A stretch of 64,000 nucleotides of DNA from Gemmatimonadota bacterium (GTDB lineage Bacteria; Gemmatimonadota; Gemmatimonadetes; Palauibacterales; Palauibacteraceae). The stretch is taken from NCBI GenBank assembly GCA_965116475.1, contig OZ220691.1, positions 3,488,001 to 3,552,000 of the forward strand. Direction: 5' to 3'. How positions within the stretch are numbered: the first letter of the stretch is position 1; every line of letters starts with the position of its first letter. The translations under genes were made by a program, and so were the position numbers. Below the pieces are notes generated by a model. It saw nothing but the letters and a program-made list of their open reading frames with translations, was not told the origin of the DNA and ran no database searches. Below are positions 1 to 64,000 of the stretch, in pieces.

Positions 1-984
1 ATCGCCTTCCTCGGTTTCGGTGTCTGGGTCCACCACATGTTCTCGGTCGGACTCGGGCCGGTGGTGAACGCGGTCTTCGGCGGGGCGACGATGCTCATCG
101 CGATTCCCACCGGGATCAAGATCTTCAACTGGATCGCGACGATGTGGGGGGGTCGTCTACGCTTCCGGACGGCGATGCTGTTCGCGATCGGACTCGTGGC
201 GACGTTCACGATCGGCGGCCTGAGCGGCGTCATGCACAGTTCGCCGCCCGCGGACCTGCAGCAGACGGACACGTACTTCGTGGTGGCGCACTTCCACTAC
301 GTGCTCATCGGCGGGACCGTGTTCGGCCTCTTCTGCGGCTTCTACTACTGGTTCCCGAAGGCGACGGGGCGGATGCTGCACGAGGGGCTGGGGAAGGCCC
401 ACTTCTGGCTCTCCTTCCTCGCGCTGAACGTGACCTTCTTCCCGATGCACTTCTCGGGACTCCTGGGGATGCCGCGGCGTACCTACACCTACGCGGAGGG
501 GCTGGGCCTGGACGTGTTCAACCTGATCTCGACCATCGGGGCCTTCATCTTCACGCTTTCCTTCGTGCCGCTGGTCTGGAACCTGTGGCGCACGTGGCGG
601 CGCGGAGAGGCGGCCGGACACAATCCGTGGGACGCGTCGACGCTCGAATGGACGATGGCCTCGCCGCCGCCGCACTACAACTTCGCGGAGATCCCGGCCG
701 TCGACCGGCGGGACCCGCTCTGGCATCCCTACATCGAGCCGGAAGCGCGCCGCGAGGGGGATGAGCCCGGGGGCGCGGTGCCGCGGCGGCAGCCGGAGGA
801 GCCGCCGGAGCCCGTGGTCATGCCGAATCCGTCGTACTGGCCGCTCGTGCTCGCCGTGGGGCTGCTCCTCATGACGATCGGCGGGCTCGGGTCGCTGGGG
901 CTGACGCTCTTCGGCCTGCTCGTGACGGCGGTGGGGCTCTTCGCGTGGGCCTTCGAGCCCCCGTTCGGCGAGGAGGCGCACTGA
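1..984 (+). CDS. ctaD: cytochrome c oxidase subunit I, C-terminal part (5' truncated by window)
   Basis: WVHHMF at the window start, VVAHFHYV heme ligands, GMPRR and NPW..TLEW motifs. Confidence 0.95.
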
Positions 985-1553
985 TGGAGGGGCCGACCTC
1001 GACGGGCATCCCGAACCGCAAGCTCGCGATGTGGACCTTCATCGGGTCCGAGTGCATGCTCTTCGGCACCCTCATCGCCACGTACATGATCTATCGCGGG
1101 CGGAACCTCGTGCCGCCCTATCCGCACGACCTCCTGAACATCCCGTTCATCACGGTCACGACCTTCGTGCTCCTGATGAGCAGCCTCATGATGGTGCTCG
1201 CGCTCGCGGCGGTGCAGAGGAACGACCTGCGGGCGACGAAGCTGTGGCTCGGCCTGACAGCACTGTTCGGCCTCATCTTCCTCGGCGGGCAGTACTACGA
1301 GTTCAACCACTTCGTCCACGAGGGGCTGCCGCTGTCGAGGAACCTGTTCTCGTCGACCTTCTTCGTCCTCACGGGAACCCACGGCGCTCACGTCGCCGGC
1401 GGCGTGATCTGGCTGAGCACGCTCCTCGTGAGGACGGTGCAGGGGAAGCTCGACGCCCGCCATGCGGAGACGGTGGAGATCGCCGGTCTCTACTGGCACT
1501 TCGTCGACGTCGTGTGGATTATCCTCTTCACCCTCATCTACCTGCTGGTGTGA
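984..1553 (+). CDS. ctaE: cytochrome c oxidase subunit III
   Basis: MWTFIGSE, TGTHGAHV, GLYWHFVDVVW; ATG overlaps the ctaD stop (TGATG). Confidence 0.93.
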   Translation: MEGPTSTGIPNRKLAMWTFIGSECMLFGTLIATYMIYRGRNLVPPYPHDLLNIPFITVTTFVLLMSSLMMVLALAAVQRNDLRATKLWLGLTALFGLIFLGGQYYEFNHFVHEGLPLSRNLFSSTFFVLTGTHGAHVAGGVIWLSTLLVRTVQGKLDARHAETVEIAGLYWHFVDVVWIILFTLIYLLV

Positions 1554-1560
1554 GGCACCC

Positions 1561-1854
1561 GTGAGCCACTCCGCCGAATCGCACCCGAGCACGCGCCTCT
1601 ACGTCGCCGTCGCGGTGATCCTCGCCGCGCTGACGGCGCTCGAGGTGATGGTGTTCTACATCGAGGCGCTCGCGCCCGTGCTCATCCCGATCCTGCTCGT
1701 GATGATGGCGGCGAAATTCGCGCTCGTCGCGATGTTCTTCATGCACCTGAAGTCCGATGGCCCGGTCCTCACCGCCATCTTCGCCTGGGGGGTGTTCATC
1801 GCCACCGCCATCGTCGTCGGGCTGATGGCGATCTTCGGGAAGTTCGGCGCCTGA
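1561..1854 (+). CDS. cytochrome c oxidase subunit IV family protein
   Basis: Small 3-TM protein with KFALVAMFFMHLK after ctaE; GTG start inferred. Confidence 0.85.
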   Translation: MSHSAESHPSTRLYVAVAVILAALTALEVMVFYIEALAPVLIPILLVMMAAKFALVAMFFMHLKSDGPVLTAIFAWGVFIATAIVVGLMAIFGKFGA

Positions 1855-1890
1855 CGACGAACCTGCTGTAGGGCGCCGGGTGCCGGGCCG

Positions 1891-2694
1891 TCAGCGGGCC
1901 GGGGTCGCGGAAAGGGCGTAGAGGAAGAGGTTCACGCCCATCCGCATCGCGGACTCCCGTACCTCGGGCGCGTCCCCGTGCACGCCCTCGTCCTCCCAGC
2001 CGTCCCCCAGGTCGGATTCGAAGCTGTAGTAGACCGCGAGGCGGCCATCGAGGAAGATGCCGAACCCCTGTGCGGGATTCCCGTCGTGCTCGTGGATCTT
2101 GGGCAGTCCGTCGGACATCTCGTAGAAGATCCGGTAGATGCTGTGCTCGAGCGGGACTTCGGCGAGGGGCAGGTCCGGGAAGAGGCGGGCGATCTCGCGG
2201 CGAAAGGACTCGTCGAGGCCGTAGTTGTCGTCCACGTGCAGGAAGCCGCCGCCGTACAGGTAGGCGCGCAGGCGTTCGACCTCGAGCGCGGTGAAGGACA
2301 TGTTGCCGTGTCCCGTCGCGTACAGGTACGGATGGTCGGCGAGGTCGGGATCCGCGGCGCCCACTTCCGCCGGCCGGTCGGCCACCGGAATCCCGGTTCG
2401 GAGCCGGATCTGCTCGAGGAGGTTGTCGAGGCTCGAGGGATTCGCGTACCAGTCGCCCCCGCCGTCGTAGCGCAGGCGCGCGATCGTCGGCGGCTCCGTC
2501 CCCCCCGCGTCGCCCGGCGGCTGGCCGGCAAGGCTCGGGCAGGACCCGAGCGCGGCCAGCGCGGCGGCGGCGACGGCGACGAAACCGATCACCATCTGCG
2601 GCGCGCGGTCGCCGCGGCGCTGCGTGGCGCGGCAGTGCGGACAGGTCCGCGTCGCGTCCGGTACGCTGCACTTGCAGCGTCGGCAGGGCTTCAT
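1891..2694 (-). CDS. DUF4159-family protein, possibly with an N-terminal zinc ribbon and TM segment
   Basis: IARLRYDGGGDWYANPSSL, GGFLHVDDNYG, DLGDGWED, MGVNL motifs. Confidence 0.8.
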   Translation of the reverse strand: MKPCRRCKCSVPDATRTCPHCRATQRRGDRAPQMVIGFVAVAAAALAALGSCPSLAGQPPGDAGGTEPPTIARLRYDGGGDWYANPSSLDNLLEQIRLRTGIPVADRPAEVGAADPDLADHPYLYATGHGNMSFTALEVERLRAYLYGGGFLHVDDNYGLDESFRREIARLFPDLPLAEVPLEHSIYRIFYEMSDGLPKIHEHDGNPAQGFGIFLDGRLAVYYSFESDLGDGWEDEGVHGDAPEVRESAMRMGVNLFLYALSATPAR

Positions 2695-2900
2695 TTGCCT
2701 GGGTTCATCGTGGCGCCTCGATCGCGTGGCGCGGCGCCCTGGCCGCGCCGTGTCCCACCCCGTCTTCCCGTCCGCCCGGCCCCGGGCGCGGATCGGCGAT
2801 GGGCAGGTAGATTATCGGTTCGCGCGCCCCGGGGCGAAGGCTTAGGATGTGCCGCGCGACGGGCCGCTTTCCGGCCTGCCGGACCACGAGGACCTGGACG

Positions 2901-4040
2901 ATGCGTCGATACTCGGCCTACGACCCCCCTGAGTACGTCTCCTGGCAGCCGGACCCCGAACTCCTCGAGGAGTACAGGTCGCGCATCCGGGCGGACGATG
3001 CCCGCGCGCGCGAAATCGCCGCGTTGCCTCCCGGCGCGCACATCGAGCTGTATCGCGGGCTCCTCCGCTTCCGCCTCAGCGACATCGCCCTCACGAGGTG
3101 GGTGAAGCAGGGCGTGATCTCGAAGGCGTGGCTCGCGACCGGCGAGGAAGCGGTGACCGTTGGGGCCGTGAACGCGCTCGACCGCCGCGGCGCCGACGGG
3201 GACATCGTGGGGCCCATGATCCGCAACCAGGGCGCGAACCACGAGATGGGCATGCCGATGGCGGAGGTCTTCCGCACCTACCTCGGGACGGCGGACGCCC
3301 CGGCGGAAGGACGGGACCTGCACCTCGGAGACCTGCGCTACGGCGTGTGTCCGCCCATCAGCATGGTCGCGACGCTGTCGACGGTCATGAACGGGTTCGC
3401 TCTCGCGTTCCGGATCCGCGGAGAGTCGCGGGTGGCGCTGACCTGGGTCGGGGACGGCGCAACGAAGCATGGCGAGGCGCACGAGGCGTTCGCCTTCGCG
3501 GCATCGCTCAGCCTGCCGATCGTCTTCATCATCCAGAACAACCAGGTGGCGCTGGGGACCCGGCTGGACCAGCACCACGTGCCGCCCGACTTCTCGGACT
3601 GGGGCGCGGCGTACGGGATTCCCTCCGAATCGGTGGATGGGAACCACGTGCTCGAGGTCTATGCGGCGACGCGGGTGGCCGCCGAGCGCTGCCGGCGGGG
3701 GGAGGGGCCGCAACTCATCGAGGCGCGCACCTTCCGCATGGGAGGGCACGCGACGCACGACGTGCGCGAGGCCCGGGCCACCTTCTCCGGCGAATTGTTC
3801 CGGTACTGGGGCCGGCGCGATCCCATCGGGCTCTATGAGGAATACCTGGCGGGGATCGATCTCGGAGTCGCCGGCGCCGGCAACTTGCGAGAGCGGAACC
3901 TCCGGAAGCTCGCATTGGTGGAGCGTGAAGTGGAGACGGAGATCGAGCAGGCGGCGGACGAGGCGCTGGCGAGCCGCGAGACGGCCGTGCCCCGCGGCGA
4001 GACGGTGACGCGCGGCGTGTACGGCGGGGGGGCGGCGTGA
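2901..4040 (+). CDS. TPP-dependent 2-oxoacid dehydrogenase E1 alpha-like subunit
   Basis: GDGAT...NNQ TPP motif, VDGN, TFRMGGHATHD, RDPI. Confidence 0.88.
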   Translation: MRRYSAYDPPEYVSWQPDPELLEEYRSRIRADDARAREIAALPPGAHIELYRGLLRFRLSDIALTRWVKQGVISKAWLATGEEAVTVGAVNALDRRGADGDIVGPMIRNQGANHEMGMPMAEVFRTYLGTADAPAEGRDLHLGDLRYGVCPPISMVATLSTVMNGFALAFRIRGESRVALTWVGDGATKHGEAHEAFAFAASLSLPIVFIIQNNQVALGTRLDQHHVPPDFSDWGAAYGIPSESVDGNHVLEVYAATRVAAERCRRGEGPQLIEARTFRMGGHATHDVREARATFSGELFRYWGRRDPIGLYEEYLAGIDLGVAGAGNLRERNLRKLALVEREVETEIEQAADEALASRETAVPRGETVTRGVYGGGAA

Positions 4041-4495
4041 CGGGCGGCGGCGCCCGCCCGCGGCGGTCGGGCCGGGTCGACGGCGCCACGTGGACGCTGT
4101 ACGACGCCGGCCGGGCGCCGTCCGGCCTCGGGCTCGGCTACTTCGTTTGCGACGACCCGGAGGTGGCGGACCGGCGGGCGGCGCTTCCCGCGGGGCTGGT
4201 CCTCGCGGATCTCGACGACGACGCCTTTCGCGCGTTGTGGGAGGCGGGACGACCGCTCACGGGGACCGAGCGCCGGGTCATCGACGGCAGCGGAGCGATC
4301 TGGCTTGCCCAGGGCCGGGGGCCGGTCTGGGCCGAGGGAGGGAGCGCGGCGGGTACCGTGGGCCTTCGCGTCCGCTGCATCAGCGCCGACCGCCCCGTGC
4401 TGGAGTTGAACGGCGCCTCGCTCTCCGGGATGTCGGACGCGGAACTGATCGCGCGGGTCGGCCCGCCTGAAGGAGTCGCGCCATCCTCCGATTGA
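4037..4495 (+). CDS. hypothetical protein
   Basis: ORF overlapping both neighbours by 4 nt. Confidence 0.6.
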   Translation: MTGGGARPRRSGRVDGATWTLYDAGRAPSGLGLGYFVCDDPEVADRRAALPAGLVLADLDDDAFRALWEAGRPLTGTERRVIDGSGAIWLAQGRGPVWAEGGSAAGTVGLRVRCISADRPVLELNGASLSGMSDAELIARVGPPEGVAPSSD

Positions 4496-5421
4496 CATTT
4501 CTCGGAACGGCTTCCTCGCGGCCGACGGTGTCGCGGAACGTTTCGTCGCTCGCGCTGAAGCGCGAGGGGCGGTTGTTTCTCCTCGACTGCGGCGAGGGGA
4601 CGCAGCGGCAGATGATGCGCTACGGGGTGGGCTTTTCCATCGGAGACATCCTCGTCACGCACCTCCACTCCGACCACTACCTCGGGCTCGCGGGCCTGCT
4701 CCGCACGATGAGCCTCCAGGGGCGCGAGGAGCCGCTGCGGATCTGGGCGCCGGGCGGCGCGGGCGAGACGCTCCGCGCGCTCCGGGATCTGGGCGGGGAC
4801 CGACTGGCGTTCGACGCGACCGTGCACGAACTGCGGGCGGGCGAGGCGGTGGAAGGGGAGGGCTTTCGCGTCGAGGCGTTCGCGACCGAGCACACGCGGC
4901 GCTCGCTCGGATTCGCCCTCATCGAGGATGCGCGCCCCGGGAGGTTCGACGTGGCGGCGGCCCGAAAACTGGGCGTCCCGGAAGGCCCGCTCTTCGGGCG
5001 ACTGCATCGCGGCGAGAGCGTGGACCTCGAGGACGGCCGGCGCATCCGCCCCGGGGACCTCGTGGGTCCTCCGCGGGCGGGCAGAAGGGTCGTGTACACC
5101 GGGGATACGCGTCCCTCTCCGGAAACGGTCCGGATCTCGCGCGACGCCGACCTCCTCGTGCACGAGGCGACCTTCACGGAGGAGGAACGAAATCGGGCGC
5201 GGGAGACCGGCCACTCCACGGCCGCCGACGCGGCCGGGGTCGCCCGCGAGGCGGGTGTGCGGCGGCTCGTGCTGACGCACGTCAGCGCCCGCTACGCCGA
5301 GCGGCCGGCGCAACTGCTCGAGGAGGCGCGTGCCGTCTTTCCGCGGGCGGAACTCGCGCGCGACGGCTGGTCCACCGAGATCTCCTTCGATGACGCGGAC
5401 CCGGGAGATCCGGACCCTTGA
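4492..5421 (+). CDS. rnz: ribonuclease Z
   Basis: FLGT, DCGEGTQRQ, THLHSDH, GP-rich exosite, YTGDT, HEATF, LTHVSARY. Confidence 0.95.
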   Translation: MTFLGTASSRPTVSRNVSSLALKREGRLFLLDCGEGTQRQMMRYGVGFSIGDILVTHLHSDHYLGLAGLLRTMSLQGREEPLRIWAPGGAGETLRALRDLGGDRLAFDATVHELRAGEAVEGEGFRVEAFATEHTRRSLGFALIEDARPGRFDVAAARKLGVPEGPLFGRLHRGESVDLEDGRRIRPGDLVGPPRAGRRVVYTGDTRPSPETVRISRDADLLVHEATFTEEERNRARETGHSTAADAAGVAREAGVRRLVLTHVSARYAERPAQLLEEARAVFPRAELARDGWSTEISFDDADPGDPDP

Positions 5422-7424
5422 TCCGCGTGCGCGTACCCGGGGACAAGTCGATCTCCCACCGGGCCGCGCTCATCGCGCCGCTCGCCTCGTCGGCGTCCGT
5501 CGTGCGCGGCCTTTCGGACGGCGCCGACGTGCGGGCCAGCGTGCGGGCGATGCAGCGACTCGGCGCGGCCGTCGAGTGCGAGGAGGGGGAGCGCGGCCTC
5601 ACGATTCGCTGCGAGGGTGGCGGACTCGACATCGCGTCGGCTCCGCGGCTCGACTGCGGGAACAGCGGGACGACGGCGCGCCTGCTCGCCGGGATCCTGG
5701 CCGGTACCGGCAGCGCCGCGGTCCTCGATGGCGATCCATCGCTTCGCGGCCGCCCCATGCGCCGCGTCATCTATCCGCTGCAGGCCATGGGAGCGCGGAT
5801 CGAGTACGATGGGGAGCCGGAACGGCTTCCCGTGCGGTTCCGCGGGCGCGCCACCGGGACCTTGCGGACGCTGCGCCACCGCGCGCGCGTGGCCAGCGCC
5901 CAGGTCAAGTCGGCCGTGCTCCTGGCCGGCGTGCTGGCCCGCGTGCGGGTCGAAGTCAGCGAGCCCGCCCTTTCCCGGGACCACACCGAGCGCCTGCTGG
6001 CCGAGATGGGTGTGCCGGTCGCATTCGATCCCGCGCGGACCGGGGAGGGGGAGGTGAGCTTCGACCCAACCGGCTGGGACGGTCGGATCGAGGGTCTCCG
6101 CATGACCGTGCCCGGCGACCCTTCCTCGGCCGCCTTCCTGATCGGGGCCTCACTCCTCGGCGGCCGGGCCGTCAGGGTGGAAGCCGTGGCGGCCAACCCC
6201 GGGCGCAGCGGTTTCCTCTCCGTGCTCGAGGAAATGGGGGTCCGGGTGGACCGGGAGTCCGCGGCGGCCCAGGCGGGGGAACCGCTGGAGACGTGGACCG
6301 TCCATCCTCCGGGCGACCTGCGGGCGTTCTCGATCGGCGGAGGCCTGATTCCGCGCGTGATCGATGAGATACCCCTTCTCGCCGTCCTTGCGGCCCGGGC
6401 GCGGGGCCGTTCCGAAATCCGGGATGCCGCCGAACTGCGCGTGAAGGAGAGCGACCGTCTCGCCGTACTGGCCCGGACGCTCGAGGCACTCGGGGTCGTT
6501 GCGGAGGAGAAGCCCGACGGTCTCGTGATCGAGGGCCGTGCCGGGCGGTTGCACGGCGAGGTCGAGACGCGCGGCGACCACCGGATCGCCATGGCGTTCG
6601 GGGTGCTCGATGCGGCGGGGGATGCCGACCTGCGGATTGACGACCGCGCCTGCGCGGACGTTTCGTTTCCGGGTTTCTGGGAGGCGATCGAGCCCTTCGC
6701 CCGCGGGTCCCGCCGCCCGCGATCTTCACGGACGGGACGAGTGATCGCGGTCGACGGCCCCGCCGCTTCCGGCAAGAGCAGCACGGCCCTGAGCGTGGCC
6801 CGCCGCCTCGGCTTCGTGCACGTGAACTCCGGACTGCTTTACCGGGCGATCACCTGGTGGGCCTTCGACCGGGGGATCGCCGGGGACGGCCCGTCGATCG
6901 AGGCCGCCGTTCCCGGGCTGGGCATCGATCTCGTCCCCGCGCGCGGTGGATTCGATGGATTGGATGGATGGGATGGATTCGACGTAGCCGTGGAGGGGAT
7001 CCGGCCCGGCCCGCGCCTCGAATCGCCCGAAGTGACGGCGCGGGTGTCCGCCGTCTCCACTCTTCCGGCCGTTCGGGAGGTCGTGCTGGAGCGGCTGCGC
7101 CGGGCGGGCCGCCGGTACGAAATCGTCTGCGACGGACGCGACATCGGCACGGCCGTCTTCCCCGGCGCGGATCTGAAGATCTTCCTCGTGGCGGAAGCCG
7201 GCGAGCGAGCCCGCCGGCGACTGCGCCAGCGCGCCGTTCCCTTCACGGACGACGATGTCGAGCGCGAAACCCGGTGTCTCGGGGCGCGCGACGAGCTGGA
7301 CCGATCGCGTTTGCTGTCTCCGCTGCGGCGCGCTCCCGACGCCATCGAGATCGATACGACGTCGATGTCGCCGGACGAGGTCGTGGAAGCGATCATCGAG
7401 CTTGCGGCCGCCGCTTTCCGTTGA
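5418..7424 (+). CDS. aroA-cmk: EPSP synthase fused to cytidylate kinase
   Basis: PGDKSISHR, GNSGTT, SAQVKSA, RVKESDR, DHRIAMA; then IAVDGPAASGKSS and DGRDIGT. Confidence 0.93.
   Translation: MIRVRVPGDKSISHRAALIAPLASSASVVRGLSDGADVRASVRAMQRLGAAVECEEGERGLTIRCEGGGLDIASAPRLDCGNSGTTARLLAGILAGTGSAAVLDGDPSLRGRPMRRVIYPLQAMGARIEYDGEPERLPVRFRGRATGTLRTLRHRARVASAQVKSAVLLAGVLARVRVEVSEPALSRDHTERLLAEMGVPVAFDPARTGEGEVSFDPTGWDGRIEGLRMTVPGDPSSAAFLIGASLLGGRAVRVEAVAANPGRSGFLSVLEEMGVRVDRESAAAQAGEPLETWTVHPPGDLRAFSIGGGLIPRVIDEIPLLAVLAARARGRSEIRDAAELRVKESDRLAVLARTLEALGVVAEEKPDGLVIEGRAGRLHGEVETRGDHRIAMAFGVLDAAGDADLRIDDRACADVSFPGFWEAIEPFARGSRRPRSSRTGRVIAVDGPAASGKSSTALSVARRLGFVHVNSGLLYRAITWWAFDRGIAGDGPSIEAAVPGLGIDLVPARGGFDGLDGWDGFDVAVEGIRPGPRLESPEVTARVSAVSTLPAVREVVLERLRRAGRRYEIVCDGRDIGTAVFPGADLKIFLVAEAGERARRRLRQRAVPFTDDDVERETRCLGARDELDRSRLLSPLRRAPDAIEIDTTSMSPDEVVEAIIELAAAAFR
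6948..6983 (+). repeat. 4 x 9-bp degenerate in-frame tandem repeat in the Cmk domain
   Basis: ggattcgat ggattggat ggatgggat ggattcgac, encoding GFD-GLD-GWD-GFD. Confidence 0.8.
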
Positions 7425-7449
7425 CGCTTTTGCGGCCTGAATCTAAGTT
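7421..7449 (+). promoter_or_regulatory. putative sigma70 promoter of rpsA
   Basis: TTGACG - 17 nt - TAAGTT in an AT-richer stretch ahead of the rpsA leader. Confidence 0.55.
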
Positions 7450-7633
7450 AGCTTACTGTTCGAGGATCGGTGGCGGAAAAAGTGGCGCTCCGCCCCGCAT
7501 CCTGTGGAGACTCGACACCAGGGGATCGGCCGGCGGCTGGGCGGAGGTGGTGAAGCTCGGTTGAGGTCGATTCTTTTTTGCCACGAGGCCCGGCGAGGCG
7601 CACGGTTGGCCCCGCGCGGGAACTTGATTCCCT

Positions 7634-9511
7634 ATGCCCGACGACACGAACCCTCAGACCGACGTCCCCGAGACGGATCTCCCCGAAACGACGGATGCGT
7701 CGACGGAAGTCGACGACGCCGCTTCGGAAGACGCGGAAGTCGGCGTCGCGACACCGGCGGCCTTCGAGCCAACGGCCATCGATCTCGATCTCGACGCCGA
7801 TCCCCGGGACGACTCGCAGCACGATCAGGCGGAGTACGCCGAACTCTACGCGCTCTACGAGGACACGCTCAGCCGCATCACGGAAGGCGAGATCGTCTCC
7901 GCGCAGGTCATCGGCAAGACCGAGACGGATATCATCCTCGACGTCGGTTTCAAGTCCGAAGGAGCCGTCCCGCTCGAAGAATTCTCGGATCCGGACGAAG
8001 TTCAGCCGGGCGACTCCGTCGATGTCCTCCTCGAGAGCCTCGAGGATGAGGAAGGCGTCGTCGTCCTGTCGAAGAAGAAGGCGGACTTCCTCCGCGTCTG
8101 GGAGAAGATCAAGGACGCGTTCGACAACAACCGTCCCGTGCCGGGCCGCATCAAGCGGAAGATCAAGGGCGGCGTGACAGTCGACCTCATGGGGGTCGAC
8201 GCTTTCCTCCCCGGGTCCCAGATCGCGCTTCGCCGCGTGCCGAACGTCGACGATCTTCTGGGCGACGAGTACGACTTCAAGATCCTCAAGCTCAACAAGC
8301 GCCGCCGGAACATCGTGGTGAGCCGTCGCGTCCTGCTCGAGGAGGAGAGGGCGGGGAAGCGCGAGGAACTCAAGAAGGAGCTGTCGGTGGGCGACGTGCG
8401 CTCCGGAGTCGTCAAGAACATTACGGACTTCGGCGCCTTCATCGACCTGGGCGGCATGGACGGCCTCCTCCACATCACCGACATGTCCTGGGGGCGCATC
8501 GGTCATCCCTCGGAAGTCTGCGACATCGGCCAGTCGCTCGAGATCAAGATCCTCGACATCGACTGGGACCGGGAGAGAATCTCGCTCGGCCTCAAGCAAC
8601 TCCAGGAGTACCCCTGGAAGAACGTGGCCGAGAAATACCCGGTCGGGATACGCGTGCTGGGCCGGGTCGTCTCGATCACGAACTACGGCGCCTTCATCGA
8701 ACTCGAGCGCGGGATCGAGGGTCTCGTCCACATCTCCGAGATGTCGTGGACCCGCAACGTTCGCCATCCATCGCAACTGGTCGGCATCAACGACAAGGTC
8801 GAATGCGTCGTGCTGCGCGTCGATGAGGAGGCGCAGAAGATCTCGCTCGGGATGAAGCAGGTGGAGGAGGACCCGTGGCTGGCGCTCCCGGCGCAGTATC
8901 CGCCCGGGACGAAGATCCGCGGCCTCGTCCGCAACCTCACGTCCTTCGGCGCCTTCGTGGAGGTCGAGGCGGGCATCGACGGCCTCGTCCATATCTCCGA
9001 CATGAGCTGGACGCGGCGGGTGCAGCATCCGGCGGAGGTGCTTCGCAAGGGGGAGGAGGTCGATGTCGTCGTACTCTCGATCGACCCCGACCAGAAGCGG
9101 ATCTCCCTGGGTTTGAAGCAGGTGCAGGAAGATCCGTGGTACCAGCTCGCGCAGGCCTACCAGCCGGGACGGGAAGTGGCGGGTTCGATCACGCGGCTGC
9201 TCGAGAAGGGCGTCGTCGTGGACCTCGGGAGCGATCTCGAAGGCTTCGTGCCGATCTCGCAGCTCGGCGTGGAGTCCCCGGCCTCCGAGCCCGCCGACCA
9301 CTTCGACGAGGGGCATCAGTTGGAGCTGCGCGTACTCGAGACGGATCCGATCAACCGCCGCATCGTGCTCGCCGTCGTGGACGCCCCCGATGTCCCGTAC
9401 GACGCCGAGGAAGTAGAGTACGAGAATATGGCGGCGTCGAAGTCCGGCTCCGCGGCGGATGACACGGACGAGGGGGGGCAGTCCGATTCCGGTGGTGAGG
9501 CGGGGGAGTAG
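7634..9511 (+). CDS. rpsA: 30S ribosomal protein S1
   Basis: Repeated S1 domains (GAFIDLGGMDGLLHITDMSW, GLVHISEMSW); acidic termini. Confidence 0.97.
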   Translation: MPDDTNPQTDVPETDLPETTDASTEVDDAASEDAEVGVATPAAFEPTAIDLDLDADPRDDSQHDQAEYAELYALYEDTLSRITEGEIVSAQVIGKTETDIILDVGFKSEGAVPLEEFSDPDEVQPGDSVDVLLESLEDEEGVVVLSKKKADFLRVWEKIKDAFDNNRPVPGRIKRKIKGGVTVDLMGVDAFLPGSQIALRRVPNVDDLLGDEYDFKILKLNKRRRNIVVSRRVLLEEERAGKREELKKELSVGDVRSGVVKNITDFGAFIDLGGMDGLLHITDMSWGRIGHPSEVCDIGQSLEIKILDIDWDRERISLGLKQLQEYPWKNVAEKYPVGIRVLGRVVSITNYGAFIELERGIEGLVHISEMSWTRNVRHPSQLVGINDKVECVVLRVDEEAQKISLGMKQVEEDPWLALPAQYPPGTKIRGLVRNLTSFGAFVEVEAGIDGLVHISDMSWTRRVQHPAEVLRKGEEVDVVVLSIDPDQKRISLGLKQVQEDPWYQLAQAYQPGREVAGSITRLLEKGVVVDLGSDLEGFVPISQLGVESPASEPADHFDEGHQLELRVLETDPINRRIVLAVVDAPDVPYDAEEVEYENMAASKSGSAADDTDEGGQSDSGGEAGE

Positions 9512-11426
9512 CCCCTTCCACGAGCGGCGCAGAGCAGCGCGGAGGCGTCTGGCCCTCGGCTGCAGCGCCGTGATGGTCGCGGCCGCGGGCTGTGCGCTCA
9601 TCGCCGGCAACCCACCCATGGAAGCCGCCGCGGCCCGCGCGATTGACGCGGAAGGAGCCGCCGCCGCCCTCCGCCTTGCCGAGGCCGATTACGAGCAGGG
9701 GCGGTTCGCCGCAGCCGCGGCGCGCGGGGACTCGCTCGACGGCGCCTGGCGTGAGATGGAGCCTCTCCGTGCTCTAGCGGACCGCGCCCTCTCCGTGGCG
9801 GGCCGGGCGCTGGAGGCGCAGAGCCTCCCGGGCGCCGCGGCGGATCGCTACAATCGGCTCCTTGCGCGGGCACCGGCCTCCTCCCTGGAAGCGGCCACCC
9901 TGGAGCGACTGGTGCGGGTCCTCTCGGATACGAGCCGGGAGCCCGAGGCGGTCGCCGCGATCCTCTCCACGCCCCTGGGGCTCGAGACGATCGGCGCGGA
10001 GGAGTTCCGCCGATTGACTTCCGCCCTCACCGTCGGGGAATTGCGTCCGTTGACCGAGACCTTCCCGCCGGAGACTGCGGCGGCCGCGATCGTTCATGCG
10101 CAACTCGTCCGCCTCCTCGTCATCGCGAGGGAGGAGGATGAGGCGAGGCGTCTGGCCGCTCGCATCCTGGAGGGGCAGCCGGCCGAACCGGAGCGGGTCA
10201 CGGCGGAGATGATCGCGGGGGCGAAAACCGATCTCGGCAGCGCCGCCGCCCGCATCGGCGCGATCCTGCCGCTTACCGGCGACCTCTCGGACGTGGGCCA
10301 GGTGTTGCGCGAGGGGATCGAACTCGCGCTGGAGCGGTACCGGGATGAGCGCCCGGCGGGCGCCGACGTCGAGCTCATCGTCGTCGATGACGAATCGGAT
10401 CCTGAGAACACCGCGGACCTCGTCCGGTCGCTCGAGGAACGGGGCGTGATCGCGATCGTCGGTCCCCTCCGCGCCGAATCCTTCGAGGCGGCGGCCCGGG
10501 CCCGCCGGAATCCGCGGCTGCCCGTCATCAGCCCCACGGCGACGGAGGTGCTGAGTCCGGCGCCGGCGGCCTATACCCTGTACGACGCGGGTACGCGCGC
10601 CTCGGATGTGGCGGAGGAACTTGCGCGCTGGACGGTGGAAGAGCTGCGGCTCCGGCGGGTCGCCGTCCTCGAGCCGGAGGGAGTCGGACTTGGAGGCGCC
10701 GTGAGCGCGTTCACGCGAACCCTCGGGGAGCGGGGCGGAATGCTCGTCGGGCACGAACGCTACGATCCAGGGCTCACCACCTTCCAGGGACCCATCGAAG
10801 CCGTCGCCGCCTCGGAGCCGGACGTCGTCTTCGCGCCGGCGGCGACGGCGTCCGGTGTCCTCGCCGTCGCGCCTCAGCTCTTCTATTACGGACTGTACAA
10901 CGCGATCGTCATCGGGAGCGAAGCCTGGGCCGAACCGGCCGTGCTGCGTCGTCTCGAACGCTTCGCGACGGACCACCGCGTGATCGGCCTTGCGACGGAC
11001 CGCGTCAGCGCGGGGACGCCGTGGCGGCGATTTGTGGCAGATTATGAGAGACGGTACCGAAAGACGTTGCGGGACAACATTATGCCGGCTCTGGCACACG
11101 ATGCCGCACTCCTGGTCCTCTCCGCCCTCGACGGCGCGATGCTGCCGATTCCGGCCGCGCTCGCGGCATACCTCGAATCGGGGCCTGAAGTCGAGGGCGT
11201 CACGGGCCGCCTGCGCCCCGAAGCCGCACGATCCGTCGTGCGGCGCTCCACGGAGGTCCGCATGCTGGTCGACGGCTCGCCCGTGGAGGCGGACAGGACG
11301 CAACTCCTCGCCTGGCTGGCGGAGGTGCGGGCGGCGCCATCGCCCTTTGCGCCGCGCGACTCGCTACGCGTGGACACCCTGCGCACGGAGGGGCGGCGCC
11401 GGGTGGGAGCGATGAACCGCCGATGA
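9459..11426 (+). CDS. LppC/periplasmic-binding-protein type 1 family lipoprotein (start uncertain)
   Basis: Lipobox-like AAGC, helical region, then IGAILPLTG...AIVGPL and GVTGRL. Confidence 0.7.
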
Positions 11427-12970
11427 GCATGCGCGAGAAGCTGGCCGAACTGAAGGCCCGAGCCGAGCGCGCCGCGCGCGGAGATCCGGATCGGCTCGCC
11501 CGCCAGCACGCGCGCGGCAAGCTGGGCGCCCGGGAGCGCCTCGAGATCCTCCTCGACGAGGGCAGCTTCGTGGAGTTCGACCGCTTCGTCGAGCACCGCT
11601 GCACGGACTTCGGGCTCGGCGACCGGCGCATCCCCGGCGACGGGGTCATCACGGGCTACGGCCGCATCGACGGACGAACCGTCTACGTGTTCAGCCAGGA
11701 CTTCACGGTCTTCGGCGGGTCGCTGTCCGAAGCGCACGCCGGCAAGATCGTGAAGGTGCTGGACCTCGCGACGCGGAACGGCGCCCCCTTCATCGGGATC
11801 AACGACTCGGGCGGCGCACGGATTCAGGAGGGGGTCGCCTCTCTGGGCGGCTATGCGGACATCTTCCTCCGAAACACGCTCGCCTCGGGCGTGATCCCGC
11901 AACTGAGCGCCATCCTGGGACCGTGTTCCGGAGGGGCGGTCTACAGCCCCGCGATCACGGACTTCGTGTTCATGGTGGACGGCGTAAGCCACATGTTCAT
12001 CACGGGTCCCGGCGTCGTGAAGACGGTCACGCACGAGGACGTGACGTTCGACGAACTCGGCGGCGCGGCGGTGCACGCGAGCCGGTCCGGCGTGGCGCAC
12101 TTCCGGTCGGAGACCGAGGTCGAGGCGCTTGGCGCCGTACGCCGCCTCCTCTCCTATCTGCCGTCGAACAACCAGGAGACGCCGCCGTGGCGCGAGACCA
12201 CGGATCCGCCGGACCGGGCCGACGAGGCGCTGCTCGAGATCGTGCCGGACGATCCGAAGCTCCCGTACGACATGCTGGACATCATCCGCCGGGTCGTCGA
12301 CGCCGACAGCCTGATGGAAGTCCACGCCGACTACGCCCGCAACATCATCACCGGCTTCGCCCGGCTCGGGGGGAACGCCGTGGGCATCATCGGCAACCAG
12401 CCCGCCGTCCTGGCCGGCGTCCTGGACAGCGATGCGAGCATCAAAGCCGCGCGTTTCGTCCGCTTCTGCGATGCGTTCAACGTGCCCCTGGTGACCTTCG
12501 AGGATGTGCCCGGCTTCCTCCCGGGGCTGAGGGAGGAGCACGAGGGGATCATCCGAAACGGCGCGAAGCTCCTTTTCGCCTACTGCGAAGCGACGGTGCC
12601 GAAGCTCACCGTCATCACGCGCAAGGCGTACGGCGGCGCATACGATGTCATGTCGTCCAAGCACATCCGGGGCGACCTCAACCTCGCCTGGCCCAGCGCG
12701 GAGATCGCGGTGATGGGGGCGAAGGGGGCGGTGGAGGTTCTGTTCCGGCGCGAGATCGCGGCGGCGGAGGATCCCGTGGCGCGCACGGCCGAACTCGAGG
12801 CCGAGTATCGGGCGAAGTTCGCCCATCCCTACCTCGCCGCCGAGCGCGGGTTCATCGACGACGTGATCGACCCCCGCGAGACGCGCGCGCGCCTCGTGTC
12901 GGGGCTCGAGGCCATGGCGGAAAAGCGCGATCGCAACCCGCCCAGGAAGCACGGCAACATCCCGCTGTGA
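11423..12970 (+). CDS. pccB: acyl-CoA (propionyl-CoA) carboxylase carboxyltransferase subunit
   Basis: [43 protein letters not shown]. Confidence 0.93.
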
Positions 12971-12986
12971 TCCCGTCCGAGGCCGG

Positions 12987-14477
12987 ATGTTCGACAAGGT
13001 TCTGATCGCGAACCGCGGCGAGATCGCGGTTCGGGTCATCCGCGCCTGCCACGAGGAGGGCCTCGGGACAGTCGCCGTCTACTCCGACGCGGACCGCCGG
13101 GCCCCCCACGTGCTGCTCGCGGGCGAGGCGGTCCGGATCGGGAGGGCCGCGGCCGCGGAGAGCTACCTGTCGATCGACCGGCTGCTCGCCGCCGCGGAGG
13201 ATACGGGGGCGGGCGCGGTCCATCCGGGGTACGGGTTCCTGGCTGAGAACGCCGACTTCTCGCGCGCTGTCGAAGCCGCCGGGCTCGTTCATGTCGGACC
13301 TCCCGCCGAGGCGATCGACATCATGGGCGACAAGACGCGGGCCCGGGCGCGAATGGTGGGGGCGGGAGTCCCCGTCATATCGGGCAGCGACCCGCTCGCT
13401 TCGGCGCGAGAGGCCGTCGTTGAGGCCGAGAAGATCGGATTCCCCGTTCTCCTGAAGGCGGCGGCGGGAGGGGGCGGCAAGGGCATGCACGTCGTCTCCG
13501 GCGCAGAGGAGATGGAGCGGGCGTTCGGGCGGGCGACCCGGGAGGCGCGGAGTGCCTTCAGTGACGGACGCGTGTTCGCGGAGCGCTTCCTGCGTTCTCC
13601 CCGGCACATCGAGATCCAGGTGCTCGCCGACGACGAGCGGACGCTGGACTTCGGCGAGCGGGAGTGTTCGATCCAGCGCCGACACCAGAAACTGATCGAA
13701 GAAGCGCCGTCCACGGCCATCGACGACGCCCTCCGGCGCCGGATGGCGGAGGTCGCCGTGCGGGCGGCCGAGGCGGTCGGCTACCGGAGCGCGGGTACGG
13801 TCGAGTTCCTGGTCGAAGGAGGAGAGTTCTTCTTCCTCGAGATGAACACCCGGATTCAGGTCGAGCACCCGGTGACGGAACTCGTCACCGGCGTGGACCT
13901 CGTGCGGCAGCAACTGCGCGTTGCCCGGGGGCTTCCCCTGCTGGGCGGCGGAGAGCCACCGACGGCGCGCGGACATGCGATCGAATGCCGGATCAACGCG
14001 GAGGATCCCGCCGCCGGATTCGTCCCGTCGATCGGTCGGATCGACCGCTTCGAGGTGCCGACGGGGCCCGGCGTGCGCTGGGACGGCGGGATCCGCAACG
14101 GGTCGGAGGTCGGCCCGCACTACGACTCGCTGCTCGGCAAGCTGGTCGTCCATGCCTCGGACCGGGAGGCTGCGATCCGCCGCATGCGGTCCGCGCTCGA
14201 AGGGCTCGTCATCGGCGGCGTCGAAACGACCGTCCCCTGGCATCTCGCGGTGATGGACGAACCCGACTACCGGACGAACGACCTCTCCATCCGGTACGTA
14301 GAAGAACACCCCGGACTCGGAGAGACGGCGGACCCCGGTTTGCGCGACGTGGCCCTGGCGACCGCCGTGCTCCTCGCGGCCCGGGAACGGCCGCGGGTCG
14401 TTTCCGGCGGCGCCCCGCGCTCCCGCGACGGGGGGAACGGGCTGTCGGCCTGGGTGCGGGCGGGCCGGGAGACGTGA
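12987..14477 (+). CDS. accC: biotin carboxylase subunit
   Basis: KVLIANRGEIA, HPGYGFLAEN, GGGGKGM, RECSIQRRHQK, EMNTRIQVEHPVTE. Confidence 0.93.
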   Translation: MFDKVLIANRGEIAVRVIRACHEEGLGTVAVYSDADRRAPHVLLAGEAVRIGRAAAAESYLSIDRLLAAAEDTGAGAVHPGYGFLAENADFSRAVEAAGLVHVGPPAEAIDIMGDKTRARARMVGAGVPVISGSDPLASAREAVVEAEKIGFPVLLKAAAGGGGKGMHVVSGAEEMERAFGRATREARSAFSDGRVFAERFLRSPRHIEIQVLADDERTLDFGERECSIQRRHQKLIEEAPSTAIDDALRRRMAEVAVRAAEAVGYRSAGTVEFLVEGGEFFFLEMNTRIQVEHPVTELVTGVDLVRQQLRVARGLPLLGGGEPPTARGHAIECRINAEDPAAGFVPSIGRIDRFEVPTGPGVRWDGGIRNGSEVGPHYDSLLGKLVVHASDREAAIRRMRSALEGLVIGGVETTVPWHLAVMDEPDYRTNDLSIRYVEEHPGLGETADPGLRDVALATAVLLAARERPRVVSGGAPRSRDGGNGLSAWVRAGRET

Positions 14478-14484
14478 AGCCGTC

Positions 14485-14988
14485 ATGAAGTACCACGTCG
14501 AGGTGGACGGCGGGAGCTTCGAGGTCGAGCGGCTGGCCTCCGGATTGCGCCTGAACGGTGCCGAACGGGAAGCCGGGTTCGCGTGGCTGGCGGAGGGCGA
14601 AGTCCAGCTCACCCTGGACGGGACGCACCATCGCGTGCTGGCGCGCCGGACGTCCGGGGGGTGGCGGCTGACCGTGCGCGGCCGGACGTTCGACGTCACG
14701 GTGGAGGATGAGCGCACCCGGACCCTCCGGGCCCTGGCCGACCGGAGCGCCGGGGGGGCGGGACCGCGGGAGTTGCGCGCCCCGATGCCGGGGCTGATCA
14801 CGCGCGTTCTCGCGGAAGCCGGGCAGCGCGTGGATGCGGGGGATGGGCTGGTCCTGATCGAAGCCATGAAGATGGAGAACGAACTGCGGGCCCGGGAACC
14901 GGGAACCGTGGCCGTGATCGCCGTCCGTCCCGGCGATGTCGTGGACCGCGACCAGGTGCTCGTGACGCTCGAGGCGGAGGCGTCGTGA
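14485..14988 (+). CDS. biotin carboxyl carrier protein
   Basis: APMPG...EAMKMENE biotinylation motif. Confidence 0.92.
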   Translation: MKYHVEVDGGSFEVERLASGLRLNGAEREAGFAWLAEGEVQLTLDGTHHRVLARRTSGGWRLTVRGRTFDVTVEDERTRTLRALADRSAGGAGPRELRAPMPGLITRVLAEAGQRVDAGDGLVLIEAMKMENELRAREPGTVAVIAVRPGDVVDRDQVLVTLEAEAS

Positions 14989-16547
14989 GCGAGCGGCGTC
15001 CGGTCTTTTCCACGACGAGCGGCATCGAAGTCGACCCGGTCTACCGCGCGGGCGAGGCGAGACCGGAACCGGCGCTGCCCGGCGAGTTCCCCTACACGCG
15101 CGGCGTGTACCCCACGATGTACCGGGGGCGGCTGTGGACGATGCGCCAGTACGCCGGCTTCGGCACGGCGGCGGCGACGAACGCCCGTTTCCGCTATCTG
15201 CTGGAATCCGGGCAGACGGGCCTTTCCGTGGCCTTCGACCTTCCGACCCAGATGGGGTACGACTCCGACGACGCCAGGGTGCGGGGGGAAGTCGGACGGG
15301 TCGGCGTCGCGATCGATTCGATCGAGGACATGCACCGCCTGTTCGACGAGATTCCGCTCGAGCGCGTATCGACGGCCATGACGATCAACGCCACCGCGCC
15401 CGTGCTCCTCGCGATGTACGCGGGCGCGGCCCGGGAACGGGGGATCGACCCGGCGGTCCTCCGGGGCACGGTCCAGAACGATGTGCTGAAAGAGTTCATC
15501 GCGCGCGGGACGTACATCTATCCGGTGGAGCCCAGCGTTCGGTTCGTGACGGACGTGTTCGACTTCTGCGCCCGGGAGATGCCGCGCTGGCGCTCGATCT
15601 CCATCAGCGGGTATCACATCCGCGAAGCCGGGGCGACGGCGGCCCAGGAGCTGGCCTTTACGATCGCCAACGGGCTCGAATACGTGCGCCGCGCTACCGC
15701 CCGCGGGCTGAAGATCGACGACTTCGCTCCCGGGCTCAGCTTCTTCTTCTCCGCCGACCGGCTGTTCTTCGAGGAGGTGGCCAAGTTCCGCGCGGCCCGC
15801 CGCATGTGGGCCCGGCTCATGCGGGACCGTTTCGGGGCCGCGGAGGAGAGTTGCCGGCTGAAGTTCCATACCCAGACGTCGGGGGCGGCGCTGACGGCCC
15901 AGCAGCCGCTGAACAACGTCGTGCGCGTCGCGGTCCAGGCGCTTTCCGCCGTCCTCGGGGGGACGCAGTCGCTGCACACGAACAGCTACGACGAAGCGCT
16001 ATCGCTTCCCGGGGCGGACGCCGCCCGGCTCGCGCTCCGGACGCAGCAGGTCCTCGCCGCCGAGACGGGCGTCGGGGACACCGTCGATCCTCTGGGGGGC
16101 TCCTGGTTCGTGGAGTCGCTCACGGACGACCTCGAGGCGCGCGCCGCGGCATACCTCGCGCGCATCGAGGAACTGGGCGGCCCCGTCCAGGCGATCGACT
16201 ACATGCGGGAGGAGATCCACCTCGCCGCCCGCCGGCACCAGGAGGCGGTCGAGAGAGGTGAACTCGAAGTCGTCGGCGTGAACGTGCACGCGGACGCCGA
16301 CCCGGTCGAGATGCCGAAGGCGCCGGATTTCGCCCGCCTGGCGGATGAACAGCGCGGGCGGCTCGCGCGGCTCAGGGCGGAAAGGGACAGCGCGGGCGTG
16401 GAGGCGTCGCTGGCGGAGATCCGGCGGGCGGCGGCCGGAGATGCTAACCTCCTGCCCGTTCTGATCGACGCCGTCCGGCGCCGCGCGACGCTGGGCGAGA
16501 TCAGCCATGCGCTGCGCGATGTGTGGGGGGAGTACCGTCCCGGCTGA
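14985..16547 (+). CDS. methylmalonyl-CoA mutase, substrate-binding subunit (no B12-binding domain)
   Basis: PGEFPYTRG, WTMRQYAGF, GLSVAFDLPTQMG, ISISGYHIREAG, QSLHTNSYDEA. Confidence 0.92.
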   Translation: MSERRPVFSTTSGIEVDPVYRAGEARPEPALPGEFPYTRGVYPTMYRGRLWTMRQYAGFGTAAATNARFRYLLESGQTGLSVAFDLPTQMGYDSDDARVRGEVGRVGVAIDSIEDMHRLFDEIPLERVSTAMTINATAPVLLAMYAGAARERGIDPAVLRGTVQNDVLKEFIARGTYIYPVEPSVRFVTDVFDFCAREMPRWRSISISGYHIREAGATAAQELAFTIANGLEYVRRATARGLKIDDFAPGLSFFFSADRLFFEEVAKFRAARRMWARLMRDRFGAAEESCRLKFHTQTSGAALTAQQPLNNVVRVAVQALSAVLGGTQSLHTNSYDEALSLPGADAARLALRTQQVLAAETGVGDTVDPLGGSWFVESLTDDLEARAAAYLARIEELGGPVQAIDYMREEIHLAARRHQEAVERGELEVVGVNVHADADPVEMPKAPDFARLADEQRGRLARLRAERDSAGVEASLAEIRRAAAGDANLLPVLIDAVRRRATLGEISHALRDVWGEYRPG

Positions 16548-16592
16548 CCGCGGGCGGCGTCACGCGTTTCACGGATTCATCCGGGGGCAGGT

Positions 16593-16907
16593 GTGCCAAC
16601 GTACGAATACAGATGTCGCGGTTGCCGACACGATTTCGAGCGGTTCCAGCGCATGTCGGACGCCCCGGTCCGCGTCTGTCCGTCGTGCGGGGAACAGCAG
16701 GTGAAGCGGCTGATCTCGACCGGTGGCGGCATCGTCTTCAAGGGTCCCGGTTTCTACGCGACCGACTACCGGCAGCCGGCCGCTGATGGCGGGAAGTCCG
16801 GCGCGGCGGAGGCGTCGGACGATGACTCGTCTCCTGCGCGGGGCGGCGCCTCGTCTACGACGGATGCCGCTTCAGCAGGGTCATCGGAAAGCGGCTCCGA
16901 CTCTTGA
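16593..16907 (+). CDS. FmdB-family zinc-ribbon protein
   Basis: PTYEYRCxxC...CPSCG...FKGPGFYATDY. Confidence 0.9.
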   Translation: MPTYEYRCRGCRHDFERFQRMSDAPVRVCPSCGEQQVKRLISTGGGIVFKGPGFYATDYRQPAADGGKSGAAEASDDDSSPARGGASSTTDAASAGSSESGSDS

Positions 16908-18592
16908 CGGGGGATGCCGGTCCGGCCCGGCTCGCCGCGGCGCTCGAATCCGCCCTGTCCGCCGTCGGGGCACCGGAGGGCTTCTCCCCGGAACTGGAGC
17001 GGCCGCGCGATCCGACGCACGGAGACTGGGCATCCAACGCGGCGCTCGTGCTCGCGAAGACGCTGGGCCAGCCTCCCCGGGCGCTCGCGGAGCGCGTCTG
17101 CGAACTCATCGACGCCGCGGCCGCCGGCATCTCGGCGGTGGAAGTCGCGGGCCCCGGGTTCCTGAACTTCCGGCTCTCCGGCCGATCCATCTGGCGGCGG
17201 CTGGCGGAGGTCATCGAGGCGGGCCGCGACTGGGGGCGGACGCGGGCCTCCCCGGCGCTCCGCGTCAACGTGGAGTTCGTTTCCGCCAATCCGACGGGGC
17301 CGCTGCATGTGGCCCACGGGCGCGGCGCGGCGCTCGGCGACGCCGTCGCCTCGTTGCTGGAATGGGCCGGACACGAAGTGACTCGTGAGTTCTACGTGAA
17401 CGACGCCGGGCGGCAGATCGAACTCCTCGGCGAATCCGTCGAAGCCCGCTACGAGGAGACGGCCGGCCGGCCCGCCGCCATTCCCGAAGGCGGATATCAC
17501 GGCGAGTACGTCCGCGATGTGGCGCTGGCGATCCGCGACGCCGCCGGCCCGGAGGTTCTCGCCTCGCTCGCGCCGGGCGAGCGGCGCGCGCATTTCCGGC
17601 GCGAAGCCGTGCGCCTGCTCCGCGAGGAACAGGCGGAGGACCTGTCGCGCTTCGGCGTCGACATGGATCTGTACTACTCCGAACGCTCGCTCTACGAGTC
17701 CGGTGCCGTCGACCGCCTGCTCGAGGCGCTCGAGGCCGGCGACCTGATCTACCGCTCGGAGGGAGCGACCTGGCTTCGGACGTCGAATCTGGGCGACGAG
17801 AAGGACCGGGTCCTCATCAAGAGCGACGGCTCCTTCACCTACTTTCTGCCGGACCTCGCCTATCACCTCGACAAGGCGAGGCGCGGCTTCGAACTCGCGA
17901 TCGACGTCTGGGGCGCGGATCATCAGGGCCACGAGAAGCGCATGCTGGCGGCCCTGCGCGGACTGTCGCACCCTGACCTGCTCGAGGTCCTGATCATCCA
18001 GCTCGTCACGGTGCTGCGCGACGGGAAGGAAGTCCGGATGAGCAAGCGCGCCGGGCGCTTCGTAACGCTGGGCGAACTCGTCGACGAAACGGGGCCGGAT
18101 GTGGCGCGGTACTTTTTCCTCATGCGCCGGGCGGAGGTCCATCTCAATTTCGATCTCGACCTCGCGCTGGACACGTCGGACGCGAATCCGGTCTTCAAGG
18201 TCCAATACGCGCATGCACGCATGTGCAGCGTATTCCGCAAGGCCGGCATCGCCGCGGAACAGGTGCCGGCCGCGCTCGACGTCCCGGACACCTTCGGCAC
18301 TCCCCCGGAGCGCGAGGTCGCCCTGTCCGTCATACGGCTTCCGGAGGTCATCGCGACCGCCGCGGCGGGCCGGGCTCCGCACCTGGTCTGCGCCTACCTC
18401 GAGGAGACGGCGGGGCTCGTGAACGCCTGGTACCACCAAGGCAACCTGGACCCGGCGCAGAGGATCCTGGCCGAGGTGCCGGAACGGGCCGCGAGAATCC
18501 GGCTCGCGCGCGCGGTCCAGCTCACGCTGCGCAACGGGCTGCGGGCCCTCGGCCTCTCGGCGCCCGAGACCATGATCCGGGAGGCGACGTGA
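16904..18592 (+). CDS. argS: arginyl-tRNA synthetase
   Basis: VEFVSANPTGPLHVAHGR, WGADH, MSKRAG, VQYAHAR. Confidence 0.96.
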   Translation: MTGDAGPARLAAALESALSAVGAPEGFSPELERPRDPTHGDWASNAALVLAKTLGQPPRALAERVCELIDAAAAGISAVEVAGPGFLNFRLSGRSIWRRLAEVIEAGRDWGRTRASPALRVNVEFVSANPTGPLHVAHGRGAALGDAVASLLEWAGHEVTREFYVNDAGRQIELLGESVEARYEETAGRPAAIPEGGYHGEYVRDVALAIRDAAGPEVLASLAPGERRAHFRREAVRLLREEQAEDLSRFGVDMDLYYSERSLYESGAVDRLLEALEAGDLIYRSEGATWLRTSNLGDEKDRVLIKSDGSFTYFLPDLAYHLDKARRGFELAIDVWGADHQGHEKRMLAALRGLSHPDLLEVLIIQLVTVLRDGKEVRMSKRAGRFVTLGELVDETGPDVARYFFLMRRAEVHLNFDLDLALDTSDANPVFKVQYAHARMCSVFRKAGIAAEQVPAALDVPDTFGTPPEREVALSVIRLPEVIATAAAGRAPHLVCAYLEETAGLVNAWYHQGNLDPAQRILAEVPERAARIRLARAVQLTLRNGLRALGLSAPETMIREAT

Positions 18593-19545
18593 GGCACGGT
18601 GCCCCCGTGGAGGAGGATGCCCGGGCTCCGGCGACGCCGATTCTCGTTGTGGGCAGCGTCGCCCTCGATGAGATTTCGACCCCCGCCGGACACCGGGAGG
18701 GCGTGGTCGGCGGGACGGCGGTCAACTTCAGCGCCGCGGCGTCCCTGCTCGCGCCCGTCCAGCTCGTGGGAGTCATCGGCGATGACTATCCGACGGAGGA
18801 ACTCGACTTCCTTCGCCGCAGGGGCGCGGACCTGTCGGGGCTCGAGCAGCGGCCCGGCCGGAGCTTCCGGTGGGGCGGCTTCTATCACCGCGACATGAAT
18901 ACGCGGGACACGACGTTCACCGAACTGGGCGTCTTCGCGGATTTCCATCCGACGATTCCCGACGCGTTCCGCAGCGCGCCCTGGGCCTTTCTGGGCGCCA
19001 TCGACCCCGCCCTTCAACTCGAGGTGCTGGACCAGATCGAGTCGCCCGTGCTCACGGCGTGCGACACGATGAACTACTGGATCGAGGGGACGCCGGAGCG
19101 CCTCGCCGAAGTCATCGCGAAGATCGACCTCATCACGCTGAACGACGAGGAGGCGAAGCAGCTGTCCGGGGAGCACAACCTGGCCCGGGCCGCGCGCTGG
19201 ATTCAGAGCCGGGGCCCGCGCCACGTCGTGATCAAGAAGGGAGAACACGGAGCCGTGCTGCTCACGGGCGACGGCTTCTTCCTCACCCCGGGCTTTCCGC
19301 TCGAAGATGTGGTCGACCCCACCGGGGCCGGCGATGCGTTCGCGGGCGGCCTGCTCGGGTATCTGGCGCGCTGCGGTTCGATCTCGGGACCGACGTTGAG
19401 GCGCGCCGTCGTGTACGGCTGCGCCCTCGGTTCCTTCGCATGCGAAGCCTTCGGGGCGCGCCGCATGGTGACGCTCACCATGGCCGAAGTGGAGGACCGC
19501 GTGCGAAGCTTCGGGACGCTCACGAGATTCGATGTTCCAGGGTAA
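18589..19545 (+). CDS. PfkB-family carbohydrate kinase
   Basis: VVGSVALD, DTMNYWI, DPTGAGDAFAGG; GTG overlaps the argS stop. Confidence 0.9.
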   Translation: MRHGAPVEEDARAPATPILVVGSVALDEISTPAGHREGVVGGTAVNFSAAASLLAPVQLVGVIGDDYPTEELDFLRRRGADLSGLEQRPGRSFRWGGFYHRDMNTRDTTFTELGVFADFHPTIPDAFRSAPWAFLGAIDPALQLEVLDQIESPVLTACDTMNYWIEGTPERLAEVIAKIDLITLNDEEAKQLSGEHNLARAARWIQSRGPRHVVIKKGEHGAVLLTGDGFFLTPGFPLEDVVDPTGAGDAFAGGLLGYLARCGSISGPTLRRAVVYGCALGSFACEAFGARRMVTLTMAEVEDRVRSFGTLTRFDVPG

Positions 19546-19559
19546 GGCGTGAAGGAGAT

Positions 19560-20585
19560 ATGAGCGACGGATTGACGTACCGGGACGCGGGCGTGGACCT
19601 CGAGGCGGCGCGCGCGACGAAGGCCCGGATCTCCCGGCTGGTCCAGGGGACCCGGACCGATGCGGTGAGTTCCGACTTCGGCTCGTTCGGAGGGCGGTTC
19701 CGGGCGACCCCGGGCCGGGAACTCGTGGCGAGCGCCGATGGCGTCGGGACAAAGCTGAAGATCGCCTTCATGGCGGACCGGCACGACACGGTAGGCGCCG
19801 ATCTCGTGAACCACTGTGTGAACGACATCCTCGTTGAAGGCGCCCGGCCTCTGATCTTCATGGACTATGTCGCCTGCGGCGTGCTGGACCCGGACACCGT
19901 GACGAGCGTCGTGTCGGGACTCGCCGACGCCTGTCGCGCGAACGGCTGCGCGCTGCTCGGGGGAGAGACCGCGGAGATGCCGGATTTCTATGCGCCGGGG
20001 GAATACGACCTCGCCGGGTTCGTGGTGGGCGAGATCGTCTACCCGGAGCTGTCCCGCAGAGATCTGGAGCCGGGGGACCATCTCGTCGGGCTCGCATCGA
20101 GCGGCATCCACACGAACGGCTACAGCTTCGTGCGCGCCCTCTTCTTCGACCGTCTCGGACTCGGGGCCCACGACGCCTTCCCGGGCGCCGAAGGTTCTGT
20201 GTCGGACATCCTCCTGCGCCCTCACCGGAGTTACCTGCCGATCCTGGAGCGCAGCCTCGAAGCAGGCCGCGTGCGGGCGCTGGCGCACATCACGGGGGGC
20301 GGGATCCCGGGGAACGTGGACCGGGTCATCGGACCGGATCTCGATGCGGTGGTGCGCACCGACCGCTGGGCGCGCCCGCACGAGTTCGACGTCATCGCGC
20401 GCGAAAGCGGGGCGGACGAGGCGGAGCTCTTCTCCACCTTCAACATGGGCGTGGGGATGGTCGCGGTCGTGCGCGGGGGGGAGGCCGGACGGGTGCTCGA
20501 CGAGATTCGCGACGCCGGCTGCGAGGCGTTCATATGCGGCGAACTCGTCGCGGGCAGCGGCAAGGTGCACCTGGAGGGTTCGTGA
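19560..20585 (+). CDS. purM: phosphoribosylformylglycinamidine cyclo-ligase
   Basis: YRDAGVD, DGVGTKL, GGETAEMP, SSGIHTNGYS, AHITGGG, FNMGVG; GAAGGAG RBS. Confidence 0.95.
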   Translation: MSDGLTYRDAGVDLEAARATKARISRLVQGTRTDAVSSDFGSFGGRFRATPGRELVASADGVGTKLKIAFMADRHDTVGADLVNHCVNDILVEGARPLIFMDYVACGVLDPDTVTSVVSGLADACRANGCALLGGETAEMPDFYAPGEYDLAGFVVGEIVYPELSRRDLEPGDHLVGLASSGIHTNGYSFVRALFFDRLGLGAHDAFPGAEGSVSDILLRPHRSYLPILERSLEAGRVRALAHITGGGIPGNVDRVIGPDLDAVVRTDRWARPHEFDVIARESGADEAELFSTFNMGVGMVAVVRGGEAGRVLDEIRDAGCEAFICGELVAGSGKVHLEGS

Positions 20586-21742
20586 CGGCGCGGGGATTCG
20601 ACCCCATCGCCGGGGCGCCGCCGAGCCGCACCGAGGACCTGCGGCACATGCGCGAGGCGCTGGCGGTGGCGCCGCGCGGGCAGGGCCGCGTGTCGCCGAA
20701 TCCGCTCGTGGGCGCCGTCGTGGCCCGGGGGAACCAGGTCTTCGGCACGGGGTGGCACGCGGAATACGGCGGCGATCATGCGGAAGTCATGGCGCTGCGG
20801 GAGGCCGGGCCGCGGGCGGCGGGCGCAACGCTGTACGTCACGCTCGAGCCGTGCCGCCACGAGGGGCAGACGCCCCCGTGCACCGCCGCCATCATCCGCT
20901 CCGGTGTGCGGCGCGTCGTGATCGCCTGCCGGGACCCCAATCCGGAGGCGCGCCATGGGGCGGAGGAGCTGCGGCAGGCCGGCCTGGACGTCGAAATCGG
21001 CATCGAGGAGAACGCCGCGAAACGGCTGAACGCGGCCTTCCTCTGGTTTCACCGGCGGTGGGTGCCCTTCGCCTCGCTCAAACTCGCGCTCTCCCTCGAC
21101 GCGAAGCTGGGAGAGGAGAGCGTTCGCACGCCGGTGACCGGCATACGGGCGCTCGACGAGGTCCACCGCCTTCGCTCCTGCAACGATGCGATCCTGATCG
21201 GTTCGAACACGATCGAGATCGACGATCCCCTGCTGACGGCCCGCGGCGAGGTCGTGCCGCGCGTACCGCCGATACGGGCGGTCCTGGACACCACGCTCCG
21301 GCTCCGAACGTCGAGTCAACTCGTGCGCACGGCCTCCCAGGCGCCCGTATGGGCCTTCGCCGACCCCGAGTCGGACGGCTTCGAGGAGCGCGCGGGCCCG
21401 CTCCGCGATGCGGGCGTGGAAGTGATCGGAGTGCCGCCGAGCGAGGACCACAGGCTCGATCTGGGCGCCGTCTGGAACGAAATGGCCATCCGCGGCGTGC
21501 TCTCGGTGCTCGTCGAGGGCGGAGGGCAGGTCGCCGCGTCGTTGCTGCGCGACGGGCACATCCAGCGGATCCATGCCTTCATCGCCCCCATGTTCTACGG
21601 GCGGGATGGCGTGCCGGCCTTTCCGGGTCTCGAGCCTTCGACGCCTGGCGACTGGCTGGCCGTGCAGCGAGAATCGCTGGGACAGGACACGCATGTCGTG
21701 TTCGAGCACCGCCAGCTCCAGGAAACCCTGGACAACCTCTGA
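20582..21742 (+). CDS. ribD: riboflavin biosynthesis deaminase/reductase
   Basis: PNPLVGAV, HAE, TLEPC..PPC, DDPLLTAR, VEGG. Confidence 0.94.
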   Translation: MTARGFDPIAGAPPSRTEDLRHMREALAVAPRGQGRVSPNPLVGAVVARGNQVFGTGWHAEYGGDHAEVMALREAGPRAAGATLYVTLEPCRHEGQTPPCTAAIIRSGVRRVVIACRDPNPEARHGAEELRQAGLDVEIGIEENAAKRLNAAFLWFHRRWVPFASLKLALSLDAKLGEESVRTPVTGIRALDEVHRLRSCNDAILIGSNTIEIDDPLLTARGEVVPRVPPIRAVLDTTLRLRTSSQLVRTASQAPVWAFADPESDGFEERAGPLRDAGVEVIGVPPSEDHRLDLGAVWNEMAIRGVLSVLVEGGGQVAASLLRDGHIQRIHAFIAPMFYGRDGVPAFPGLEPSTPGDWLAVQRESLGQDTHVVFEHRQLQETLDNL

Positions 21743-21754
21743 GCGGCCGGATTC

Positions 21755-22363
21755 GTGTTCACCGGAATCATACAGGCGGTTGGCGAGGTCGCGGGCCGTG
21801 AGCGCCGAAAGACCGGGCTGCGGCTGACGATCGCCCGCGTCCCGTTTCTCGAACGGCTCCGGGACGGAGATTCGGTGTCGCTCGCGGGTGTGTGCACGAC
21901 GGTCGTTGCGCTTGGAGAGGAGACCTTCGATGTCGATGTCGTCGAGGCCACGCTGGAGCGGACGACGGTCGGGAGGTGGGGGGTCGGCGATCCCGTGAAC
22001 CTCGAGCCTGCGCTGCGCGCCGGGGATCCGCTGGGCGGGCACATGGTCCAGGGACACATCGATGGGGTGGGGACCGTGACGGCGGCCAGGTGGGAAGGCG
22101 GGTCGGGCGTGCTCGAGATCGAACTCCCGGACGGCCTCGAGGGGGTGACCGTGCCGCAGGGCTCCCTCGCGGTCGACGGCGTGAGTCTCACGGTCAACCG
22201 CTTGAGCGGGGCCATCGCGCGCTTCGCCATCATCCCATATACATGGACCCACACGACCCTGGGGCGCCTCGTGTCCGGCGCGAGCGTCAACCTCGAGGCG
22301 GACCTGATCGGCAAGCACGTGGCGCGTGCCCTCCGACCACACGCGGCCCCGGCGGACCAGTAG
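21755..22363 (+). CDS. ribE: riboflavin synthase
   Basis: FTGII N-terminus, GGHMVQGHID, VDGVSLTV, VNLEAD. Confidence 0.95.
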   Translation: MFTGIIQAVGEVAGRERRKTGLRLTIARVPFLERLRDGDSVSLAGVCTTVVALGEETFDVDVVEATLERTTVGRWGVGDPVNLEPALRAGDPLGGHMVQGHIDGVGTVTAARWEGGSGVLEIELPDGLEGVTVPQGSLAVDGVSLTVNRLSGAIARFAIIPYTWTHTTLGRLVSGASVNLEADLIGKHVARALRPHAAPADQ

Positions 22364-22375
22364 GCTTCCGTTCGA

Positions 22376-23623
22376 ATGGAAACCGGGAAAGGATCTCGGC
22401 TGGCGGACATGGCCGCAGACACGGTGGAAGCGGCGATCGCGCGTATCCGCAGCGGCGGACTCGTGATCATCGCCGACGATGAAGATCGCGAGAACGAGGG
22501 GGACCTCGTCTGCGCGGCGGCGTTGGCGACGCCCGAGACGATCAACTTCATGGCCAGGCACGCCCGGGGACTCATCTGCCTCGCGATGCCCGATGAGATG
22601 GCCGATCGCCTCGATCTCCCGCTCATGACGGACGACCGGCTGGCCGATCCCAACAAGACGGCGTTCACCGTGTCGATCGATGCCCGCCAGGACTTCGGCG
22701 TGTCGACCGGGATCTCCGCGCAGGATCGCGCCCGGACCATCCGCGTCGCCGTGGATCCCCAGACGCGTCCCACGGACCTCATGCGTCCCGGCCACATCTT
22801 TCCGCTCCGCTCCCGGCCCGGCGGCGTGCTGCAGCGCGTGGGCCAGACGGAGGCGTCCGTCGATCTCGCCCGGCTCGCCGGACTCACCCCGGCGGGCGTG
22901 ATCTGCGAGATCCTCAACGAGGATGGGACGATGGCGCGCCGTCCGGAACTCGAGAAGTTCGCGGAGGAGCATGACCTTCCCTTCATCACGGTCGCTGCCC
23001 TCGTCTCCCACCGGTTGCGCACGGAGAGTCTCGTACGGCGCGTCGCCGAAGCGGACCTGCCCACGCCGTGGGGCGATTTCCGCATCGTCGGGTACGCGAA
23101 CGAGGTGGATGGGCGCGAACACGTCGCGCTGGTGCGCGGCGACGTGGCGGGTGCGGAAGATGTCCTCGTCCGCGTGCACTCGCGTTGCCTGACGGGCGAT
23201 GTGTTCCACTCGCACCGCTGCGACTGCGGCAGCCAGCTCGACGCCGCGATGCGGATGGTCGTGGAGGCCGGCGCCGGGGTCATCGTCTATCTCGACCAGG
23301 AAGGGCGGGGGATCGGGCTCCTGAACAAGCTCCGAGCCTACGAGCTTCAGGACGAGGGTCACGACACGGTCGAGGCGAACGAGGCGCTCGGCTTCCCGCC
23401 CGACCTGCGGAACTACGGCATCGGGGCCCAGATCCTCGTGGATCTCGGACTGCACTCGATCCGCGTCCTGACGAACAATCCGAAGAAGCTCGCGGGGCTG
23501 GAGGGGTTCGGCCTCGCGATCCGCGACCGCCTGCCGCTCGAGTTCGGCGGGGTCGACGACCGGGTGGTCCGCTATCTTCGCACGAAGCGCGAGAAGCTCG
23601 GACACCTGACCGGATCCGCGTGA
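22376..23623 (+). CDS. ribBA: DHBP synthase / GTP cyclohydrolase II
   Basis: DEDRENEGD, TGISAQDR, RVHSRCLTGD, CDCG, QEGRGIGL, TNNPKK. Confidence 0.96.
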   Translation: METGKGSRLADMAADTVEAAIARIRSGGLVIIADDEDRENEGDLVCAAALATPETINFMARHARGLICLAMPDEMADRLDLPLMTDDRLADPNKTAFTVSIDARQDFGVSTGISAQDRARTIRVAVDPQTRPTDLMRPGHIFPLRSRPGGVLQRVGQTEASVDLARLAGLTPAGVICEILNEDGTMARRPELEKFAEEHDLPFITVAALVSHRLRTESLVRRVAEADLPTPWGDFRIVGYANEVDGREHVALVRGDVAGAEDVLVRVHSRCLTGDVFHSHRCDCGSQLDAAMRMVVEAGAGVIVYLDQEGRGIGLLNKLRAYELQDEGHDTVEANEALGFPPDLRNYGIGAQILVDLGLHSIRVLTNNPKKLAGLEGFGLAIRDRLPLEFGGVDDRVVRYLRTKREKLGHLTGSA

Positions 23624-24144
23624 GAAGCGGGTCGGAACCTCCTCGCGGCGACGGCCCGGACGGCTTCACGCGCGGGCGTCTGAAGGAGTACGAGGGCGTG
23701 GCTTCGGGGAGCGGCCGGACGGTATGCATTCTCGTCAGCCGGTTCAACTCCCGGGTCACCGACCGCCTGCTGGAAGGCGCCGCGCGGACGGCGCTCGAAT
23801 GCGGCGTGGCCGAGGAGGATGTCGATATCGTGTACGTCCCCGGCGCCTGGGAACTGCCGCTCGCCGCGCGGCGAGCCGCCGCGCGCGGATACGCCGCCAT
23901 CGTCGCGCTGGGCTGCGTGATTCGCGGGGAAACCGCGCACTTCGACCACGTCAGCCGCGCGGCCACCGACGGCCTCGCAAGGGTACAGCTCGACGCGGGC
24001 GTGCCGGTCGGTCTCGGCGTGCTCACCCCGGACACGGTGGAGCAGGCACTCGCGCGGGCCGGCGGCGAACTCGGCAACGCCGGTGCGGAGGCCGCCCGCG
24101 CCGCGCTCCGCATGGCCGACCTCCACGAACGGCTGGGCGCGTGA
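23620..24144 (+). CDS. ribH: lumazine synthase (start uncertain)
   Basis: VSRFN, VPGAWELP, LGCVIRGETAHFDHV. Confidence 0.92.
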   Translation: MRSGSEPPRGDGPDGFTRGRLKEYEGVASGSGRTVCILVSRFNSRVTDRLLEGAARTALECGVAEEDVDIVYVPGAWELPLAARRAAARGYAAIVALGCVIRGETAHFDHVSRAATDGLARVQLDAGVPVGLGVLTPDTVEQALARAGGELGNAGAEAARAALRMADLHERLGA

Positions 24145-24575
24145 CGCCGACCGCCCGGACGCACGTACATTCGCGGGCCCGCAGCTGGGCGTTGAACTTC
24201 CTCTATGCGTGGGAAGTGGGCGGAGAGGGCACGCCGCTCGAACACGCGGCGCAGAGCCTCGTCCACCGCCGCATGTCCAAACGTTACCGCCCGCACGTCC
24301 GGCGTCTGCTCGAGACCGCGGGCCGCCATCTGGACGAGATCGACGCGACGATCGCTCATCACGCCTCCAACTGGCGGATCGAGCGCCTGCACGCCATCGA
24401 TCGCAACATCCTGCGAATCGGGATCGCGGAACTGCTGTGGTTCGAAGACGTGCCGCCGAAGGTCGCGATTCACGAAGCCCTGAAACTGGCGCGCCGGTAC
24501 GGCAGTCCCGGCAGTCCGCGCTTTCTCAACGGCGTGCTCGACGCGGTGCTGAAGGCCCGGGAGGCCGGGTCCTGA
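24141..24575 (+). CDS. nusB: transcription antitermination factor NusB
   Basis: NWRIERL..IDRNILR, VAIHEA, FLNGVLD; follows ribH. Confidence 0.93.
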   Translation: MTPTARTHVHSRARSWALNFLYAWEVGGEGTPLEHAAQSLVHRRMSKRYRPHVRRLLETAGRHLDEIDATIAHHASNWRIERLHAIDRNILRIGIAELLWFEDVPPKVAIHEALKLARRYGSPGSPRFLNGVLDAVLKAREAGS

Positions 24576-24583
24576 GCGAACCG

Positions 24584-25705
24584 GTGGCGCGGCCGCTCCG
24601 GATCCTCCTGCTCAACTGGCAGGACCGGGAGAACCCCGAGGCCGGCGGCGCCGAGGTGCACCTCCACGAGATCTTCGGCCGGCTCGCCGCCCGCGGACAC
24701 CTGGTGCGGGCCGTCGTGAGCGGCTGGCCGGGCGCGGCCCCCTCCACGACGCTGGACGGCATCGAGTTCCATCGGGTCGGAAACCGGCACAGCTACGCAT
24801 GGCGTGCCCGGCGCGCCGCGCGGGGGCTCGTGCGGGACTTCGCCCCCGATGTCCTCGTCGAGGACATCAACAAGATCCCGCTTTATTCGCCCCGTTGGGC
24901 CGGTGCCCCCGTGGTCGCGCTGGTACCGCACCTGTTCGGGGCCACGGCCTACGCGGAAGCGTCGATCCCCATCGCGACGGCGGTGTGGGCCGCGGAACGG
25001 GCGATCCCCGGCGTCTATCGGCACTGTCCCTTCCAGGCGATCTCGGAGAGCACGGCGCTCGACCTCACGAAGCGAGGCCTGCTCGCACGGGACATCACGG
25101 TCATCCCGCCCGGCATCGATCACGACACCTATCGTCCGGATCCAGGCACAGTGCGTGCGGAGGGGCCGACGCTGCTCTACGTGGGCCGCCTCAAGCGCTA
25201 CAAGGGCCTCGATGTCCTGCTCGAGGCGATGACGCGGCTGAGCGGCCGGCTGCCGGACGCGAGGCTCGTCATCGCCGGCCGCGGCAGCGACGAGCGTCGC
25301 CTGCGAAGGCTCGTGCGGCGCGCCGGACTCTCGCACCGGGTACGCTTTCTGGGGTACATCTCCGAGGAGGAGAAGGTCGCCTGGCTGCGCCGGGCCTGGG
25401 CCGTGGTCTATCCCTCTCCGAAGGAAGGGTGGGGAATGACGAACGTGGAGGCGGCCGCGTGCGGCACGCCGGTGATCGCGAGCGATTCGCCCGGGCTGCG
25501 CGAGTCGGTGGCGGCGGGGGAATCGGGCCTGCTCGCCCCGCACGGGGACGTCGCGGCGTGGGCGGCTTCGATCCGCGAAGTTCTCGAGCAGCCGTCGGTG
25601 CGCGAACGGCTCGGGAGGGGCGGGGTCGACCACGCGGCCCGGTTCTCGTGGTCGCGTGCAGCGGATGAGACGGAAGCGCACCTTTATCAATCACTCGAAC
25701 CCTGA
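24584..25705 (+). CDS. glycosyltransferase family 4 (start uncertain)
   Basis: AGGAE, YVGRLKRYKG, EGWGMTNVEAAACGTPV. Confidence 0.9.
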   Translation: MARPLRILLLNWQDRENPEAGGAEVHLHEIFGRLAARGHLVRAVVSGWPGAAPSTTLDGIEFHRVGNRHSYAWRARRAARGLVRDFAPDVLVEDINKIPLYSPRWAGAPVVALVPHLFGATAYAEASIPIATAVWAAERAIPGVYRHCPFQAISESTALDLTKRGLLARDITVIPPGIDHDTYRPDPGTVRAEGPTLLYVGRLKRYKGLDVLLEAMTRLSGRLPDARLVIAGRGSDERRLRRLVRRAGLSHRVRFLGYISEEEKVAWLRRAWAVVYPSPKEGWGMTNVEAAACGTPVIASDSPGLRESVAAGESGLLAPHGDVAAWAASIREVLEQPSVRERLGRGGVDHAARFSWSRAADETEAHLYQSLEP

Positions 25706-25714
25706 TGAGGACCG

Positions 25715-26062
25715 ATGCGAACCATCGTCACCGCGCGCAACACCGATGTCTCGGACATTCGCGAGATCATCGAGACGCGCTTTGCGAACCTGACTCGTTT
25801 CGAGCCGCGCGCGTCGAAGGCCGAGATCGTATTCACGGGAGAGAAGACGCAGGTGCGCGCGGCGGCCGTGATCAGCGTCGACCGCGCCCGCCCCGTGCAC
25901 GGCGAGGCGGCGGGTCCCGATCCCCGCACGGCGCTCGACCGGCTCGCGGACAAGCTCGGAAACCAGCTCCGCCGCAACCACGACCGGTACAACGAGCACT
26001 CGGCGCCGCCGATGGATGAGCTGTTCGGGAATCCCTTCGAGGCGGGCGGAGAAGCCGGGTGA
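25715..26062 (+). CDS. hpf: ribosome hibernation factor (HPF/RaiA family)
   Basis: IVTARN...ALDRLADKLGNQLRR; directly upstream of hprK. Confidence 0.8.
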   Translation: MRTIVTARNTDVSDIREIIETRFANLTRFEPRASKAEIVFTGEKTQVRAAAVISVDRARPVHGEAAGPDPRTALDRLADKLGNQLRRNHDRYNEHSAPPMDELFGNPFEAGGEAG

Positions 26063-27015
26063 CCCTCACGGTCGCGTCGCTGCTCCGACGCAAGCAGGAA
26101 GCGTTTTCGCTCACGGTCGTGGCCGGCGAGTCCGGCATCGAGCGCGAGATCGAGGTGCCGGAAGTCTCGTCGCCGGGACTCGCTCTGGCGGGCTACAGGG
26201 AACGCTTCGTCTCCCAGCGGGTGCTCATCTTCGGCGAAACGGAGATCGCCTATCTCGATAGCCTCCGCGGTTCGGAACGCGCCGCCGCTCTCAAGTTCGT
26301 GTTCGAGTCCGGCGTTCCCTGCGCGATCGTCACCAAGAACCAGGCGCCGCCGAAGGAACTGATCTCCGCGGCGGAGGCGGCCGGCGTGGCCGTGCTGGAA
26401 ACGCCCCTGAAGACGGGCGATTTCTACCGGAGGCTGCAGCCCTATCTCGAGGAAGAGTTCGCGCCCCGAACCTCTCTTCACGGGTCGCTCGCGGATGTGT
26501 ACGGGATCGGCCTCCTCTTCATCGGGCCCTCCGGCATCGGCAAGAGCGAGTGCGTGCTCGACCTCGTGGAGCGGGGCCACCGCCTCGTCGCCGACGATCT
26601 CATTCTCGTGCACCGCCGCCAGAGCGACATCCTCCTCGGGCGCGCGCACGAACACCAGCGCCATCACATGGAGATCCGGGGCGTGGGCATCATCGATGTG
26701 CGCGCCATGTTCGGGATCCGGGCCGTGCGCCAGCAGAAGCGGATCGAGGTCGTCGTCGAACTCGAGGTCTGGGGAGAGCGCGATGACTACGATCGAACGG
26801 GCCTGGAGGCGGAGGAGTGCGAGATCCTGGGCGTAAAGCTGCCGAAGGTCCGCATCCCCCTGAACCCGGGCAAGAACATCACCGTCATCGCCGAAGTCGT
26901 GGCGATGAACCATCTCCTGCGCTATTCCGGGGAAGACCCGGCGGCGGCGTTCGAGCGCGACCTCATCGAGCGCATGCGGCCGGTGCGCGACTACCTCGAG
27001 TCCGATGACGAATAG
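26059..27015 (+). CDS. hprK: HPr kinase/phosphorylase
   Basis: GPSGIGKSE, RGHRLVADD, EIRGVGIID, PGKN. Confidence 0.95.
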   Translation: MTLTVASLLRRKQEAFSLTVVAGESGIEREIEVPEVSSPGLALAGYRERFVSQRVLIFGETEIAYLDSLRGSERAAALKFVFESGVPCAIVTKNQAPPKELISAAEAAGVAVLETPLKTGDFYRRLQPYLEEEFAPRTSLHGSLADVYGIGLLFIGPSGIGKSECVLDLVERGHRLVADDLILVHRRQSDILLGRAHEHQRHHMEIRGVGIIDVRAMFGIRAVRQQKRIEVVVELEVWGERDDYDRTGLEAEECEILGVKLPKVRIPLNPGKNITVIAEVVAMNHLLRYSGEDPAAAFERDLIERMRPVRDYLESDDE

Positions 27016-27406
27016 CCGGGTCCGCGGCGTCGTCGTGGCGCATTCGGAACTCGCGCATGCCCTCGTGTCCGCCGTCGAGGCCATCAGCGGCGTCGGCGGC
27101 GCGCTGCATGCCGTGAGCAACGATGGTCTGGGACCCGACGAACTGGTCGAGATCATCGGAGAGGCGGCGGGCGGTGCGGAGGCGATCCTCTTCGTGGACC
27201 TTGCGGGCGGCAGTTGCAGCCTGGCCAGCCTTCGGCACGTGCGGGAGAGCGGCGGCGGCGCGTGGATCACGGGCGTCAACCTTCCGATGCTGCTCGACTT
27301 CGTCTTTCACCGCGAGATGCCGCTCGAAGCGCTCGTCCCGCGCCTTCTCCGGAAGGGACGGGCCGGACAGCGTGCGCACCCGCCTCCGTCGGCCGGGACC
27401 GACTGA
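27005..27406 (+). CDS. PTS mannose-family EIIA
   Basis: VVAH, FVDLAGGS, TGVNLPML. Confidence 0.88.
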   Translation: MTNSRVRGVVVAHSELAHALVSAVEAISGVGGALHAVSNDGLGPDELVEIIGEAAGGAEAILFVDLAGGSCSLASLRHVRESGGGAWITGVNLPMLLDFVFHREMPLEALVPRLLRKGRAGQRAHPPPSAGTD

Positions 27407-27415
27407 GCGGGACGC

Positions 27416-27895
27416 ATGCCGCTCGAACTCCTGCGGATCGATGAGCGTCTGATCCACGGACAGGTGCTCGTGGGTTGGGGGCGGCCCCTGGACCTCGATT
27501 TCTACGTCATCGTCGACGATCTGCTCGCCTCCAGCGAATGGGAGCAGGAACTCTGGGCCAGCGCGCTCGCCGACGAGGAGCGGGCCGAGTTCCTCGGGGT
27601 GGACGAGGCGGCACGGCGCTTCGGGGAGCTGAGCGCCCGGGTGGAACGCGGCGCGCTCCTGACGCGGGATACGGCGACGATGCGGGCGCTGGCGGAGCGG
27701 GGATGTCTCGACGGGCGGGCGGTGAACGTGGGCGGCGTGTACGCCGCGGGAGGGCGGCAGAAGATCCTCGACTACGTGCATCTCTCCCCGGCGGAGGTCG
27801 AGGATCTGCGGGTGATCGGTGAGCACGCTCCCGTGAGCGCCCGGAACCTCCCCACCGCACCCGAGGTCCGTCTCGACGCCCGGAAGCTTCGATGA
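27416..27895 (+). CDS. PTS mannose/sorbose-family EIIB
   Basis: RIDERLIHGQV, VNVGG. Confidence 0.9.
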   Translation: MPLELLRIDERLIHGQVLVGWGRPLDLDFYVIVDDLLASSEWEQELWASALADEERAEFLGVDEAARRFGELSARVERGALLTRDTATMRALAERGCLDGRAVNVGGVYAAGGRQKILDYVHLSPAEVEDLRVIGEHAPVSARNLPTAPEVRLDARKLR

Positions 27896-28590
27896 CCGGG
27901 GTGGAGCTTGCGGCGGGCGACTGGGCATTGGCCTGCCTGCTCGCCGCGGTCATCGGTCTCGACGAGGTGTCCTGGCCGCAGGCCATGTGGTCGCGGCCCA
28001 TCGTGGCCGGCACGCTGGGAGGGGTGCTTTTCGGGGCGCCCGCCGCGGGGTGCGTGGTCGGCGCCTGGCTGCAACTCGTCCTGTCGCGGCATCCCCCCTT
28101 CGGCGGTGCGCGGCATCCGGAGACCGGGCCGGCTTCGTTTACGGCGGGAGCGGCGTACGCGATCGGCGGCGGCGGCGCCCCGGCCGGCATCGTCGCCGCG
28201 GTGGCGGTCGGCTGGGCGGTCGGCTGGACGGGCGCGTACTCCGTGACGCTCCTCCGGCGCGTGACGCCGCGGCTCGTCTCGCGGCCGGACGGGTTTTCCG
28301 GAGGAGCTGCCGCCCTCGCGCGACGGCACAGGCTGGCGATGGCGCTGGACGGGCTGCGCGCCGGATTGCTCGTCGCCACGCTGCTCGTGCCGTCCGCGCT
28401 GTTCGTGCGCCTGCTGTCGGCGCAGCCACCCGGCGCGCCGGGCGCCGCCTGGTGGTTCGCCCTCGCCGGACTCGGGCTTGCCGGGGCCGCGGGCGTCGCG
28501 GCTCGCGGGCTCGGCGCGCGGGCCCGCCACTGGCCCGCACTGGCCGCCGGATGTGTCCTGGGAACGCTGCTTGCCCGGGTGTTCTCATGA
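27892..28590 (+). CDS. PTS mannose-family EIIC
   Basis: Hydrophobic; SRPIVAGTLGG; lies between EIIB and EIID. Confidence 0.8.
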   Translation: MTGVELAAGDWALACLLAAVIGLDEVSWPQAMWSRPIVAGTLGGVLFGAPAAGCVVGAWLQLVLSRHPPFGGARHPETGPASFTAGAAYAIGGGGAPAGIVAAVAVGWAVGWTGAYSVTLLRRVTPRLVSRPDGFSGGAAALARRHRLAMALDGLRAGLLVATLLVPSALFVRLLSAQPPGAPGAAWWFALAGLGLAGAAGVAARGLGARARHWPALAAGCVLGTLLARVFS

Positions 28591-29315
28591 GGCCGCGCCG
28601 GAGGGACTTCGCCCGCGCCGTCCTGCGCAGTTTCTCCATCCAGGGCTCATGGAACGACCGTACGATGACGGGGCCCGGCCTGGCGCATGCGCTCGCGCCG
28701 CTGCTGGCGCGCATCCACGCGGACGATCGCACCGCGTTCCGGGAGGCCGTGCAGCGCCATTCGCGCGCCTTCAACGCGCATCCGTACCTGGCCCCCGTCG
28801 CGATCGGGGCCCTTGCGCGTCTCGAGTCGGATGGCGCCGACCCCGACACCCTGTCGCGCTTCCGGTCCGCCCTCCGCGCGCCGCTCGGGGCCCTCGGCGA
28901 CGGCGTCGCGTGGGCCGGGTGGCGGCCCTTCTGCACGTCCGCCGCCGCCATCGCGTTCGTGCTGGGACTCGACGCCCTGTTCGCCGCCGGCGCGTTCCTC
29001 GTCGTGTACAATGCCGGCCACCTCGGCCTCCGCATCTGGGGGCTGCGCTGCGGCTGGCGAGCGGGCCGGTCCGTCGCATCGGCGTTGAAGCGCGCGCCGC
29101 TGCGCCGGCTGGAGAGGGCGCTCGTGCTCGCAAACCAGGTGCTCATCGGGGCCCTCGCCGCGCTGCTCATCGGCCAGCTTCCGGGAACCGGCCCCATCCC
29201 CTGGCGGGACGGCGGTGCAGTCATCGTGGCGTTGATGGGTTATCTTGTTCCGCGACACATCTCGGCGGTCGCCATGGCGAGCCTCCTTGCCGCGTGCGCG
29301 GCGTGGCTCCTGTGA
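28587..29315 (+). CDS. PTS mannose-family EIID
   Basis: IQGSWN..TM, FNAHPYL, PLGALGD. Confidence 0.85.
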   Translation: MRPRRRDFARAVLRSFSIQGSWNDRTMTGPGLAHALAPLLARIHADDRTAFREAVQRHSRAFNAHPYLAPVAIGALARLESDGADPDTLSRFRSALRAPLGALGDGVAWAGWRPFCTSAAAIAFVLGLDALFAAGAFLVVYNAGHLGLRIWGLRCGWRAGRSVASALKRAPLRRLERALVLANQVLIGALAALLIGQLPGTGPIPWRDGGAVIVALMGYLVPRHISAVAMASLLAACAAWLL

Positions 29316-29394
29316 GCGTCCCGGCAGGCGGTGCAGCCTGCCGCGACGCACGGCCCGACGCCGATCGTTCGCTCGACCGGAGCGGAGAGTTTCC

Positions 29395-29703
29395 GTGACC
29401 ACGCGACACGAAGCAGCGGTACGTATACGGAACCGGCTGGGGCTGCACGCCCGCCCGGCCGCGGAGTTCGTTAAGCTGGCGAGCCGCTTCCGGGCCGAGG
29501 TGTGGGTCGAGAAGGATGAACTGGAAGTGAACGGGAAGAGCATCATGGGCGTGATGATGCTCGCGGCCGAGGCCGGCGCTGCCATCCGTATCCGGGCCGC
29601 GGGGTCCGACGCGGAGAACGCCGTCGATTCGCTCACCGAACTCGTTCTGTCCGGGTTCAGCGAGGGACTCGCTCCGGACGTGGACACGGACGGGCCGGCG
29701 TGA
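29395..29703 (+). CDS. ptsH: phosphocarrier protein HPr
   Basis: GLHARPAA (His15) and NGKSIMGVMML (Ser46). Confidence 0.94.
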   Translation: MTTRHEAAVRIRNRLGLHARPAAEFVKLASRFRAEVWVEKDELEVNGKSIMGVMMLAAEAGAAIRIRAAGSDAENAVDSLTELVLSGFSEGLAPDVDTDGPA

Positions 29704-31448
29704 GCGAAGTCATTCACGGAATCGGGGCCGCGCCCGGACGTGCGCTCGGGGTGGTTCGGCGACTCGAGCGTCACGAGTGGCGGCCGGAGCACCGGACGAT
29801 CGCGCCCGACGCCGTCGAGCGTGAGGTGGCGCGTTTCGAGGAGGCGCTGGCCTGGGCCGCGGACCGTGTCCGGGACACGCGCGAACAGGCCGCGCGCTCG
29901 CTGGGCGAAGTGGAAGCGAACATCTTCGACCCGCAGATTCTGATCCTCTCGGACCCCGACCTCGTCGCGGGCACCATCCGCTATGTCCGGGAGAACTTCC
30001 TCTCGGCGGAGCGCGCCTTCGACTGGCGCCTGACCGAACTTCGGACGGCGATCATCGATGCGGGGCACTTCATGGTCGTCGACCGGCTGGCCGACCTGCG
30101 GGACATTCGGTCTCGCGTCCTCGCGCGGCTCACCGGCCACGACGAGGATCCGCTCGCACTTCCCGGGGAGCCCGGGCTCATCGCCGTTGACGACCTCACG
30201 CCCAGCTTCGCGGTGGGCCTCGACCCGGCACTCGTTCGCGGGGTGGCGAGCGGATCGGGGTCGCGAACCTCGCACAGCACCCTGGTCGCCCGCTCGCTGG
30301 GCATTCCGGCGGTCGTCGGACTCGGCGCCGACCTCGCGAAGATCGAAGATGGAACCACCGTCCTCCTCGACGGAGGCAACGGTCGGGTCCTCATCGAGCC
30401 CACGGACGCGGAGAAGGCGGCGCATGTGCGGATGGTCCGCCGCCTTGCCGGGCGTCCCGCCGCCGACCTCACGCGGGAACCCGCGCCTCTGCTGACGGCG
30501 GACGGGGTGCGCGTGCATCTCCGGGCGAACATCGATCAGCCGCACGATGTGCCGGCGGCCCGGCGTGTGGGCGCCGAGGGGGTGGGGCTCTTCCGGTCCG
30601 AGTTCCTGGTCATCGGGCGGCGGGTGATTCCGAGCGAGGAGGAGCAGTACGAAGCCTACCGCGAGGTCGTGGACGGGTTCCCGAACCACCCCGTGACGCT
30701 CCGGACGTTCGATATCGGCGGCGACAAGTTCCCGCTCTTCCTCGACCTTCCTCCGGAGGAAAACCCCTATCTGGGCTGGCGCGCCATCCGCGTCTGCCTG
30801 GACCGGCCGCAACTCTTCCGCAACCAGTTGCGCGCCGCGATCCGGGCCGGGGGGCCGTCAGCCCGCATGCGGATCCTCGTCCCCTTCGTCATCTGCGAGA
30901 CCGAGATCCTGCGCACGAAGGACATTGTGGCGGAAGTCGGCCGCGAACTGGGTCAGACGGAACCCGTTTCCTTCGGCGTGATGGTGGAGACGCCCGCGCT
31001 TGCCGACACGCTCGATCTCGTGGGGCGGCACCTGGATTTCATCAGTCTCGGCACGAACGACCTGACGCAGTATTCCCTGGCCGTGGACCGCGGCAACGCC
31101 CGGCTCCAGCATCTCTCGAACCCCATGCATCCCGCGCTCCTCCGCAGCTATGAGCGGATTGTCAACACGGCCACCGCCCTCGACCTCGACATCGGCGTTT
31201 GCGGAGACCTTGCCGCGGAGCCGGTAGGGCTCGCCCTCCTGCTCGCCCTCGGCTATCGGGACTTCAGTCTCGCGCCTGCGTCGATTCCCGAAGTGAGGGA
31301 ACTCGTCGGACTTCTTTCGGTGGCGGAGCTGTCGGAACTCTGGAACCGCGTCGGTCGCGATGGCTCCCCTTCCGGGATGCCCGGCGAAGTCCTCGCGCGG
31401 CTGGAGGACGCGATTCCGGTCGAACCGTCGCCGCTGTACGTCTCCTGA
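29700..31448 (+). CDS. ptsI: PTS enzyme I
   Basis: [45 protein letters not shown]. Confidence 0.94.
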
Positions 31449-31554
31449 ACCCGCGGCGGCGACGTTGCCTCCGCCCGGTCAGGCGGCCACTATCCTGACC
31501 GCTACGCCTCCTGCGGTGCTCCGCCGCGAACCTCGAAGTGGGAGAATCAGCCTC

Positions 31555-32697
31555 GTGAAGGGGATACAACCGTTTTCCTCCGAATCCGTGACCGAGGGAC
31601 ACCCCGACAAGGTCGCGGACCAGATATCGGACGCGGTCCTCGACTGCATCCTCGCGAAGGACGACCGGGGCCGCGTCGCGTGCGAGACGCTCGTGACGAC
31701 CGGCCTCGTTCTTGTGACCGGCGAGATCACCACGGCCGCCGGGATCGACATCGCCGCCATCGCCCGGGAAGTGCTGCGCGACATCGGCTACACGCGCGCG
31801 GAGCACGGAATCCGGTGGGACACGTGCAGCGTGCTCACCGCGATCGACGAGCAGTCGGCGAACATCGCCCAGGGCGTGGATGTCGGCGGCGCCGGAGATC
31901 AGGGGATGATGTTCGGATACGCGACCGATGAGACGCCGGAGTTGATGCCCCTTCCCATCATGCTGGCGCACGCGCTGTCGAAGCGCCTGGCCGACGTGCG
32001 GAGATCGGGAGGCATCGGGTGGCTGCGGCCGGACGGGAAGGCACAGGTGTCGGTCGAATACCGGGACGGGGAACCGGCGAGGATCACCACGGTGGTCGTC
32101 TCGGCCCAGCACGACGGCGACGTCGCGCAGGAAGAAATCGAGGCGGCGATCCGGGAGGAAGTCATCGGGCCCGTCCTGCCGGACGACCTTTACGACGAAG
32201 ACGGGGCGCAGTGCCACATCAACCCGACGGGCCGGTTCGAGATCGGCGGGCCACAGGGCGATGCCGGCCTCACCGGGCGGAAGATCATCGTGGACACATA
32301 CGGCGGCGTGGGCCGGCACGGCGGCGGCGCCTTTTCGGGGAAGGACCCGTCGAAGGTCGACCGCTCGGCGGCGTATGCGGCCCGCTGGATCGCCAAGAAC
32401 CTCGTCGCGGCGGAACTCGCGCGCCGCGCCGAAGTCCAGCTCGCCTACGCCATCGGCGTCGAGGAGCCGGTCAGTGTGATGGTCGACACCTTCGGCACGG
32501 GACGCCGGCCGGACGACGAACTCGCACGGCGGGTGACGGAGGTTTTCGACCTGCGGCCGCGAGCCATCATGGAGCGGCTCGGACTCCGGAAGCCGATCTA
32601 CCGCCGGACCGCCGCCTACGGACACTTCGGTCGCGAGCCGGAGGGCGACGCGTTCACGTGGGAGAGAACCGATCGGACCGATGCCCTCGCCGGCTAG
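31555..32697 (+). CDS. metK: S-adenosylmethionine synthetase
   Basis: [26 protein letters not shown]. Confidence 0.97.
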
Positions 32698-32715
32698 CCA
32701 GCGGAGGGGGGTGGA

Positions 32716-33255
32716 ATGACGGAGTCCGGGATGCGGGAGGTCGCCGTGGCCAGCCTCGGACTCGACAAGACGACGGGCGCCCCCGTCGTCATTCTCAGGG
32801 AGAAGGACGGTGAGCGCTTCCTCCCGATCTGGATCGGACCCGGCGAGGCCTCGGCCATCGCGATGGAACTCGCCGGAGTCCAGTTCACGCGCCCCCTCAC
32901 GCACGATCTCTTCAACGCCGTGGTGCGCGGGCTTGACAGCACCTTCGTCCGCGTACTCATCACGAAGGTCGTCGACAACACCTACTACGCGTCGCTCGTA
33001 TTCCGGCGAGAGGACGAGTTCATCTCCATCGACGCCCGTCCCAGCGACAGCATCGCGCTGGCGCTTCGCGCCGGGGTCCCGATTCATGCGGCGGAGAGTC
33101 TCCTCGAAGCGAGCGCGTTCGAGATCGAGGAGACCGGAGTGGCCGAGGGAGAGGCGCCGTCTCCCGGGGCCGGGCCATCCCGAGCCCCGGAGGAGCCGCT
33201 GAGCGACTACCTCAAGGGGTTGGATCCTGAGGACTTCGGCCGTTTCGAGCCCTGA
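32716..33255 (+). CDS. bifunctional nuclease (DUF151) family protein
   Basis: LPIWIG..EA..I, RPLTHDL, DARPSDSIALAL. Confidence 0.9.
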   Translation: MTESGMREVAVASLGLDKTTGAPVVILREKDGERFLPIWIGPGEASAIAMELAGVQFTRPLTHDLFNAVVRGLDSTFVRVLITKVVDNTYYASLVFRREDEFISIDARPSDSIALALRAGVPIHAAESLLEASAFEIEETGVAEGEAPSPGAGPSRAPEEPLSDYLKGLDPEDFGRFEP

Positions 33256-33509
33256 AGGGCGCGGCCTGCCGGAACGCCGTTTCCCGCGTGTCGCCGGGAG
33301 CCGACGAGCGGCGCTTCGTCGCCAATAGTGGCCCTCCAAACGTTATTCTGAGGGAAGCTCGGTGACCCGGACGGCCGGTGCGGCGTCCGCTTGCCGTTCA
33401 CGACCCGCGAGCGGACCTTGCCGGGAAGCACCCAACCGCCGCGATACGGCCGGCTCCCGGTCGGCGATCGGTCGCGGGCCGCACAGGCTGGGCATCAGAG
33501 GAGCGGATC

Positions 33510-34646
33510 ATGCGGAGACGTAGCCGGATACAGATTGGCACCCTGGCGGTCCTCGCCGGGTGTGGCGGCTCGAACGGGACGGGCCCGGATGAGCCCGACA
33601 TCGTAACCCCCGAGCGGTCGGAGTTCGCCGTGCTCAACTCCATCTCGGGGACCCTGCAGCAGTTCAACAGGATCGGTGGCGAGATCGTCCCCTTCGGGCC
33701 TGACATCCAGATGGGGGCGGGGTTCACGGGCCGGACCGCGGATTTCATTCAGGATCTGTGGGTGACGGCGTGGGACACTCCGGAGGGGAGCAACGTCCTC
33801 TTCGGGTCATTCTCGACCGACGAACGGACGACGGCCGCGTTTCCGAACAACGCCATCGTGGACCCGGGCAAACCCACCGTGATCTTCGATGCGGGCGGCA
33901 CCGTCGGGGCGCTCATCCCCGCCCGGGCACTGGATGCGGTGTACGTGGCCTTCCCCGGCACTCCGATGGCGCAGATTGCGGTCGAGGCGGTGGGCACCTT
34001 CGTGGAGAGGGTGATCCCGGCGGGGCAGTTCCTGGTCTCCGTCGACGGCAACCTCGACGACGAGGACGGCGGAAGGGAGCCCCTCGGCCCGCCCCGCATC
34101 GTCCTCCACGAGTTCATCAGCGGCAGCTACTTCGATGAGTTGAGGCTTCCGGAAGGCACCGTCGGGGTCACCGAGGCCGTCGTGCTCGAAGACAACATGC
34201 TCCTGCTGGCCGGCGGCGGGGTCGATCCGCTGACCTCCGCCCCGCAGGGGGACGGGAATCTCGTCGAGATCGACATGTCGGCCCGGAGCGTGCAGGACGT
34301 GAACGCCCTCGGCGGAAACGGAATCTCCATGGAAGCCGGGCGCGACGGGCTCGTCTACGTCGTGCGAACGAAGCACGTCGAAGCGGCGGAGACGGACGTG
34401 CTGACGTTCAGTTTTGCGGTTCGGTCATGGGTGAACGGGCCGGAAAACCCGATCCAGCCGCGCGACCGCGACGGCTCGAATCTCAGCTGCCGGGTCGCGG
34501 CCGGATTCCTGGACGGCCAGATCCTCTGCGCCACCTACGTGGCCGCGGGCCAGGGACGCCTCGTTCTCCTCTCGGCCGAGGGCGAGTTCATCGACGAGGC
34601 GCCGATCGGGGCGGGAACGACCGATATTCTGCTTCGACCCGGCTGA
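33510..34646 (+). CDS. hypothetical lipoprotein, probably beta-rich
   Basis: GAGGAG RBS; MRRRSR + hydrophobic stretch + LAGC lipobox. Confidence 0.7.
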   Translation: MRRRSRIQIGTLAVLAGCGGSNGTGPDEPDIVTPERSEFAVLNSISGTLQQFNRIGGEIVPFGPDIQMGAGFTGRTADFIQDLWVTAWDTPEGSNVLFGSFSTDERTTAAFPNNAIVDPGKPTVIFDAGGTVGALIPARALDAVYVAFPGTPMAQIAVEAVGTFVERVIPAGQFLVSVDGNLDDEDGGREPLGPPRIVLHEFISGSYFDELRLPEGTVGVTEAVVLEDNMLLLAGGGVDPLTSAPQGDGNLVEIDMSARSVQDVNALGGNGISMEAGRDGLVYVVRTKHVEAAETDVLTFSFAVRSWVNGPENPIQPRDRDGSNLSCRVAAGFLDGQILCATYVAAGQGRLVLLSAEGEFIDEAPIGAGTTDILLRPG

Positions 34647-34718
34647 CCGCGTCCGGGCGAGCGCCTCGCAGCTCTCGGCGCCGACGCGGGGTCTTGTCAC
34701 GGACTGCCAGGAGGCCGA

Positions 34719-35450
34719 GTGGGACTCGTAACGACGCGGGCGGTGGTCCTCCAGACGTACAGGTATAGCGAAACCAGCAAGATCCTGCGGCTGATGACGT
34801 GGGAAGTCGGCCCCTGTTCCGCGCTCGCCCGCGGGGCGCTGCGCCCTCGAAGCCGTTTCGGAGGCCTGCTGGAACCCTTCGTGGAAGGGGAGGCGACGTT
34901 CTACAGCCGGCAGGGACGCGATCTGCATACCCTCTCCAACTTCGAACTCCTCCGCGACCGGAGAGGACTCGACCGCTCGATCGAACTCTTCACGATCGCA
35001 TCCGTCCTCTGCGAGCTCGTCATGCGCCTCGCCCCGGAGCACCGCGACGCGGAACTGTACCGAACGCTGACGGAGGGTCTCGACGGACTCCATGGCCGGG
35101 TCCGGAAGGGGGCGGCGACCGGCGGGCTCGAGTACGTCTGGGGTGTGGTCAACGCCCTCGGCTTCCGCCCCGAGATCGAACATTGCGTCGGCTGCCGGAA
35201 TCCCATCGGGGCAGCGGGCGTGCGCTTCGACTTCGAGGCCGGCGGGCTTCGCTGCGGCTCGTGCGGGTCGGTCGGGCCGGGACTCGATCCCGCGGAGCTC
35301 GATGCCCTGCGGCGTCTGGTATCCGGCGGGCCGGCGGAACGGAGCCGCGCCAACGGTCGCCAGGGGCGCTGGGTGGCCGAGTTCATCCGGCACCACGTGG
35401 CCGAGGGGGCACAATTGAAGTCCCTGCCATTCCTCAGTCGGCTGGGCTGA
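34719..35450 (+). CDS. recO: DNA repair protein RecO
   Basis: YSETSKI, ARGA.RPRSRFGGLLEPF, CxxC...CxxC. Confidence 0.92.
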   Translation: MGLVTTRAVVLQTYRYSETSKILRLMTWEVGPCSALARGALRPRSRFGGLLEPFVEGEATFYSRQGRDLHTLSNFELLRDRRGLDRSIELFTIASVLCELVMRLAPEHRDAELYRTLTEGLDGLHGRVRKGAATGGLEYVWGVVNALGFRPEIEHCVGCRNPIGAAGVRFDFEAGGLRCGSCGSVGPGLDPAELDALRRLVSGGPAERSRANGRQGRWVAEFIRHHVAEGAQLKSLPFLSRLG

Positions 35451-35480
35451 GCGCCCCGTGAACCGACCGGTGAGCGCACC

Positions 35481-37403
35481 GTGAGCGAGGGCGCAAAGGA
35501 GGGCGTGAGCGAACGGCGCGGGATCGTGATCGGCACGGCCGGCCATGTGGATCACGGCAAGACCGCCCTCGTGCGGGCGCTGACGGGGATCGAGACGGAC
35601 CGCTGGCTGGAGGAGCGGAAGCGGGGACTGACGATCGACCTGGGCTTCGCGCGGCTCGACCTCGATCCCGGCCTGGAGACGGGGATCGTCGACGTCCCGG
35701 GGCATGAGGACTTCCTCAAGAACATGCTCGCCGGCGCCACGGGCATCGACGCCCTCCTCCTCGTCGTGGCGGCGGACGAAGGGCCGATGCCGCAGACGCA
35801 CGAACACCTTGCGATCGCGCGTCTCTTGAACATCCGGCGCGGGGTCGTCGCGCTTACGAAGCGCGACCGGGTGGATGAGGACTGGCTCGAGCTCGCGAGC
35901 GAGACGACCCGGGAAGTGCTGGATGAGGATCCCGCGCGGGCGTCATGGGAGATCGTGCCGGTCTCCGCCCTGACGGGCGACGGGATCGAGCCCCTGCGGG
36001 CCGCGCTGCGCAGATCGACGGCGGGGATCCGCGCGCGCCACGTCGATGACCGTTTTCGCCTCCCGGTCGACCGTTCGTTCTCGATCCGCGGTACCGGTAC
36101 CGTGGTGACCGGCACTGTGTGGAGCGGCGCCGTCCGCGTGGGCGACACCGTGAACGTTTTTCCCGGGGGTGACTCGGCCCGCGTGCGCGCGCTCCAGGTG
36201 CACGAAGACCCTCGTCGGCGCGTCACCGCCGGCCGCCGGTGCGCCGTCGCACTCGTCGGCGTCACGCCGGTCGCGGTGGAGCGGGGCAGCGTGCTCGTGG
36301 ACCCGTCCGAGTGGACGCCGAGCGAGCGTCTCGGCGTCCGGGTACGGGCGCTCGGGAGTCGCGACCGGCCTCTCCACCATGGACAGCGTCTCAGGGTCTA
36401 CCTGGGCACTCGTGAAGTCATGGCCCGGCTCCAAACGGTTGATCGCCGGCCCGTCGCACCCGGGGCGACTGCCTGGGCCGTGCTTGCCCTCGAGGCGCCG
36501 CTCCTCGCGCGGACCCGCGACCGGGCCATCCTCCGCTTCTACTCGCCGGTGACGACGATCGGCGGGATACGCGTGGCGGAACCGAACCCGCCGCCCGACT
36601 GGTCGGCGCGGACGGAAGCCTGGCGGCGGATTCTCGATGGCGCCCCGGCCGAGGCGGTCGGCGCGGCCGTAGCGCTGGAGGGCCTGCGCGGGCTCCCCGT
36701 CGCGACATCATCGATCCGCCTCGGATGGCGAGCTCCCACGCTCGAGACGGCCGCCGAGGAGGCCGGCTGCGTGCGCATCGGCGAGCGCTGGTTCGCCGCC
36801 GATGCGGTGGCGGAGGCCATGGAGGTCGTGGAGGAAAGCATGGCCCGCCTCCACGCCGCGGACCGCCGTGCCCCCGGCGTTTCGAAGGAGGCCGTGCGCT
36901 CGGCGATGGCGCCGGTCTGCGATCTCGCACTGGCGGAGACCGCCCTCCGCCGACTCCTCGCGGATCGTCGCCTCCTCGAGCGCGGCCCGCAGCTCGCGCT
37001 TCCGGGCCATGGGCCCCGCCTCACTCCGCGCGAGGAAGAGGGGCGCCGGCTACTCGCCGGGACGATCGAAGCCGCCGGGCTGCAGCCGCCGCTCGTCACG
37101 GAACTGGGGAAGACGGTGCACCTGGACCGTGCCGTGCTCGATGACCTTCTCCGGCTGCTGCAGGAATCCGGCATGACGAAGGCCGTGACGCCCGAACTGC
37201 ACGTCGCCGCCGGGGCTCTGGAGGCGATGGAGGCGCGGGTGCGAGAGCTGCTCGCCGATGGCGCGCCGGCCCCTCCCGCGCGGTTCAAGGAAGCGTTCGG
37301 GCTCTCCCGGAAGTACCTGATTCCGCTCCTCGAATACCTGGACCGGGAAGGCGTGACCCGTCGAACCGCGGAAGGGAGAGTTCTCGCCCGCCCGCCCGGC
37401 TGA
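35481..37403 (+). CDS. selB: selenocysteine-specific elongation factor (start may be GTG 35505)
   Basis: [31 protein letters not shown]-terminal [14 protein letters not shown] winged helix. Confidence 0.95.
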
Positions 37404-37426
37404 GCCGGACGCGGCTCAATCCGGGG

Positions 37427-37783
37427 TCAGCCGACGTGGTAGAGGAAACAGCCGCAGTACTCGCACGATTCGACGCGGAGATTCCGATCCGCCTCGGAGG
37501 CGCGGGCCGTGGACACCGCTACGAAGCAGCCGTAGCAGATGCCGTTGATGACCGGCGCGACGACGCGCGGCGCCTTGTCCGCGATGCGGCGATAGCGCTC
37601 CCGGATACCCCGCGTCAGCCGCTCCGCGAGTTCCTCGACCTTCTCGTCGAGCGATCGGATCGCGTCCTCGATCTTGATGTCGAAGACCTCCGCCTCGAGG
37701 TCCGTCAGCGTTCCATCCGTGAGACCCCGACGCTGCATTCGCAGGTCCTGGATCTCAAGCAGCAGTTCGAGTTGCTGGTCCAC
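37427..37783 (-). CDS. C4-type zinc-ribbon domain protein
   Basis: Coiled coil followed by CYGC...CEYCGCFLY; GTG overlaps the upstream stop. Confidence 0.8.
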   Translation of the reverse strand: MDQQLELLLEIQDLRMQRRGLTDGTLTDLEAEVFDIKIEDAIRSLDEKVEELAERLTRGIRERYRRIADKAPRVVAPVINGICYGCFVAVSTARASEADRNLRVESCEYCGCFLYHVG

Positions 37784-38235
37784 TAGAGATCCTTCGCGTC
37801 GAGCAACTCGATGAACTCTTCGGGGCTCGATATGCGGGCAAGCCGTTCCGGCACGTCGGCCTCCTTGCCGAACTGCGCGATCTTGCCGAGCACCGGGAGA
37901 TACTGATTCGAGACCTCCAGCGGCGGCGCGACGATGAGGAAGACGTACCGGACGGGTTTCTCGTCGATCGCCTTGAAGTCGAGACCCGAGAGCTTTCGGC
38001 CGAACGCGACCCTCAACCGGGTCACGACGAGCGAACGGCAGTGGGGGATCGCGATTCCGCGGCCGATCCCGGTCGAACCGAGATTCTCCCGCCGCTTCAA
38101 CATCTTGTAGAGGATTCCTTCGGACTTTCCGTCGAGGCCCATACACGACACGAGTTCCTTCAGGGCCTCATCCTTCGTCTCGGCCGCCAGGTCGAGTTTG
38201 ACGGCGGACGGGACGAACAATTCGCTGAGCTGCAC
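37783..38235 (-). CDS. ptsN: PTS EIIA, Ntr/fructose type
   Basis: RENLGSTGIGRGIAIPH. Confidence 0.88.
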   Translation of the reverse strand: MQLSELFVPSAVKLDLAAETKDEALKELVSCMGLDGKSEGILYKMLKRRENLGSTGIGRGIAIPHCRSLVVTRLRVAFGRKLSGLDFKAIDEKPVRYVFLIVAPPLEVSNQYLPVLGKIAQFGKEADVPERLARISSPEEFIELLDAKDL

Positions 38236-38427
38236 TTGGATCTATATCTCCTCCCCGCGAGCGCGGGGCGCATATCGAATCAACGGGAACCGGCGCCGCC
38301 GGACCCGGCAAACTCCGAGTATACCCGTGCCGGTTTCCGGCTGTCAAAGAACCTCCGGGGACGCTCCCGGAACTTGCGTTGCACGCCGGGATAAACGACC
38401 GTGTGGGGTTAGCCTTTGCGAGTATCA

Positions 38428-38795
38428 GGGGGCGACACGGCTTCGACGCGTGAACCGGAAGCCGCGGAAGCGTGCCGAGGTGCCCGGGGCCTCGTTAAAC
38501 ACCGGGAAACCTTTAGGTGCCAACGACGGTTTGGCTCTGGCTGCGTAAAACCACGTAGCCCGTCCCCGAGAGGTCCGGGCCCGAGGACCTCCCGACGGAC
38601 GTCGATGAATCGGGCTGGTCACCCCGGCGTGCCGTGAGCCGCGGGTGACGAGAGCACGGCGAGAGCCGCGCGCACGGCTGGTTTCGCAAGGGTTTGTTCG
38701 TGAACCCTCGCGGGACGAGACCTGATCACGGACTACGCACGTAGATGCCGTGGCGGATGGGCTCGCGGACGCGGGTTCGATTCCCGCCGCCTCCA
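38428..38795 (+). ncRNA. ssrA: tmRNA, tag peptide (A)ANDGLALAA* at 38519-38548
   Basis: 5' GGGGGCG pairs with 3' CGCCTCC-A including G3.U; T-arm GCGGG-TTCGATT-CCCGC; tag ends in ALAA; CCA not fully encoded. Confidence 0.95.
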
Positions 38796-38823
38796 CTATT
38801 GCCATGAGTGCAGTGCTCCGCCC

Positions 38824-38861
38824 GGGGCGCCTCCCTTTCCGGGAGCGCCTCGGCTTTTTTT
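38824..38861 (+). terminator. intrinsic terminator after ssrA
   Basis: GC-rich imperfect hairpin followed by a T7 tract. Confidence 0.65.
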
Positions 38862-38896
38862 GCGGCCGGCCCGTCAACGGGTCGAGGAGGTTCCGG

Positions 38897-39364
38897 ATGA
38901 TCGAAGAACTGCAGCGCAAGATCGGGGACGAAGCGGAGACGCTCCTCCACGAGCTGAACGTCATCCTTCCGAAAGAGATCGAGAAGGCCGTCGCCCAGGG
39001 CGATTTGCGGGAGAACTCCGAATACACCGCCGCCCTGGAGCGGCAGGGCTTCGTGCGGGCGCGGCTCGACTACCTGGCGCGCCGAATGTCGCAACTCGGC
39101 GAACTCGATATCGATAACATCCCGACGGACCGGGTCGGGTTCGGTTCGCGGGTCGCGGTGCGCGACCTCGAGGACGACGAGGTCGAATCCTTCAACCTCA
39201 CGATCGGCGACGACGTCGACATTGAAAACAACGACATCTCGATGGAATCGCCCATCGGCCGCGCACTCCTGGGCAGGAGGAAGGGCGAATTCGTGAGCGT
39301 GAGGCTCCCCGCCGGCGCTCGCGAGTTTGAGGTCGTCGATTTCGAGACGCTGCACGACCTCTAG
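38897..39364 (+). CDS. greA: GreA/GreB transcription elongation factor
   Basis: GDLRENSEY, ISMESPIGRALLG; GAGGAGG RBS. Confidence 0.88.
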   Translation: MIEELQRKIGDEAETLLHELNVILPKEIEKAVAQGDLRENSEYTAALERQGFVRARLDYLARRMSQLGELDIDNIPTDRVGFGSRVAVRDLEDDEVESFNLTIGDDVDIENNDISMESPIGRALLGRRKGEFVSVRLPAGAREFEVVDFETLHDL

Positions 39365-39394
39365 CAGTCCGTCGCTCCGGGCCGGGCGCCGGTC

Positions 39395-40375
39395 CTAGAA
39401 GACCCGGATCGGCGGGATGAACCTGCCCGGGTCGGCCCGCACCTCGGCGAGGAACACGTTCAGGTCCACCACGATCTTGAGGAACTCCTCGTATAGCGTC
39501 GCATCGGCGAGGAGTTGCCCGACCGCCCCTTCGCCGTTTTCGATGAGGCTCAGGATGGAGTTGGCCCGGGTCGCCGAGGAAGCGAGCGCGCGATACAGGG
39601 AGTCCGACGCCAGCAGACGCCCAAGCGTCCCTTCGCCCGCCGCCAGCGCCCCCGTCACCGTGTCGAGGCGGGCGGTGGAGGACACGAGGCCATCGTAAAA
39701 CTCCTCATCCACAAGCAGGCGGGCCAGCGAGCCTTCCCCGTCCGCGATCGGACCCAGGACGGCCGCGAGGTTCTCGTTGAGTTCGACGAGGCCGTCGTAG
39801 AGCGCTTCGTCGACGAGGAGGCGCCCAAGCGACCCCTCGCCGCTCGAGACGCGGGCCAGCGTTGCGGAAAGATCGTTCGAGAGCTGCGTGAGACCGAGGA
39901 CGGCGTCGGCCGCCTGCCCGAGGAGTTCGTCGTAGCTCAGCGCCGGCGCCGTTCCGATGGTGTCTCCGGGCACGAGGATGGCCGAATCGGGAGATCCCGG
40001 TTCGATGTCGATGAGACGGTCGCCGAGCAGTCCCTGCGTCCGCACGCGGGCTCTCGAGCCGCGCCGAACCTGCTCCCGGACCTCCACGTTGACCCCGAGC
40101 CAGACCGCGACGGCCGCTTCCGAGTCGCCGCGCTCCTCCGGCGCGATGAACTCCACGCGCTCGACCTGGCCGACGCCCCTCCCGGCCACCTGGACGGGGG
40201 CTCCGGGGCGGAGCCCGGAAGCGGACTCCATCAGCGCGACCAGCTGGTAGCGCTCGCCGAACACGTCCCCGATCCGGCCCACGAACAGCACGCACAACGC
40301 GAGCAGGACGAGGGAGACGATGAGGACGAACCCCACGCGCATCTGATCCCAGGTGATCGGCTCCGATCGTCGCAT
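39395..40375 (-). CDS. mlaD: MlaD/MCE family protein
   Basis: N-terminal TM, ASGLRPGAPVQVAG..VGQV, GLLGDRLIDIEPG, repeated GEGSLGRLL helices. Confidence 0.88.
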   Translation of the reverse strand: MRRSEPITWDQMRVGFVLIVSLVLLALCVLFVGRIGDVFGERYQLVALMESASGLRPGAPVQVAGRGVGQVERVEFIAPEERGDSEAAVAVWLGVNVEVREQVRRGSRARVRTQGLLGDRLIDIEPGSPDSAILVPGDTIGTAPALSYDELLGQAADAVLGLTQLSNDLSATLARVSSGEGSLGRLLVDEALYDGLVELNENLAAVLGPIADGEGSLARLLVDEEFYDGLVSSTARLDTVTGALAAGEGTLGRLLASDSLYRALASSATRANSILSLIENGEGAVGQLLADATLYEEFLKIVVDLNVFLAEVRADPGRFIPPIRVF

Positions 40376-40420
40376 CGTATCCCTGTGCCCCTTGTCTGAC
40401 TCCTCGGCGGCCCGTCGCGG

Positions 40421-41263
40421 TTAGCCGCGGAAGGCCCGAACATAACGGTCTTCCGTGGCATGCATCTCCTCGGGCGTTCCGCTGAAGATAATCTTCCCGT
40501 CCTTCAGGAGCGCGGTCTCGGTCGCGATTCTCGCCGCAGACCGCACATCATGGGTCACGACGACCACGCAGACGTGGAGTTCCCGCCGCAGCTTCAGGAT
40601 CAGTTCGTCGATCCTCCGCGTCGTGATCGGGTCGAGCCCGCTCGTCGGTTCGTCGAAGAGGAGGATGGGCGGCCGATGCACGATCGCCCGCGCGATGGCG
40701 ACGCGTTTGCGCATGCCTCCGGACAGTGCGGACGGGAGCAGCGGGAGGACCACGCCCGGGTCGAGGTCGACGAAGGACAGCACCTCCTCGACCCGCTCCC
40801 GGATTTCGTCGTCCGCCAGCTTCGTATGCTCGTAGAGCGGAAAGGCCACGTTGTCGAACACGTTCAGGGAATCGAACAGCGCCGAGCCCTGGAACACCAT
40901 CCCCATGCGTTCGCGCAGGGCCAGAGCCTCCGGCCGGGACACCGCGCTGATGTCGCGTCCTTCGATGAGGACCTCGCCGCGGTCGGGGAGGAGGAGCCGG
41001 AGCATGAGGCGCAGGATCGTCGACTTCCCGACCCCCGACCCGCCGAGGATGCAGAGGGTCCCGCCGCGCGCGACGCCGAGCGAAACGCCGCGCAGCACCT
41101 CGTGGTGTCCGAACGAGAGCCAAACGTCCCGAAGCTGGACGATGTCGGGCTGCCCGGACCCGCCTCCGTGGGTCTCGAGTTCGCGGCGAATCTCGTCGCG
41201 CAACTCCGCCTCGAAGGCCTCGCTTCCCGGCTCCGGCGCGCCGGCGGGCGTGCGGTCGCTCAT
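40421..41263 (-). CDS. mlaF: ABC transporter ATPase, MlaF/Mkl family
   Basis: GGSGVGKS, LSGGMRKR, FDEPTSGLDP, VVTHD. Confidence 0.9.
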   Translation of the reverse strand: MSDRTPAGAPEPGSEAFEAELRDEIRRELETHGGGSGQPDIVQLRDVWLSFGHHEVLRGVSLGVARGGTLCILGGSGVGKSTILRLMLRLLLPDRGEVLIEGRDISAVSRPEALALRERMGMVFQGSALFDSLNVFDNVAFPLYEHTKLADDEIRERVEEVLSFVDLDPGVVLPLLPSALSGGMRKRVAIARAIVHRPPILLFDEPTSGLDPITTRRIDELILKLRRELHVCVVVVTHDVRSAARIATETALLKDGKIIFSGTPEEMHATEDRYVRAFRG

Positions 41264-41276
41264 CTCGGATCCTCGC

Positions 41277-42047
41277 TCACCATTGGAACGTGGTCAGCAG
41301 GATCTGCGTGAGGAAGTAATCCATCGCGAGGATGAGGATGGACGAGGTCACCACGGCCCGTGTCGTCGCGCGCCCGACGCCCTCCGTGCCGCCCTCCGCC
41401 CTGAGACCGTGGAAGCAGCTCGTGAGCGCGATGATCCCGCCGAACGCGAAGGGCTTCGCCAGCCCCTGAATCAGGTCGATGGGGATGACCGTGAGCACGA
41501 AGCCGGTCTGCGCGAGGGTTTCCCACACGGAGTTGATATAAAGCTCGGCCGTGAAGTCCAGCGTCAGCACCGCGACGAGGAGCCCGCCCAGAATGGCGAT
41601 GGCATCGCCGATGATCGTGACGACGGGGAGCATCACGAGGGCGGCCAGGAAACGCGGCACCACGAGTTTCCGGATCGGATCCACGCCCATCGTGCGGAGC
41701 GCATCGACCTGCTCCGTAACCCGCATCGCGCCCAGAGCGGCCGCCATGCCGGCCCCCGCGCGGCCGGTGACGATGAGCGCTGTGAGGACGGGGCCGAGTT
41801 CGCGGATCGTACTGGCACCCACCAGGCGGCCGATGTAGACGGTCGCCCCGAAACGCTCCATCTCCACGGCGGCCTGGAGGGCGAGCACCATCCCCGTGAA
41901 GAGGCCCGTCAGCATGACGATGAAGATCGAAGCGACGCCGATCGTGTCCATCTGCTGCACGAGGTCGCCGCGGTAGAAGGGCCGGGACAAACAGGCCCTC
42001 GCCACGCGCACGAAAAGCCTGCAATAGGCCTCGACCGCGAAGGCCAT
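41277..42047 (-). CDS. mlaE: MlaE family permease (start uncertain)
   Basis: RELGPVLTAL..GR.G, MRVTEQVDAL, GVGRATTRAVV. Confidence 0.9.
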   Translation of the reverse strand: MAFAVEAYCRLFVRVARACLSRPFYRGDLVQQMDTIGVASIFIVMLTGLFTGMVLALQAAVEMERFGATVYIGRLVGASTIRELGPVLTALIVTGRAGAGMAAALGAMRVTEQVDALRTMGVDPIRKLVVPRFLAALVMLPVVTIIGDAIAILGGLLVAVLTLDFTAELYINSVWETLAQTGFVLTVIPIDLIQGLAKPFAFGGIIALTSCFHGLRAEGGTEGVGRATTRAVVTSSILILAMDYFLTQILLTTFQW

Positions 42048-42307
42048 GCGGAGTACGGCATCGCGGGCGAGTCTTGCGGCGGAACGGCGGGCCGAGCCGT
42101 CGGGCACGATCTTTGGCGCTCTCCGGGGGATCGAAGTATGTTCGCCCGACCGCCAGAACGCGTTCGAACGCAACGACTCGCCTCCAGCGATGAGGCGTAC
42201 GGGCGAGGTTACCGGCTCCCACCGATCCGATGCAAGGCAGCGGCGACCACGCCGCGTCCTGCCCGGTGGCGACGGCCGATCGCCCGCCCCCGAAAGGAGC
42301 CTCGAGC

Positions 42308-42697
42308 ATGCAGACCGGACCGGTCCACACCGACCATGCACCCGCCGCCGTCGGCCCCTACTCTCAGGGATACTGGGCCGGCGAGCTGTTCTACTCCGCA
42401 GGGCAGGTGGGACTGGTCCCGTCCACCGGCCAACTCGTCGGCCCCGATGTCGTCTCCCAGGCGGAGCGCGCGATGACGAACCTCGCGGCCGTGCTGGACG
42501 AGGCGGGGCTGACCTTCGGAGATGTCGTGAAGACGACGATCTTCCTCGCGGACATGGGCGATTTCGGCGCCGTGAACGAGGTCTACGCCCGCCACCTCGA
42601 GCCTCCGTATCCCGCGCGCTCGACGGTGGCCGTGGGCGCGCTGCCCCTGGGGGCCCGGGTCGAGATCGAGGTGATCGCGCGCGCGCCGTCGTCGTGA
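42308..42697 (+). CDS. RidA/YjgF family imine deaminase
   Basis: APAAVGPYSQ, VVKTTIFL, PARSTV, VEIE; AAGGAG RBS. Confidence 0.92.
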   Translation: MQTGPVHTDHAPAAVGPYSQGYWAGELFYSAGQVGLVPSTGQLVGPDVVSQAERAMTNLAAVLDEAGLTFGDVVKTTIFLADMGDFGAVNEVYARHLEPPYPARSTVAVGALPLGARVEIEVIARAPSS

Positions 42698-42730
42698 GAT
42701 CGACCGGAACAACGCACGATGCGGCTGACC

Positions 42731-42826
42731 GGGAGCGGATGGTGACTGGTGTCGCCTGCGGTCTTCAAAACCGTTACGGGGCGTTCGCGCGTCCCGGGTG
42801 GGTTCGATTCCCACACGTTCCCGCCA
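42731..42826 (+). tRNA. selC: tRNA-Sec (anticodon UCA)
   Basis: 6-bp D stem GGTGAC/GTCGCC, anticodon loop CTTCAAA, long variable arm, GTGGG-TTCGATT-CCCAC, G discriminator + CCA; selB nearby. Confidence 0.95.
42811..42826 (+). repeat. att core, left copy (3' end of tRNA-Sec)
   Basis: CCACACGTTCCCGCCA, identical to 53400-53415. Confidence 0.92.
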
Positions 42827-42848
42827 GATCATTAGCGAAGTGCTCTTA

Positions 42849-42903
42849 TAACAACGATTTACAGATGTTCAAGCGGGCGAGTACCCCACCGGGTACCCCA
42901 AAA
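42849..42903. promoter_or_regulatory. putative IHF site and integrase arm-type repeats, left end
   Basis: TAACAACGATTTA (1 mismatch to WATCAANNNNTTR); GTACCCCA at 42881 and 42893. Confidence 0.6.
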
Positions 42904-42916
42904 GTGGGAGTGTGAC

Positions 42917-43423
42917 GTGTCCGTGAGATCGCCCCTCCAAGACCCTGGGTCTTTCCGTTCATGGATTCAGGAGATGATCGAGGTGACCGGATTGGAGTGG
43001 GAGCCGAAAACGGTCCATGTCGTTCTCGCAGACCTTCCCTTGATCGCGAAGGCGACGTACTTCAACGCGTGGTTGGCGGGCCAGTTCTTCCGCGAAGATG
43101 ATGTGGGGTGGCTCTCGTCGGTGATCAGCGACATCGACCTGGAGTGGTGGCCGTTCGAGGAGAACGACCTTGGCGTTCTCCGACACCAGATCGAAAGCCA
43201 CTACAACGGCCAGTTTCCGCAAATCATGAGTGCTGCGCACGCGGAATGGACTACGTTCGCCGCCGATGTCCGCATGGCCTTCATCGCCTGCTTCACTGAC
43301 CACGGCTGCCGACGTTGCCCACCTTGGTGCCAAGCTCTCCGAGACGAGCTGGAGGCACGTGCGAACCCCAGCAAAGAACCCAATGACTCGGAGGGTGAGC
43401 CGGAAGCGCCGGCCTCTGGATAA
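42917..43423 (+). CDS. hypothetical cargo protein (start may be ATG 42974)
   Basis: Only credible + strand ORF in the element; CAGGAG before an internal ATG; converges on the structural operon. Confidence 0.6.
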   Translation: MSVRSPLQDPGSFRSWIQEMIEVTGLEWEPKTVHVVLADLPLIAKATYFNAWLAGQFFREDDVGWLSSVISDIDLEWWPFEENDLGVLRHQIESHYNGQFPQIMSAAHAEWTTFAADVRMAFIACFTDHGCRRCPPWCQALRDELEARANPSKEPNDSEGEPEAPASG

Positions 43424-43427
43424 GGAT

Positions 43428-43838
43428 CTACCCGCGCTTTCGCTGCCGGTCTTCGAGGGCAACCTCAGGATTGAGCCGGCGGCGGTCGATCCCGGCGAAA
43501 GGCCGGGTCTCTCCCGGCTGACGCTGGATGGCCAGCCACAGATCCGCCGCAGCGCGCCCGTACTTCTTCTCCAACCGCCCGCGCTTCAGCGCCAGCCTGG
43601 AGGCCTCCCGGCAGCGAGCGCAGAGACTGAAGTCCGCATCCTCGCGTTCCCGACCGCACCGGCACAGGCCGGCGGCACGGCGTGCTGCGTGGCTCTCGGC
43701 GATCGTGCCTCGATACGTTTCCCGGCAGGTCTTGCAGTAGATCCCGTGGGTGGCCGGAGCGCCGCCGCAGTTCGCACACAACCCATCGCGTTTCCAGCTG
43801 CGTCTCTTGTCCCGCACCCAGTCTGCGGCGTAGCTCAC
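43428..43838 (-). CDS. basic Cys-rich zinc-finger protein
   Basis: CANC...CKTC and CRC...CARC repeats; GTGA overlap with the upstream gene. Confidence 0.7.
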   Translation of the reverse strand: MSYAADWVRDKRRSWKRDGLCANCGGAPATHGIYCKTCRETYRGTIAESHAARRAAGLCRCGREREDADFSLCARCREASRLALKRGRLEKKYGRAAADLWLAIQRQPGETRPFAGIDRRRLNPEVALEDRQRKRG

Positions 43839-44188
43839 CTCGTGCGGGCTGCGAGCCTGGCGGCCTCGCTCTTCACGAGCGCGGTGGCGATGGCCTGACT
43901 GACGGCCTCCACGCCCTCGATGGATGGCTCCAGCCACTCGTACTTGCCCCCCAAGTGCTCGGCGACCTCGAGGAACAGGCCGGGGCGTTTGCCGGCTCCC
44001 ACGCGGGCCAACGTCGTGCTCACAACTTCGTAGGAGATCGAGCGGGCGGTCACACCCGTGTCCCTCGCGATCCGCCTGCGGGCGAACCTGACGACCTCCT
44101 CGGCCAGCTCCTCAACGATCTTCTCGGACATGCGGTCGAGCGCCCGATGGTGCTGCCGGAGGTTGGACTCGAACTTGACCGGCGTCAT
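43835..44188 (-). CDS. HK97 gp10-like neck/tail-completion protein
   Basis: A..DTG...RSI, FLE, WLEPSI pattern; ATGA overlap. Confidence 0.6.
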   Translation of the reverse strand: MTPVKFESNLRQHHRALDRMSEKIVEELAEEVVRFARRRIARDTGVTARSISYEVVSTTLARVGAGKRPGLFLEVAEHLGGKYEWLEPSIEGVEAVSQAIATALVKSEAARLAARTR

Positions 44189-44619
44189 ATCCCCAGCCTC
44201 TCCCGGATCGCCGCCGCCGAGTAGACGCGCGACCGGAAGACGATCCCGGCGTAACGGTGGCGACCGGCGTCGGCGATGTCCCAGCCGCCGGCGAGGGTGC
44301 GCCACGGGCCGCTCTGCAGGTCGGAGGTTCCAAGGTGGAAGCCGCGGAAGAATCGCTGGATGGCCTCGCGGACTTGGGCGGCGTCTCCCGGATCCCGGAA
44401 GGTCTCGACGGTGACGGCGACGCGGGCCAAGTAGCCCGGACTTTGGTCGATGGTCTCGAGGTCGCGGGAGCCGCCATCCTCCACAATGACGCGGATCTCG
44501 TCGGAGGTCTTCTCGAGTGGGCGCGAGGGCTGGCCGACGATCACGGTCACCACGTAATCCCCCGAGAACGCGGAGTCCAAACCGTCCCGAATCGTGGCCA
44601 GCACCTCGGCCTCAATCAT
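44185..44619 (-). CDS. putative tail terminator-like protein
   Basis: 144 aa alpha/beta pattern; position among neck genes (inference). Confidence 0.45.
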   Translation of the reverse strand: MIEAEVLATIRDGLDSAFSGDYVVTVIVGQPSRPLEKTSDEIRVIVEDGGSRDLETIDQSPGYLARVAVTVETFRDPGDAAQVREAIQRFFRGFHLGTSDLQSGPWRTLAGGWDIADAGRHRYAGIVFRSRVYSAAAIRERLGI

Positions 44620-44956
44620 CGATCTCCAGCCAGACCCGCACCGTGCCGCCGCGCTGAGGCTCGGCCTCGACCACCTTCCAGATCCGATCTCCGGACTCGA
44701 GCGTCACGTCCTCGGCGGTGACGTCACCCGTCCAGTCGCTGGGCATGAGATGGGCGGAGGTCTTCGATCTGGTCTCGCCGCCCGGCTGGGCGTCCTCGAA
44801 GAAGCGCGCCGAGGTGACGATGGCGCGCGTCTCGCGTGCCTCCAGTAGCGTTCCGGACATCTCCCTACCCATGGCGTCCAGCGCACCGCGTTCGCGCCGC
44901 GTGAGGGTCGCGGGGACGCCCAGCGCCTCGATCAGCGCGGGAGCCGGGGCTCTCAT
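44612..44956 (-). CDS. putative head-closure (head-tail joining) protein
   Basis: 114 aa beta-rich, D.TLESGDRIWKVV; follows portal with ATGA overlap. Confidence 0.5.
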   Translation of the reverse strand: MRAPAPALIEALGVPATLTRRERGALDAMGREMSGTLLEARETRAIVTSARFFEDAQPGGETRSKTSAHLMPSDWTGDVTAEDVTLESGDRIWKVVEAEPQRGGTVRVWLEIDD

Positions 44957-45984
44957 GCCAGTCCCGCCTTCTCCAGTGCCTCATCCAGAGACAGGCCGCT
45001 CTCGACGAACTGCTTCAGCGCGCGGCCTCGGGCGGCGAGATCGGACGCGGCGAGACCGCCGAAGGAGAACTCCAGCGAGGTCTCCAGCACGCGGGCGATC
45101 TCGTTCTGGACGCGCACTGCGACCGGCGCGACGCCGAGGAAGACGAACTGCCGGTAATCCTCCCTGCGCGTGGTCCCGTCTCCACCCGGCATCACGAGCG
45201 AAGCCGGGACGCCTGCGGCGCTGGCCACGGTCGAGATCGCATCGCGCCTCAGCGCGATCAGCGAGTCCGGAGGGTTCGCGCCCAGCCTGGCTGGCACGAG
45301 ATCGCGCCGTGGCGCTGAACCCGCGTCGCCCCAGCCGCCAGCTACGGTCTCCGTGAGGACGGTGCTCCCCTTGGCGTCTCGGATGTCGTCTCTGAGCGTG
45401 TCGAGATCGCTTGTCTCCGGTCCCTGCGGAACCGGGAGGAGATGGGCCGCCACGCCGCCGGCTTCTTGGCCCAGCCGCATCTCGAGGGCCGAGAGGAGAT
45501 CTCCCGAGAGACCGGCCAAGGGCGACAGGCTGCGCCACGGCTCGGCTGCTCGCGGTGCCCACATGAGGTGGATGACCGAGTCGCGAGGCATCCATCGCGT
45601 CTGGATCTTCGACGGGGCGGACGTGGTGACGTGGTACCGCCACGACGCGGGAGACGGGCCGCCCCAGACCGTCCAACTGCTCGCCACCGACAGCATCGGC
45701 GGGACGTCGAAGGCCAGGACGATCTCTCCCTGCAGGATGAGCTCCCGGCCGACGAGATCCAGCACCTCGGGCGTCACCAGCATCTTGGCGAGTTCGTCGC
45801 CCTCGACCTCGGCCGATGACAGCGCCCTCGCCCAGAGATCGCCGAGCGCCTGTGCGGTCCCGGTCTCGTTGACGCGACCTGCTGGGCTCTCGGAGCCGGA
45901 CGCCGACGCGGCGATCAGAGAGACCAGCGCATCGGTGTACGAACTCCGAACTTCCGCCGTCTTCCGCTGCCACGGGAGCCTCAT
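44953..45984 (-). CDS. phage portal protein (short HK97-like)
   Basis: ELILQGE, DSVIHL, WRSLSPL, VASAAGVPASLV, V.PVA..VQNEI.R.L. Confidence 0.78.
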   Translation of the reverse strand: MRLPWQRKTAEVRSSYTDALVSLIAASASGSESPAGRVNETGTAQALGDLWARALSSAEVEGDELAKMLVTPEVLDLVGRELILQGEIVLAFDVPPMLSVASSWTVWGGPSPASWRYHVTTSAPSKIQTRWMPRDSVIHLMWAPRAAEPWRSLSPLAGLSGDLLSALEMRLGQEAGGVAAHLLPVPQGPETSDLDTLRDDIRDAKGSTVLTETVAGGWGDAGSAPRRDLVPARLGANPPDSLIALRRDAISTVASAAGVPASLVMPGGDGTTRREDYRQFVFLGVAPVAVRVQNEIARVLETSLEFSFGGLAASDLAARGRALKQFVESGLSLDEALEKAGLA

Positions 45985-46286
45985 AGCGCGAGACCTCGGC
46001 GCTTGACCCACTGAGACAGCAAAGACGCCGCGCCAGACGCTCGCAGGGCAGCTCTGGAGGCCGCGACGTACTCGGTCTCCACGTCACCCACCCGGACGCG
46101 CCTGGCGGCCGCTGGGGCGTCTCTTAGGTACGCCGCCACCCGGATCGCGGCTTCGTTCTCCACCGCCGCAGGCGGTTCTCCCTCGCCGGTGTGTTTCTCG
46201 ACAAGACCGGCGGCGACCTCGGCAAGACGCGTTGCGTTGTCACCTCCCCCGAGGGCCGAGGCCACCACCGATCGCTCTACAGCCAT
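45981..46286 (-). CDS. head-tail adaptor (HK97 gp6/SPP1 gp15-like)
   Basis: 101 aa helical; PPAAVENEAAIRVAAYL, SGAASLLSQWVKRR; CAGGAGG RBS. Confidence 0.65.
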   Translation of the reverse strand: MAVERSVVASALGGGDNATRLAEVAAGLVEKHTGEGEPPAAVENEAAIRVAAYLRDAPAAARRVRVGDVETEYVAASRAALRASGAASLLSQWVKRRGLAL

Positions 46287-47215
46287 ATGCGCCTCCTGCG
46301 GCGGGCCGGGCGCGTGATCTCCAGCGGAGCGAGTTCTCCCGTTTCGCCGGTCACCAGCGCCAGCTCGATTGCGCGGACGTCCATCTCGGAGACGTCGTAG
46401 AGGTCTCCCGCGACCTCGGCCACCGAGGTCTCCTCCGGTGCCCACGGGCGCACGCTCCAGAATCCCGTCTCGGAGGAATCGAGGAAGGCGCGTCCGGCGT
46501 CGTTGTCGGTGATCTGGTCGATCTCGATCCGGAGTTCATCGTCGAGAACCCGGAGCCTCAGTCCGGCACCGGTGGCGGCGACCGGCTCGGAGAATCTTCC
46601 AGACATGAACGCCGTGATCGTCCGCCGTCCCTCGGCTGCCTCGCGGAGCGCTTTGTCCAGCGCCTTCCGCCCGATGCGGATCCGCGCACAGCCGGTCTTG
46701 CACCTGCACGGCAGCTGGCGGCCCAGCGGCACCCGACCGGAGACCCGCGTCCCGCCGATCGTGCGCCGGCGCAGCTCCACCCGGTTCGGAAACACCGGCG
46801 AATCCACCAATCCCAGACCGAGGAGACGTCCGCGCTCGATGACGCGGACTCCGCCCTCGGTCTGCTCGCTCAGCGCATCGAACTCGAGACTCGTGCCCGT
46901 GAGCTTCCCGGCGGCCACCAGCGCTCGGATCTCGGGCGTGATCTGCGCGCGGAACTCCATGCCGCCGGCGGTGGTGTCCCGGAACCGGAGAGAGCCCTCT
47001 GGGTGGAAGCTGGAGTCGATCCCATGTCGGAAGTCGTGCTGGACGTTCAAGAGGACGCGCACCTCGGACGCTGGCCCGAACGCGCCGGGCTCGAACCGCT
47101 CCCCAAGGCCGTGCGGCGTGTTCGCGGGCGGGGCGGTGATCCCGGGATCGAACACCATCCCGGAGATCTCGCCGGCGTCCGCGCTCAGCCCGGAGACGAA
47201 ACGGAACTCGCTCAC
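46277..47215 (-). CDS. HK97-type prohead protease with a second protease-like domain
   Basis: ERFEPGAF, LNVQHD (His), GTSLEF (Ser), LGLVDSPVFP; C-terminal half repeats the pattern. Confidence 0.78.
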   Translation of the reverse strand: MSEFRFVSGLSADAGEISGMVFDPGITAPPANTPHGLGERFEPGAFGPASEVRVLLNVQHDFRHGIDSSFHPEGSLRFRDTTAGGMEFRAQITPEIRALVAAGKLTGTSLEFDALSEQTEGGVRVIERGRLLGLGLVDSPVFPNRVELRRRTIGGTRVSGRVPLGRQLPCRCKTGCARIRIGRKALDKALREAAEGRRTITAFMSGRFSEPVAATGAGLRLRVLDDELRIEIDQITDNDAGRAFLDSSETGFWSVRPWAPEETSVAEVAGDLYDVSEMDVRAIELALVTGETGELAPLEITRPARRRRRIWL

Positions 47216-47454
47216 CAGAGGGCGAGGATCGTGGCCGTCGAGGAGGCGCGCACCGCCGAGACGGCGACCGGAATCACCATGATCGACGCCGTCACTGTGA
47301 GCGCCGGCGCGTCCGCATCATCGTCCGGCAACCGGATCGTCAGATCGCCGTCGCTGAGGACGATGAACGCCCGCGCCGGGGGATCGAACACGCTCTCCTG
47401 CCCGGCGACGGTCGCCTCGCTCGCCTGCGCCGAGTAGATGGCCCAACGGCTCAA
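47212..47454 (-). CDS. head spike base / decoration protein, RcGTA Rcc01079-like
   Basis: 80 aa; PARAFIVLSDGDLTIRL...IPVAVSAVRASSTATILALW; TTGA overlap with the capsid gene. Confidence 0.6.
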   Translation of the reverse strand: MSRWAIYSAQASEATVAGQESVFDPPARAFIVLSDGDLTIRLPDDDADAPALTVTASIMVIPVAVSAVRASSTATILALW

Positions 47455-48692
47455 GTGACGAACTTCAGCCTGGCGAAGTTGGACGCCCGCGGGAGCTTGA
47501 ATCCCCAGCTGTACTGCAACGTCAGCGAGATCTCATCCGAGGCTGCCTTGGTGTATGGATCTCGAATCAGCCGGCCCTCCCGCCAGACGCACGCGACGCC
47601 GGCGTTCACGATCCCGCGCTTGCGTCCGATGAAAGCGCCGAACTTGCCGTTCGATGTGGCCGTCTCGATGTCGCCGCGCACCATCCAACTGAGGCCGTTC
47701 GCCATCAGGAATTGCCTCAGCGTCATGTTGTCGGCGGCCGAGTTGATGACGGTGGAGTGCCACAACGTGTTCGCGCCGACGGAGGCCACGATCGCCAGAT
47801 CTCCGGGGCTGGCGGCGTGCTTTCCGTCGATCAGCTCGGCGAACTTCACCAGCGTCTCCGGCCCCTTGATCTTGTCCGCCTGCTTGATCGTCTTCTCGAC
47901 CATGTCGGCGGCGGTCTGGAGACCGGTGATGTCGGCGGCGTTCTCGTTCGCCCCGTCGTCTCCCAGGAAGACCGCGCGGTCGATCCCCTCGGCCATCGCC
48001 ATCCGCAGATCGCGCCGGAGCGCCTGCTCGAGGCCGGGGATCCTGTCCGCGTCGACGCCGTTGAACACGGCGCGTGCGCGGTTGCCGGTCGGCTTGATCT
48101 CGGTGACGCCGATCGTCCACGCGGCGTCTGCCGCGTCCTCGGCCCGGCCGCGCTGCGCCGCCGAGGCCCCCGCCGTCGTGACCGGGTAGCTCGCGATCCC
48201 CGGCGCGCAGGAGGCGAACGTCACGCCCAGATGCATCGCGGCGGTGTCAGCGAACAGCCGGTCGATCCATGGGCGCTGGACGACCGTCGACTCGGCGTCC
48301 GTCGAGGCGCGAACCTCGGCTGGCGTCGGCTCGTCGAGAAGGAGCTCCAGCGGGAATGACCGGCGGCCCATGCCGAACGCGTCGTTCAGCTCGCCGGCGG
48401 CTCCGTCCACGCCGCGTCCGTCCATCGCGGCCTCGAAGTAGCCGCCCACGTCCACCCGGCGGCGAATGGCCCGGATCTCGGCCGCCTCGCCGTCCTCCAC
48501 TGTGGGCTCCGGCTCCTCGGCCTGCGCGGCGATCAGCGCCCGGCGCTTGGTCTCGACGGAGCGCAGCTCGGCGGTGAGCTTGTCCACCTCCTGCTGCTGC
48601 TCGTCGGAGAGATCTCCGGCGGTCTGGCCGAGATCGTTGAGTTGCTGCCGGAGCTCGGACGAACGGAGCTCGGCGCGTTGCAGATCGGTCAT
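47451..48692 (-). CDS. major capsid protein, HK97 fold with N-terminal delta domain
   Basis: Coiled-coil N-terminus; E.ALRRDL..AMAE.IDRAVFLGDDG...ITGL; LIRDPYT. Confidence 0.85.
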   Translation of the reverse strand: MTDLQRAELRSSELRQQLNDLGQTAGDLSDEQQQEVDKLTAELRSVETKRRALIAAQAEEPEPTVEDGEAAEIRAIRRRVDVGGYFEAAMDGRGVDGAAGELNDAFGMGRRSFPLELLLDEPTPAEVRASTDAESTVVQRPWIDRLFADTAAMHLGVTFASCAPGIASYPVTTAGASAAQRGRAEDAADAAWTIGVTEIKPTGNRARAVFNGVDADRIPGLEQALRRDLRMAMAEGIDRAVFLGDDGANENAADITGLQTAADMVEKTIKQADKIKGPETLVKFAELIDGKHAASPGDLAIVASVGANTLWHSTVINSAADNMTLRQFLMANGLSWMVRGDIETATSNGKFGAFIGRKRGIVNAGVACVWREGRLIRDPYTKAASDEISLTLQYSWGFKLPRASNFARLKFVT

Positions 48693-48810
48693 TCTCTCGT
48701 CCCTTCGCGCGGCCAGGCAGCCACGCTCCTTCCGGGACGAAGAAGGGCCGCCATAGCTCAGTTGGTGCGTTCTCCAATTCGCTAAGGCGACCCCGAAAGG
48801 TCTCCGCAAT

Positions 48811-49050
48811 TTAGGGTCCGGCCAGCTCCTCTACAAGCTGCCTCCAGCCGGCGTCTTCCTCCCGTCGGTGGCGGGCGAAATGGCACGAGACGCAGAGCGT
48901 CCGGAGGTTCGATGGATCGTCGGTGCCGCCGTCTCTCAGTGGCGTCTCGTGGTGGACCTCGAGCCGTCCTGGCTGGCCGCAGTCCCGGCAGCGGTGGCCG
49001 TCTCTCTGGAGGATCTTCCGGCGCAACTGAGCACCGGCGCGGCCTCTCAG
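48811..49050 (-). CDS. HNH endonuclease (terminase-associated); start codon unclear
   Basis: RDGHRCRDCG...LEVHH..PL..GG.DD..NL..LC..CH...H. Confidence 0.85.
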   Translation of the reverse strand: MRGRAGAQLRRKILQRDGHRCRDCGQPGRLEVHHETPLRDGGTDDPSNLRTLCVSCHFARHRREEDAGWRQLVEELAGP

Positions 49051-50519
49051 ACGACGGCGGATCGAAGTCTCCGAGACGGACGGGACCGACGCCGATGCGC
49101 CTCGGCGACGCACAAGGCCAACGCCACGGCGAGATCGTCTCTGCGCCGGAGGGTGGTACGGCGGATCTTGGCGTTCCCGGCCTCGTCCGTAGCCGTCTTG
49201 GCGTTCGCCAGGCACACCCTCAGGGCGAGATTCGTTGGTGCGGCCAGCCAGTCTGCAGCGGCAAGCCGGAGGCGGCGCAGATCGTTCGCGCCGTCCTTGA
49301 AACCCATCCCGCGCAGCTTCAGCGGCACCGACTGACCGAGCGTGGCCAACGCCTCGCGGATCGAGGCCTCCCGCCACCGGTCGGCTACGATCATCGCCGG
49401 GACGCCCCACCGCTCGAACGCCTCGGTCAGCACACCCCCGACATCGACCTCGAACGTCCCGTGCAGGGACAGCTCCTTCCTGGCTCGCATCTTCTCATAC
49501 AGGGAGCCGACGTTGTGCTCCTTTCCGCGCCGCATGAGGTCTGGATCTCGCGGGAAGACCAGAAAGCCGTCCGCGGCTCCCGTGGCCGGCCAGCAGACGG
49601 CCGCGCCGGTGGCCTGCGTGGTGGAGAGATCGAGACCGAGCACCGGGCGACCCGAGCGCAGCGCAGTCCGTCCCTCGCAGCGCGTCCACGTCCCGGCGGA
49701 CAAGACCTGCTCCTCGGCTACGCCGATCCCGCCGAGGTTCAAGTGGAGCTGCAGGTATCTGGCCAGCGCCTCGGGACTCTCTCTGGCCAGCTTCGCCTGC
49801 TTCTTCACCTCGCGGGCGAGGTGCGGCCAGAACTTCATCGATGGATTCGCTCTGTGCATGGCCGCCGCGCGAAATGGATCCTCGTCTTCCTCGGCCGCGT
49901 AGCAGATCGCCCGCTCCTTCTGGAGTTCGGCCTCGAAGGGATGGCCGGAGCCTGCCGGCGGTCGCGTCCCGGTGTAGATGATCCGCGCCTCCATCTTGGC
50001 CTTCGCCGTGTCGAGCGCGGCGATCATCTCGTCCACCGTTGGCCAGCTCGTGACCTCGTCGCAGACGATGAGCGCGGGCCGCAGACCCATGGCGCGCTTC
50101 GGGTCGCTTCCGATGGCCAACACCCGGCGGCCCGTCTTGAGGTCTCGGATCTCCGAATGCTGGAGGCTGTCGGCGATCCTGTACCGCTTCCGGTCTCCCA
50201 GCTTCACTACCTGCTCCAGATACCGGCGGGTGTCTTGGTAGACGATCCGCGTCTGCCGGTGGCTCGCGGCGACGAGAATGATGTCGGAGCCCTTCGGGGC
50301 TAGCTCCAGAACGGGATCGAAGTACGCTCCCGCCACGATTGACGCCCAAGCGCTTTTTCCGTTGGCGCGGGCCATGCTCAGCGCGAAGTCGCCGGGAGTA
50401 TCGAGACGCTTCCACGCTTTTCTCTGCCACGGCATCGGCTGGAGCGCCCTCCCGGCCATCGGACCGTCCAGAACGGTCAGACCAGATGCCCACCGGGAAA
50501 CCTTCGTCGAGGTCAACAT
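49047..50519 (-). CDS. terminase large subunit
   Basis: Walker A ARANGKS, Walker B LIVCDE, ANPS, nuclease VLGLDLS, ADRWR, DDLAVAL. Confidence 0.9.
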   Translation of the reverse strand: MLTSTKVSRWASGLTVLDGPMAGRALQPMPWQRKAWKRLDTPGDFALSMARANGKSAWASIVAGAYFDPVLELAPKGSDIILVAASHRQTRIVYQDTRRYLEQVVKLGDRKRYRIADSLQHSEIRDLKTGRRVLAIGSDPKRAMGLRPALIVCDEVTSWPTVDEMIAALDTAKAKMEARIIYTGTRPPAGSGHPFEAELQKERAICYAAEEDEDPFRAAAMHRANPSMKFWPHLAREVKKQAKLARESPEALARYLQLHLNLGGIGVAEEQVLSAGTWTRCEGRTALRSGRPVLGLDLSTTQATGAAVCWPATGAADGFLVFPRDPDLMRRGKEHNVGSLYEKMRARKELSLHGTFEVDVGGVLTEAFERWGVPAMIVADRWREASIREALATLGQSVPLKLRGMGFKDGANDLRRLRLAAADWLAAPTNLALRVCLANAKTATDEAGNAKIRRTTLRRRDDLAVALALCVAEAHRRRSRPSRRLRSAVV

Positions 50520-50618
50520 ACCGGAGGCTCTGCTGCAGAAGCGTGACTACGCCAACGGTGTCCGGCGGTCACGGAGGGCTCCGAACAGGGGTCCCCGAGG
50601 AGCTGGGGCGGGCCACAT

Positions 50619-51065
50619 TCATTCGCCCGGCAGGCGCGGTACGTAGACGGCCCATAGCCACGGCGCTCCGTCACGGCGCGCGGCCGTCACGCGATGTCGT
50701 CCAAGCAGCACTTCAACCGGGCGCGAACTATCGTCGCCCAGGACGACGATCGGCGGGCCGTACTGACCACCGGACAGGTTCTGGAGCCGCTTCTCGTCCA
50801 AGCGCGATACGTCGAATTCCATGATGCGAGTCAGCGGTAGCCCTCTCCTTGGGAGCGTCTCCGACATCGCCTCCATGATCCGCGTCTTCGTGTTGGCGAC
50901 AGCCGCCGCCACGTCCGGCCAGTCTTCAGCGGTAGTGTCTTGCTCTTCGAGGAACCACCGCTCCAACCGGCGAAACCAACGGAGCAATTCGTCGGCTTCG
51001 CAGTCTTCACCTTGCAGCCGGTTCTCCACTTGGTCCCGGTATCGGAGGATGCTGGTATTGGACAT
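50619..51065 (-). CDS. protein with a C-terminal ParB/Sulfiredoxin-like domain
   Basis: PPIVV...VLLGRHRVTAA resembles the PI.V...DG.HR..A motif; TGATG overlap. Confidence 0.6.
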   Translation of the reverse strand: MSNTSILRYRDQVENRLQGEDCEADELLRWFRRLERWFLEEQDTTAEDWPDVAAAVANTKTRIMEAMSETLPRRGLPLTRIMEFDVSRLDEKRLQNLSGGQYGPPIVVLGDDSSRPVEVLLGRHRVTAARRDGAPWLWAVYVPRLPGE

Positions 51066-51400
51066 CACCCCAGACCGTACTCGTCCCACGCATGGACGAT
51101 CTCGAAGAGCGCACCGATCTCAGACTTCGTGAGCGCCCGGAGGTCGTCCAATCCACCGTCACCTTCGACCGACTTTGGTATCAGACGCCCGAGTTCGCCC
51201 GCCCACTCCAGCAGCTGCGCGACCGACACGCCGTGCCGTTCACAGCGCCCGTACACGTAGTACACCTGCTTCTCGGTTGGTGACTCCGGGTGCAACGCAT
51301 TCTTCGCGATGATCGTCTTATCTGTGGACTCTACCGCATCCCGCCAGCTCCCTGTGGGCTGCCCAGAGCTGCCGTTGTCTCCCTCACGTGTCCCTGTCAT
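51065..51400 (-). CDS. hypothetical protein, first gene after the long leader
   Basis: Strong GGGAGGAG RBS before ATG 51400; PTEKQ and LTKSEIGAL motifs. Confidence 0.65.
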   Translation of the reverse strand: MTGTREGDNGSSGQPTGSWRDAVESTDKTIIAKNALHPESPTEKQVYYVYGRCERHGVSVAQLLEWAGELGRLIPKSVEGDGGLDDLRALTKSEIGALFEIVHAWDEYGLG

Positions 51401-51875
51401 CGATCTCCTCCCTCTCTCCAGTCGCCGGGGCGCACCTCTCCCTATTTTGTTCTCGGCCTCGCCGGTTCTCCCTCTAATTGTCTGAAGCGATGACCGGCCC
51501 GGTGAGGGACAGCAGCAGACCGAGGGCCAGCCCGGGCCGTTGCGAAAGGGAGGCATGGTTTCGTCTCCCACGGTATCCGAGTTGGTGTCTCGGCCTGCTG
51601 AACATGACCTGGCGGAGCCGGGCATAGCAGGCTGTGGGAGCTGCTTCCCTCCGGCCTCTCGACCGGAGCCAGCCGCCTCGCTCTCCCACTTCGACCTCGA
51701 GGCCTCATCTCGGCGCTATTGGCTGGATGCCCTTCCCGGTGCGCCACTCTCTCGCATTCCCGCGCCGGTGGGTGGACCCTCTCCTCCACGGTTCAGCGTT
51801 CCAACGATCCCACGCATAACACGACCGGCCGATTCTCGCCAATGGTTCGGTCAGCGTCGGAGGATGTGAATCATG

Positions 51876-51938
51876 GATGCAAGAAACCCCGAGACGAGAG
51901 GTCTTTTGGGAGAGCTTCGCCTCGGGGCTTCCTGCACC
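51876..51938 (-). other. 22-bp RNA hairpin downstream of the integrase (terminator or regulatory RNA)
   Basis: All four non-Watson-Crick positions are A.C on the + strand, i.e. G.U on the - strand transcript. Confidence 0.7.
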
Positions 51939-51973
51939 GGCCCAAGGAAGAATCCTCGAGCGCGTCCACAATC

Positions 51974-53197
51974 TCAGTCGCTTGTCACCGGCGCAACGTA
52001 CTCGGCCCATGCCTCCATCACCGGACGCCGACGCTCGAGGAGATCGCTGCGCTGGTAGGCCCGCACGACGGCGTTTCGCTCGACATGACCGAGGATCGCC
52101 TCGGCCACTGCGAAATCGACGCCCGTATCTTCACACCAACTGCGCATGGAGGTTCGCAAACCGTGCGGCGTGGCCGGGACGTCGAGACGCCTGAGGAGCT
52201 GGAGAAACGCCATCTTGCTGAGGGGCCGATCAGCGCCAGCGCGCGGGCGAGAGGAAGGGAAGACCCAACCGGTCCCGCCCCAGCGCGCCTGGGCGTCTTC
52301 TAGCACCCTCAGGGCGCAATCTGCGAGCGGTACGCGGTGAGACCTACCTGACTTCGTCCGGAGGCTCGGAATCGTCCAGATCGCGTTCTCCAGGTCGATC
52401 TCGTCCCACGTCATCTCTCGGACCTCGCCGGTCCGAACTCCCGTCAGCGCCAAGAACGTGAACGCCGAGCGCGTCACGCGGTCGGCGGTGGACGCCTCGA
52501 CCATCTCGAGCAGGCCGGCGATCTCGCTGTGGTGCAGGGCCGGGTGGTGACGCTTCACGCGGCTGGCGTGACGCGGCAGCACCGTGAGGAGGTGGCGGCC
52601 CGCCGGGTTGTCGGTTCGGTGTCCCATCGCGACGGCCATCTCGAACGTCCTGGCCAGCCGAGCGCGGACCCTCCGGGCGGTCTCCTGCTTCTCCTCCCAG
52701 AAGCCGCGGGCCTGAAGCACCCGCGCCACGTCGGCGGACGTCACCTCGTCAACGCGCATCGCGAGCAGCGGATCGGCGTATCTGGTCACCGAGTTTCGCC
52801 ACTGGCGCTCGCTATCGGGAGACCTCCAGCGGGGTTTCTCCCGGGAGATCACCGCCTCGAAGACCTCGCCCACCGTCGGGACGACCCCCTTCGGCTGCTC
52901 GGTGGCCGGAGGCTTAGCCTTCCGCCGGCGCGGATCCTCTCCGGCTTCGACCGCCGCGAAGTTCCGGAACGCCTGTTCTCGGGCCTCCCTGAGGCTCACC
53001 GCCGGCCACGTTCCCAAGCCGAGGGTGGTTTGCTTGCCGTTGATCTTCACCTTCTGTATCCACCGGCGTCTGGCGGTTCGGTCCGACGTGGGCCGGACGA
53101 GGAGTGAAAGGCCGGCGTATCCGACGGCGTACTTTCGTGGGCCGCCTAGCGTCCCGATCTTCTTCTCGGTGAGGCGCACCAAGGGGCGTTTCGGCAT
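51974..53197 (-). CDS. int: tyrosine integrase, P4-like with N-terminal arm-binding domain
   Basis: GLG.WPAVSLREAR arm domain; TGVRTGE, HRVPL, HGLR, ILGH, AYQRSD catalytic motifs. Confidence 0.95.
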   Translation of the reverse strand: MPKRPLVRLTEKKIGTLGGPRKYAVGYAGLSLLVRPTSDRTARRRWIQKVKINGKQTTLGLGTWPAVSLREAREQAFRNFAAVEAGEDPRRRKAKPPATEQPKGVVPTVGEVFEAVISREKPRWRSPDSERQWRNSVTRYADPLLAMRVDEVTSADVARVLQARGFWEEKQETARRVRARLARTFEMAVAMGHRTDNPAGRHLLTVLPRHASRVKRHHPALHHSEIAGLLEMVEASTADRVTRSAFTFLALTGVRTGEVREMTWDEIDLENAIWTIPSLRTKSGRSHRVPLADCALRVLEDAQARWGGTGWVFPSSRPRAGADRPLSKMAFLQLLRRLDVPATPHGLRTSMRSWCEDTGVDFAVAEAILGHVERNAVVRAYQRSDLLERRRPVMEAWAEYVAPVTSD

Positions 53198-53215
53198 GGG
53201 GATCTCCGTTCGCTA

Positions 53216-53347
53216 TGGGGTACTCGTGCCTGCGAGTACCCCAAAACATGCCCCAAGTACCCCAAACTCGCAACTCTAGAGGAGGCATGGAGTTCCGCAT
53301 GAACATCCGACAACAGGTTCCGTATAATACATGATATCAACGAGTTG
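53216..53347. promoter_or_regulatory. integrase arm-type repeats, putative outward sigma70 promoter and IHF site, right end
   Basis: AGTACCCCA once inverted and twice direct in 53216-53266; TGAACA-17-TATAAT at 53300-53328; TATCAACGAGTTG at 53335-53347 matches WATCAANNNNTTR. Confidence 0.65.
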
Positions 53348-53390
53348 TGAATCATCCAGAAGTCCAATGAACATCAAGGGATTCGCGATT

Positions 53391-53921
53391 GTGCGATCAC
53401 CACACGTTCCCGCCACCCTCGTGCTTGCGGCCGCGCTTCTGTCCGGGCTGGCCCTGGACCCGTTGCCGCTGCGCGCGCAGGATCCGCCGCCTCCCGTCGT
53501 CCCCGACTCGGCCGCCGCCGAAACGAGCCCTGTCGCCGACACGACGGGCCGGCGCCCGCCCATCTCCCCCCTCGGCGCCTTCGGACGCTCCCTGGTCCTT
53601 CCGGGCTGGGGACAACTGGAGGTCGGACGCCCCGCCCGCGGCGCTTTCTACTTCGCCGCCGAGTCCGTCTTTCTGTTCATGGTCTTCAAGTCCGACGCGC
53701 GGCTCTCCGCCGCGAAGGAGGAGATGCCGCCGAACGAAGAGCGGATCTCCAACCGCACGGGGCAGCGGGAGAACTGGATCGTTCTGGCCGGGTTCTTCGC
53801 CTTCCTGAGCGGCCTCGACGCCTGGGTGTCCACGCAGTTCTGGGACTTCGAGCCCTCGATCGGTCCGCCCGCCGATGGGTCCGTCGGGATCGCGCTCGGT
53901 TTCAAGGTCGATTTCCCCTGA
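53391..53921 (+). CDS. exported/membrane protein, DUF5683-like (start uncertain: GTG 53391 or 53421)
   Basis: Signal peptide-like N-terminus; SP..A..RSLVLPGWGQ; LDAWV. Confidence 0.7.
   Translation: MRSPHVPATLVLAAALLSGLALDPLPLRAQDPPPPVVPDSAAAETSPVADTTGRRPPISPLGAFGRSLVLPGWGQLEVGRPARGAFYFAAESVFLFMVFKSDARLSAAKEEMPPNEERISNRTGQRENWIVLAGFFAFLSGLDAWVSTQFWDFEPSIGPPADGSVGIALGFKVDFP
53400..53415 (+). repeat. att core, right copy
   Basis: CCACACGTTCCCGCCA duplicates the tRNA-Sec 3' end. Confidence 0.92.
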
Positions 53922-53953
53922 AGGAGACCGGCGGCCCGCCCCGCCGTCGGGAC

Positions 53954-54697
53954 TCAGCCCTCGCCGGGACCGCGGTATGACTCCAGGCGGATCTCGTCCG
54001 CCGTCACGACGGCGAAACTGTTGTGATGGAGCCAGTCCCCGGAGTTGAGGTAGTACCTCCCCGGCGCGAGTTCCGTGACTTCCGGCCGGTGCGAATGCCC
54101 GAACACGACCAGGTCCACATCGTCGTGGGCGGCCAGCACCTCCGCCGCGTGCCGCGCGAGAACCGAAGCCCGGGGCGACTCCTTCGGGGCCCCTCCCGCC
54201 TGGGCCCGCCGCGTCCCGCTGGCGAGCCGCGCGAGCGGGAGTCCGAGGTCGGGGTGGACCCACCGGAAGAGTCCGCGCCCCACCGGACTGCGCGCGGCCC
54301 GGCGCAGAACCCGGTAGCCCCGGTCGGCGGGGCCGAGTCCGTCGCCGTGTGCGATGTACGCCCGCCGCCCCGCGATCCGTCGCCGCGCCGGCTCTTCGAG
54401 GACTTCGACGCCGACTTCGTCGCGGAGAAAACTGCCCCCCCACGCGTCGTGGTTCCCGCCCATGAAGAGGACGGGCATGCCGCGTTCGACGAGTCTTCGC
54501 AGGCGGGCGAGCACGTCGAGTTGACCGCGTGGGATCACCTGGCGGTATTCGAACCAGAAGTCGAACAGGTCGCCGTTGATGAGAAGTTCGTCGCCCCAGC
54601 GGTCCGCCTCTTCGAGGAAGGCGAGAAACGCGCGCGCGTTCTCCTCGGCCACGGCCCCGAGGTGGATGTCGGACACGATGACGGTGCGTTCTGACAT
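53954..54697 (-). CDS. lpxH: UDP-2,3-diacylglucosamine diphosphatase-like metallophosphoesterase
   Basis: SDIHLG, GDLFDFW, GNHD, AHGD, FGHSH, NSGDW. Confidence 0.8.
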   Translation of the reverse strand: MSERTVIVSDIHLGAVAEENARAFLAFLEEADRWGDELLINGDLFDFWFEYRQVIPRGQLDVLARLRRLVERGMPVLFMGGNHDAWGGSFLRDEVGVEVLEEPARRRIAGRRAYIAHGDGLGPADRGYRVLRRAARSPVGRGLFRWVHPDLGLPLARLASGTRRAQAGGAPKESPRASVLARHAAEVLAAHDDVDLVVFGHSHRPEVTELAPGRYYLNSGDWLHHNSFAVVTADEIRLESYRGPGEG

Positions 54698-54811
54698 GGG
54701 GCCGAAGCTCGGCGCGCCGGGCGCGGCCCGTCAAACCCGGCGGCGGGCTGCGGGGCACCCGTCCCCGCGGAAAGTTCGACACCCGGTGCGTCGCGGGAGC
54801 ATATTGCCCGC

Positions 54812-55255
54812 ATGGAAGCCGCGAACGGAGTCGGAACGACGGAAGTGCGCGTACGGTACGCCGAGACCGACCAGATGGGGCGGGCGCACCACCGCCACTA
54901 CCTCGTATGGTGCGAACTGGGGCGCACGACGCTCATGCGCGAGCGCGGCGTGTCGTACGCCGAACTCGAGCGCGGAGGCCTCTGGCTCCCGGTGTCCCGG
55001 GTCGAAGTCGAATACCGGATCCCGGTCGAGTACGACGAACTCATCCGGATTCACACCCGCGTGGAACGTGTCCGGAGCCGCGAAGTCGTGTTCGCCTACC
55101 GGATCGCGCGCGCCTCCGACGACGCGACGCTGGCGCGCGCCCGCACGGCCCTCGTGTGCACCGACGCGCGGGGCCGCCCGCACCGGTTCCCGGATGCCGT
55201 GAAGCGGCAGCTGCAGGCCCTCCCGGCCGTCGCCGCCCCGCCCGCCGCCACATGA
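54812..55255 (+). CDS. acyl-CoA thioesterase, YbgC/4HBT family
   Basis: RVRYAETDQMG..HH..YL.W.E.GR. Confidence 0.88.
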   Translation: MEAANGVGTTEVRVRYAETDQMGRAHHRHYLVWCELGRTTLMRERGVSYAELERGGLWLPVSRVEVEYRIPVEYDELIRIHTRVERVRSREVVFAYRIARASDDATLARARTALVCTDARGRPHRFPDAVKRQLQALPAVAAPPAAT

Positions 55256-56190
55256 ACCGCGCCCCGATGCGCCGGACTCTCCGGGTACTCCTCCTCCTGT
55301 CCCTGAGCGCCTGCGGCGGCGGTTTCGAGCGCGGGACCTCGCTGCCCGATCCAGAAGATGTCGCGCGGCGGGCGCGCGCGAACTCGGGCACGGAGCAGCC
55401 GATGCACGTCGTCTTCCGGTGGGAATACACCGGCGAGAGCGGGAGTTTCCGCGGCGACGGCGCCGCCCGGGTGAACCCGCCCGACCGCTTCCGCCTCGAC
55501 CTCTTCTCGACGGGGGAGGGAAGCCTCCAGGCCACGCTCGTCGACGGGCTCCTGGCCACGTCGGGCGACCTCGAGGGCGTCGAGCTGCCGCCGACCGTCT
55601 TCCTGTACGCCATGGCGGGCGTGTTCCGCCCCGGCGACATGCCTCCCGCCGCCGGGTCCGAGATCCCCGGGTTCCGCGTCCTCGAGTTCACGGTCGAAGG
55701 AGGCGCGACGCGAAGCTATTATCTTGACGAGGGCCGGCTCACCCGCCTCGAGGAGCGGCGGGCCGGCCGCCGTGAGCGTTGGATCGAGCTCGAGTGGGGG
55801 CGCGACCGCCGCTGGCCCCGGGAGGCCCGGTATCGGGACATCGTCGACTCGAGCGGGGTACGTTGGGAGTTGGTGAGCGCGACGGCTCAAACACAGCCAT
55901 ACGATGAGGAACACTATGTCCTGCCGATTCCGCGCCGGAGCGATGGCCACGATCACGATGCTCGCCGTGCTGGCGGGGTGCTACGGCTTCTCCGGCGGCG
56001 GCGGGCTGCCCAGCCACATGCGCACGGTGTGGGTCGCCCCGATCGAAAACGAGAGCACGCAGTTCGGCATCGCGGAATCCCTGATGGACGAACTCCTCAC
56101 GGCGGCGCGCCAGCGGCTGGGGCTGCGGCTCTCGTCCGAGGAGGAAGCGGACGCGGTCATCACGGCGCAGATCAGGCGCTACGCAGATGA
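55252..56190 (+). CDS. hypothetical lipoprotein (possibly LolB-like); 3' end overlaps lptE and is doubtful
   Basis: LSAC lipobox, PPDRFRLDLF; credible protein-like sequence ends near 55935. Confidence 0.55.
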   Translation: MNRAPMRRTLRVLLLLSLSACGGGFERGTSLPDPEDVARRARANSGTEQPMHVVFRWEYTGESGSFRGDGAARVNPPDRFRLDLFSTGEGSLQATLVDGLLATSGDLEGVELPPTVFLYAMAGVFRPGDMPPAAGSEIPGFRVLEFTVEGGATRSYYLDEGRLTRLEERRAGRRERWIELEWGRDRRWPREARYRDIVDSSGVRWELVSATAQTQPYDEEHYVLPIPRRSDGHDHDARRAGGVLRLLRRRRAAQPHAHGVGRPDRKREHAVRHRGIPDGRTPHGGAPAAGAAALVRGGSGRGHHGADQALRR

Positions 56191-56428
56191 GGCGGTCAAC
56201 TTCGACGCCGTCGGCGGGGTCGGCGCGGACGTCTTCCAGCGTCGCGTGACCGTCAGCGTGTCCGTGGAGATCCTCGATGTGGCCGAGAACCTCATCATCT
56301 GGGGCAACCAGAGCCTGACCGGGACCGGGGAGTACGAGCCCGGAGGGGAAACCGAAGACCAGGCGCTGGTCGTCGCGCTCGAGAATCTCGTTCAGCAGAT
56401 CGTCGACGGGGCGCAGTCGCAGTGGTAG
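55916..56428 (+). CDS. lptE: LPS assembly lipoprotein LptE family
   Basis: LAGCY lipobox, LP.HMRTV.V.PIEN, ends AQSQW; GAGGA RBS. Confidence 0.75.
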   Translation: MSCRFRAGAMATITMLAVLAGCYGFSGGGGLPSHMRTVWVAPIENESTQFGIAESLMDELLTAARQRLGLRLSSEEEADAVITAQIRRYADEAVNFDAVGGVGADVFQRRVTVSVSVEILDVAENLIIWGNQSLTGTGEYEPGGETEDQALVVALENLVQQIVDGAQSQW

Positions 56429-56591
56429 ACCGACCGGCGTCGACCGCCGGGACGGGATCGGGGCGGGAGCCCCTCGCGCCCGCGCGATCGGTTCGCCATT
56501 CTGTGGTCGATCGTTCACACGGGCCGATAACCTTCACTCAACGTCCGGGCGCCGACATGCCGCTAGCCGCTCGACCCGCCACGCCGAACCT

Positions 56592-57071
56592 GTGACGTAC
56601 ACCGCCGGTCTCGTCGCCATCCTGGCGGCTGTCTGGCTCCTGTTGTCGGGATACCTCGACAAACCGCTGCTCCTGGGGCTGGGCGCGGCGTCGGTGGCGT
56701 TCGTCGTCTTCATTTCGCTCCGCATGCGGATCGTCGATGACGAGGGGCTGCCGATCCAGCTCCCGGCGGGGCTCGTCCGCTACCTGCCGTGGCTCGTCGT
56801 CGAGATCGTGAAGGCGAACGTCGATGTCGCCCTGCGCATCCTGAGGCCGGGCCTGCCCATCCGTCCCCGCGTGATCCGCGTGCGGGCGGGACAGCGCACG
56901 GATGTCGGCCGGGTCATCTACGCCAACTCGATCACGCTCACGCCCGGCACCGTGACGATCGACACGGAGGGCGACCACATCACGGTCCATGCCCTCACGG
57001 ACGAGGCGGCCGAGGGCGTCCTCACGGGCGAGATGGACCGGCGGGTGGCCCGCGTCGAGGGACGCGGATGA
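56592..57071 (+). CDS. mnhE: Mrp/Mnh antiporter subunit E
   Basis: EIVKANVDVA, ANSITLTPGT, VHAL. Confidence 0.92.
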   Translation: MTYTAGLVAILAAVWLLLSGYLDKPLLLGLGAASVAFVVFISLRMRIVDDEGLPIQLPAGLVRYLPWLVVEIVKANVDVALRILRPGLPIRPRVIRVRAGQRTDVGRVIYANSITLTPGTVTIDTEGDHITVHALTDEAAEGVLTGEMDRRVARVEGRG

Positions 57072-57349
57072 TCCTCGCCGCCGTCGTCGCCGCGATCATC
57101 GTCACGATGGGACTCGCGCTCGTGCGGGCCGGGAAGGGGCCGACCGTCTTCGACCGCATCCTCGCGCTGAACATGTTCGGCACGAAGACGGTCCTCCTGA
57201 TTGCCGTAATCGGGTTCGTGACGGGCCGGCCCGATTTCCTCGACCTCGGACTCGTGTACGCCCTCATCAACTTCATCAGCGTCATCGCCGTGCTCAGGTT
57301 CTCCAAGTACGGGAACTTCGCCGATCCGGACCGCGAGAGAACGTCATGA
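57068..57349 (+). CDS. mnhF: Mrp/Mnh antiporter subunit F
   Basis: GPTVFDRILA, D..LVYALINF. Confidence 0.9.
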   Translation: MILAAVVAAIIVTMGLALVRAGKGPTVFDRILALNMFGTKTVLLIAVIGFVTGRPDFLDLGLVYALINFISVIAVLRFSKYGNFADPDRERTS

Positions 57350-57669
57350 CGCTCGAGATCGTGAGTTCGGTACTCGTGATCGCCGGCGCGACCTTCGCGG
57401 TCATCGGCGGAATCGGCATCGTCCGCCTGCCCGATTTCTTCTGCCGCATCCACGGGGCGGGGATCACCGACACGCTCGGGGCGGGGCTGATTCTCACCGG
57501 GCTCATGTTTCTCTCGCCCCATTGGATCGTGGCGGTGAAGCTCCTCGCGATCCTCGTCCTGCTTTGGACCACGAGCCCCACGGCCACCCACGCCCTCGCC
57601 AACGCGGCGCTCGAAACCGGGCTCCGGCCACACGTCGATGAGACGGAGGAGGCGACATCGAGTTCGTAG
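57346..57669 (+). CDS. mnhG: Mrp/Mnh antiporter subunit G
   Basis: G.VRLPDFF.R.H, DTLG, SPTATHALA. Confidence 0.92.
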   Translation: MTLEIVSSVLVIAGATFAVIGGIGIVRLPDFFCRIHGAGITDTLGAGLILTGLMFLSPHWIVAVKLLAILVLLWTTSPTATHALANAALETGLRPHVDETEEATSSS

Positions 57670-58235
57670 CGCTCGAGGTCCAGGTCGTCACGGCGTTGCT
57701 CCTCACGCTGCTGTGCGCGACGGCGGTCGCGGTCGTCCGCATGCGCGGCCTGTTCGCCGCCGTCATGCTGATGGGGATCTACAGCTTCCTCGGCGCCTCC
57801 TGGATGCTCCTGCTCGACGCCCCGGACGTCGCCTTCACGGAGGCCTCGGTCGGCGCCGGTATCTCGACCATCCTCGCGCTCGCCACCCTCGCGCTGACGA
57901 CGCGCAAGGCGAAAGCCCGCGCTCGAAGACCGGTGGTGCCGCTGCTCGTCGTCGCCGTCACCGGGGCCGCCCTCGTCTACGGGACGCTGGACATGCCGCA
58001 CTTCGGCGATCCGGAGGCGCCGGCCAGCAACTACCCGCACCCGTCCTACGTTGAGCGCGCCGAGGACGACATCCACGTGCCCAACGTCGTCACGGCGGTG
58101 CTGGCGAGCTACCGGGGCTACGACACGCTCGGCGAGACGGTCGTGATCTTCACGGCCGGCATCGCCGTGCTGGTCCTCCTGCGGGGGAGCCGCAAACGCC
58201 GGCCCACGGGCGGGGGAGGGGAGGACGCGGGATGA
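57657..58235 (+). CDS. Mrp subunit B-related (DUF4040) protein; probable ATC start
   Basis: APDVAFTEASVG, NVVTAVLASYRGYDTLGE. Confidence 0.85.
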   Translation: MEFVALEVQVVTALLLTLLCATAVAVVRMRGLFAAVMLMGIYSFLGASWMLLLDAPDVAFTEASVGAGISTILALATLALTTRKAKARARRPVVPLLVVAVTGAALVYGTLDMPHFGDPEAPASNYPHPSYVERAEDDIHVPNVVTAVLASYRGYDTLGETVVIFTAGIAVLVLLRGSRKRRPTGGGGEDAG

Positions 58236-58654
58236 CCGACCACACCGTGCTGCGCGTCGTCAGCAAGCTCCTGCTGCCCTACGTCCTCCTCTTCGCCCTC
58301 TACGTGCAGTTCCACGGCGACTACGGTCCGGGCGGCGGCTTCCAGGCGGGCGTGATCTTCGCGGCCGGCTTCGTGCTCTACGGGCTCATCTTCGGGCTCA
58401 CCGCGGTGCGCCGCGTCGCCCCGGGCCGCATGATCGAACTCGTCATCGCGACCGGCGTGCTCGTCTACGCGGGCACCGGGGTCGCGACGATGCTCATGGG
58501 CGAGAACTTCCTCGACTACGACGCCCTGTCCCCCGCGCACCCATCGACGGGGCAGCACTACGGCATTCTCGTCGTCGAACTCGGGGTCGGGATGACGGTC
58601 GCCGCGGTTATGATCGCGGTCTATTCGACCTTCGCGGGCCGAGGGCGCGCATGA
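58232..58654 (+). CDS. mnhB: Mrp/Mnh antiporter subunit B
   Basis: HGDYGPGGGFQAG, ELGVG. Confidence 0.9.
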   Translation: MTDHTVLRVVSKLLLPYVLLFALYVQFHGDYGPGGGFQAGVIFAAGFVLYGLIFGLTAVRRVAPGRMIELVIATGVLVYAGTGVATMLMGENFLDYDALSPAHPSTGQHYGILVVELGVGMTVAAVMIAVYSTFAGRGRA

Positions 58655-59022
58655 CCGGGACCCTCGTCGACGCCGTCCTCGGCCTCTACAACTACTGGGT
58701 CGTCATCTTCCTGATGATGACGGGGTTCTTCATCGTCATCTCGCGCGGTAACCTCATCAAGAAGGTCATCGGGCTCAACATCTTCCAGACCTCCGTCTTC
58801 CTCTTCTACATCACGGTCGGGAAGGTGAGCGGGGGCACGGCGCCGATCACGGCCGACGGACTGGAGGTCTACAGCAACCCGCTGCCGAGCGTCCTCATCC
58901 TGACGGCGATCGTCGTCGGCGTGGCGACGACCTCCGTCGCGCTCTCGCTCGTCGTGCGCATCCGCGAGGCGTACGAGACGATCGAGGAGGATGAGATCCA
59001 GGCGCAGGACGAGATTCGGTGA
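58651..59022 (+). CDS. mnhC: Mrp/Mnh antiporter subunit C
   Basis: NLIKKVIGL, NPLPSVLILTAIVVG. Confidence 0.92.
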   Translation: MTGTLVDAVLGLYNYWVVIFLMMTGFFIVISRGNLIKKVIGLNIFQTSVFLFYITVGKVSGGTAPITADGLEVYSNPLPSVLILTAIVVGVATTSVALSLVVRIREAYETIEEDEIQAQDEIR

Positions 59023-60509
59023 TGGAGGCGATCCAGGCCCAGTTGCCGGTCCTGCAGGTCGTCATCCCGCTGCTCGCGGCGCCCCTCTGCATTATCCTGC
59101 GGCGGCGCGCGCTGGTGCTCCCGTTCGCGACGGGCGTGTGCTGGCTCACTTTCCTGGTCTCGGTCGTGCTCCTCGGCGATGTACTCGAGGCGGGCGTCAT
59201 CAGCTACGCATTGGGGGGCTGGGCGGCGCCGTGGGGGATCGAGTACCGGGTCGACGCGCTCGCCGCCTTCGTCCTTCTCTTCGTGTCCGGGATCGCGGCG
59301 CTCGTCCTGACCTACGCGCCGCGCAGCCTGACGGACGAGATTCCGGCCAGCCGGCACTATCTCTTCTGCACCCTCTATCTCCTCTGCCTCACGGGGCTGC
59401 TCGGCATCGCGATCACGGGGGACCTGTTCAACGTCTTCGTCTTCCTCGAGGTCTCGGCGCTTTCCTCCTACGCCCTCATCGCCCTCGGGGGCCGCCGGCA
59501 GGCGCTGCCCGCGGCATTCCAGTACCTCGTGATGGGTACGATCGGGGCCACGTTCATCCTCATCGGCATCGGTCTCATGTACCAGATGACCGGTACGCTG
59601 AACATGGCGGACATGGCGGAACGGCTTCCCGCCGCGGAGGGCGTGCGGACCGCACTGGTCGCCTTCGGCTTCCTTACCGTCGGGATCGCGCTCAAGATGG
59701 CGCTCTTCCCGCTCCACGTCTGGCTCCCGAACGCCTACGCGTACGCGCCGTCCGTCGTGAGCGCCTTCATCGCGGCCACGGCGACGAAGGTCTCCGTCTA
59801 CATCCTGCTGCGCTTCATGTTCAGCGTCTTCGGCCTCGAGTTCTCCTTCGAGCAGCTCGGACTCGGACGCGCGCTCATGCCGCTGGCCCTCGCCGGAATC
59901 TTCGTCGCCTCCACGGTGGCGATCTTCCAGCGCAACGTGAAACGCATGCTCGCCTATTCGTCCGTGGCGCAGATCGGCTACATGGTGCTCGGCATCAGTT
60001 TCGCGACCGCGACGGGGCTCACGGGCGGCATCGTCCACCTGTTCAACCATGCGCTCATCAAGGGCGGGCTCTTCATGGCGATGGGGTGCGTGATGCTGCG
60101 GCTGCACTCGGTCGACCTCGATGACATGGCCGGGGTCGGGCGCAGGATGCCATGGACGATGGCTGCGTGGGCGCTCGGGGGTCTGGGCCTCATCGGGGTC
60201 CCGGCGACGGCGGGCTTCATCAGCAAGTGGTACCTCATCGAGGCGGCGCTGGAGGGGAACAGCCTCATCGTCGCCGTCCTCCTGCTCCTCAGCTCGCTCC
60301 TCGCGCTCGCCTATGTGTGGCGCGTGGTGGAGACCGCCTTCTTCCACGAACCGAGTGAGCGGGCACGCGAGGCGCGCGAGGCGCCGCTCTCGATGCTCGT
60401 TCCGACGTGGGTGCTGCTCGGGGCCACGGTGTTCTTCGGCATCTACACGACGTACTCCGCGGGCGTCGCGCGGCAGGCCGCGGAGGCCGTGCTCGGAGGG
60501 CTCCGGTGA
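59022..60509 (+). CDS. mnhD: Mrp/Mnh antiporter subunit D
   Basis: GDLFNVFVFLE, K.ALFPLH.WLP.AY, KRMLAYSS, GFISKW. Confidence 0.9.
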   Translation: MEAIQAQLPVLQVVIPLLAAPLCIILRRRALVLPFATGVCWLTFLVSVVLLGDVLEAGVISYALGGWAAPWGIEYRVDALAAFVLLFVSGIAALVLTYAPRSLTDEIPASRHYLFCTLYLLCLTGLLGIAITGDLFNVFVFLEVSALSSYALIALGGRRQALPAAFQYLVMGTIGATFILIGIGLMYQMTGTLNMADMAERLPAAEGVRTALVAFGFLTVGIALKMALFPLHVWLPNAYAYAPSVVSAFIAATATKVSVYILLRFMFSVFGLEFSFEQLGLGRALMPLALAGIFVASTVAIFQRNVKRMLAYSSVAQIGYMVLGISFATATGLTGGIVHLFNHALIKGGLFMAMGCVMLRLHSVDLDDMAGVGRRMPWTMAAWALGGLGLIGVPATAGFISKWYLIEAALEGNSLIVAVLLLLSSLLALAYVWRVVETAFFHEPSERAREAREAPLSMLVPTWVLLGATVFFGIYTTYSAGVARQAAEAVLGGLR

Positions 60510-61969
60510 GCGGCACGGTCCCGATCTACTGGGCGCTGCTGATTCCGCTCGCCGGCGCCGTGCTCATCGCGCTGCTCGGCCGCTGGCCCAACGCGCGGGA
60601 AGCCGTCACGCTCGCCACCGGCGTGGCGCTCTTCTGGTTCGTGACATCGCTCGTGCACCACGTCCTCGCGGGGGCGAACCCCGGCGTCGTCCTGGTGTGG
60701 CTGCTCCCCAGCCTCCCGCTGGTGCTGAGGCTGGAGCCTCTCGGCATGCTCTTCGCCCTGGTGGCCTCCGGGCTCTGGATCGTCACCTCGCTGTACTCGA
60801 TCGGCTACATGCGGGGACACGCGGAGGCGCACCAGACGCGGTTCTACGTCTGCTTCGCGGTCTCCATCTGCGCCGCCATGGGCGTCGCGCTCGCGGGCAA
60901 CCTGTTCACGCTGTTTCTCTTCTACGAGGTGCTGACGCTCTCGACCTACCCGCTCGTCTCGCACCACGGGACGCCGAAGGCGATGAAGGGGGCCCGCACC
61001 TACCTGGGGATTCTCGTCAGCACATCCGTCGCCTTTCTCCTGCTCGCCGTGGCGTGGACCTGGGTGCTTGCGGGCACGCTCGACTTCCGCGTCGGCGGGA
61101 TCCTCGCCGGCCGGGCGAGCGACGGCGTGCTCCTCGTCCTGCTCGCGCTCTTCGTCTTCGGGACGGGGAAGGCCGCCGTCATGCCGGTCCACCGCTGGCT
61201 TCCCGCCGCCATGGTGGCGCCGACGCCGGTGAGCGCGCTCCTGCACGCGGTCGCGGTCGTGAAGGCCGGCGTGTTCACGATCATGAAGGTCGTCATCTAC
61301 ATCTTCGGCCTCGACCTGCTGAGCACGTCGGGGATCAGCGTGTGGCTCATGTACGCCGCCGGTTTCACGGTCATCGCGGGCTCGCTCGTCGCCATGGCGC
61401 AGGACAACCTCAAGCGGCGCCTCGCCTACTCCACCGTGAGCCAGCTCTCCTACATCGTCCTCGGGGCGGCGCTCGCCAACGCCTGGGGCGTGGTCGGCGG
61501 CAGCATGCACATCCTGATGCACGCCTTCGGCAAGATCACCCTCTTCTTTTGCGCGGGCGCGATCTACGTCGCGGCGCACAAAACGGAGATCAGCGACATG
61601 CGCGGGCTGGGCCGCGCGATGCCGATCACGATGGTGGCGTTCCTTATCGGGGCGCTCAGCGTGATCGGCGTCCCGCCCCTCGGCGGGAGCTGGAGCAAGT
61701 GGTACCTGGCGCTCGGGGCGCTCGATGCCGGGCAGATCCTCTTCGTCGCCGTCCTCATGGTCAGTTCGCTGTTGAACATCGCATACCTCATCCCGATCCC
61801 CATCCGCGCCTTCTTCTCGAAGCCCGCGGATGGCTCGGGCCCGCCGCGCTTCAAGGAGGCGCCGGCATTCTGCGTCGCGGCACTCTCGTTCACGGCGCTC
61901 GGCTGCATCGTCCTCTTCTTCCTCGCGGACGATGTGTATCGCCTGCTCGTTCCCCTGGGCGGAGGGTAA
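60506..61969 (+). CDS. Mrp subunit D/A-family proton-conducting subunit (second paralogue)
   Basis: HRWLPAAMVAPTPVSALLHAVAVVKAG, KRRLAYST. Confidence 0.88.
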   Translation: MSGTVPIYWALLIPLAGAVLIALLGRWPNAREAVTLATGVALFWFVTSLVHHVLAGANPGVVLVWLLPSLPLVLRLEPLGMLFALVASGLWIVTSLYSIGYMRGHAEAHQTRFYVCFAVSICAAMGVALAGNLFTLFLFYEVLTLSTYPLVSHHGTPKAMKGARTYLGILVSTSVAFLLLAVAWTWVLAGTLDFRVGGILAGRASDGVLLVLLALFVFGTGKAAVMPVHRWLPAAMVAPTPVSALLHAVAVVKAGVFTIMKVVIYIFGLDLLSTSGISVWLMYAAGFTVIAGSLVAMAQDNLKRRLAYSTVSQLSYIVLGAALANAWGVVGGSMHILMHAFGKITLFFCAGAIYVAAHKTEISDMRGLGRAMPITMVAFLIGALSVIGVPPLGGSWSKWYLALGALDAGQILFVAVLMVSSLLNIAYLIPIPIRAFFSKPADGSGPPRFKEAPAFCVAALSFTALGCIVLFFLADDVYRLLVPLGGG

Positions 61970-61972
61970 GCC

Positions 61973-62293
61973 ATGGCCGCTGACACGCACGGCACGCACG
62001 ACACGGGCGGACAGGCGACGGACCGGGGCCGGCACTACTTCGACGATCCGAAGCGCTGGAAGCGCCTGATCGCGATCCTGATCGGCGTCTGCGCCGTCGT
62101 CTTCGCGCTCGACCTCGTGAACTTCGTCCAGATGCAAATGGGGTGGCCGGAATTGCGCCACCCGGAGCGCGACTGGGAGGGCTTCCCCGAGTTCTACGCC
62201 GTCTACGGCTTCCTCGCCTACACGGCGATCGTCTACACCGCCAAGGCGCTCCGGAAGGGCGTGATGCGGGATGAGGACTACTATGATCGGTAG
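61973..62293 (+). CDS. small membrane protein in the mrp operon
   Basis: Two TM segments; ends MRDEDYYDR; overlaps the next gene. Confidence 0.75.
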   Translation: MAADTHGTHDTGGQATDRGRHYFDDPKRWKRLIAILIGVCAVVFALDLVNFVQMQMGWPELRHPERDWEGFPEFYAVYGFLAYTAIVYTAKALRKGVMRDEDYYDR

Positions 62294-64000
62294 CCTGCCT
62301 CCCGCCGCGGTCATGATCCTCGGGGCGCTGCTCGTACCTCTCCTCCGGGGCCGTGCGCGTACGGGATGGGTCCTCCTCCTGCCCGCCGCGAGCCTCGCCG
62401 CCCTCCTCACGCTGGGGGAAGGGGAGTTCGGGCAGGTCTCGATCTTCTCCTACGAGCTGACCCTCGTCCGGATCGACGGGCTGAGCCGGATCTTCGGGTG
62501 GCTCTTCCACATCGCGGCCTTCATCGGGCTGATCTTCGCGCGGCGCGGGGGAAGCGCGCTGGAGGACGCCGCGGCGCTGGTCTACGCGGGCGCCGCGATC
62601 GGAGCGGCCCAGGCGGGCGACCTGATCACGCTCTTCGTGTTCTGGGAGCTGCTGGCGCTGAGTTCCGTCTTCCTCGTGTGGGCGCGCGGCACCGAACGTT
62701 CCTACCGGGCGGGGATCCGCTACCTCATCGTGCAGGTCGGGTCCGGCGTCGTCCTCCTGGCGGGGATCATCGCGCACGCGCGGGCCACGGGATCCGTCGC
62801 CTTCGAGCACCTGGGGACGGGGACGGCGGGGACGAACCTCATCCTGCTCGGGATCGGGATCAAGGCGGCCTTCCCGCTGCTCCACAACTGGCTTACGGAC
62901 GCCTATCCGGAGGCCACCTACAGCGGCGCCGTCTTCCTGAGCGCCTTCACGACGAAGGTCGCCGTCTACGCCCTGGCTCGGGGATACCAGGGCGAGGATC
63001 TGCTGATCTGGGTCGGCGTCGTCATGACGATGTTCCCGATCTTCTACGCCGTGATCGAGAACGATCTGCGCCGGGTGCTCGGCTACAGCATGATCAACCA
63101 GATCGGCTTCATGGTGTGCGGCGTCGGGATCGGCACCGAGATGGCCGTGAACGGGGCGGTCGCGCACGCCTTCAACGACGTGCTCTTCAAGGGGCTCCTC
63201 TTCATGTCGACGGGGGCCCTGCTATACCGCGCGGGGACGACGAAGTGCAGCGAGCTGGGCGGACTCTACAAGAGCATGCCGAAGACGGCAGGCCTGTGCG
63301 TGGTCGGCGCCGCCTCCATCTCCGCCTTCCCCCTCTTCAGCGGGTTCGTGAGCAAGTCGATGGTGATGGCGGCCGCGCTGGAGATGAACCTCGACGTCGT
63401 GTGGCTCTTCCTCCTCTTCGCCTCGGCCGGCGTGCTGCACCACGCGGGGATCAAGATCCCCTTCTACGGCTTCTTCGGGCCCGATTCCGGCATCCGCACG
63501 AAGGAGGCGCCGACGAGCATGCTCATCGCGATGGGGCTGGCCGCCTTCCTGTGCGTCCTCAACGGGTCGTGGCCGACGCTGTTCCTGTATCCGAACCTGC
63601 CGTACGAGGTGACGTACGTACCGTTCACCAAGGCGCACGTGATCAGCCAGCTGCAGCTGCTCTTCTTTGCGGTCCTCGCCTTCGTGTGGCTCCGGCTCAC
63701 CGACCGGGAGCCGCACGAGCTGCCCTCGACGAACCTGGACGCGGACTGGTTCTACCGCCGCTTCGGGAGAGGGGTGGCGCTCGCGGCCGGGGGCGTCGCG
63801 TCCCGGCTGCGGGATGCCGTGGCCGCGCGCACGGTGGCCGCGGCGGGCGGCGCGATCGGATCGGCGCGGCGCTACATGGGGCCGACCGGGGTGCTGGGAC
63901 GCACCTGGCCCACCGGTACCTCCGTCATCTGGGTCGCCATCCTGCTCCTGGTCTTCCTGCTCCTCTACTACGCGAGTACCCCGCTCACGGGCGCCCCGCC
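62283..64000 (+). CDS. Mrp subunit D/A-family subunit (third paralogue, 3' truncated by window)
   Basis: MIGSLPPAAVMILG..., AFPLLHNWLTDAYPEAT, ENDLRRVLGYS; absent from the ORF track, consistent with no stop in the window. Confidence 0.88.
   Translation, partial: MIGSLPPAAVMILGALLVPLLRGRARTGWVLLLPAASLAALLTLGEGEFGQVSIFSYELTLVRIDGLSRIFGWLFHIAAFIGLIFARRGGSALEDAAALVYAGAAIGAAQAGDLITLFVFWELLALSSVFLVWARGTERSYRAGIRYLIVQVGSGVVLLAGIIAHARATGSVAFEHLGTGTAGTNLILLGIGIKAAFPLLHNWLTDAYPEATYSGAVFLSAFTTKVAVYALARGYQGEDLLIWVGVVMTMFPIFYAVIENDLRRVLGYSMINQIGFMVCGVGIGTEMAVNGAVAHAFNDVLFKGLLFMSTGALLYRAGTTKCSELGGLYKSMPKTAGLCVVGAASISAFPLFSGFVSKSMVMAAALEMNLDVVWLFLLFASAGVLHHAGIKIPFYGFFGPDSGIRTKEAPTSMLIAMGLAAFLCVLNGSWPTLFLYPNLPYEVTYVPFTKAHVISQLQLLFFAVLAFVWLRLTDREPHELPSTNLDADWFYRRFGRGVALAAGGVASRLRDAVAARTVAAAGGAIGSARRYMGPTGVLGRTWPTGTSVIWVAILLLVFLLLYYASTPLTGAP

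Follow-up and report, generated by a model that had tools for sequence, protein, structure and literature searches.

We found that an element in a Gemmatimonadota genome is integrated site-specifically in the tRNA-Sec gene and has a complete operon for the head, DNA packaging and the neck but no tail tube or lysis genes. We consider it probable (roughly 60%) that the element, dormant but intact, belongs to a family of capsid-forming phage satellites of about 10 kb that evolved independently, with a life cycle like that of the cf-PICIs. The first-pass annotation of this DNA had proposed a tailless, capsid-forming satellite in a host outside the lineages from which such elements are described, and this proposal has held up; no description of such elements was found for the hosts concerned.

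Integration site and state of the element

The window (the whole 64,000-nucleotide stretch that was analysed, to which all positions refer) contains the host tRNA-Sec gene (42731..42826, + strand), which is the integration target and the sole Rfam match. The 16-bp att core at the tRNA 3′ end (42811..42826, +) is repeated perfectly at 53400..53415 (+), these are the only two occurrences in the 3.62-Mb genome, and a circle of 10,589 bp is predicted between them, in agreement with the initial reading. A GAGTACCCCA-type motif recurs just inside both element ends, with two copies at 42878..42900 and three (one inverted) at 53216..53266, and these may be integrase arm sites. The tyrosine integrase (51974..53197, −), recognised with Pfam, PHROGs and motifs, consists of the domains Arm-DNA-bind_3 (arm binding), Phage_int_M and Phage_integrase, and the catalytic motifs reported at first reading are present (R/K/HxxR/H/Y). 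Just downstream of it, a strong hairpin (51878..51936, −; z=-7.7) is a candidate terminator or retro-regulator. The integrase is followed by 570 bp without a convincing ORF, and no iterons were found in the gap between int and terL. Two further integrase loci in the host genome had no family head genes.

Assembled contigs from two studies contained the element in the integrated state. The first-pass annotation had advised looking for the attP junction and the empty attB, and neither an attP junction nor an exact empty site was seen in the contigs of two runs, in which the depth of the element was that of the right flank. One joint (X2, 42826-54243, with a 27-nt side) was not an exact empty site and was left uncounted. 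A helper phage was looked for in 36 genomes of the genus, and these searches, of limited sensitivity, detected neither a tape measure nor Phage_tail_2 or baseplate J. A genome search with phrog_9 matched the element alone, and one with PF03354 was discarded because it missed the element's own TerL. A phrog_2 match on G017:C3 was rejected as a helper, being a host-like fragment.

Head, packaging and neck genes

The structural genes all lie on the − strand. The terminase large subunit (TerL; 49047..50519; Pfam, PHROGs) belongs to the HK97/HK022 class and has the Walker A/B and nuclease Asp motifs. It is followed by an HNH endonuclease (48811..49113, with a start at 49113 or 49026; PF01844, E=3e-12) and an HK97-fold major capsid protein with an N-terminal helical delta domain (47451..48692). 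None of 50,697 phage records matched the capsid, its profile gave no sequence match in the PDB, and a scan of viral contigs with the element's TerL gave nothing. The next gene encodes a putative head-spike base resembling Rcc01079 of RcGTA (47212..47454), the match to NF048002 (E=7e-5) being at 23 bits, below the curated cut-off of 28; against PDB sequences this ORF had no meaningful match. The prohead protease (46277..47215; PHROGs, NCBIfam) appears by eye to have a second, degenerate protease-like domain after the ExR motif. The portal (44953..45984) was recognised by PF04860 (E=4e-10).

The gp6-like head-tail adaptor (45981..46286) is conserved across the family and was identified with a family HMM; it had no direct library match itself, and one relative matches phrog_137 Ad1 (E=1e-3). 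The head-closure (stopper) protein Hc1 (44612..44956; phrog_82, E=3e-5) is followed by a tail terminator (44185..44619) assigned from its predicted structure (pLDDT 70), which has the lambda gpU / GTA terminator fold. The Foldseek top match had E=4e-3, and the best VIA matches were the GTA structure 6tba (Z 8.0, in the range that the comparison tool rates as middling) and lambda gpU (Z 7.8). The ESM Atlas gave a lead for the terminator only (0.94). A terminator was detected in just 2 of the 37 delimited elements described below, and the terminator alignment found no further one among the fetched loci; a putative Mu-type terminator of the relative L043 had no meaningful match among PDB sequences. 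The last neck gene encodes an Ne1 / HK97-gp10-like tail-completion protein (43835..44188; PF04883, E=9e-5; phrog_5, E=2e-4). The element therefore has two head-proximal tail genes.

From the capsid gene through the zinc-finger ORF, neighbouring ORFs overlap by 4-10 nt at all 8 junctions, and internal stops are absent from the ORFs of the element, so the coupling of the structural genes and the lack of obvious pseudogenes were as first described. The remaining ORFs are a 168-aa orphan cargo ORF (42917..43423, +) with no match in Pfam, PHROGs or NCBIfam; the Cys-rich zinc-finger ORF (43428..43838, −), a candidate regulator with a weak DZR match and weak relatives in 14 loci; a 148-aa ORF (50619..51065, −) whose C terminus appears ParB/sulfiredoxin-like from its alignment and a weak match to phrog_1033 (E=0.01), and which has one homolog; and a 111-aa orphan ORF (51065..51400, −) at the position of alpA/rep in relatives, for which the ESM Atlas gave nothing (0.82).

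The absences listed by the first-pass annotation were borne out in the following searches. No tail-tube, tape-measure, baseplate or lysis gene was found when 17 ORFs were compared with Pfam and PHROGs and 15 with NCBIfam, and six-frame searches with family HMMs gave no AlpA or replicase, whereas the control element L135 scored. A small terminase (TerS) had no match in Pfam, PHROGs or NCBIfam, in 30 elements terL was preceded by neither a P27 motif nor a conserved ORF, and the EcCIEDL933 and MulchRoom TerS used as queries found nothing; a very divergent TerS may still be present.

A family of relatives and its likeness to known systems

Syntenic elements of similar size, which the first-pass annotation had suggested looking for, were found in number: 37 att-bounded or circular relatives were delimited (8,947-13,231 bp, median 10,231), and IMG/VR gave 307 further TerL matches. 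Capsid homologs of the family number over a thousand, and its loci in other phyla run into the hundreds. The hosts span at least five phyla and include Gemmatimonadota, Chloroflexota, Acidobacteriota, Binatia and Alphaproteobacteria; a cultured carrier is Pseudorhodobacter turbinis S12M18, with a 10,645-bp element. The distribution is patchy (13 of 401 genomes of the phylum). Three of the 37 are circular or tandem forms, and no integrase was found in the circles of 9.2-10.1 kb. In several relatives, the adaptor is fused to fibre-like extensions of 250-650 aa, and a gene of the baseplate-spike type is present in the relative L025.

When IMG/VR loci were selected solely by their TerL, 78 of 78 proved to have the family HNH and capsid as well. 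Among the best 80 contigs, 79 were at most 18.1 kb long, the lone 42-kb contig having a separate P2-type capsid and terminase, and 270 and 143 accessory ORFs contained no tail-tube, tape-measure or lysis families. The closest relatives are thus not full-length prophages. Relaxed selection was likewise not found: dN/dS was 0.11-0.33 in close pairs of relatives, which shows that the family is under purifying selection in those pairs, whereas for the host copy dS was near saturation and the ratio uninformative.

A replication-type gene is present in 28 of the 37 delimited elements counting weaker candidates (23 without them), and an AlpA-like gene in 25, which suggests that the family works like cf-PICIs. 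Both occur in L135, a sister element that is likewise in tRNA-Sec and whose integrase is the nearest by score. The lack of replication genes is therefore specific to the copy and is not a trait of the type, and the suggestion of an even more reduced type of satellite did not stand; the Streptomyces satellite phage MulchRoom (14.8 kb), which is capsid-forming and has an integrase, an adaptor and a stopper but no primase, was already known to spread without a replicase, with a tail thought to derive from a helper (PMC10690885). MulchRoom differs from the family in being linear, with 1.6-kb terminal repeats, a TerS, a separate scaffold and no HNH-protease module, and family HMMs found at most trace similarity (best E=0.005).

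The family and the cf-PICI EcCIEDL933 share integration at a tRNA or other specific site, a tyrosine integrase, and their own HK97-type capsid, protease, portal, adaptor, closure protein, HNH and TerL, and neither has tail tube or lysis genes. Family HMMs recognise the EcCIEDL933 integrase, AlpA, TerL, HNH, protease (E=3e-26), portal and closure proteins; its capsid is barely detectable (E=0.02) and its TerL is 23% identical. In a comparison that covered, of the three described cf-PICI clades, that of EcCIEDL933, the family capsid and TerL were on a branch apart from EcCIEDL933. The family is smaller (about 10 kb versus a cf-PICI median of 14 kb), and its order is terL-hnh-capsid-protease-adaptor-portal, with the portal after the adaptor, which also differs from HK022, whereas the cf-PICI order is capsid-protease-portal-connectors-hnh-terS-terL; no TerS was found in the family. 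Most relatives share AlpA and a primase/helicase with cf-PICIs. The host copy has the integrase and chromosomal att sites and the shared head, neck and packaging genes, but no AlpA/MerR/Stl regulator, primase-replicase or small terminase, and it adds Ne1, the terminator and the spike base; of the tail and holin genes that the cf-PICI model forbids, no tube, tape measure or holin was found in it, but the terminator and Ne1 are present. By manual inventory, it reaches at most 8 of the 11 core components of the SatelliteFinder cfPICI model, where 9 are required. On this count, a full match to cf-PICIs, which had been named as evidence against a new type, does not apply to the host copy, whereas typical relatives do reach 9. 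In cf-PICIs, tail compatibility is set by the adaptor and connector (10.1101/2025.02.11.637232).

The 15.8-kb extrachromosomal capsid-forming satellite cf-PISP TG54 of Vibrio, with par/rep plasmid functions (PMC13230959), is comparable to the family's circles, but it is nested in the gammaproteobacterial cf-PICI capsid clade. Three further candidates did not qualify as matches: VEIMEs, which lack capsid genes (PMC9618062), EPIPs, which have a tape measure and a serine integrase (PMC12822802), and mini-viruses without a portal (PMC13669383).

Proposed life cycle and alternatives

By analogy with cf-PICIs, infection by a tailed phage would lead to excision of the 10.6-kb circle by the integrase, and the element's own capsid, protease and portal would form a small head, probably T=4 because of the genome size. 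TerL and HNH would cut and package the circle using a borrowed or unrecognisable small terminase, the adaptor and stopper would close the head, and the tail and lysis would come from the helper. The terminator and tail-completion protein of the host copy may cap nascent helper tail tubes, so that both sides of the head-tail joint would be satellite-made and tails would be diverted inside the co-infected cell. Because the host copy lacks AlpA and a replicase, its induction and replication would be provided by the helper, by a relative resident in the same host or by the two orphan ORFs.

It is rather unlikely, although the strongest of the alternatives, that this copy is stranded, having lost or exchanged its alpA-rep arm so that it can no longer be amplified, with head genes that have so far not decayed. 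The replication-type genes of most delimited elements, L135 included, the lack of an excision signal with the identical integrated state in two studies, and the ORF-poor 570 bp after the integrase are consistent with such a loss, but neither a broken ORF nor a trace of alpA/rep is present, eight more of the delimited elements have no replicase that could be recognised, MulchRoom spreads without one, and homologs elsewhere reach 84-86% for the capsid and spike base, 66% for the terminator and 55% for the ParB-like ORF.

Terminators and Ne1 proteins are known to act only on a tail tube in siphophage assembly, which makes it improbable that DNA is delivered by heads that take no tail from a helper or that the heads benefit the host, whether they carry spikes or fibres for attachment to cells or to a helper virion or form a domesticated GTA-like unit. 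The GTA-type spike base, the GTA terminator as best fold match, the fibre-like adaptor extensions of several relatives and the lack of a detected tailed prophage in the host genus point in that direction. RcGTA, however, brings a tail of its own, is not known to have an integrase or att sites, and packages host DNA, and GTAs are fixed, vertically inherited loci. The integrase, variable tRNA sites, patchy distribution and tightly conserved size fit packaging of the element itself, and the GTA-like unit suggested at first reading is therefore unlikely.

That the element is a deletion remnant of a full-length prophage is largely refuted and highly improbable: a tail operon normally comes after Ne1 and terminator genes, and TerL is of the HK97/HK022 class, but the att site at each end is intact, dozens of elements from several phyla repeat the size and gene order, the portal position is unlike HK022, the capsid is unmatched among phage records, and relatives are under purifying selection.

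Previously described capsid-forming satellites come from Gammaproteobacteria, Firmicutes and a few systems of actinophages. A satellite reading of the element adds a lineage and host range, none of the members examined having a recognisable TerS, and, in the host copy, a full neck that extends to the tail terminator and tail-completion protein together with a putative GTA-type head-spike base; a capsid-forming satellite without a replicase was already published as MulchRoom (PMC10690885). We tentatively suggest, as a possibility that we hold with some doubt, a further independent and very widespread satellite lineage that packages without its own small terminase and crosses phyla by neck-module swaps, in which the host copy would supply a terminator and completion protein for tail capture and borrow replication, while others may re-aim stolen tails via fibre-like adaptor domains or a spike gene. 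Many loci of the family have probably been filed as small 'phages' or as defective prophages. The family raises the questions of how an HK97-type motor selects DNA without TerS and whether ownership of the terminator alters tail piracy, and the cultured carrier P. turbinis S12M18 makes it testable.

Boundaries and gene content of the tRNA-Sec element

The perfect 16-bp repeats at 42811-42826 and 53400-53415 occur only as this pair in the 3.62-Mb genome, correspond to the 3′ end of tRNA-Sec, and, as the first-pass annotation had claimed, bound a unit of 10,589 bp, whose GC content is 67% vs 69% for the host. Five copies of a 10-11-nt motif lie immediately inside both ends and are putative integrase arm sites, as expected for such sites. 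The minus strand carries, in this order, a tyrosine integrase with an arm domain, a pronounced hairpin (z=-7.7) and a pair of orphan ORFs, of which the second is weakly ParB-like in its C-terminal part; these are followed by large terminase TerL, HNH, capsid, an 80-aa ORF, protease, adaptor, portal, head-closure protein, a 144-aa ORF, an HK97-gp10/Ne1 (tail-completion) protein and a zinc-finger ORF. The plus strand has a single orphan ORF. All eight junctions from the capsid to the zinc-finger gene overlap by 4-10 nt and no interrupted ORF was found in the element, in agreement with the intact, overlapping structural ORFs first described. Except for the integrase, no element gene had a second match in the host genome. 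Two more P4-type integrase loci there (G000:C1:2673401-2674507 and 3298691-3298945, on the host contig) are without family head genes, and a tmRNA gene (38428-38796, tag ANDGLALAA) 4 kb to the left of the element has no island.

The predicted capsid structure (pLDDT 76) includes a helical delta domain at its N-terminus and resembles HK97-fold capsids at 17% identity or less; tblastn against 50,697 phage records gave zero capsid matches. The 144-aa ORF, modelled together with five homologs (pLDDT 70), matched tail terminators (best Z 8.0, rmsd 3.2, 115 aligned), and out of 48,161 chains the top 18 were all neck, cap or terminator entries of phages, GTAs or injection systems, or what we take to be their known homologs. 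For the 80-aa ORF the match was to the spike-base model of RcGTA, with E=7e-5 and a score under that model's cut-off. By eye, the ExR motif of the protease resembles a motif closing the capsid delta domain, and behind it lies a second, degenerate protease-like domain, present at 46277-47215 and in 24/29 long family proteases. In an alternative arrangement, a small AAA_33 P-loop gene lies ahead of the protease (L027:11225-11656 and other loci).

Six-frame searches of the element with an AlpA HMM and six replicase-type HMMs, all built from relatives, gave no match, whereas the positive control L135, a sister element, scored 1e-15 or better. No recognisable small terminase (TerS) was found in the element either, as had been claimed. 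L135 (6085-16648), from another family of the host class, is also in tRNA-Sec and has AlpA and a Rep-like gene; its integrase is the best-scoring relative of the focal integrase (44%).

In assembled contigs from one study (X1, possibly the run behind the assembly), a single unitig covers 42800-54053 at a depth of 37.5, with flank depths of 38-43 on the right and 50-51 on the left; in those from a second study (X2), the element is integrated at the identical site with no listed differences. The attP junction and exact empty site, which the first-pass annotation had proposed to look for, appeared in neither set of contigs, from which rare variants are lost. Searches of the 36 genomes of the genus for tape-measure, Phage_tail_2 and baseplate J genes came back empty, although divergent genes can be missed, and Phage_capsid matches were family members only. 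Therefore, the helper is probably a non-resident phage.

Relatives, hosts and spread

Among 8,000 scored candidates there were 1,152 capsid homologs, and among the matches listed the longest contig was 8-12 kb for 40/120. An alignment gave 55 genome, 4 viral and 17 metagenome loci. Leaving aside two duplicates, truncated loci and those lacking a repeat, 37 of 97 element loci were delimited, by a tRNA-anchored repeat (26), another direct repeat (8) or as circles or tandem copies (3). Repeats as short as 10-14 bp could have arisen by chance. They span 8,947-13,231 bp (median 10,231). Gene counts are partly circular and lower bounds, because the HMM seeds were drawn from the same elements: capsid 37/37, protease 36, portal 35, integrase 34, TerL 34, HNH 31, adaptor 28, AlpA-like 25, replicase 23 (28 with weaker candidates), closure 12, Ne1 11 and terminator 2. 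The claimed lack of AlpA and replicase stands for the focal copy and not for the family, in which replication genes are missing from a minority of members besides this one.

Three circular members of 9.2-10.1 kb (L018, L075, L076), in which no integrase was found, carry either a D5-type helicase or a plasmid Replicase/PriCT gene and are satellite-plasmid forms. The L018 unit (9,605 bp, on G017:C2 of another genome) is present 2.2 times at 100% identity, and two IMG/VR records bear 99-bp terminal repeats.

A scan of IMG/VR with TerL alone confirmed 307 loci. Contigs were 18.1 kb or shorter for 79 of the best 80; the exception (42 kb) also carries a separate P2-type capsid, terminase and tape measure. 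The 78 newly analysed loci all had family HNH and capsid, with protease in 73, portal in 64, integrase in 41 and AlpA in 27. One member, adjoining a P2-like prophage, has 22-bp iteron-like repeats upstream of terL (L236:523-777).

By record titles, hosts are Alpha- and Gammaproteobacteria, Gemmatimonadota, Chloroflexota, Acidobacteriota and Binatia, and from bin names many loci are presumably sponge-derived. Among cultured bacteria, the alphaproteobacterium Pseudorhodobacter turbinis S12M18 has a 10,645-bp member, flanked by imperfect repeats of 71 bp. The focal host belongs to the class Gemmatimonadetes, judging by its kinship to a genome that has a locus titled Longimicrobiales. Within the host phylum, 13/401 genomes matched, all of them in two families (3/29 and 9/70, plus the focal genome), with no match among 301 genomes of ten other families. 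Transfer across phyla is old rather than recent, because the closest cross-phylum pairs are only 67% (TerL) and 64% (capsid) identical.

Tail genes, neck variation and selection

Neither 270 accessory ORFs (260 of 284 listed plus 10 others) nor 143/189 from viral loci matched a tube, tape-measure, baseplate or lysis family in PHROGs, bar one 'tail protein' match of 21 aa (E=0.009) within a replication gene. Among 128 ORFs run against Pfam there was a single terminator (L042) and a single PF18352 protein; the latter, immediately ahead of terL (L025:6690-7331), has what we take to be a Gp138-type baseplate-spike domain.

In seven loci the gp6-like adaptor is lengthened by 250-650 Gly/Thr-rich, fibre-like residues without a Pfam match (L075:3484-5778, L090:1857-4145, L048:5068-6954, L031:12107-13753, L077:2864-4387, L069:11403-12533, L053:12178-13230); these extensions may serve the neck of the satellite as collar fibres or adhesins. 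Neck-completion cassettes also differ (L033:13552-15070, L043:13486-15056, L064:13890-14642, L042:3906-5270); on visual inspection they are either SPP1-like or a pairing of lambda gpZ-like with Mu gp37-like genes. Among these, the terminator was library-confirmed in L042 only. L080 and L091 have the family capsid and protease alongside an unrelated lambda-type portal (phrog_21), L091 with an unrelated terminase (phrog_15) as well, and represent packaging-module swaps.

Nei-Gojobori dN/dS was computed for capsid, TerL, portal, protease and integrase from up to ten closest pairs per gene, several not independent. Values were 0.11-0.33, apart from 0.62 in a pair where TerL is split; two of the capsid pairs were free of substitutions. 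In the selection analysis proposed for the structural genes, comparisons with the focal copy gave uninformative values of 0.28-0.92, with dS near saturation.

Relation to known satellites

Family HMMs matched the E. coli cf-PICI EcCIEDL933 in integrase (4e-50), TerL (5e-42), protease (3e-26), AlpA (6e-14), portal (4e-11), HNH (7e-10) and closure (3e-6), whereas its capsid reached only 0.02. In a TerL tree, 26 family rows, with host phyla intermixed, separated from EcCIEDL933 and four phages at 100/100, subject to a long-branch warning and a thin sample of five outgroups. cf-PICIs are described as having 11 core components, of which every detected element has at least nine, the gene order capsid-protease-portal-connectors-hnh-terS-terL and a median size of 14 kb (PMC10085698; 10.1101/2022.09.08.507074; EcCIEDL933 map), and their tailless heads pick up free tails via an adaptor and connector (10.1101/2025.02.11.637232). 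Also described are MulchRoom, capsid-forming without a primase (PMC10690885 and its map), the plasmid-form satellite cf-PISP (PMC13230959) and a T=4 capsid capacity of about 10 kb (PMC13669383). VEIMEs (PMC9618062), EPIPs (PMC12822802) and portal-less mini-viruses (PMC13669383) differ from the family. The literature searched, mostly without subscription papers, held no description of the family or of any terminator-encoding capsid-forming satellite.

The element is real and would function like a cf-PICI, but it lies outside the cf-PICIs by the published core set. The first-pass proposal of a new type of capsid-forming satellite is narrowed: the most fitting classification is a new lineage of such satellites. 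What specialists would find new is that no TerS can be recognised across the family, that its neck modules are interchangeable, reaching the tail terminator in the focal copy, and that its hosts are so broad a group.

Follow-up and report, generated by a model that had tools for sequence, protein, structure and literature searches.

Two kinds of capsid-encoding satellite are among the closest known systems to the element described here. According to the available text of two reports, cf-PICIs assemble T=4 heads of their own, release them without tails and acquire tails from phages (10.1101/2022.09.08.507074; 10.1101/2025.02.11.637232). As far as the accessible part of the survey extends, cf-PICIs detected by SatelliteFinder are reported from Proteobacteria and Firmicutes (PMC10085698). 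For the Streptomyces satellites MulchRoom and MiniFlayer, which also encode capsid formation, the authors propose in the text available that replication depends on the helper (PMC10690885).

Here, we analyze a 64-kb window (the whole stretch of DNA under study) from a Gemmatimonadota bacterium, a host beyond the lineages in which the consulted part of PMC10085698 places cf-PICIs, as a preliminary description of the locus had supposed. The ArgRS of this bacterium shares 87-93% identity with Gemmatimonadota / Ca. Palauibacter proteins. The window carries an element inserted in the tRNA-Sec gene. With a probability of roughly 0.7, we regard it as an intact integrative capsid-forming phage satellite of a large cross-phylum lineage of ~10-kb elements. 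This lineage is a new, smaller, cross-phylum branch of a known kind, the capsid-forming satellite, and the copy in the window is among its most stripped-down members.

An Integrated Element With Exact Boundaries

The element lies between two exact copies of a 16-mer that predict an excised circle of 10,589 bp (Table 1). Extended to 25 nt, the repeat is identical at 22 positions. The 16-mer has just two matches in the window at up to two mismatches, and at least two matches were obtained in 0 of 100 shuffles. The octamer GTACCCCA occurs eight times in the window vs. 0.47 expected, and five of the eight copies are clustered within ~200 bp of the two element ends, as expected of arm-type integrase sites, which these copies putatively are. 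The integrase matches Phage_integrase (1.2e-21), Phage_int_M and Arm-DNA-bind_3 and contains the motifs GVRTGE, TKSGRSHRV, HGLRTS, LGHVE, and VRAYQ, which we take to be the catalytic Arg, Lys, His-x-x-Arg, His, and Tyr, respectively. The rest of the window around the element contains housekeeping genes only.

A single operon whose genes are translationally coupled codes for a ParB/Srx-fold protein, an HK97-type TerL, an HNH endonuclease, the capsid protein, a possible decoration protein, an S78 protease, the adaptor Ad1, the portal, the closure protein Hc1, a 144-aa protein, a gp10-like neck protein and a zinc-ribbon protein. From the capsid gene to the end of the operon, neighboring genes overlap at all eight junctions, by 4, 4, 10, 4, 4, 8, 4, and 4 nt. 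Coding sequence makes up 89.4% of the element, and its largest gap measures 573 bp. This gap, located between int and the operon, probably contains the promoter and regulatory sequences, and an origin or packaging signal may lie there as well. When the 15-17 ORFs of the element were scanned against Pfam, PHROGs, NCBIfam, and PADLOC, they matched head, neck and packaging families, while tail tube, tape measure, baseplate, lysis, primase, AlpA, repressor, and TerS families were not recognizable. For the genes of this element, "absent" is to be read as "not recognizable" because six ORFs carry no assigned role (o111, the ParB/Srx-fold protein o156, o144, the zinc-ribbon protein, o80, and the plus-strand o168). 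The preliminary description thus stands with regard to the perfect att repeats and predicted circle, the integrase with its catalytic motifs, the 4-10 nt overlaps, the lack of recognizable tail, lysis, primase, AlpA, repressor, or TerS genes, and the little room left for further ones.

Table 1. Features of the element and its insertion site (positions refer to the window).
Feature	Position	Strand	Basis
tRNA-Sec (selC), integration target	42731..42826	+	ARAGORN; Rfam RF01852, 79.7 bits
attL core, last 16 nt of tRNA-Sec	42811-42826	+	exact repeat
Two tandem GTACCCCA-containing 11-mers, putative arm-type integrase sites, attL side	42878..42900	+	repeat counts
o168, 168-aa ORF opposite to operon, accessory (cargo) gene	42917..43423	+	coding-like codon-position G+C
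Cys-rich protein, ~136 aa, double zinc-ribbon lead, last operon gene	43428..43838	-	ESM Atlas lead DZR_2, score 0.94
HK97 gp10-like neck/tail-completion protein (Neck1/Tc)	43835..44188	-	PF04883, 9.1e-5, above cutoff; phrog_5, 1.7e-4
o144, 144-aa protein in neck-protein position	44185..44619	-	strong GC3 signal; overlaps both neighbors
Head-closure protein (Hc1)	44612..44956	-	phrog_82, 2.8e-5
Portal, 343 aa from ATG at 45984	44953..45984	-	PF04860, 3.8e-10, above cutoff; phrog_12; TIGR01537 weak
gp6-like head-tail adaptor (Ad1)	45981..46286	-	iterated HMM
Prohead serine protease, S78 type, long form with inserted domain and C-terminal RRRRxWL tail	46277..47215	-	alignment A3
o80, 80-aa protein, possible capsid spike-base or decoration protein	47212..47454	-	NF048002, sub-threshold
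Major capsid protein (MCP), 413 aa, helical N-terminal (delta-like) region	47451..48692	-	phrog_10, phrog_617
HNH endonuclease	48811..49113	-	PF01844, 3.3e-12; phrog_589, 2.4e-20
Large terminase (TerL), ATPase and nuclease	49047..50519	-	PF03354, PF20441; phrog_9, 2.5e-44; PDB 6z6d_A, 7.5e-14
o156, 148-aa ParB/Srx-fold protein	50619..51065	-	N-terminal three-helix region and C-terminal ParB/sulfiredoxin-fold domain
o111, 111-aa protein, first operon gene	51065..51400	-	strong Shine-Dalgarno sequence upstream
Non-coding stretch (573 bp) between int and operon	51401..51973	.	no ORF with coding-like codon-position G+C; repeats
Terminator-like hairpin 3' of int	51899-51887		
Tyrosine integrase (int), arm-binding N-terminal domain	51974..53197	-	PF00589, PF22022, PF13356; phrog_1, 4.8e-53
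Three GTACCCCA copies, one inverted, putative arm-type sites, attR side	53216..53266	.	repeat counts
Promoter-like hexamers for int	53351-53324		just beyond attR-side GTACCCCA copies
attR core, exact copy of tRNA 3' end	53400..53415	+	exact repeat

Head, Neck, and Packaging Proteins

Several assignments draw on relatives of the window proteins. PF05065 is found on two of the 1183 database homologs of the MCP, and the MCP profile (A1) matched no sequence in the PDB. The AF2 model of the MCP is poor (pLDDT 51.5) and its Foldseek matches are weak (best E 0.024), nearly all of them to HK97-fold capsids. Judged by this model and the profile search, the HK97 fold of the MCP is not structurally established, which counts against our reading. 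In the protease alignment, His60 and Ser109 are invariant; 13 of 17 family members match Peptidase_S78, with the window copy below threshold. TIGR01543 gives 0.0063 for the window copy. The iterated HMM of Ad1 finds 34 homologous ORFs at the equivalent position in related loci, and Ad1 of some relatives matches PF05135, phrog_40, or phrog_442. The portal is conserved across the family, its longest ORF extending to 46011. The start of the HNH gene is uncertain, as GTG at 49113 yields 100 aa and TTG at 49026 yields 71 aa. The 80-aa protein matches the family of the RcGTA spike base Rcc01079 (NF048002) at E 6.9e-5 and 23.1 bits, below the cutoff of 28, and has no homolog in the related loci. No match was found for o144 in Pfam, PHROGs, NCBIfam, or the PDB. 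The same databases and PADLOC returned none for o168, which also lacks a homolog in the 47 loci.

A Cross-Phylum Family of ~10-kb Elements

A genome scan, which the preliminary description had proposed for syntenic elements of 10-11 kb, identified 47 syntenic loci in MAGs labeled as Alpha- and Gammaproteobacteria, Gemmatimonadota, Chloroflexota, Acidobacteriota, and Binatia. For short MAG contigs, the assigned taxon may stem from a binning error; several loci are located in Mb-scale contigs. Most loci long enough to show an order keep int, 2-3 kb of other sequence, TerL, HNH, MCP, protease, Ad1, and portal. Eighteen loci are bounded by att repeats of 13-56 nt at tRNA genes. Fourteen of these are free of IS insertions and span 9,488-10,917 bp (median 10,499 bp with the window copy added, n=15), and in the other four, which are 12.2-13.3 kb long, IS21 or IS4/5 elements have inserted. 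Among the 120 MCP homologs listed of the 1183, the longest contig measures 9.0-11.5 kb for 28. A single MAG contains up to seven loci, including one tandem pair. In a quick MCP tree, several well-supported groups mix phyla and the Gemmatimonadota rows do not fall together.

Tail (fragments included), tape-measure, baseplate and lysis families were found in 0 of the 18 bounded relatives, and TerS was recognized neither there nor in the window element. AlpA/HTH_17 genes are present in 8 of the 18 and primase-helicase, RepO-like, or Replicase genes in 12; in four of six loci scanned (L003, L010, L034, L044), the ORFs gave no AlpA or replication-family Pfam match. In all 51 pairs of MCP, TerL, portal, or protease at least 70% identical, dN/dS is 0.09-0.36, a figure for the family rather than for the window copy. 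Neither MCP nor portal has a tblastn match in 50,697 phage records. Apparently, this large cross-phylum lineage has not been described; we found no description of it. The earlier view of the element as an intact, bounded, head-and-neck-only unit instead of prophage debris is strengthened by the 18 similar relatives, and neither tail modules among these 18 nor relaxed selection across the family, two outcomes that would have spoken against it, were encountered.

Proposed Life Cycle and Alternative Readings

In the satellite reading, induction by a helper phage would lead the integrase to excise the 10,589-bp circle. Capsid protein, portal, and protease may form a small procapsid that is matured by the protease. 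If packaging resembles that of HK97-type cos phages and cf-PICIs, TerL and HNH would cut the DNA and package one unit-length genome. The portal would then be sealed by the adaptor, closure and neck proteins, yielding tail-less heads filled with DNA. These would become infectious on joining helper-phage tails, with lysis presumably also provided by the helper. As no replicase, AlpA, or TerS is recognizable, the window copy would therefore borrow replication and induction from helper or host or use unrecognized proteins (o111, ParB/Srx, zinc ribbon). The missing TerS counts against the satellite reading because HK97-type packaging normally requires one, and so does the lack of a recognizable replicase or AlpA in the window copy.

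Alternatively, the window copy might be the functionally complete equivalent of a cf-PICI, with o111, o156, the zinc-ribbon protein, and o144 serving as unrecognized regulator or excision factor, small terminase, and replication initiator, and with an origin in the 573-bp gap. Such a reading bears on the degree of reduction alone and can be reconciled with our main explanation; we consider it a tentative but serious possibility. TerS and initiator proteins are very divergent. o111 directly follows int, the position of AlpA in relatives, which makes it a possible regulator or excision factor; however, its hhalign probability against an AlpA-like alignment (A4) is 0.2%, and it has no family match in Pfam, PHROGs, or NCBIfam. 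The searched database contains an identical 111-aa ORF and one homolog (81% identity) on a 9,996-bp contig. The ParB/Srx-fold protein (AF2 pLDDT 92.8; top Foldseek matches ParB and Srx; 26 homologs with the common motif PIVV...DGRHRVxAAR) is encoded directly upstream of TerL, where TerS is expected. Its HMM matches ORFs directly after the portal in L007 and L024, and portal adjoins TerL on the excised circle. Yet its fold differs from that of TerS and homologs occur in just these two of the 47 loci. It is a candidate DNA-recognition or packaging accessory protein. The zinc-ribbon gene, which overlaps the gp10-like gene by 4 nt, has homologs in L014, L025, L029, L042, and L045, adjoining replication genes or TerL in the first three. 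Against a complete replication module, no ORF of helicase or primase size fits into the largest gap, and 6 of the 18 bounded relatives likewise lack a recognizable replication gene.

It is improbable that the element is a helper-independent minimal agent whose heads or excised circle spread without a phage tail, by vesicles, natural transformation after lysis, or a delivery device among the unassigned proteins. No helper phage is visible in the 64-kb window, six ORFs are without assigned role, and the MCP/portal clade has no counterpart among the sequenced phages searched. The element nevertheless retains the complete series of adaptor, closure, and gp10-like neck proteins, whose sole known role is tail docking, and Pfam, PHROGs, NCBIfam, and PADLOC reveal no receptor-binding, lysis, or membrane protein. 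Furthermore, in the accessible text, experimentally studied analogs depend on phage tails (10.1101/2022.09.08.507074; 10.1101/2025.02.11.637232).

Still less credible is a domesticated GTA-like unit packaging host DNA to the benefit of the cell. The element resembles RcGTA-type GTAs in its small head module without replication genes, the possible spike-base-like protein (a sub-threshold match) and the many alphaproteobacterial relatives. GTAs carry genes for tails, but they are not known to possess an integrase or att sites or to package their own genes (cf. the available part of PMC9662315). In contrast, the element lacks tail genes and carries an integrase, exact att cores at a tRNA and arm-type sites, the marks of a mobile element; its self-sized genome and narrow unit size suit self-packaging, and the family is multicopy and uses many tRNA targets. 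The phylum-mixing groups of the quick MCP tree also argue against domestication. The GTA-like option of the preliminary description is set aside on these grounds.

A further view, that deletions stripped a full-length prophage of its tail, lysis, and replication modules and left this element behind, is already largely refuted. Prophage decay does often end with only head genes remaining, and no replicase or regulator is recognizable here, but none of the core ORFs is shortened and all are translationally coupled, the two att cores match exactly with arm-type motifs at both ends, the 18 bounded relatives at different tRNA genes and in different phyla share equal, tail-free content within a narrow size range, family dN/dS is low as given above, and MCP and portal match none of the phage records, so no full-phage parent is in sight.

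Comparison With Known Systems

HK97-type cos phages, whose packaging is HNH-assisted, share with the element the only solved homolog of its TerL, the terminase large subunit 6z6d_A (presumably that of HK97), as well as HNH, an S78 protease with its His/Ser pair, a Phage_portal-family portal, and gp6-like and gp10-like neck proteins. They differ in having tail, lysis, replication, and immunity modules; the element is about a quarter as large, its gene order is permuted, and its MCP and portal stand apart from phage records.

Marine VEIMEs and PICMIs are likewise integrative satellites; in the available text of 10.1101/2022.07.26.501625, they are found in marine or uncultured bacteria and possess int, AlpA, and primase modules. 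According to the same text, the vast majority of VEIMEs lack capsid-like structural genes and enter helper heads as concatemers; PICMIs, in the partial account available, encode no capsid-remodeling genes.

MulchRoom and MiniFlayer were compared by their published description. In the part of PMC10690885 available, both carry capsid-formation and packaging genes (TerL, portal, MCP, adaptor, HNH) with no recognizable primase or replicase, and MulchRoom also lacks tail genes. Hence, a capsid-encoding satellite without replicase, put forward as a novelty in the preliminary description, was already published. Unlike our element, they have TerS, a scaffolding protein, direct terminal repeats, low G+C, and virulent helpers, and MiniFlayer does not integrate and carries a short tail fiber (PMC10690885, same portion).

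For the cf-PICIs, we used the prototype EcCIEDL933 (E. coli O157:H7, NZ_CP008957.1, 1680329-1694760). Both are integrative elements with a tyrosine integrase, their own MCP, S78/HK97-type protease, portal, adaptor, closure proteins, HNH, and TerL, and neither tail nor lysis genes. The MCP gene lies ahead of those for protease and portal, which inverts the arrangement usual in phages and agrees with that of proteobacterial cf-PICIs in the consulted part of 10.1101/2022.09.08.507074. In contrast, the window element measures 10.6 kb and the family median is 10.5 kb, compared to 15.5 kb for EcCIEDL933 (10.1101/2025.02.11.637232) and a cf-PICI median of 14 kb (PMC10085698), as given in the accessible text of each. 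MCP similarity to EcCIEDL933 is undetectable (family HMM E >10; hhalign probability 0.65%), the portal gives BLASTP E 0.13, and the adaptors show none; only int (22%), TerL (23%, 4e-8), protease (A3 HMM 1.3e-24), and HNH are similar, at superfamily level. TerL-HNH lie ahead of the head genes and Ad1 ahead of the portal, and P27-type TerS, AlpA, and pri-rep are missing from the window copy. With 8 of 11 core components recognizable, a full cf-PICI model match did not occur. However, relatives have genes for AlpA and a primase-helicase in the stretch that separates int from the packaging module. Because of the AlpA genes in 8 and replication genes in 12 of the 18 bounded relatives, the "new type" of satellite first proposed is too strong a term: this is a phage-satellite family on the cf-PICI ground plan, whose hosts include Gemmatimonadota, Chloroflexota, Acidobacteriota, and Binatia.

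An Intact Integrative Element at the Selenocysteine tRNA Gene

The last 16 nt of tRNA-SeC are repeated exactly at 53400-53415. These two copies are the sole matches to the 16-mer in the window at up to two mismatches, an outcome seen in none of 100 shuffles. Over a longer stretch the copies agree at 22 of 25 nt; they are spaced 10,589 bp apart, and the element leaves the tRNA gene intact. All genes between the repeats except one lie on the minus strand, and the coding density reaches 89.4%, the largest gap (573 bp) separating the integrase gene from the operon. From the capsid gene to the last operon gene, neighboring genes overlap by 4, 4, 10, 4, 4, 8, 4, and 4 nt. The tyrosine integrase has an arm-binding domain and five integrase motifs, which we take to be catalytic. 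Furthermore, the motif GTACCCCA occurs eight times in the window (0.47 expected), and five copies cluster at the two element ends, as putative arm-type sites of an arm-binding integrase would.

Outside the element, the window holds housekeeping genes only. The arginyl-tRNA synthetase is 87-93% identical to proteins of Gemmatimonadota or Candidatus Palauibacter, and the flanking genes, including lptE and mla genes, fit a diderm. The genes for SelB, tmRNA, and tRNA-Sec are grouped within 7 kb, and a single ORF of 668 aa (5418-7424) fuses EPSP synthase (aroA) to cytidylate kinase (cmk). Three long minus-strand ORFs of 455, 1124, and 184 aa, called by a GC3 heuristic at 19203-24126, have no Pfam match at 1e-5; they may represent either shadow ORFs or truly new proteins.

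Features of the window and its element, with transposase genes of four relatives (locus coordinates)
Feature	Position	Strand	Basis or remark
selB	35481-37403		selenocysteine elongation factor gene
tmRNA	38428-38796		ARAGORN, Rfam agrees; tag ANDGLALAA
tRNA-SeC	42731-42826	+	ARAGORN, Rfam agrees
Zn-ribbon protein	43428-43838	-	double-zinc-ribbon lead from ESM Atlas
HK97-gp10-like neck protein	43835-44188	-	family scans
Head-closure protein Hc1	44612-44956	-	family scans
Portal	44953-45984	-	family scans
gp6-like adaptor Ad1	45981-46286	-	family HMM and relatives' matches
Prohead protease, 312 aa	46277-47215	-	family alignment A3
80-aa ORF	47212-47454	-	between MCP and protease
Major capsid protein (MCP)	47451-48692	-	family scans
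HNH	48811 to about 49113	-	family scans
TerL	49047-50519	-	family scans; sole solved homologue is terminase 6z6d_A (7.5e-14)
ORF o111	51065-51400	-	first operon gene
Tyrosine integrase with arm-binding domain	51974-53197	-	PF00589, 1.2e-21
IS21 (IstA/IstB) and IS4/5-type genes	L006 15629-18132; L017 5945-8313; L018 3482-3856, 6496-6945; L031 7703-9043

Head, Neck, and Packaging Genes

The window ORFs were scanned against Pfam, PHROGs, NCBIfam, and PADLOC, which identified most of the head, neck, and packaging genes. As the preliminary description had reported, none of the ORFs has a recognisable match to AlpA, repressor, replicase, TerS, tail, or lysis families in these collections. The MCP matches PHROG major-head families at 1e-5 to 1e-6, and PF05065 is found on two of its homologues. 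An AF2 model built from the 30-sequence MCP alignment (A1) is poor (pLDDT 51.5, pTM 0.26); its Foldseek hits are weak, yet nearly all are HK97-fold capsids. Since no PDB structure matched at E <=0.001, the model was used merely as a weak hint. Searching PDB sequences with the A1 profile found nothing.

The ORF downstream of the 80-aa ORF is a prohead protease of the S78 type. An alignment of the window copy with 16 relatives (A3) shows the His/Ser pair, His60 and Ser109, without variation and a shared C-terminal tail, RRRRxWL, and 13 of these 17 sequences match Peptidase_S78 (PF04586); a PDB sequence search with the protease sequence alone returned nothing. For the adaptor, an iterated HMM collected 34 homologous ORFs at the same position in related loci, some of which match PF05135, phrog_40, or phrog_442. 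The window element is an intact integrative unit with defined boundaries; it encodes its own integrase, head, neck, and packaging motor and carries putative arm-type sites. The boundary, family-scan, overlap, and motif results, together with a window that otherwise holds only housekeeping genes, bear out the preliminary description, which had listed exact att repeats, integrase motifs, overlaps of 4-10 nt, and the head and neck gene content.

A Compact Family in Several Phyla

The MCP has 1183 database homologues; among the matches listed, the nearest (P0002, on a 6.8-kb contig) shares 84% identity, and the one after it about 60%. For 28 of 120 listed homologues, the longest contig measures 9.0-11.5 kb. 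Scanning one genome per species with the MCP alignment yielded 47 loci in MAGs labelled Alpha- and Gammaproteobacteria, Longimicrobiales/Gemmatimonadota, Chloroflexota, Acidobacteriota, and Binatia; for short MAG contigs these labels may reflect binning errors, but several loci lie in Mb-scale contigs. Genes in these loci were called by a GC3-based heuristic, so that short genes may have been missed or mis-started. Most sufficiently long loci share the order int, 2-3 kb, TerL, HNH, MCP, protease, Ad1, portal. In L015 and L039, TerL-HNH follows the portal gene, which on a circle is the same order.

At 18 of the loci, both ends carry a direct repeat of 13-56 nt containing the 3' end of a tRNA. 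Fourteen of these lack IS genes and measure 9,488-10,917 bp (median 10,499 bp with the window copy, n = 15). A capsid-volume limit would, as we infer, produce so narrow a range of sizes across phyla. The remaining four measure 12.2-13.3 kb because of insertions of IS21 or IS4/5 elements, whose transposase genes they carry, and possibly exceed what the capsid can package.

Tail tube, tape-measure, baseplate, and lysis families are found in none of the 18 bounded relatives. Additional neck genes do occur, namely a Neck1/tail-completion protein (L009, L031), a Neck terminator (L031), a head-completion protein (L037), and a Mu gp37-like protein (L029) with a homologue in L014 (cluster C23). L001 carries a P2 gpS-like virion morphogenesis (tail-completion) gene (PF05069, 7.6e-27; 15944-16591, minus strand) at the far end of the element, on the opposite strand and beside tRNA-Lys (16806-16881). 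In all 51 pairs of MCP, TerL, portal, or protease sequences at least 70% identical, dN/dS (NG86) is 0.09-0.36. The element family is thus conserved, under purifying selection, of fixed size, and devoid of tail genes.

A quick MCP tree was built without L038 (in-frame stop) and without five loci whose MCP matches were partial. It places the window copy on a long, unresolved branch. Several well-supported groups mix phyla; for example, L010 (Acidobacteriota) and L044 (Gemmatimonadota) group with 100% support. One alphaproteobacterial MAG (contigs CBDDDJ010000002, -4, and -5) holds seven loci (L018, L019, L025, L029, L035, L036, L037). These are not all close kin, L025 and L029 being placed elsewhere in the MCP tree, which suggests repeated acquisition. 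L035 contains two elements in tandem, with TerL at 809 and 8263.

Several loci deserve brief mention. Among seven short contigs checked, L028 (VXPN01000429.1, 9,023 bp) alone has an exact terminal overlap, of 19 nt; it may be an excised or circular copy, the overlap being too weak for it to be called circular. Its title gives a coverage of 200, several-fold above the other SPAdes-style titles listed. The acidobacterial L010 has a tRNA-SeC at 15180-15276, about 5 kb past the element; since host-like peptidase, hydrolase, and symporter genes intervene and no att repeat was found, it was dropped as a second tRNA-Sec insertion, and the proximity is possibly coincidental. A Phd/YefM antitoxin gene lies just past the portal end of the Binatia element (L043 15063-15368). 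The plasmid collection contains one weak MCP match (25.5% identity), on a 1.58-Mb Pseudorhodobacter replicon.

Degree of Reduction and ORFs Lacking a Clear Role

AlpA or HTH_17 genes lie between int and TerL in eight of the 18 bounded relatives, and a recognisable replication gene is present in 12: an AAA_25 primase-helicase or DnaB-like protein in L005, L012, L023, and L047, an HTH_36/RepO-like protein in L008, L009, L014, L017, L018, L026, and L027, and a Replicase family protein in L029. No replication gene was recognised in the other six. Beyond the bounded set, ORFs scanned from six further loci gave no AlpA or replication match in Pfam for four, L003 (a Longimicrobiales copy), L010, L034, and L044. 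TerS is recognisable neither in the window copy nor in the 18 bounded relatives. Given the AlpA and replication genes of the relatives, the ground plan of the family is that of a cf-PICI (capsid-forming PICI). The "new type" proposed in the preliminary description was therefore an overstatement; by gene content, the window copy is a stripped-down family member rather than a separate type.

ORF o156 (50619-51065), directly upstream of TerL, has 26 homologues with the common motif PIVV...DGRHRVxAAR. Its AF2 model is confident (pLDDT 92.8), and its C-terminal half aligns structurally with N-terminal domains of ParB and with sulfiredoxin (Srx) domains, in solved structures and phage proteins alike. 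Considered as a TerS, o156 was rejected on account of its ParB/Srx fold and the lack of any TerS-like match. Homologues are present in two of the 47 loci, that is, o156 is not conserved in the family. In the Chloroflexota loci, the gene directly upstream of TerL (L026 7674-8096; L027 7696-8118) matches phrog_289 "GTP-binding domain" at about 1e-10 and is another non-canonical occupant of the expected TerS position.

ORF o111 has a single database homologue (81% identity, on a 9,996-bp contig); its ESM Atlas scores (<=0.82) are uninformative, and hhalign against the AlpA-like proteins of relatives gives a probability of 0.2%. A shadow ORF at 51442-51789 was likewise discarded as AlpA-like on a negative hhalign result. 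Homologues of the Zn-ribbon protein occur in five loci and adjoin replication genes or TerL in L014, L025, and L029. The 80-aa ORF matches the RcGTA head spike-base family below threshold (E 6.9e-5, 23.1 bits, cutoff 28). At the equivalent position, between MCP and protease, L013 (11234-11665) and L031 (11231-11668) have a P-loop kinase-like gene (AAA_33) of about 145 aa, with a weak match to phrog_4581 "small terminase" in L013. o144 and the plus-strand o168 have no match in Pfam, PHROGs, NCBIfam, or PADLOC, and their PDB sequence hits are at chance level. PADLOC assigned no defence family to nine ORFs.

A Probable Tail-Dependent Satellite

We consider the window element to be a capsid-forming, tail-dependent satellite of a new lineage, with a probability of about 0.7. 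By analogy to HK97 and cf-PICIs, a helper would trigger excision, after which small capsids would assemble and mature by proteolysis. TerL/HNH would package the unit-length genome, and Ad1, Hc1, and the neck proteins would seal the head. Tails would be acquired from the helper, which would also mediate lysis.

Compatible with this reading is the idea that the unrecognised proteins themselves supply the regulator, TerS, and initiator functions, which we regard as possible, though only tentatively. A more far-reaching and rather doubtful proposal is that the family is an independently evolved, ancient head-only lineage that may cross phyla when its tail-less, DNA-filled heads dock onto the tails of unrelated phages. 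Window-type members would then be true satellite viruses that depend on a helper, or on siblings sharing the cell, for replication, induction, and tails, and the ParB/Srx protein would possibly mark DNA for the HK97-type TerL/HNH machine. The element might instead be the remnant of a degraded prophage. However, the core ORFs are full length, relatives of the same size have no tail genes, and neither MCP nor portal has phage relatives in 50,697 records. The preliminary description had tied its reading to relatives without tails and to sustained selection, and both were found. The tail-less relatives of the same size and the dN/dS values exclude a deletion remnant as far as genomics can. The remnant reading is hence very improbable, as are a GTA and a tail-independent particle.

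Capsid-forming satellites are so far described, in the sources consulted, from Proteobacteria, Firmicutes, and one Streptomyces system. The satellite reading would extend the same strategy, as compact elements of 10 kb, to Gemmatimonadota, Chloroflexota, Acidobacteriota, Binatia, and many uncultured Alpha- and Gammaproteobacteria. What stands out is the combination of more than 1,000 public capsid homologues, up to seven loci per genome, and a capsid and portal unmatched among deposited phages. If active, the elements would amount to a large and so far neglected path by which genes move in uncultured bacteria. With TerS not recognisable and a replicase often absent, they would offer a test case for the minimal needs of a head-building parasite, and also for whether "tail piracy" can move DNA across phyla. 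In annotation, recording loci of this kind as defective prophages should be avoided.

Comparison With Known Systems

RcGTA-like agents are not known to carry an integrase or att sites, encode their tails in the gene cluster, and are vertically inherited as a single locus. The window family differs in having int, att, and putative arm-type sites, no tail genes, and multiple copies at different tRNA targets.

The cf-PICIs are described as encoding capsid, protease, portal, connectors, HNH, TerS, and TerL, as carrying no tail genes, and as obtaining tails alone from helpers; the same report gives three origins and, for proteobacterial members, the order capsid, protease, portal, connectors, hnh-terS-terL (10.1101/2022.09.08.507074). 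DNA-filled, tail-less T=4 capsids (47.5 nm, 15.5 kb) are reported to be released and then to join tails of various phages, compatibility being set by adaptor and connector (10.1101/2025.02.11.637232). The SatelliteFinder cf-PICI model, as published, is built on 11 core components and disallows tail and holin genes; the median size reported is 14 kb, with Type A restricted to Proteobacteria and other variants in Firmicutes (PMC10085698). Eight of the 11 components are recognisable by function in the window copy, one short of Type C; the model itself calls for at least nine, recognised with its own HMMs. Like cf-PICIs, the window element has an integrase (PF00589, arm-binding domain) and its own head and packaging components, and tail and holin genes are absent from its ORFs and the 18 relatives; in contrast to them, it has no recognised regulator (AlpA, MerR, or Stl type), primase-replicase, or small terminase.

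The E. coli cf-PICI prototype EcCIEDL933 was found in the chromosome of EDL933, and its proteins were set against those of the window element. The integrases are 22% and the TerL proteins 23% identical (4e-8 for TerL), and family HMMs match the EcCIEDL933 protease (1.3e-24) and HNH (6e-11). For the MCP, searching EcCIEDL933 with the A1 family HMM yields no protein at E <=10, and hhalign gives a probability of 0.65%; the portal reaches a BLASTP E of 0.13, and the adaptor shows no similarity. In the 50,697 phage records, window MCP and portal have no tblastn match, and TerL identity is at most 25%. The family would work like a cf-PICI, but by capsid-module homology it lies outside the EcCIEDL933 lineage.

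Satellites with their own capsids but no replicase are reported from Streptomyces (MulchRoom, MiniFlayer; PMC10690885), and VEIMEs are described as mostly lacking capsid genes (10.1101/2022.07.26.501625). We found no description of the present lineage in the literature, although the supplementary tables on cf-PICIs and SatelliteFinder might list such taxa. Capsid-forming satellites as a concept, replicase-less forms among them, have been published before. The interest lies mainly at the family level and less in the single locus: the lack of a recognisable TerS, the orphan capsid/portal clade, the compactness, the copy number, and the breadth of phyla stand out.

Follow-up and report, generated by a model that had tools for sequence, protein, structure and literature searches.

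A small ORF lying against the capsid gene in this stretch of DNA encodes a divergent relative of the vertex protein Rcc01079, the head spike base of the Rhodobacter capsulatus GTA (RcGTA). By analogy with RcGTA we consider it likely that this protein assembles as pentamers, one capping each fivefold vertex, apart from the portal vertex, of the capsid made by the neighbouring gene. The ORF, here called orf80, occupies positions 47212..47454 on the minus strand of the window (the whole 64-kb stretch analysed) and is listed as 80 aa from a TTG start. The Rcc01079 family itself is already known, with a curated model and two solved structures; what is noteworthy is the setting, in which a vertex protein of GTA and complete phages occurs fibre-less in a small, head-only integrated island.

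orf80 is a real gene. The initial annotation had described an 80-aa ORF joined to the capsid gene by a TTGA overlap, and the same arrangement is found in the ORF listing and in the letters themselves: the plus strand reads tcaa at 47451-47454, giving TTGA on the minus strand, in which the TTG start of orf80 overlaps the TGA stop of the capsid gene. The translation contains the stretches quoted there, PARAFIVLSDGDLTIRL ... IPVAVSAVRASSTATILALW. That annotation did not name a strand; the ORF lies on the minus strand. At the other end, plus-strand tcac at 47212-47215 gives minus-strand GTGA, in which the orf80 stop overlaps the GTG start of the protease ORF (46277..47215), and with these two overlaps orf80 is coupled on both sides. 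The GC content at codon positions 1/2/3 is 0.63/0.56/0.90 for orf80, next to 0.66/0.50/0.89 for the capsid gene and 0.69/0.52/0.87 for the protease gene, while the antisense shadow frame of orf80 has GC1 below GC2. A relative, P0002, is 86% identical (51/59 residues); it and P0004, a capsid protein with 84% identity, are both listed with a longest contig of 6801 bp, and from this equal listing we infer that the two share one contig.

The sole in-frame alternative to the TTG is a GTG at codon 22, and it is quite improbable that the actual product is a 59-residue protein begun there, or that no protein is made at all. An AGGAG stands 3 nt upstream of the GTG, the start of P0002 was called at the matching position, and the TTG has no clear Shine-Dalgarno sequence ahead of it. 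Against this, residues 7-80 of orf80 align to an independent family HMM, built from the 20 members of the family alignment described below other than orf80 and P0002 (68.4 bits, E 2.2e-19), and residues 12-14, upstream of the GTG, form a strand in the AlphaFold model; for these two reasons the TTG is favoured. Residues 7-21, which fall within the aligned region, are modelled at pLDDT 96, GC3 across codons 1-21 is 0.95, and in all other family members the conserved PxRA motif is preceded by 25-45 residues.

The kinship of orf80 to Rcc01079 had at first been proposed by eye, and profile comparisons bear it out. NCBIfam model NF048002 (spike base, RCAP_Rcc01079 family) matches orf80 with E 6.9e-5 and 23.1 bits, over residues 23-80 and profile positions 28-85 of 85; the similarity is significant, though it lies under the curated cut-off of 28 bits, as does that of P0002 (23.4 bits). 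An exhaustive phmmer search with orf80 returned six short relatives (83-99 aa, E 3.9e-10 to 2.2e-4), all of which match NF048002, three of them above the cut-off. Every member of the 22-member family alignment (A4) matches the same model at E<=1e-3, the best at 2e-32. Compared with the PDB, the A4 profile finds two chains at E<=10 and no others: one labelled "Head spike base Rcc01079" (6tb9_E3, E 1.6e-12), the other "Spike Base Protein" (8cjz_h, E 1.1e-6). With orf80 alone as query, no family was found in Pfam or PHROGs, no PDB chain by phmmer at E<=10 and no tblastn match in 50,697 phage records; a word-indexed protein search returned only orf80 itself and one 86% relative. Five long phmmer matches of 656-1554 aa, with 5-22 matched stretches, were left out of the alignments: P0123 is a tandem-repeat protein in which many weak repeat matches sum up, P0128 carries a repeat array ahead of an unrelated body, and P0127, P0132 and P0133 were excluded by size and stretch count alone. 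Judged by these profiles, orf80 belongs among the homologues of Rcc01079, as a divergent relative and not a textbook member, because its 23.1 bits fall short of the curated 28.

With the A4 alignment, AlphaFold models orf80 at pLDDT 91.3 and pTM 0.76, with 8 strands and no helix, in keeping with the earlier description of the ORF as beta-rich; the model is confident only with the 22 sequences, a two-sequence alignment giving pLDDT 41.8. The top Foldseek match in the PDB is 6tb9_A1, an 84-residue chain of the RcGTA capsid entry 6TB9 (TM 0.69/0.66, probability 1.00, with an rmsd of 2.6 A over 74 columns, though at an E-value of only 6.3e-3), which from its size and its entry we infer to be Rcc01079. 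The second spike base, 8cjz_h, is matched at TM 0.58/0.55, and cupins at just 0.30-0.48. Matches in BFVD include many tailed-phage proteins of 80-90 aa (best E 6.8e-6, best TM 0.82), and the ESM Atlas neighbours are clusters of 81-89 aa proteins, mostly viral. The predicted fold is that of a small single-domain, all-beta jellyroll, and it superposes on a solved spike base. The model also has an N-terminal arm, residues 1-10, at pLDDT 62, shorter than the arms of most relatives (80 against 83-99 aa in total length).

The gene sits in an island of about 10.6 kb, integrated at tRNA-SeC and flanked on both sides by host housekeeping genes. One border, attL (42802..42826, plus strand), is the last 25 nt of tRNA-SeC (42731-42826); the other, attR (53391..53415, plus strand), is an imperfect copy of the same 3' end, the two forming direct repeat D5 with 22/25 bases in common. 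The genes assigned to families lie on the minus strand, with the order terL-HNH-capsid-protease-portal. There is a tyrosine integrase (51974..53197; PF00589 1.2e-21 plus arm-binding and central domains, phrog_1 4.8e-53), and a large terminase (49047..50519) that matches phrog_9 at 2.5e-44 as well as PF20441 and PF03354. The HNH endonuclease (48811..49410; PF01844 3.3e-12, phrog_589 2.4e-20) overlaps the end of terL as listed, and the long ORF has low GC3; its true start is probably later than listed. The major capsid protein is listed as an ORF of 452 codons at 47451..48809, and the window's own record, P0003, has 413 aa, corresponding to 47451..48692 with an ATG at 48692. It matches phrog_10 (E 8.4e-7) and phrog_617 (E 2.2e-5), both labelled "major head protein", and has 1183 relatives at E<=1e-5, with PF05065 in 2 among the 120 matches listed. 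The prohead protease, of 312 aa from its GTG start and with a C-terminal extension, matches the HK97 model TIGR01543 weakly (E 0.0063) and is 29% identical over its full length (E 4e-24) to positions 8261-9208 of related locus L003, which match Peptidase_S78 at 5.6e-14. The remaining head genes encode a portal protein (44953..46011; PF04860 3.8e-10, phrog_12 5.5e-7), a head closure connector of the Hc1 type (44612..44956; phrog_82 2.8e-5) and an HK97 gp10-like neck or tail-completion protein (43835..44305; PF04883 9.1e-5, phrog_5 1.7e-4). At the thresholds used, neither Pfam nor NCBIfam assigns a family to four further ORFs (42917-43423, 43428-43937, 50619-51089 and 51065-51625), among which a ParB-like PHROG at E 0.0096 is the sole match. 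Family scans of the island and of the whole 64-kb window turned up no genes for a tail or for lysis.

Encoding a head but no tail, lysis or fibre protein, the island probably produces heads that lack tails and would depend on a helper phage for them, in the manner of capsid-forming PICIs. Like those elements, of which EcCIEDL933 is an example, it encodes an integrase, large terminase, HNH protein, capsid protein, protease, portal and head-tail connectors and has neither tail nor holin (definition in PMC10085698); unlike them, it has no recognised AlpA-type regulator, primase-replicase or small terminase, and its gene order, terL-HNH-capsid-protease-portal, is a further difference. The EcCIEDL933 capsid preprint, in the portion drawn on here, gives an asymmetric unit of four capsid proteins and no vertex protein.

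A spike base occurs in none of the 37 related capsid loci examined, and no second copy or relative of orf80 was found at E<0.1 among 8291 six-frame pieces of the window and these loci; the best non-self tblastn match in the same material has E 0.031. Read by eye, the capsid gene is followed directly by a protease-like ORF in 17 loci, by a 224-aa ORF in 3 and first by a P-loop ORF in 9; the slot after it holds unrelated small ORFs in 2 of the 37 and is unclear in 6. Small ORFs in this slot of L027 (95 aa) and L033 (102 aa) were rejected as members of the orf80 family (hhalign probability <1%) and have no match in NCBIfam or Pfam. A tblastx comparison of the window flanks with the loci showed no shared host context, two short segments being matched in L004 only. 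With 0/37 loci carrying a spike base, orf80 looks like an accessory gene in a variable slot, and this capsid lineage would assemble without such a gene.

Set beside Rcc01079 (PDB 6TB9, 6TBA, 6TSU, 6TUI; NF048002), orf80 is of similar size (80 against 84 aa), shares the single all-beta jellyroll, as far as its model goes, and a C-terminal motif, ...V-R-x-x-S/T-T-A-T-x-x-x-L-W, and is about 22% identical. In the passages of the RcGTA structure paper used here (PMC7296036), Glu12 of Rcc01079 shares a cation with the capsid protein and the arm binds two axial domains; orf80 has the shorter arm and no Glu in the aligned column, where A4 places Ile6 (a by-eye reading in a part of the alignment that is uncertain). 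The genomic settings differ as well. In R. capsulatus, rcc01079 and rcc01080 make up a locus of their own next to capsule genes (PMC5026251, in the part consulted), whereas orf80 lies inside a head operon adjoining the capsid gene and has no adjoining fibre gene, and the island capsid protein is not detectably similar in sequence to the RcGTA capsid. The second solved family member, the spike base of Carin1 (chain h of PDB 8CJZ, entitled "Carin1 bacteriophage mature capsid"), belongs to a complete phage, unlike the island; a literature search found no paper describing that entry. Rhizobium phage RHph_Y25 (EVC10_072, 75.5 bits to NF048002) and Ruegeria phage Tedan (P67b_00087, 32.7 bits to the family HMM) also carry members, the latter in a head module two genes after the capsid gene, and both are complete tailed phages, whereas the island has no tail. 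Immediately after the Tedan copy comes a 39-codon ORF whose N-terminus has alternating isoleucines; nothing comparable occurs in the window.

We posit that orf80 acts at the capsid vertices much as Rcc01079 does. In RcGTA, a ring of five spike-base copies sits on each of the eleven non-portal fivefold vertices, and each copy clasps the axial domains of neighbouring capsid subunits with its flexible N-terminal arm, as set out in the same passages of PMC7296036; by that precedent, five copies of orf80 would ring each of the eleven non-portal vertices and their arms would hold the axial domains of adjacent capsid subunits. Translation of orf80 would be coupled to that of the capsid gene, given the TTGA overlap and weak TTG of the gene layout, and such coupling to a weak start could yield fewer copies of orf80 than of capsid protein, as a vertex-only protein needs. 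No sequence match was found between the island capsid protein and the RcGTA capsid or other solved capsids, and its profile gives, in the PDB, just three weak coiled-coil (occludin) matches at E 0.28-0.94 and no capsid; the docking surface therefore need not be conserved. The cap might serve alone, as a vertex clamp or plug, or hold a fibre made elsewhere.

Two readings would remove orf80 from the vertices altogether. That it is a non-structural, small cupin-like moron or regulator with no role in the capsid is very improbable: the capsid-protease slot is indeed variable among the 37 related loci, and cupins do appear among the weaker fold matches, but they score TM 0.30-0.48 against 0.69 for the RcGTA chain, the sequence profile links solely to the two solved spike-base proteins, and orf80 is translationally coupled within the head operon. 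That it is a component of a tail fibre is scarcely credible. The label comes from phrog_12296, "tail fiber protein", which matches the RHph_Y25 member (1.3e-17) and P0130 (9.7e-7), and the RcapNL homologue is annotated as a tail fibre in the part of PMC5026251 drawn on; yet orf80 itself does not match that PHROG (threshold E<=0.01), tail genes are missing from the island, and both solved structures (6tb9_E3, 8cjz_h) place the protein on the capsid, according to their names and to PMC7296036 as far as consulted.

The vertex cap being preferred, the question becomes whether it carries a fibre. The initial annotation had seen no fibre partner in the element, which holds for the island and extends to the 64-kb window, where motif searches at the N-terminus and family scans found no fibre-like partner gene. 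The strict N-terminal alternating hydrophobic motif gave 0 matches in island and window; a four-fold Ile/Leu/Val/Met-Ala/Gly pattern gave one, within the terminase; a relaxed five-fold pattern beside the start codon gave 11 ORFs, all outside the island; and a relaxed four-fold pattern had only internal matches in the island, none at an ORF start. The same annotation speculated that the vertices are sockets that may borrow a fibre, or that cells may be recognised through the head. In a fuller form of this idea, a helper phage or a chromosomal gene would provide the fibre in trans, and its N-terminal peptide of alternating Ile/Leu and small residues would plug the pentamer and give a tail-less head its own adsorption device. 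The precedent is RcGTA, where the fibre Rcc01080 attaches to the base pentamer through its residues 2-10 and full adsorption requires both base and fibre (the sections of PMC7296036 and PMC5026251 used here), and the 39-codon ORF directly after the Tedan homologue, with its alternating isoleucines, would fit such a partner. Since neither the island nor the window contains one, a partner could only act in trans. No candidate fibre was found over that range, however, and in RHph_Y25 the genes after the strong family member encode an unrelated 130-aa protein and the terminase, and no fibre adjoins it. We regard the trans-supplied fibre as unlikely, if worth keeping in view, and a fibre-less cap as an equally good reading of orf80. 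More doubtful still is a broader version, in which the tail-less island acquired a fibre-less base so that its vertices might act as general-purpose sockets, capturing the fibre or adhesin of any helper phage or host.

Standard annotation would miss orf80, whose NCBIfam score falls short of the cut-off and which matches nothing in Pfam or PHROGs, and a literature search linking head spike, satellite and capsid found nothing beyond a phi29 review. As matters stand, the spike base is seen in this island, deduced for one close relative, and absent from the 37 related capsid loci examined. If orf80 does cap the particle, it lets one ask whether satellite heads carry their own adsorption or stabilising devices and whether a spike base works without a fibre; and were the vertices to prove general-purpose sockets, the satellite head would bring its own exchangeable adsorption device, separate from the stolen tail.

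The 80-codon open reading frame (orf80) that the initial annotation placed just downstream of the capsid gene does exist at the claimed position: the ORF listing gives it at 47212..47454 on the minus strand, with a TTG start. It overlaps both neighbours. At 47451-47454 the plus-strand bases tcaa give TTGA on the coding strand, in which the TTG of orf80 overlaps the TGA that ends the capsid ORF (47451..48809); at 47212-47215 tcac gives GTGA, in which the stop of orf80 overlaps the GTG that opens the following ORF (46277..47215). Since the window, at 69% G+C, is full of chance ORFs, we examined GC content by codon position. The values at positions 1, 2 and 3 are 0.63, 0.56 and 0.90 for orf80, 0.66, 0.50 and 0.89 for the capsid gene, and 0.69, 0.52 and 0.87 for the gene after orf80. 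Antisense to orf80 and the protease gene runs a 401-codon plus-strand ORF (46232-47437), with GC3 equally high and GC1 below GC2 in the orf80 segment tested; we therefore regard it not as a gene but as a shadow ORF, of a sort common in high-GC DNA. A database protein of 59 residues, P0002, is 86% identical to orf80 (51/59 residues), and the longest contig listed for it is 6801 bp, as is that listed for P0004, a capsid relative with 84% identity. From this we infer a second element that carries both P0002 and P0004, with conservation of the small protein about equal to that of the capsid protein.

Searched as a single sequence, orf80 had no match in Pfam or PHROGs, none in the PDB at E ≤ 10 and, by tblastn, none among phage records. 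The first lead was the NCBIfam model NF048002.1, "spike base protein, RCAP_Rcc01079 family" (E 6.9e-5), which aligned orf80 residues 23-80 to profile positions 28-85 of 85 with 23.1 bits, below the curated cut-off of 28 bits. An exhaustive phmmer search of 1.84 billion representatives returned 12 matches at E ≤ 1e-3: P0002, six short proteins (83-99 aa; E from 3.9e-10 for P0124 to 2.2e-4 for P0131) and five long repeat-containing proteins. The long proteins were set aside: P0123 is a tandem-repeat protein in which weak matches sum up, P0128 carries a repeat array ahead of an unrelated body, and the other three were excluded solely by their length and number of matched stretches. NF048002 matched all six short proteins, three of them above the cut-off (35.0, 28.8 and 43.1 bits). 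A profile search with A3, an alignment of these short sequences, then found 21 proteins and led to the 22-sequence alignment A4, which orf80 heads. This is one coherent family, with the motif PxRA-hydrophobic-x-V...G-D/N-L and the C-terminal motif V-R-x-x-S/T-T-A-T...L-W, and NF048002 matches 22 of its 22 members at E ≤ 1e-3 (best 2e-32). Searched against the PDB, the A4 profile found exactly two sequences at E ≤ 10: 6tb9_E3, "Head spike base Rcc01079" (84 aa), of the Rhodobacter capsulatus gene transfer agent (RcGTA), at E 1.6e-12 along almost its full length, a sequence also present in 6TBA, 6TSU and 6TUI; and 8cjz_h, "Spike Base Protein", at E 1.1e-6.

Structure prediction leads to the same proteins. 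Given only two sequences, AlphaFold modelled orf80 with a pLDDT of 41.8; with A4 the pLDDT was 91.3 and the pTM 0.76, and the resulting model has eight strands and no helix, the first ten residues being less certain. The top-ranked Foldseek match in the PDB is 6tb9_A1 (probability 1.00, E 6.3e-3; TM 0.69/0.66, rmsd 2.6 Å over 74 columns), a chain of the RcGTA capsid entry that was taken as Rcc01079 from its 84-residue length. The chain 8cjz_h, from the entry "Carin1 bacteriophage mature capsid", has TM 0.58/0.55, and TM is 0.30-0.48 for the rest of the matches listed, most of which are cupins or cyclic-nucleotide-binding domains. Among predicted viral structures the best matches are tailed-phage proteins of 80-90 aa (best E 6.8e-6, best TM 0.82), and the neighbours of orf80 in the ESM Atlas are 81-89 aa clusters, mostly viral, with scores of 0.92-0.94. 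The likeness to Rcc01079 that had been proposed by eye therefore stands, upheld by the NF048002, A4-PDB and Foldseek matches, and orf80 belongs to the spike-base family as a divergent member.

There are only two in-frame starts in orf80, the TTG at codon 1 and a GTG at codon 22. The GTG has AGGAG 3 nt upstream, and P0002 is called from its position. Four lines of evidence favour the TTG: a family HMM built without orf80 and P0002 covers orf80 residues 7-80 (68.4 bits); the AlphaFold model has a strand at residues 12-14, with a mean pLDDT of 96 for residues 11-20; codons 1-21 have a GC3 of 0.95; and a long stretch precedes the conserved PxRA motif in every other member of A4.

The gene lies in an integrated island of about 10.6 kb (42802-53415) inserted at the 3' end of tRNA-SeC; the final 25 nt of this tRNA gene (42802-42826) are repeated at 53391-53415 with 22/25 bases identical. 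Read in minus-strand transcription order, the island begins at its far end with a tyrosine integrase and two ORFs without assigned family, one with a very weak ParB-like match. There follow on the minus strand the large terminase (terL), an HNH endonuclease, the capsid protein, orf80, a 312-aa prohead protease, a 104-aa ORF without assigned family, the portal, an Hc1-type head closure protein, a 144-aa ORF, an HK97 gp10-like protein and, at the end of the island, two more ORFs without assigned family. The protease has a weak TIGR01543 match and aligns over its full length with a protein from L003, one of the related capsid loci from other genomes (29% identity, E 4e-24), which in turn matches Peptidase_S78 at 5.6e-14. 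The order terL-HNH-capsid-protease-portal is unusual. No tail module was seen in the island, which has no room for one, and it contains no lysis genes. Housekeeping genes of the host lie to either side of it (Mla transport and RidA at one end; metallophosphoesterase, thioesterase, LptE and Mrp antiporter at the other), and the remainder of the window is also housekeeping. The gene for the selenocysteine elongation factor, selB (35481-37403), lies about 5 kb from the attachment site, tRNA-SeC (42731-42826), and a tmRNA gene is found at 38428-38796. A 169-aa minus-strand ORF within the island (43428-43937), with several CxxC pairs and weak zinc-ribbon matches (E 0.02), could be its regulator. 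In gene content the island resembles a capsid-forming PICI (as defined in PMC10085698), but we do not file it as one, because we could recognise in it neither an AlpA-type regulator nor a primase-replicase or small terminase.

Of 8000 candidates scored, at least 1183 are relatives of the capsid protein at E ≤ 1e-5, occurring in genomes that bear the labels Alpha- and Gammaproteobacteria, Longimicrobiales/Gemmatimonadetes, Acidobacteriota, Bryobacterales and Chloroflexota. Contigs of about 9-11 kb carry many of the 120 relatives listed, and these may represent a widespread family of head-only elements; one such contig (L007, 9576 bp) has the terL-capsid-protease-portal layout of the island, and another (L026, 10992 bp) keeps capsid and protease, with a 1113-aa ORF before a portal-sized ORF. 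We sampled 37 capsid loci from named genomes of several phyla, examining 7 kb on either side. By tblastx the flanks of the window showed no host context in common with these loci, the matches being two short segments in a single locus, L004. No spike base was found in them by tblastn (best non-self E 0.031), and among 8291 six-frame pieces from these loci and the window, the family HMM scored only orf80 below E 0.1, with no second copy in the window. Judged by eye from translations, the slot after the capsid gene directly holds a protease-like ORF in 17 of the 37 loci, a 224-aa ORF in three, a P-loop ORF of about 145 aa (143-162 aa) in nine and unrelated small ORFs (95 and 102 aa) in two, its content being unclear in six; a Pfam check of a single protease-type and a single P-loop representative gave P-loop matches below cut-off. 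The P-loop ORFs (L001, L009, L013, L017, L018, L021, L025, L030 and L031) carry the motif GPAGxGKS, and the one tested, from L009, weakly matches AAA_33 and AAA_16. The two small ORFs, L027 7977-8264 and L033 8253-8561, are syntenic and weakly alike (tblastn E about 0.8-0.9); neither matches the spike-base family or any other family in Pfam or NCBIfam, and both were rejected as members. With no spike base in the 37 loci and a slot of varying content, we take orf80 for an accessory gene at a variable position of the head operon.

By analogy with the RcGTA structure, five copies of orf80 would sit as a ring at every fivefold vertex of the capsid except the portal one, their N-terminal arms holding the axial domains of neighbouring capsid subunits. 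The TTGA coupling and weak TTG start may also keep orf80 at a lower amount than the capsid protein, as would suit a protein found only at vertices. Three points weaken the case for RcGTA-like docking: the N-terminal arm of orf80 is shorter than in its relatives; the column aligned with Rcc01079 Glu12 holds Ile in orf80, by our own reading of an uncertain part of the alignment; and no solved capsid is detectably similar in sequence to the capsid protein. According to passages of PMC5026251, loss of rcc01079 lowers RcGTA transfer by about two-thirds and leaves particle yield unaffected. The known role of the family is thus helpful, not essential, which fits the absence of orf80 from most relatives of the island.

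The RcGTA base pentamer grips the head fibre Rcc01080 at fibre residues 2-10, an alternating Ile/Leu-small peptide (passages of PMC7296036 and PMC10218006). A strict five-fold alternating pattern had no match in the six frames of the window, and a four-fold Ile/Leu/Val/Met-Ala/Gly pattern had a single one, inside the terminase. A relaxed five-fold pattern beside a start codon picked out 11 ORFs, all outside the island and resembling, by eye, membrane, signal-peptide or internal segments, and a relaxed four-fold pattern gave only internal matches within the island, none at an ORF start. These N-terminal pattern searches agree with the initial annotation, which had seen no fibre partner: none is visible in the 64 kb. 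Ruegeria phage Tedan has a distant family member at 4959-5231 (32.7 bits to the family HMM, no NCBIfam match), two genes after its capsid gene. A 39-codon Tedan ORF (5228-5347) that overlaps the end of this gene opens with alternating isoleucines, recalling the fibre peptide that plugs the RcGTA pentamer; it may represent a plug or fibre stub of minimal size. Rhizobium phage RHph_Y25 has a strong member (75.5 bits to NF048002), after which come an unrelated 130-aa protein and then the terminase, so an adjacent fibre partner is not universal.

The spike-base family itself is already known: NCBIfam has a curated model of it, two of its structures are solved, and passages of PMC5026251 report rcc01079 homologues in Rhodobacterales prophages and in phage RcapNL, the latter labelled "tail fiber protein". 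The same label is attached to phrog_12296, which holds spike-base proteins; it is likely an inherited mis-annotation, since in the solved structures the protein sits on the capsid. A preprint on the EcCIEDL933 capsid describes an asymmetric unit of four capsid proteins and, in the passages seen, mentions no vertex protein. Literature searches joining "head spike", "satellite" and "capsid" found only a phi29 review, and those naming PDB 8CJZ found nothing, neither being proof of absence from print. The Rcc01079-type spike-base identity of orf80 is supported, and the earlier idea that the capsid vertices would carry a borrowed fibre is speculation. What this research adds is a new, divergent member of the family that standard thresholds would miss, and what sets it apart is its setting, in a fibreless, head-only integrated island.
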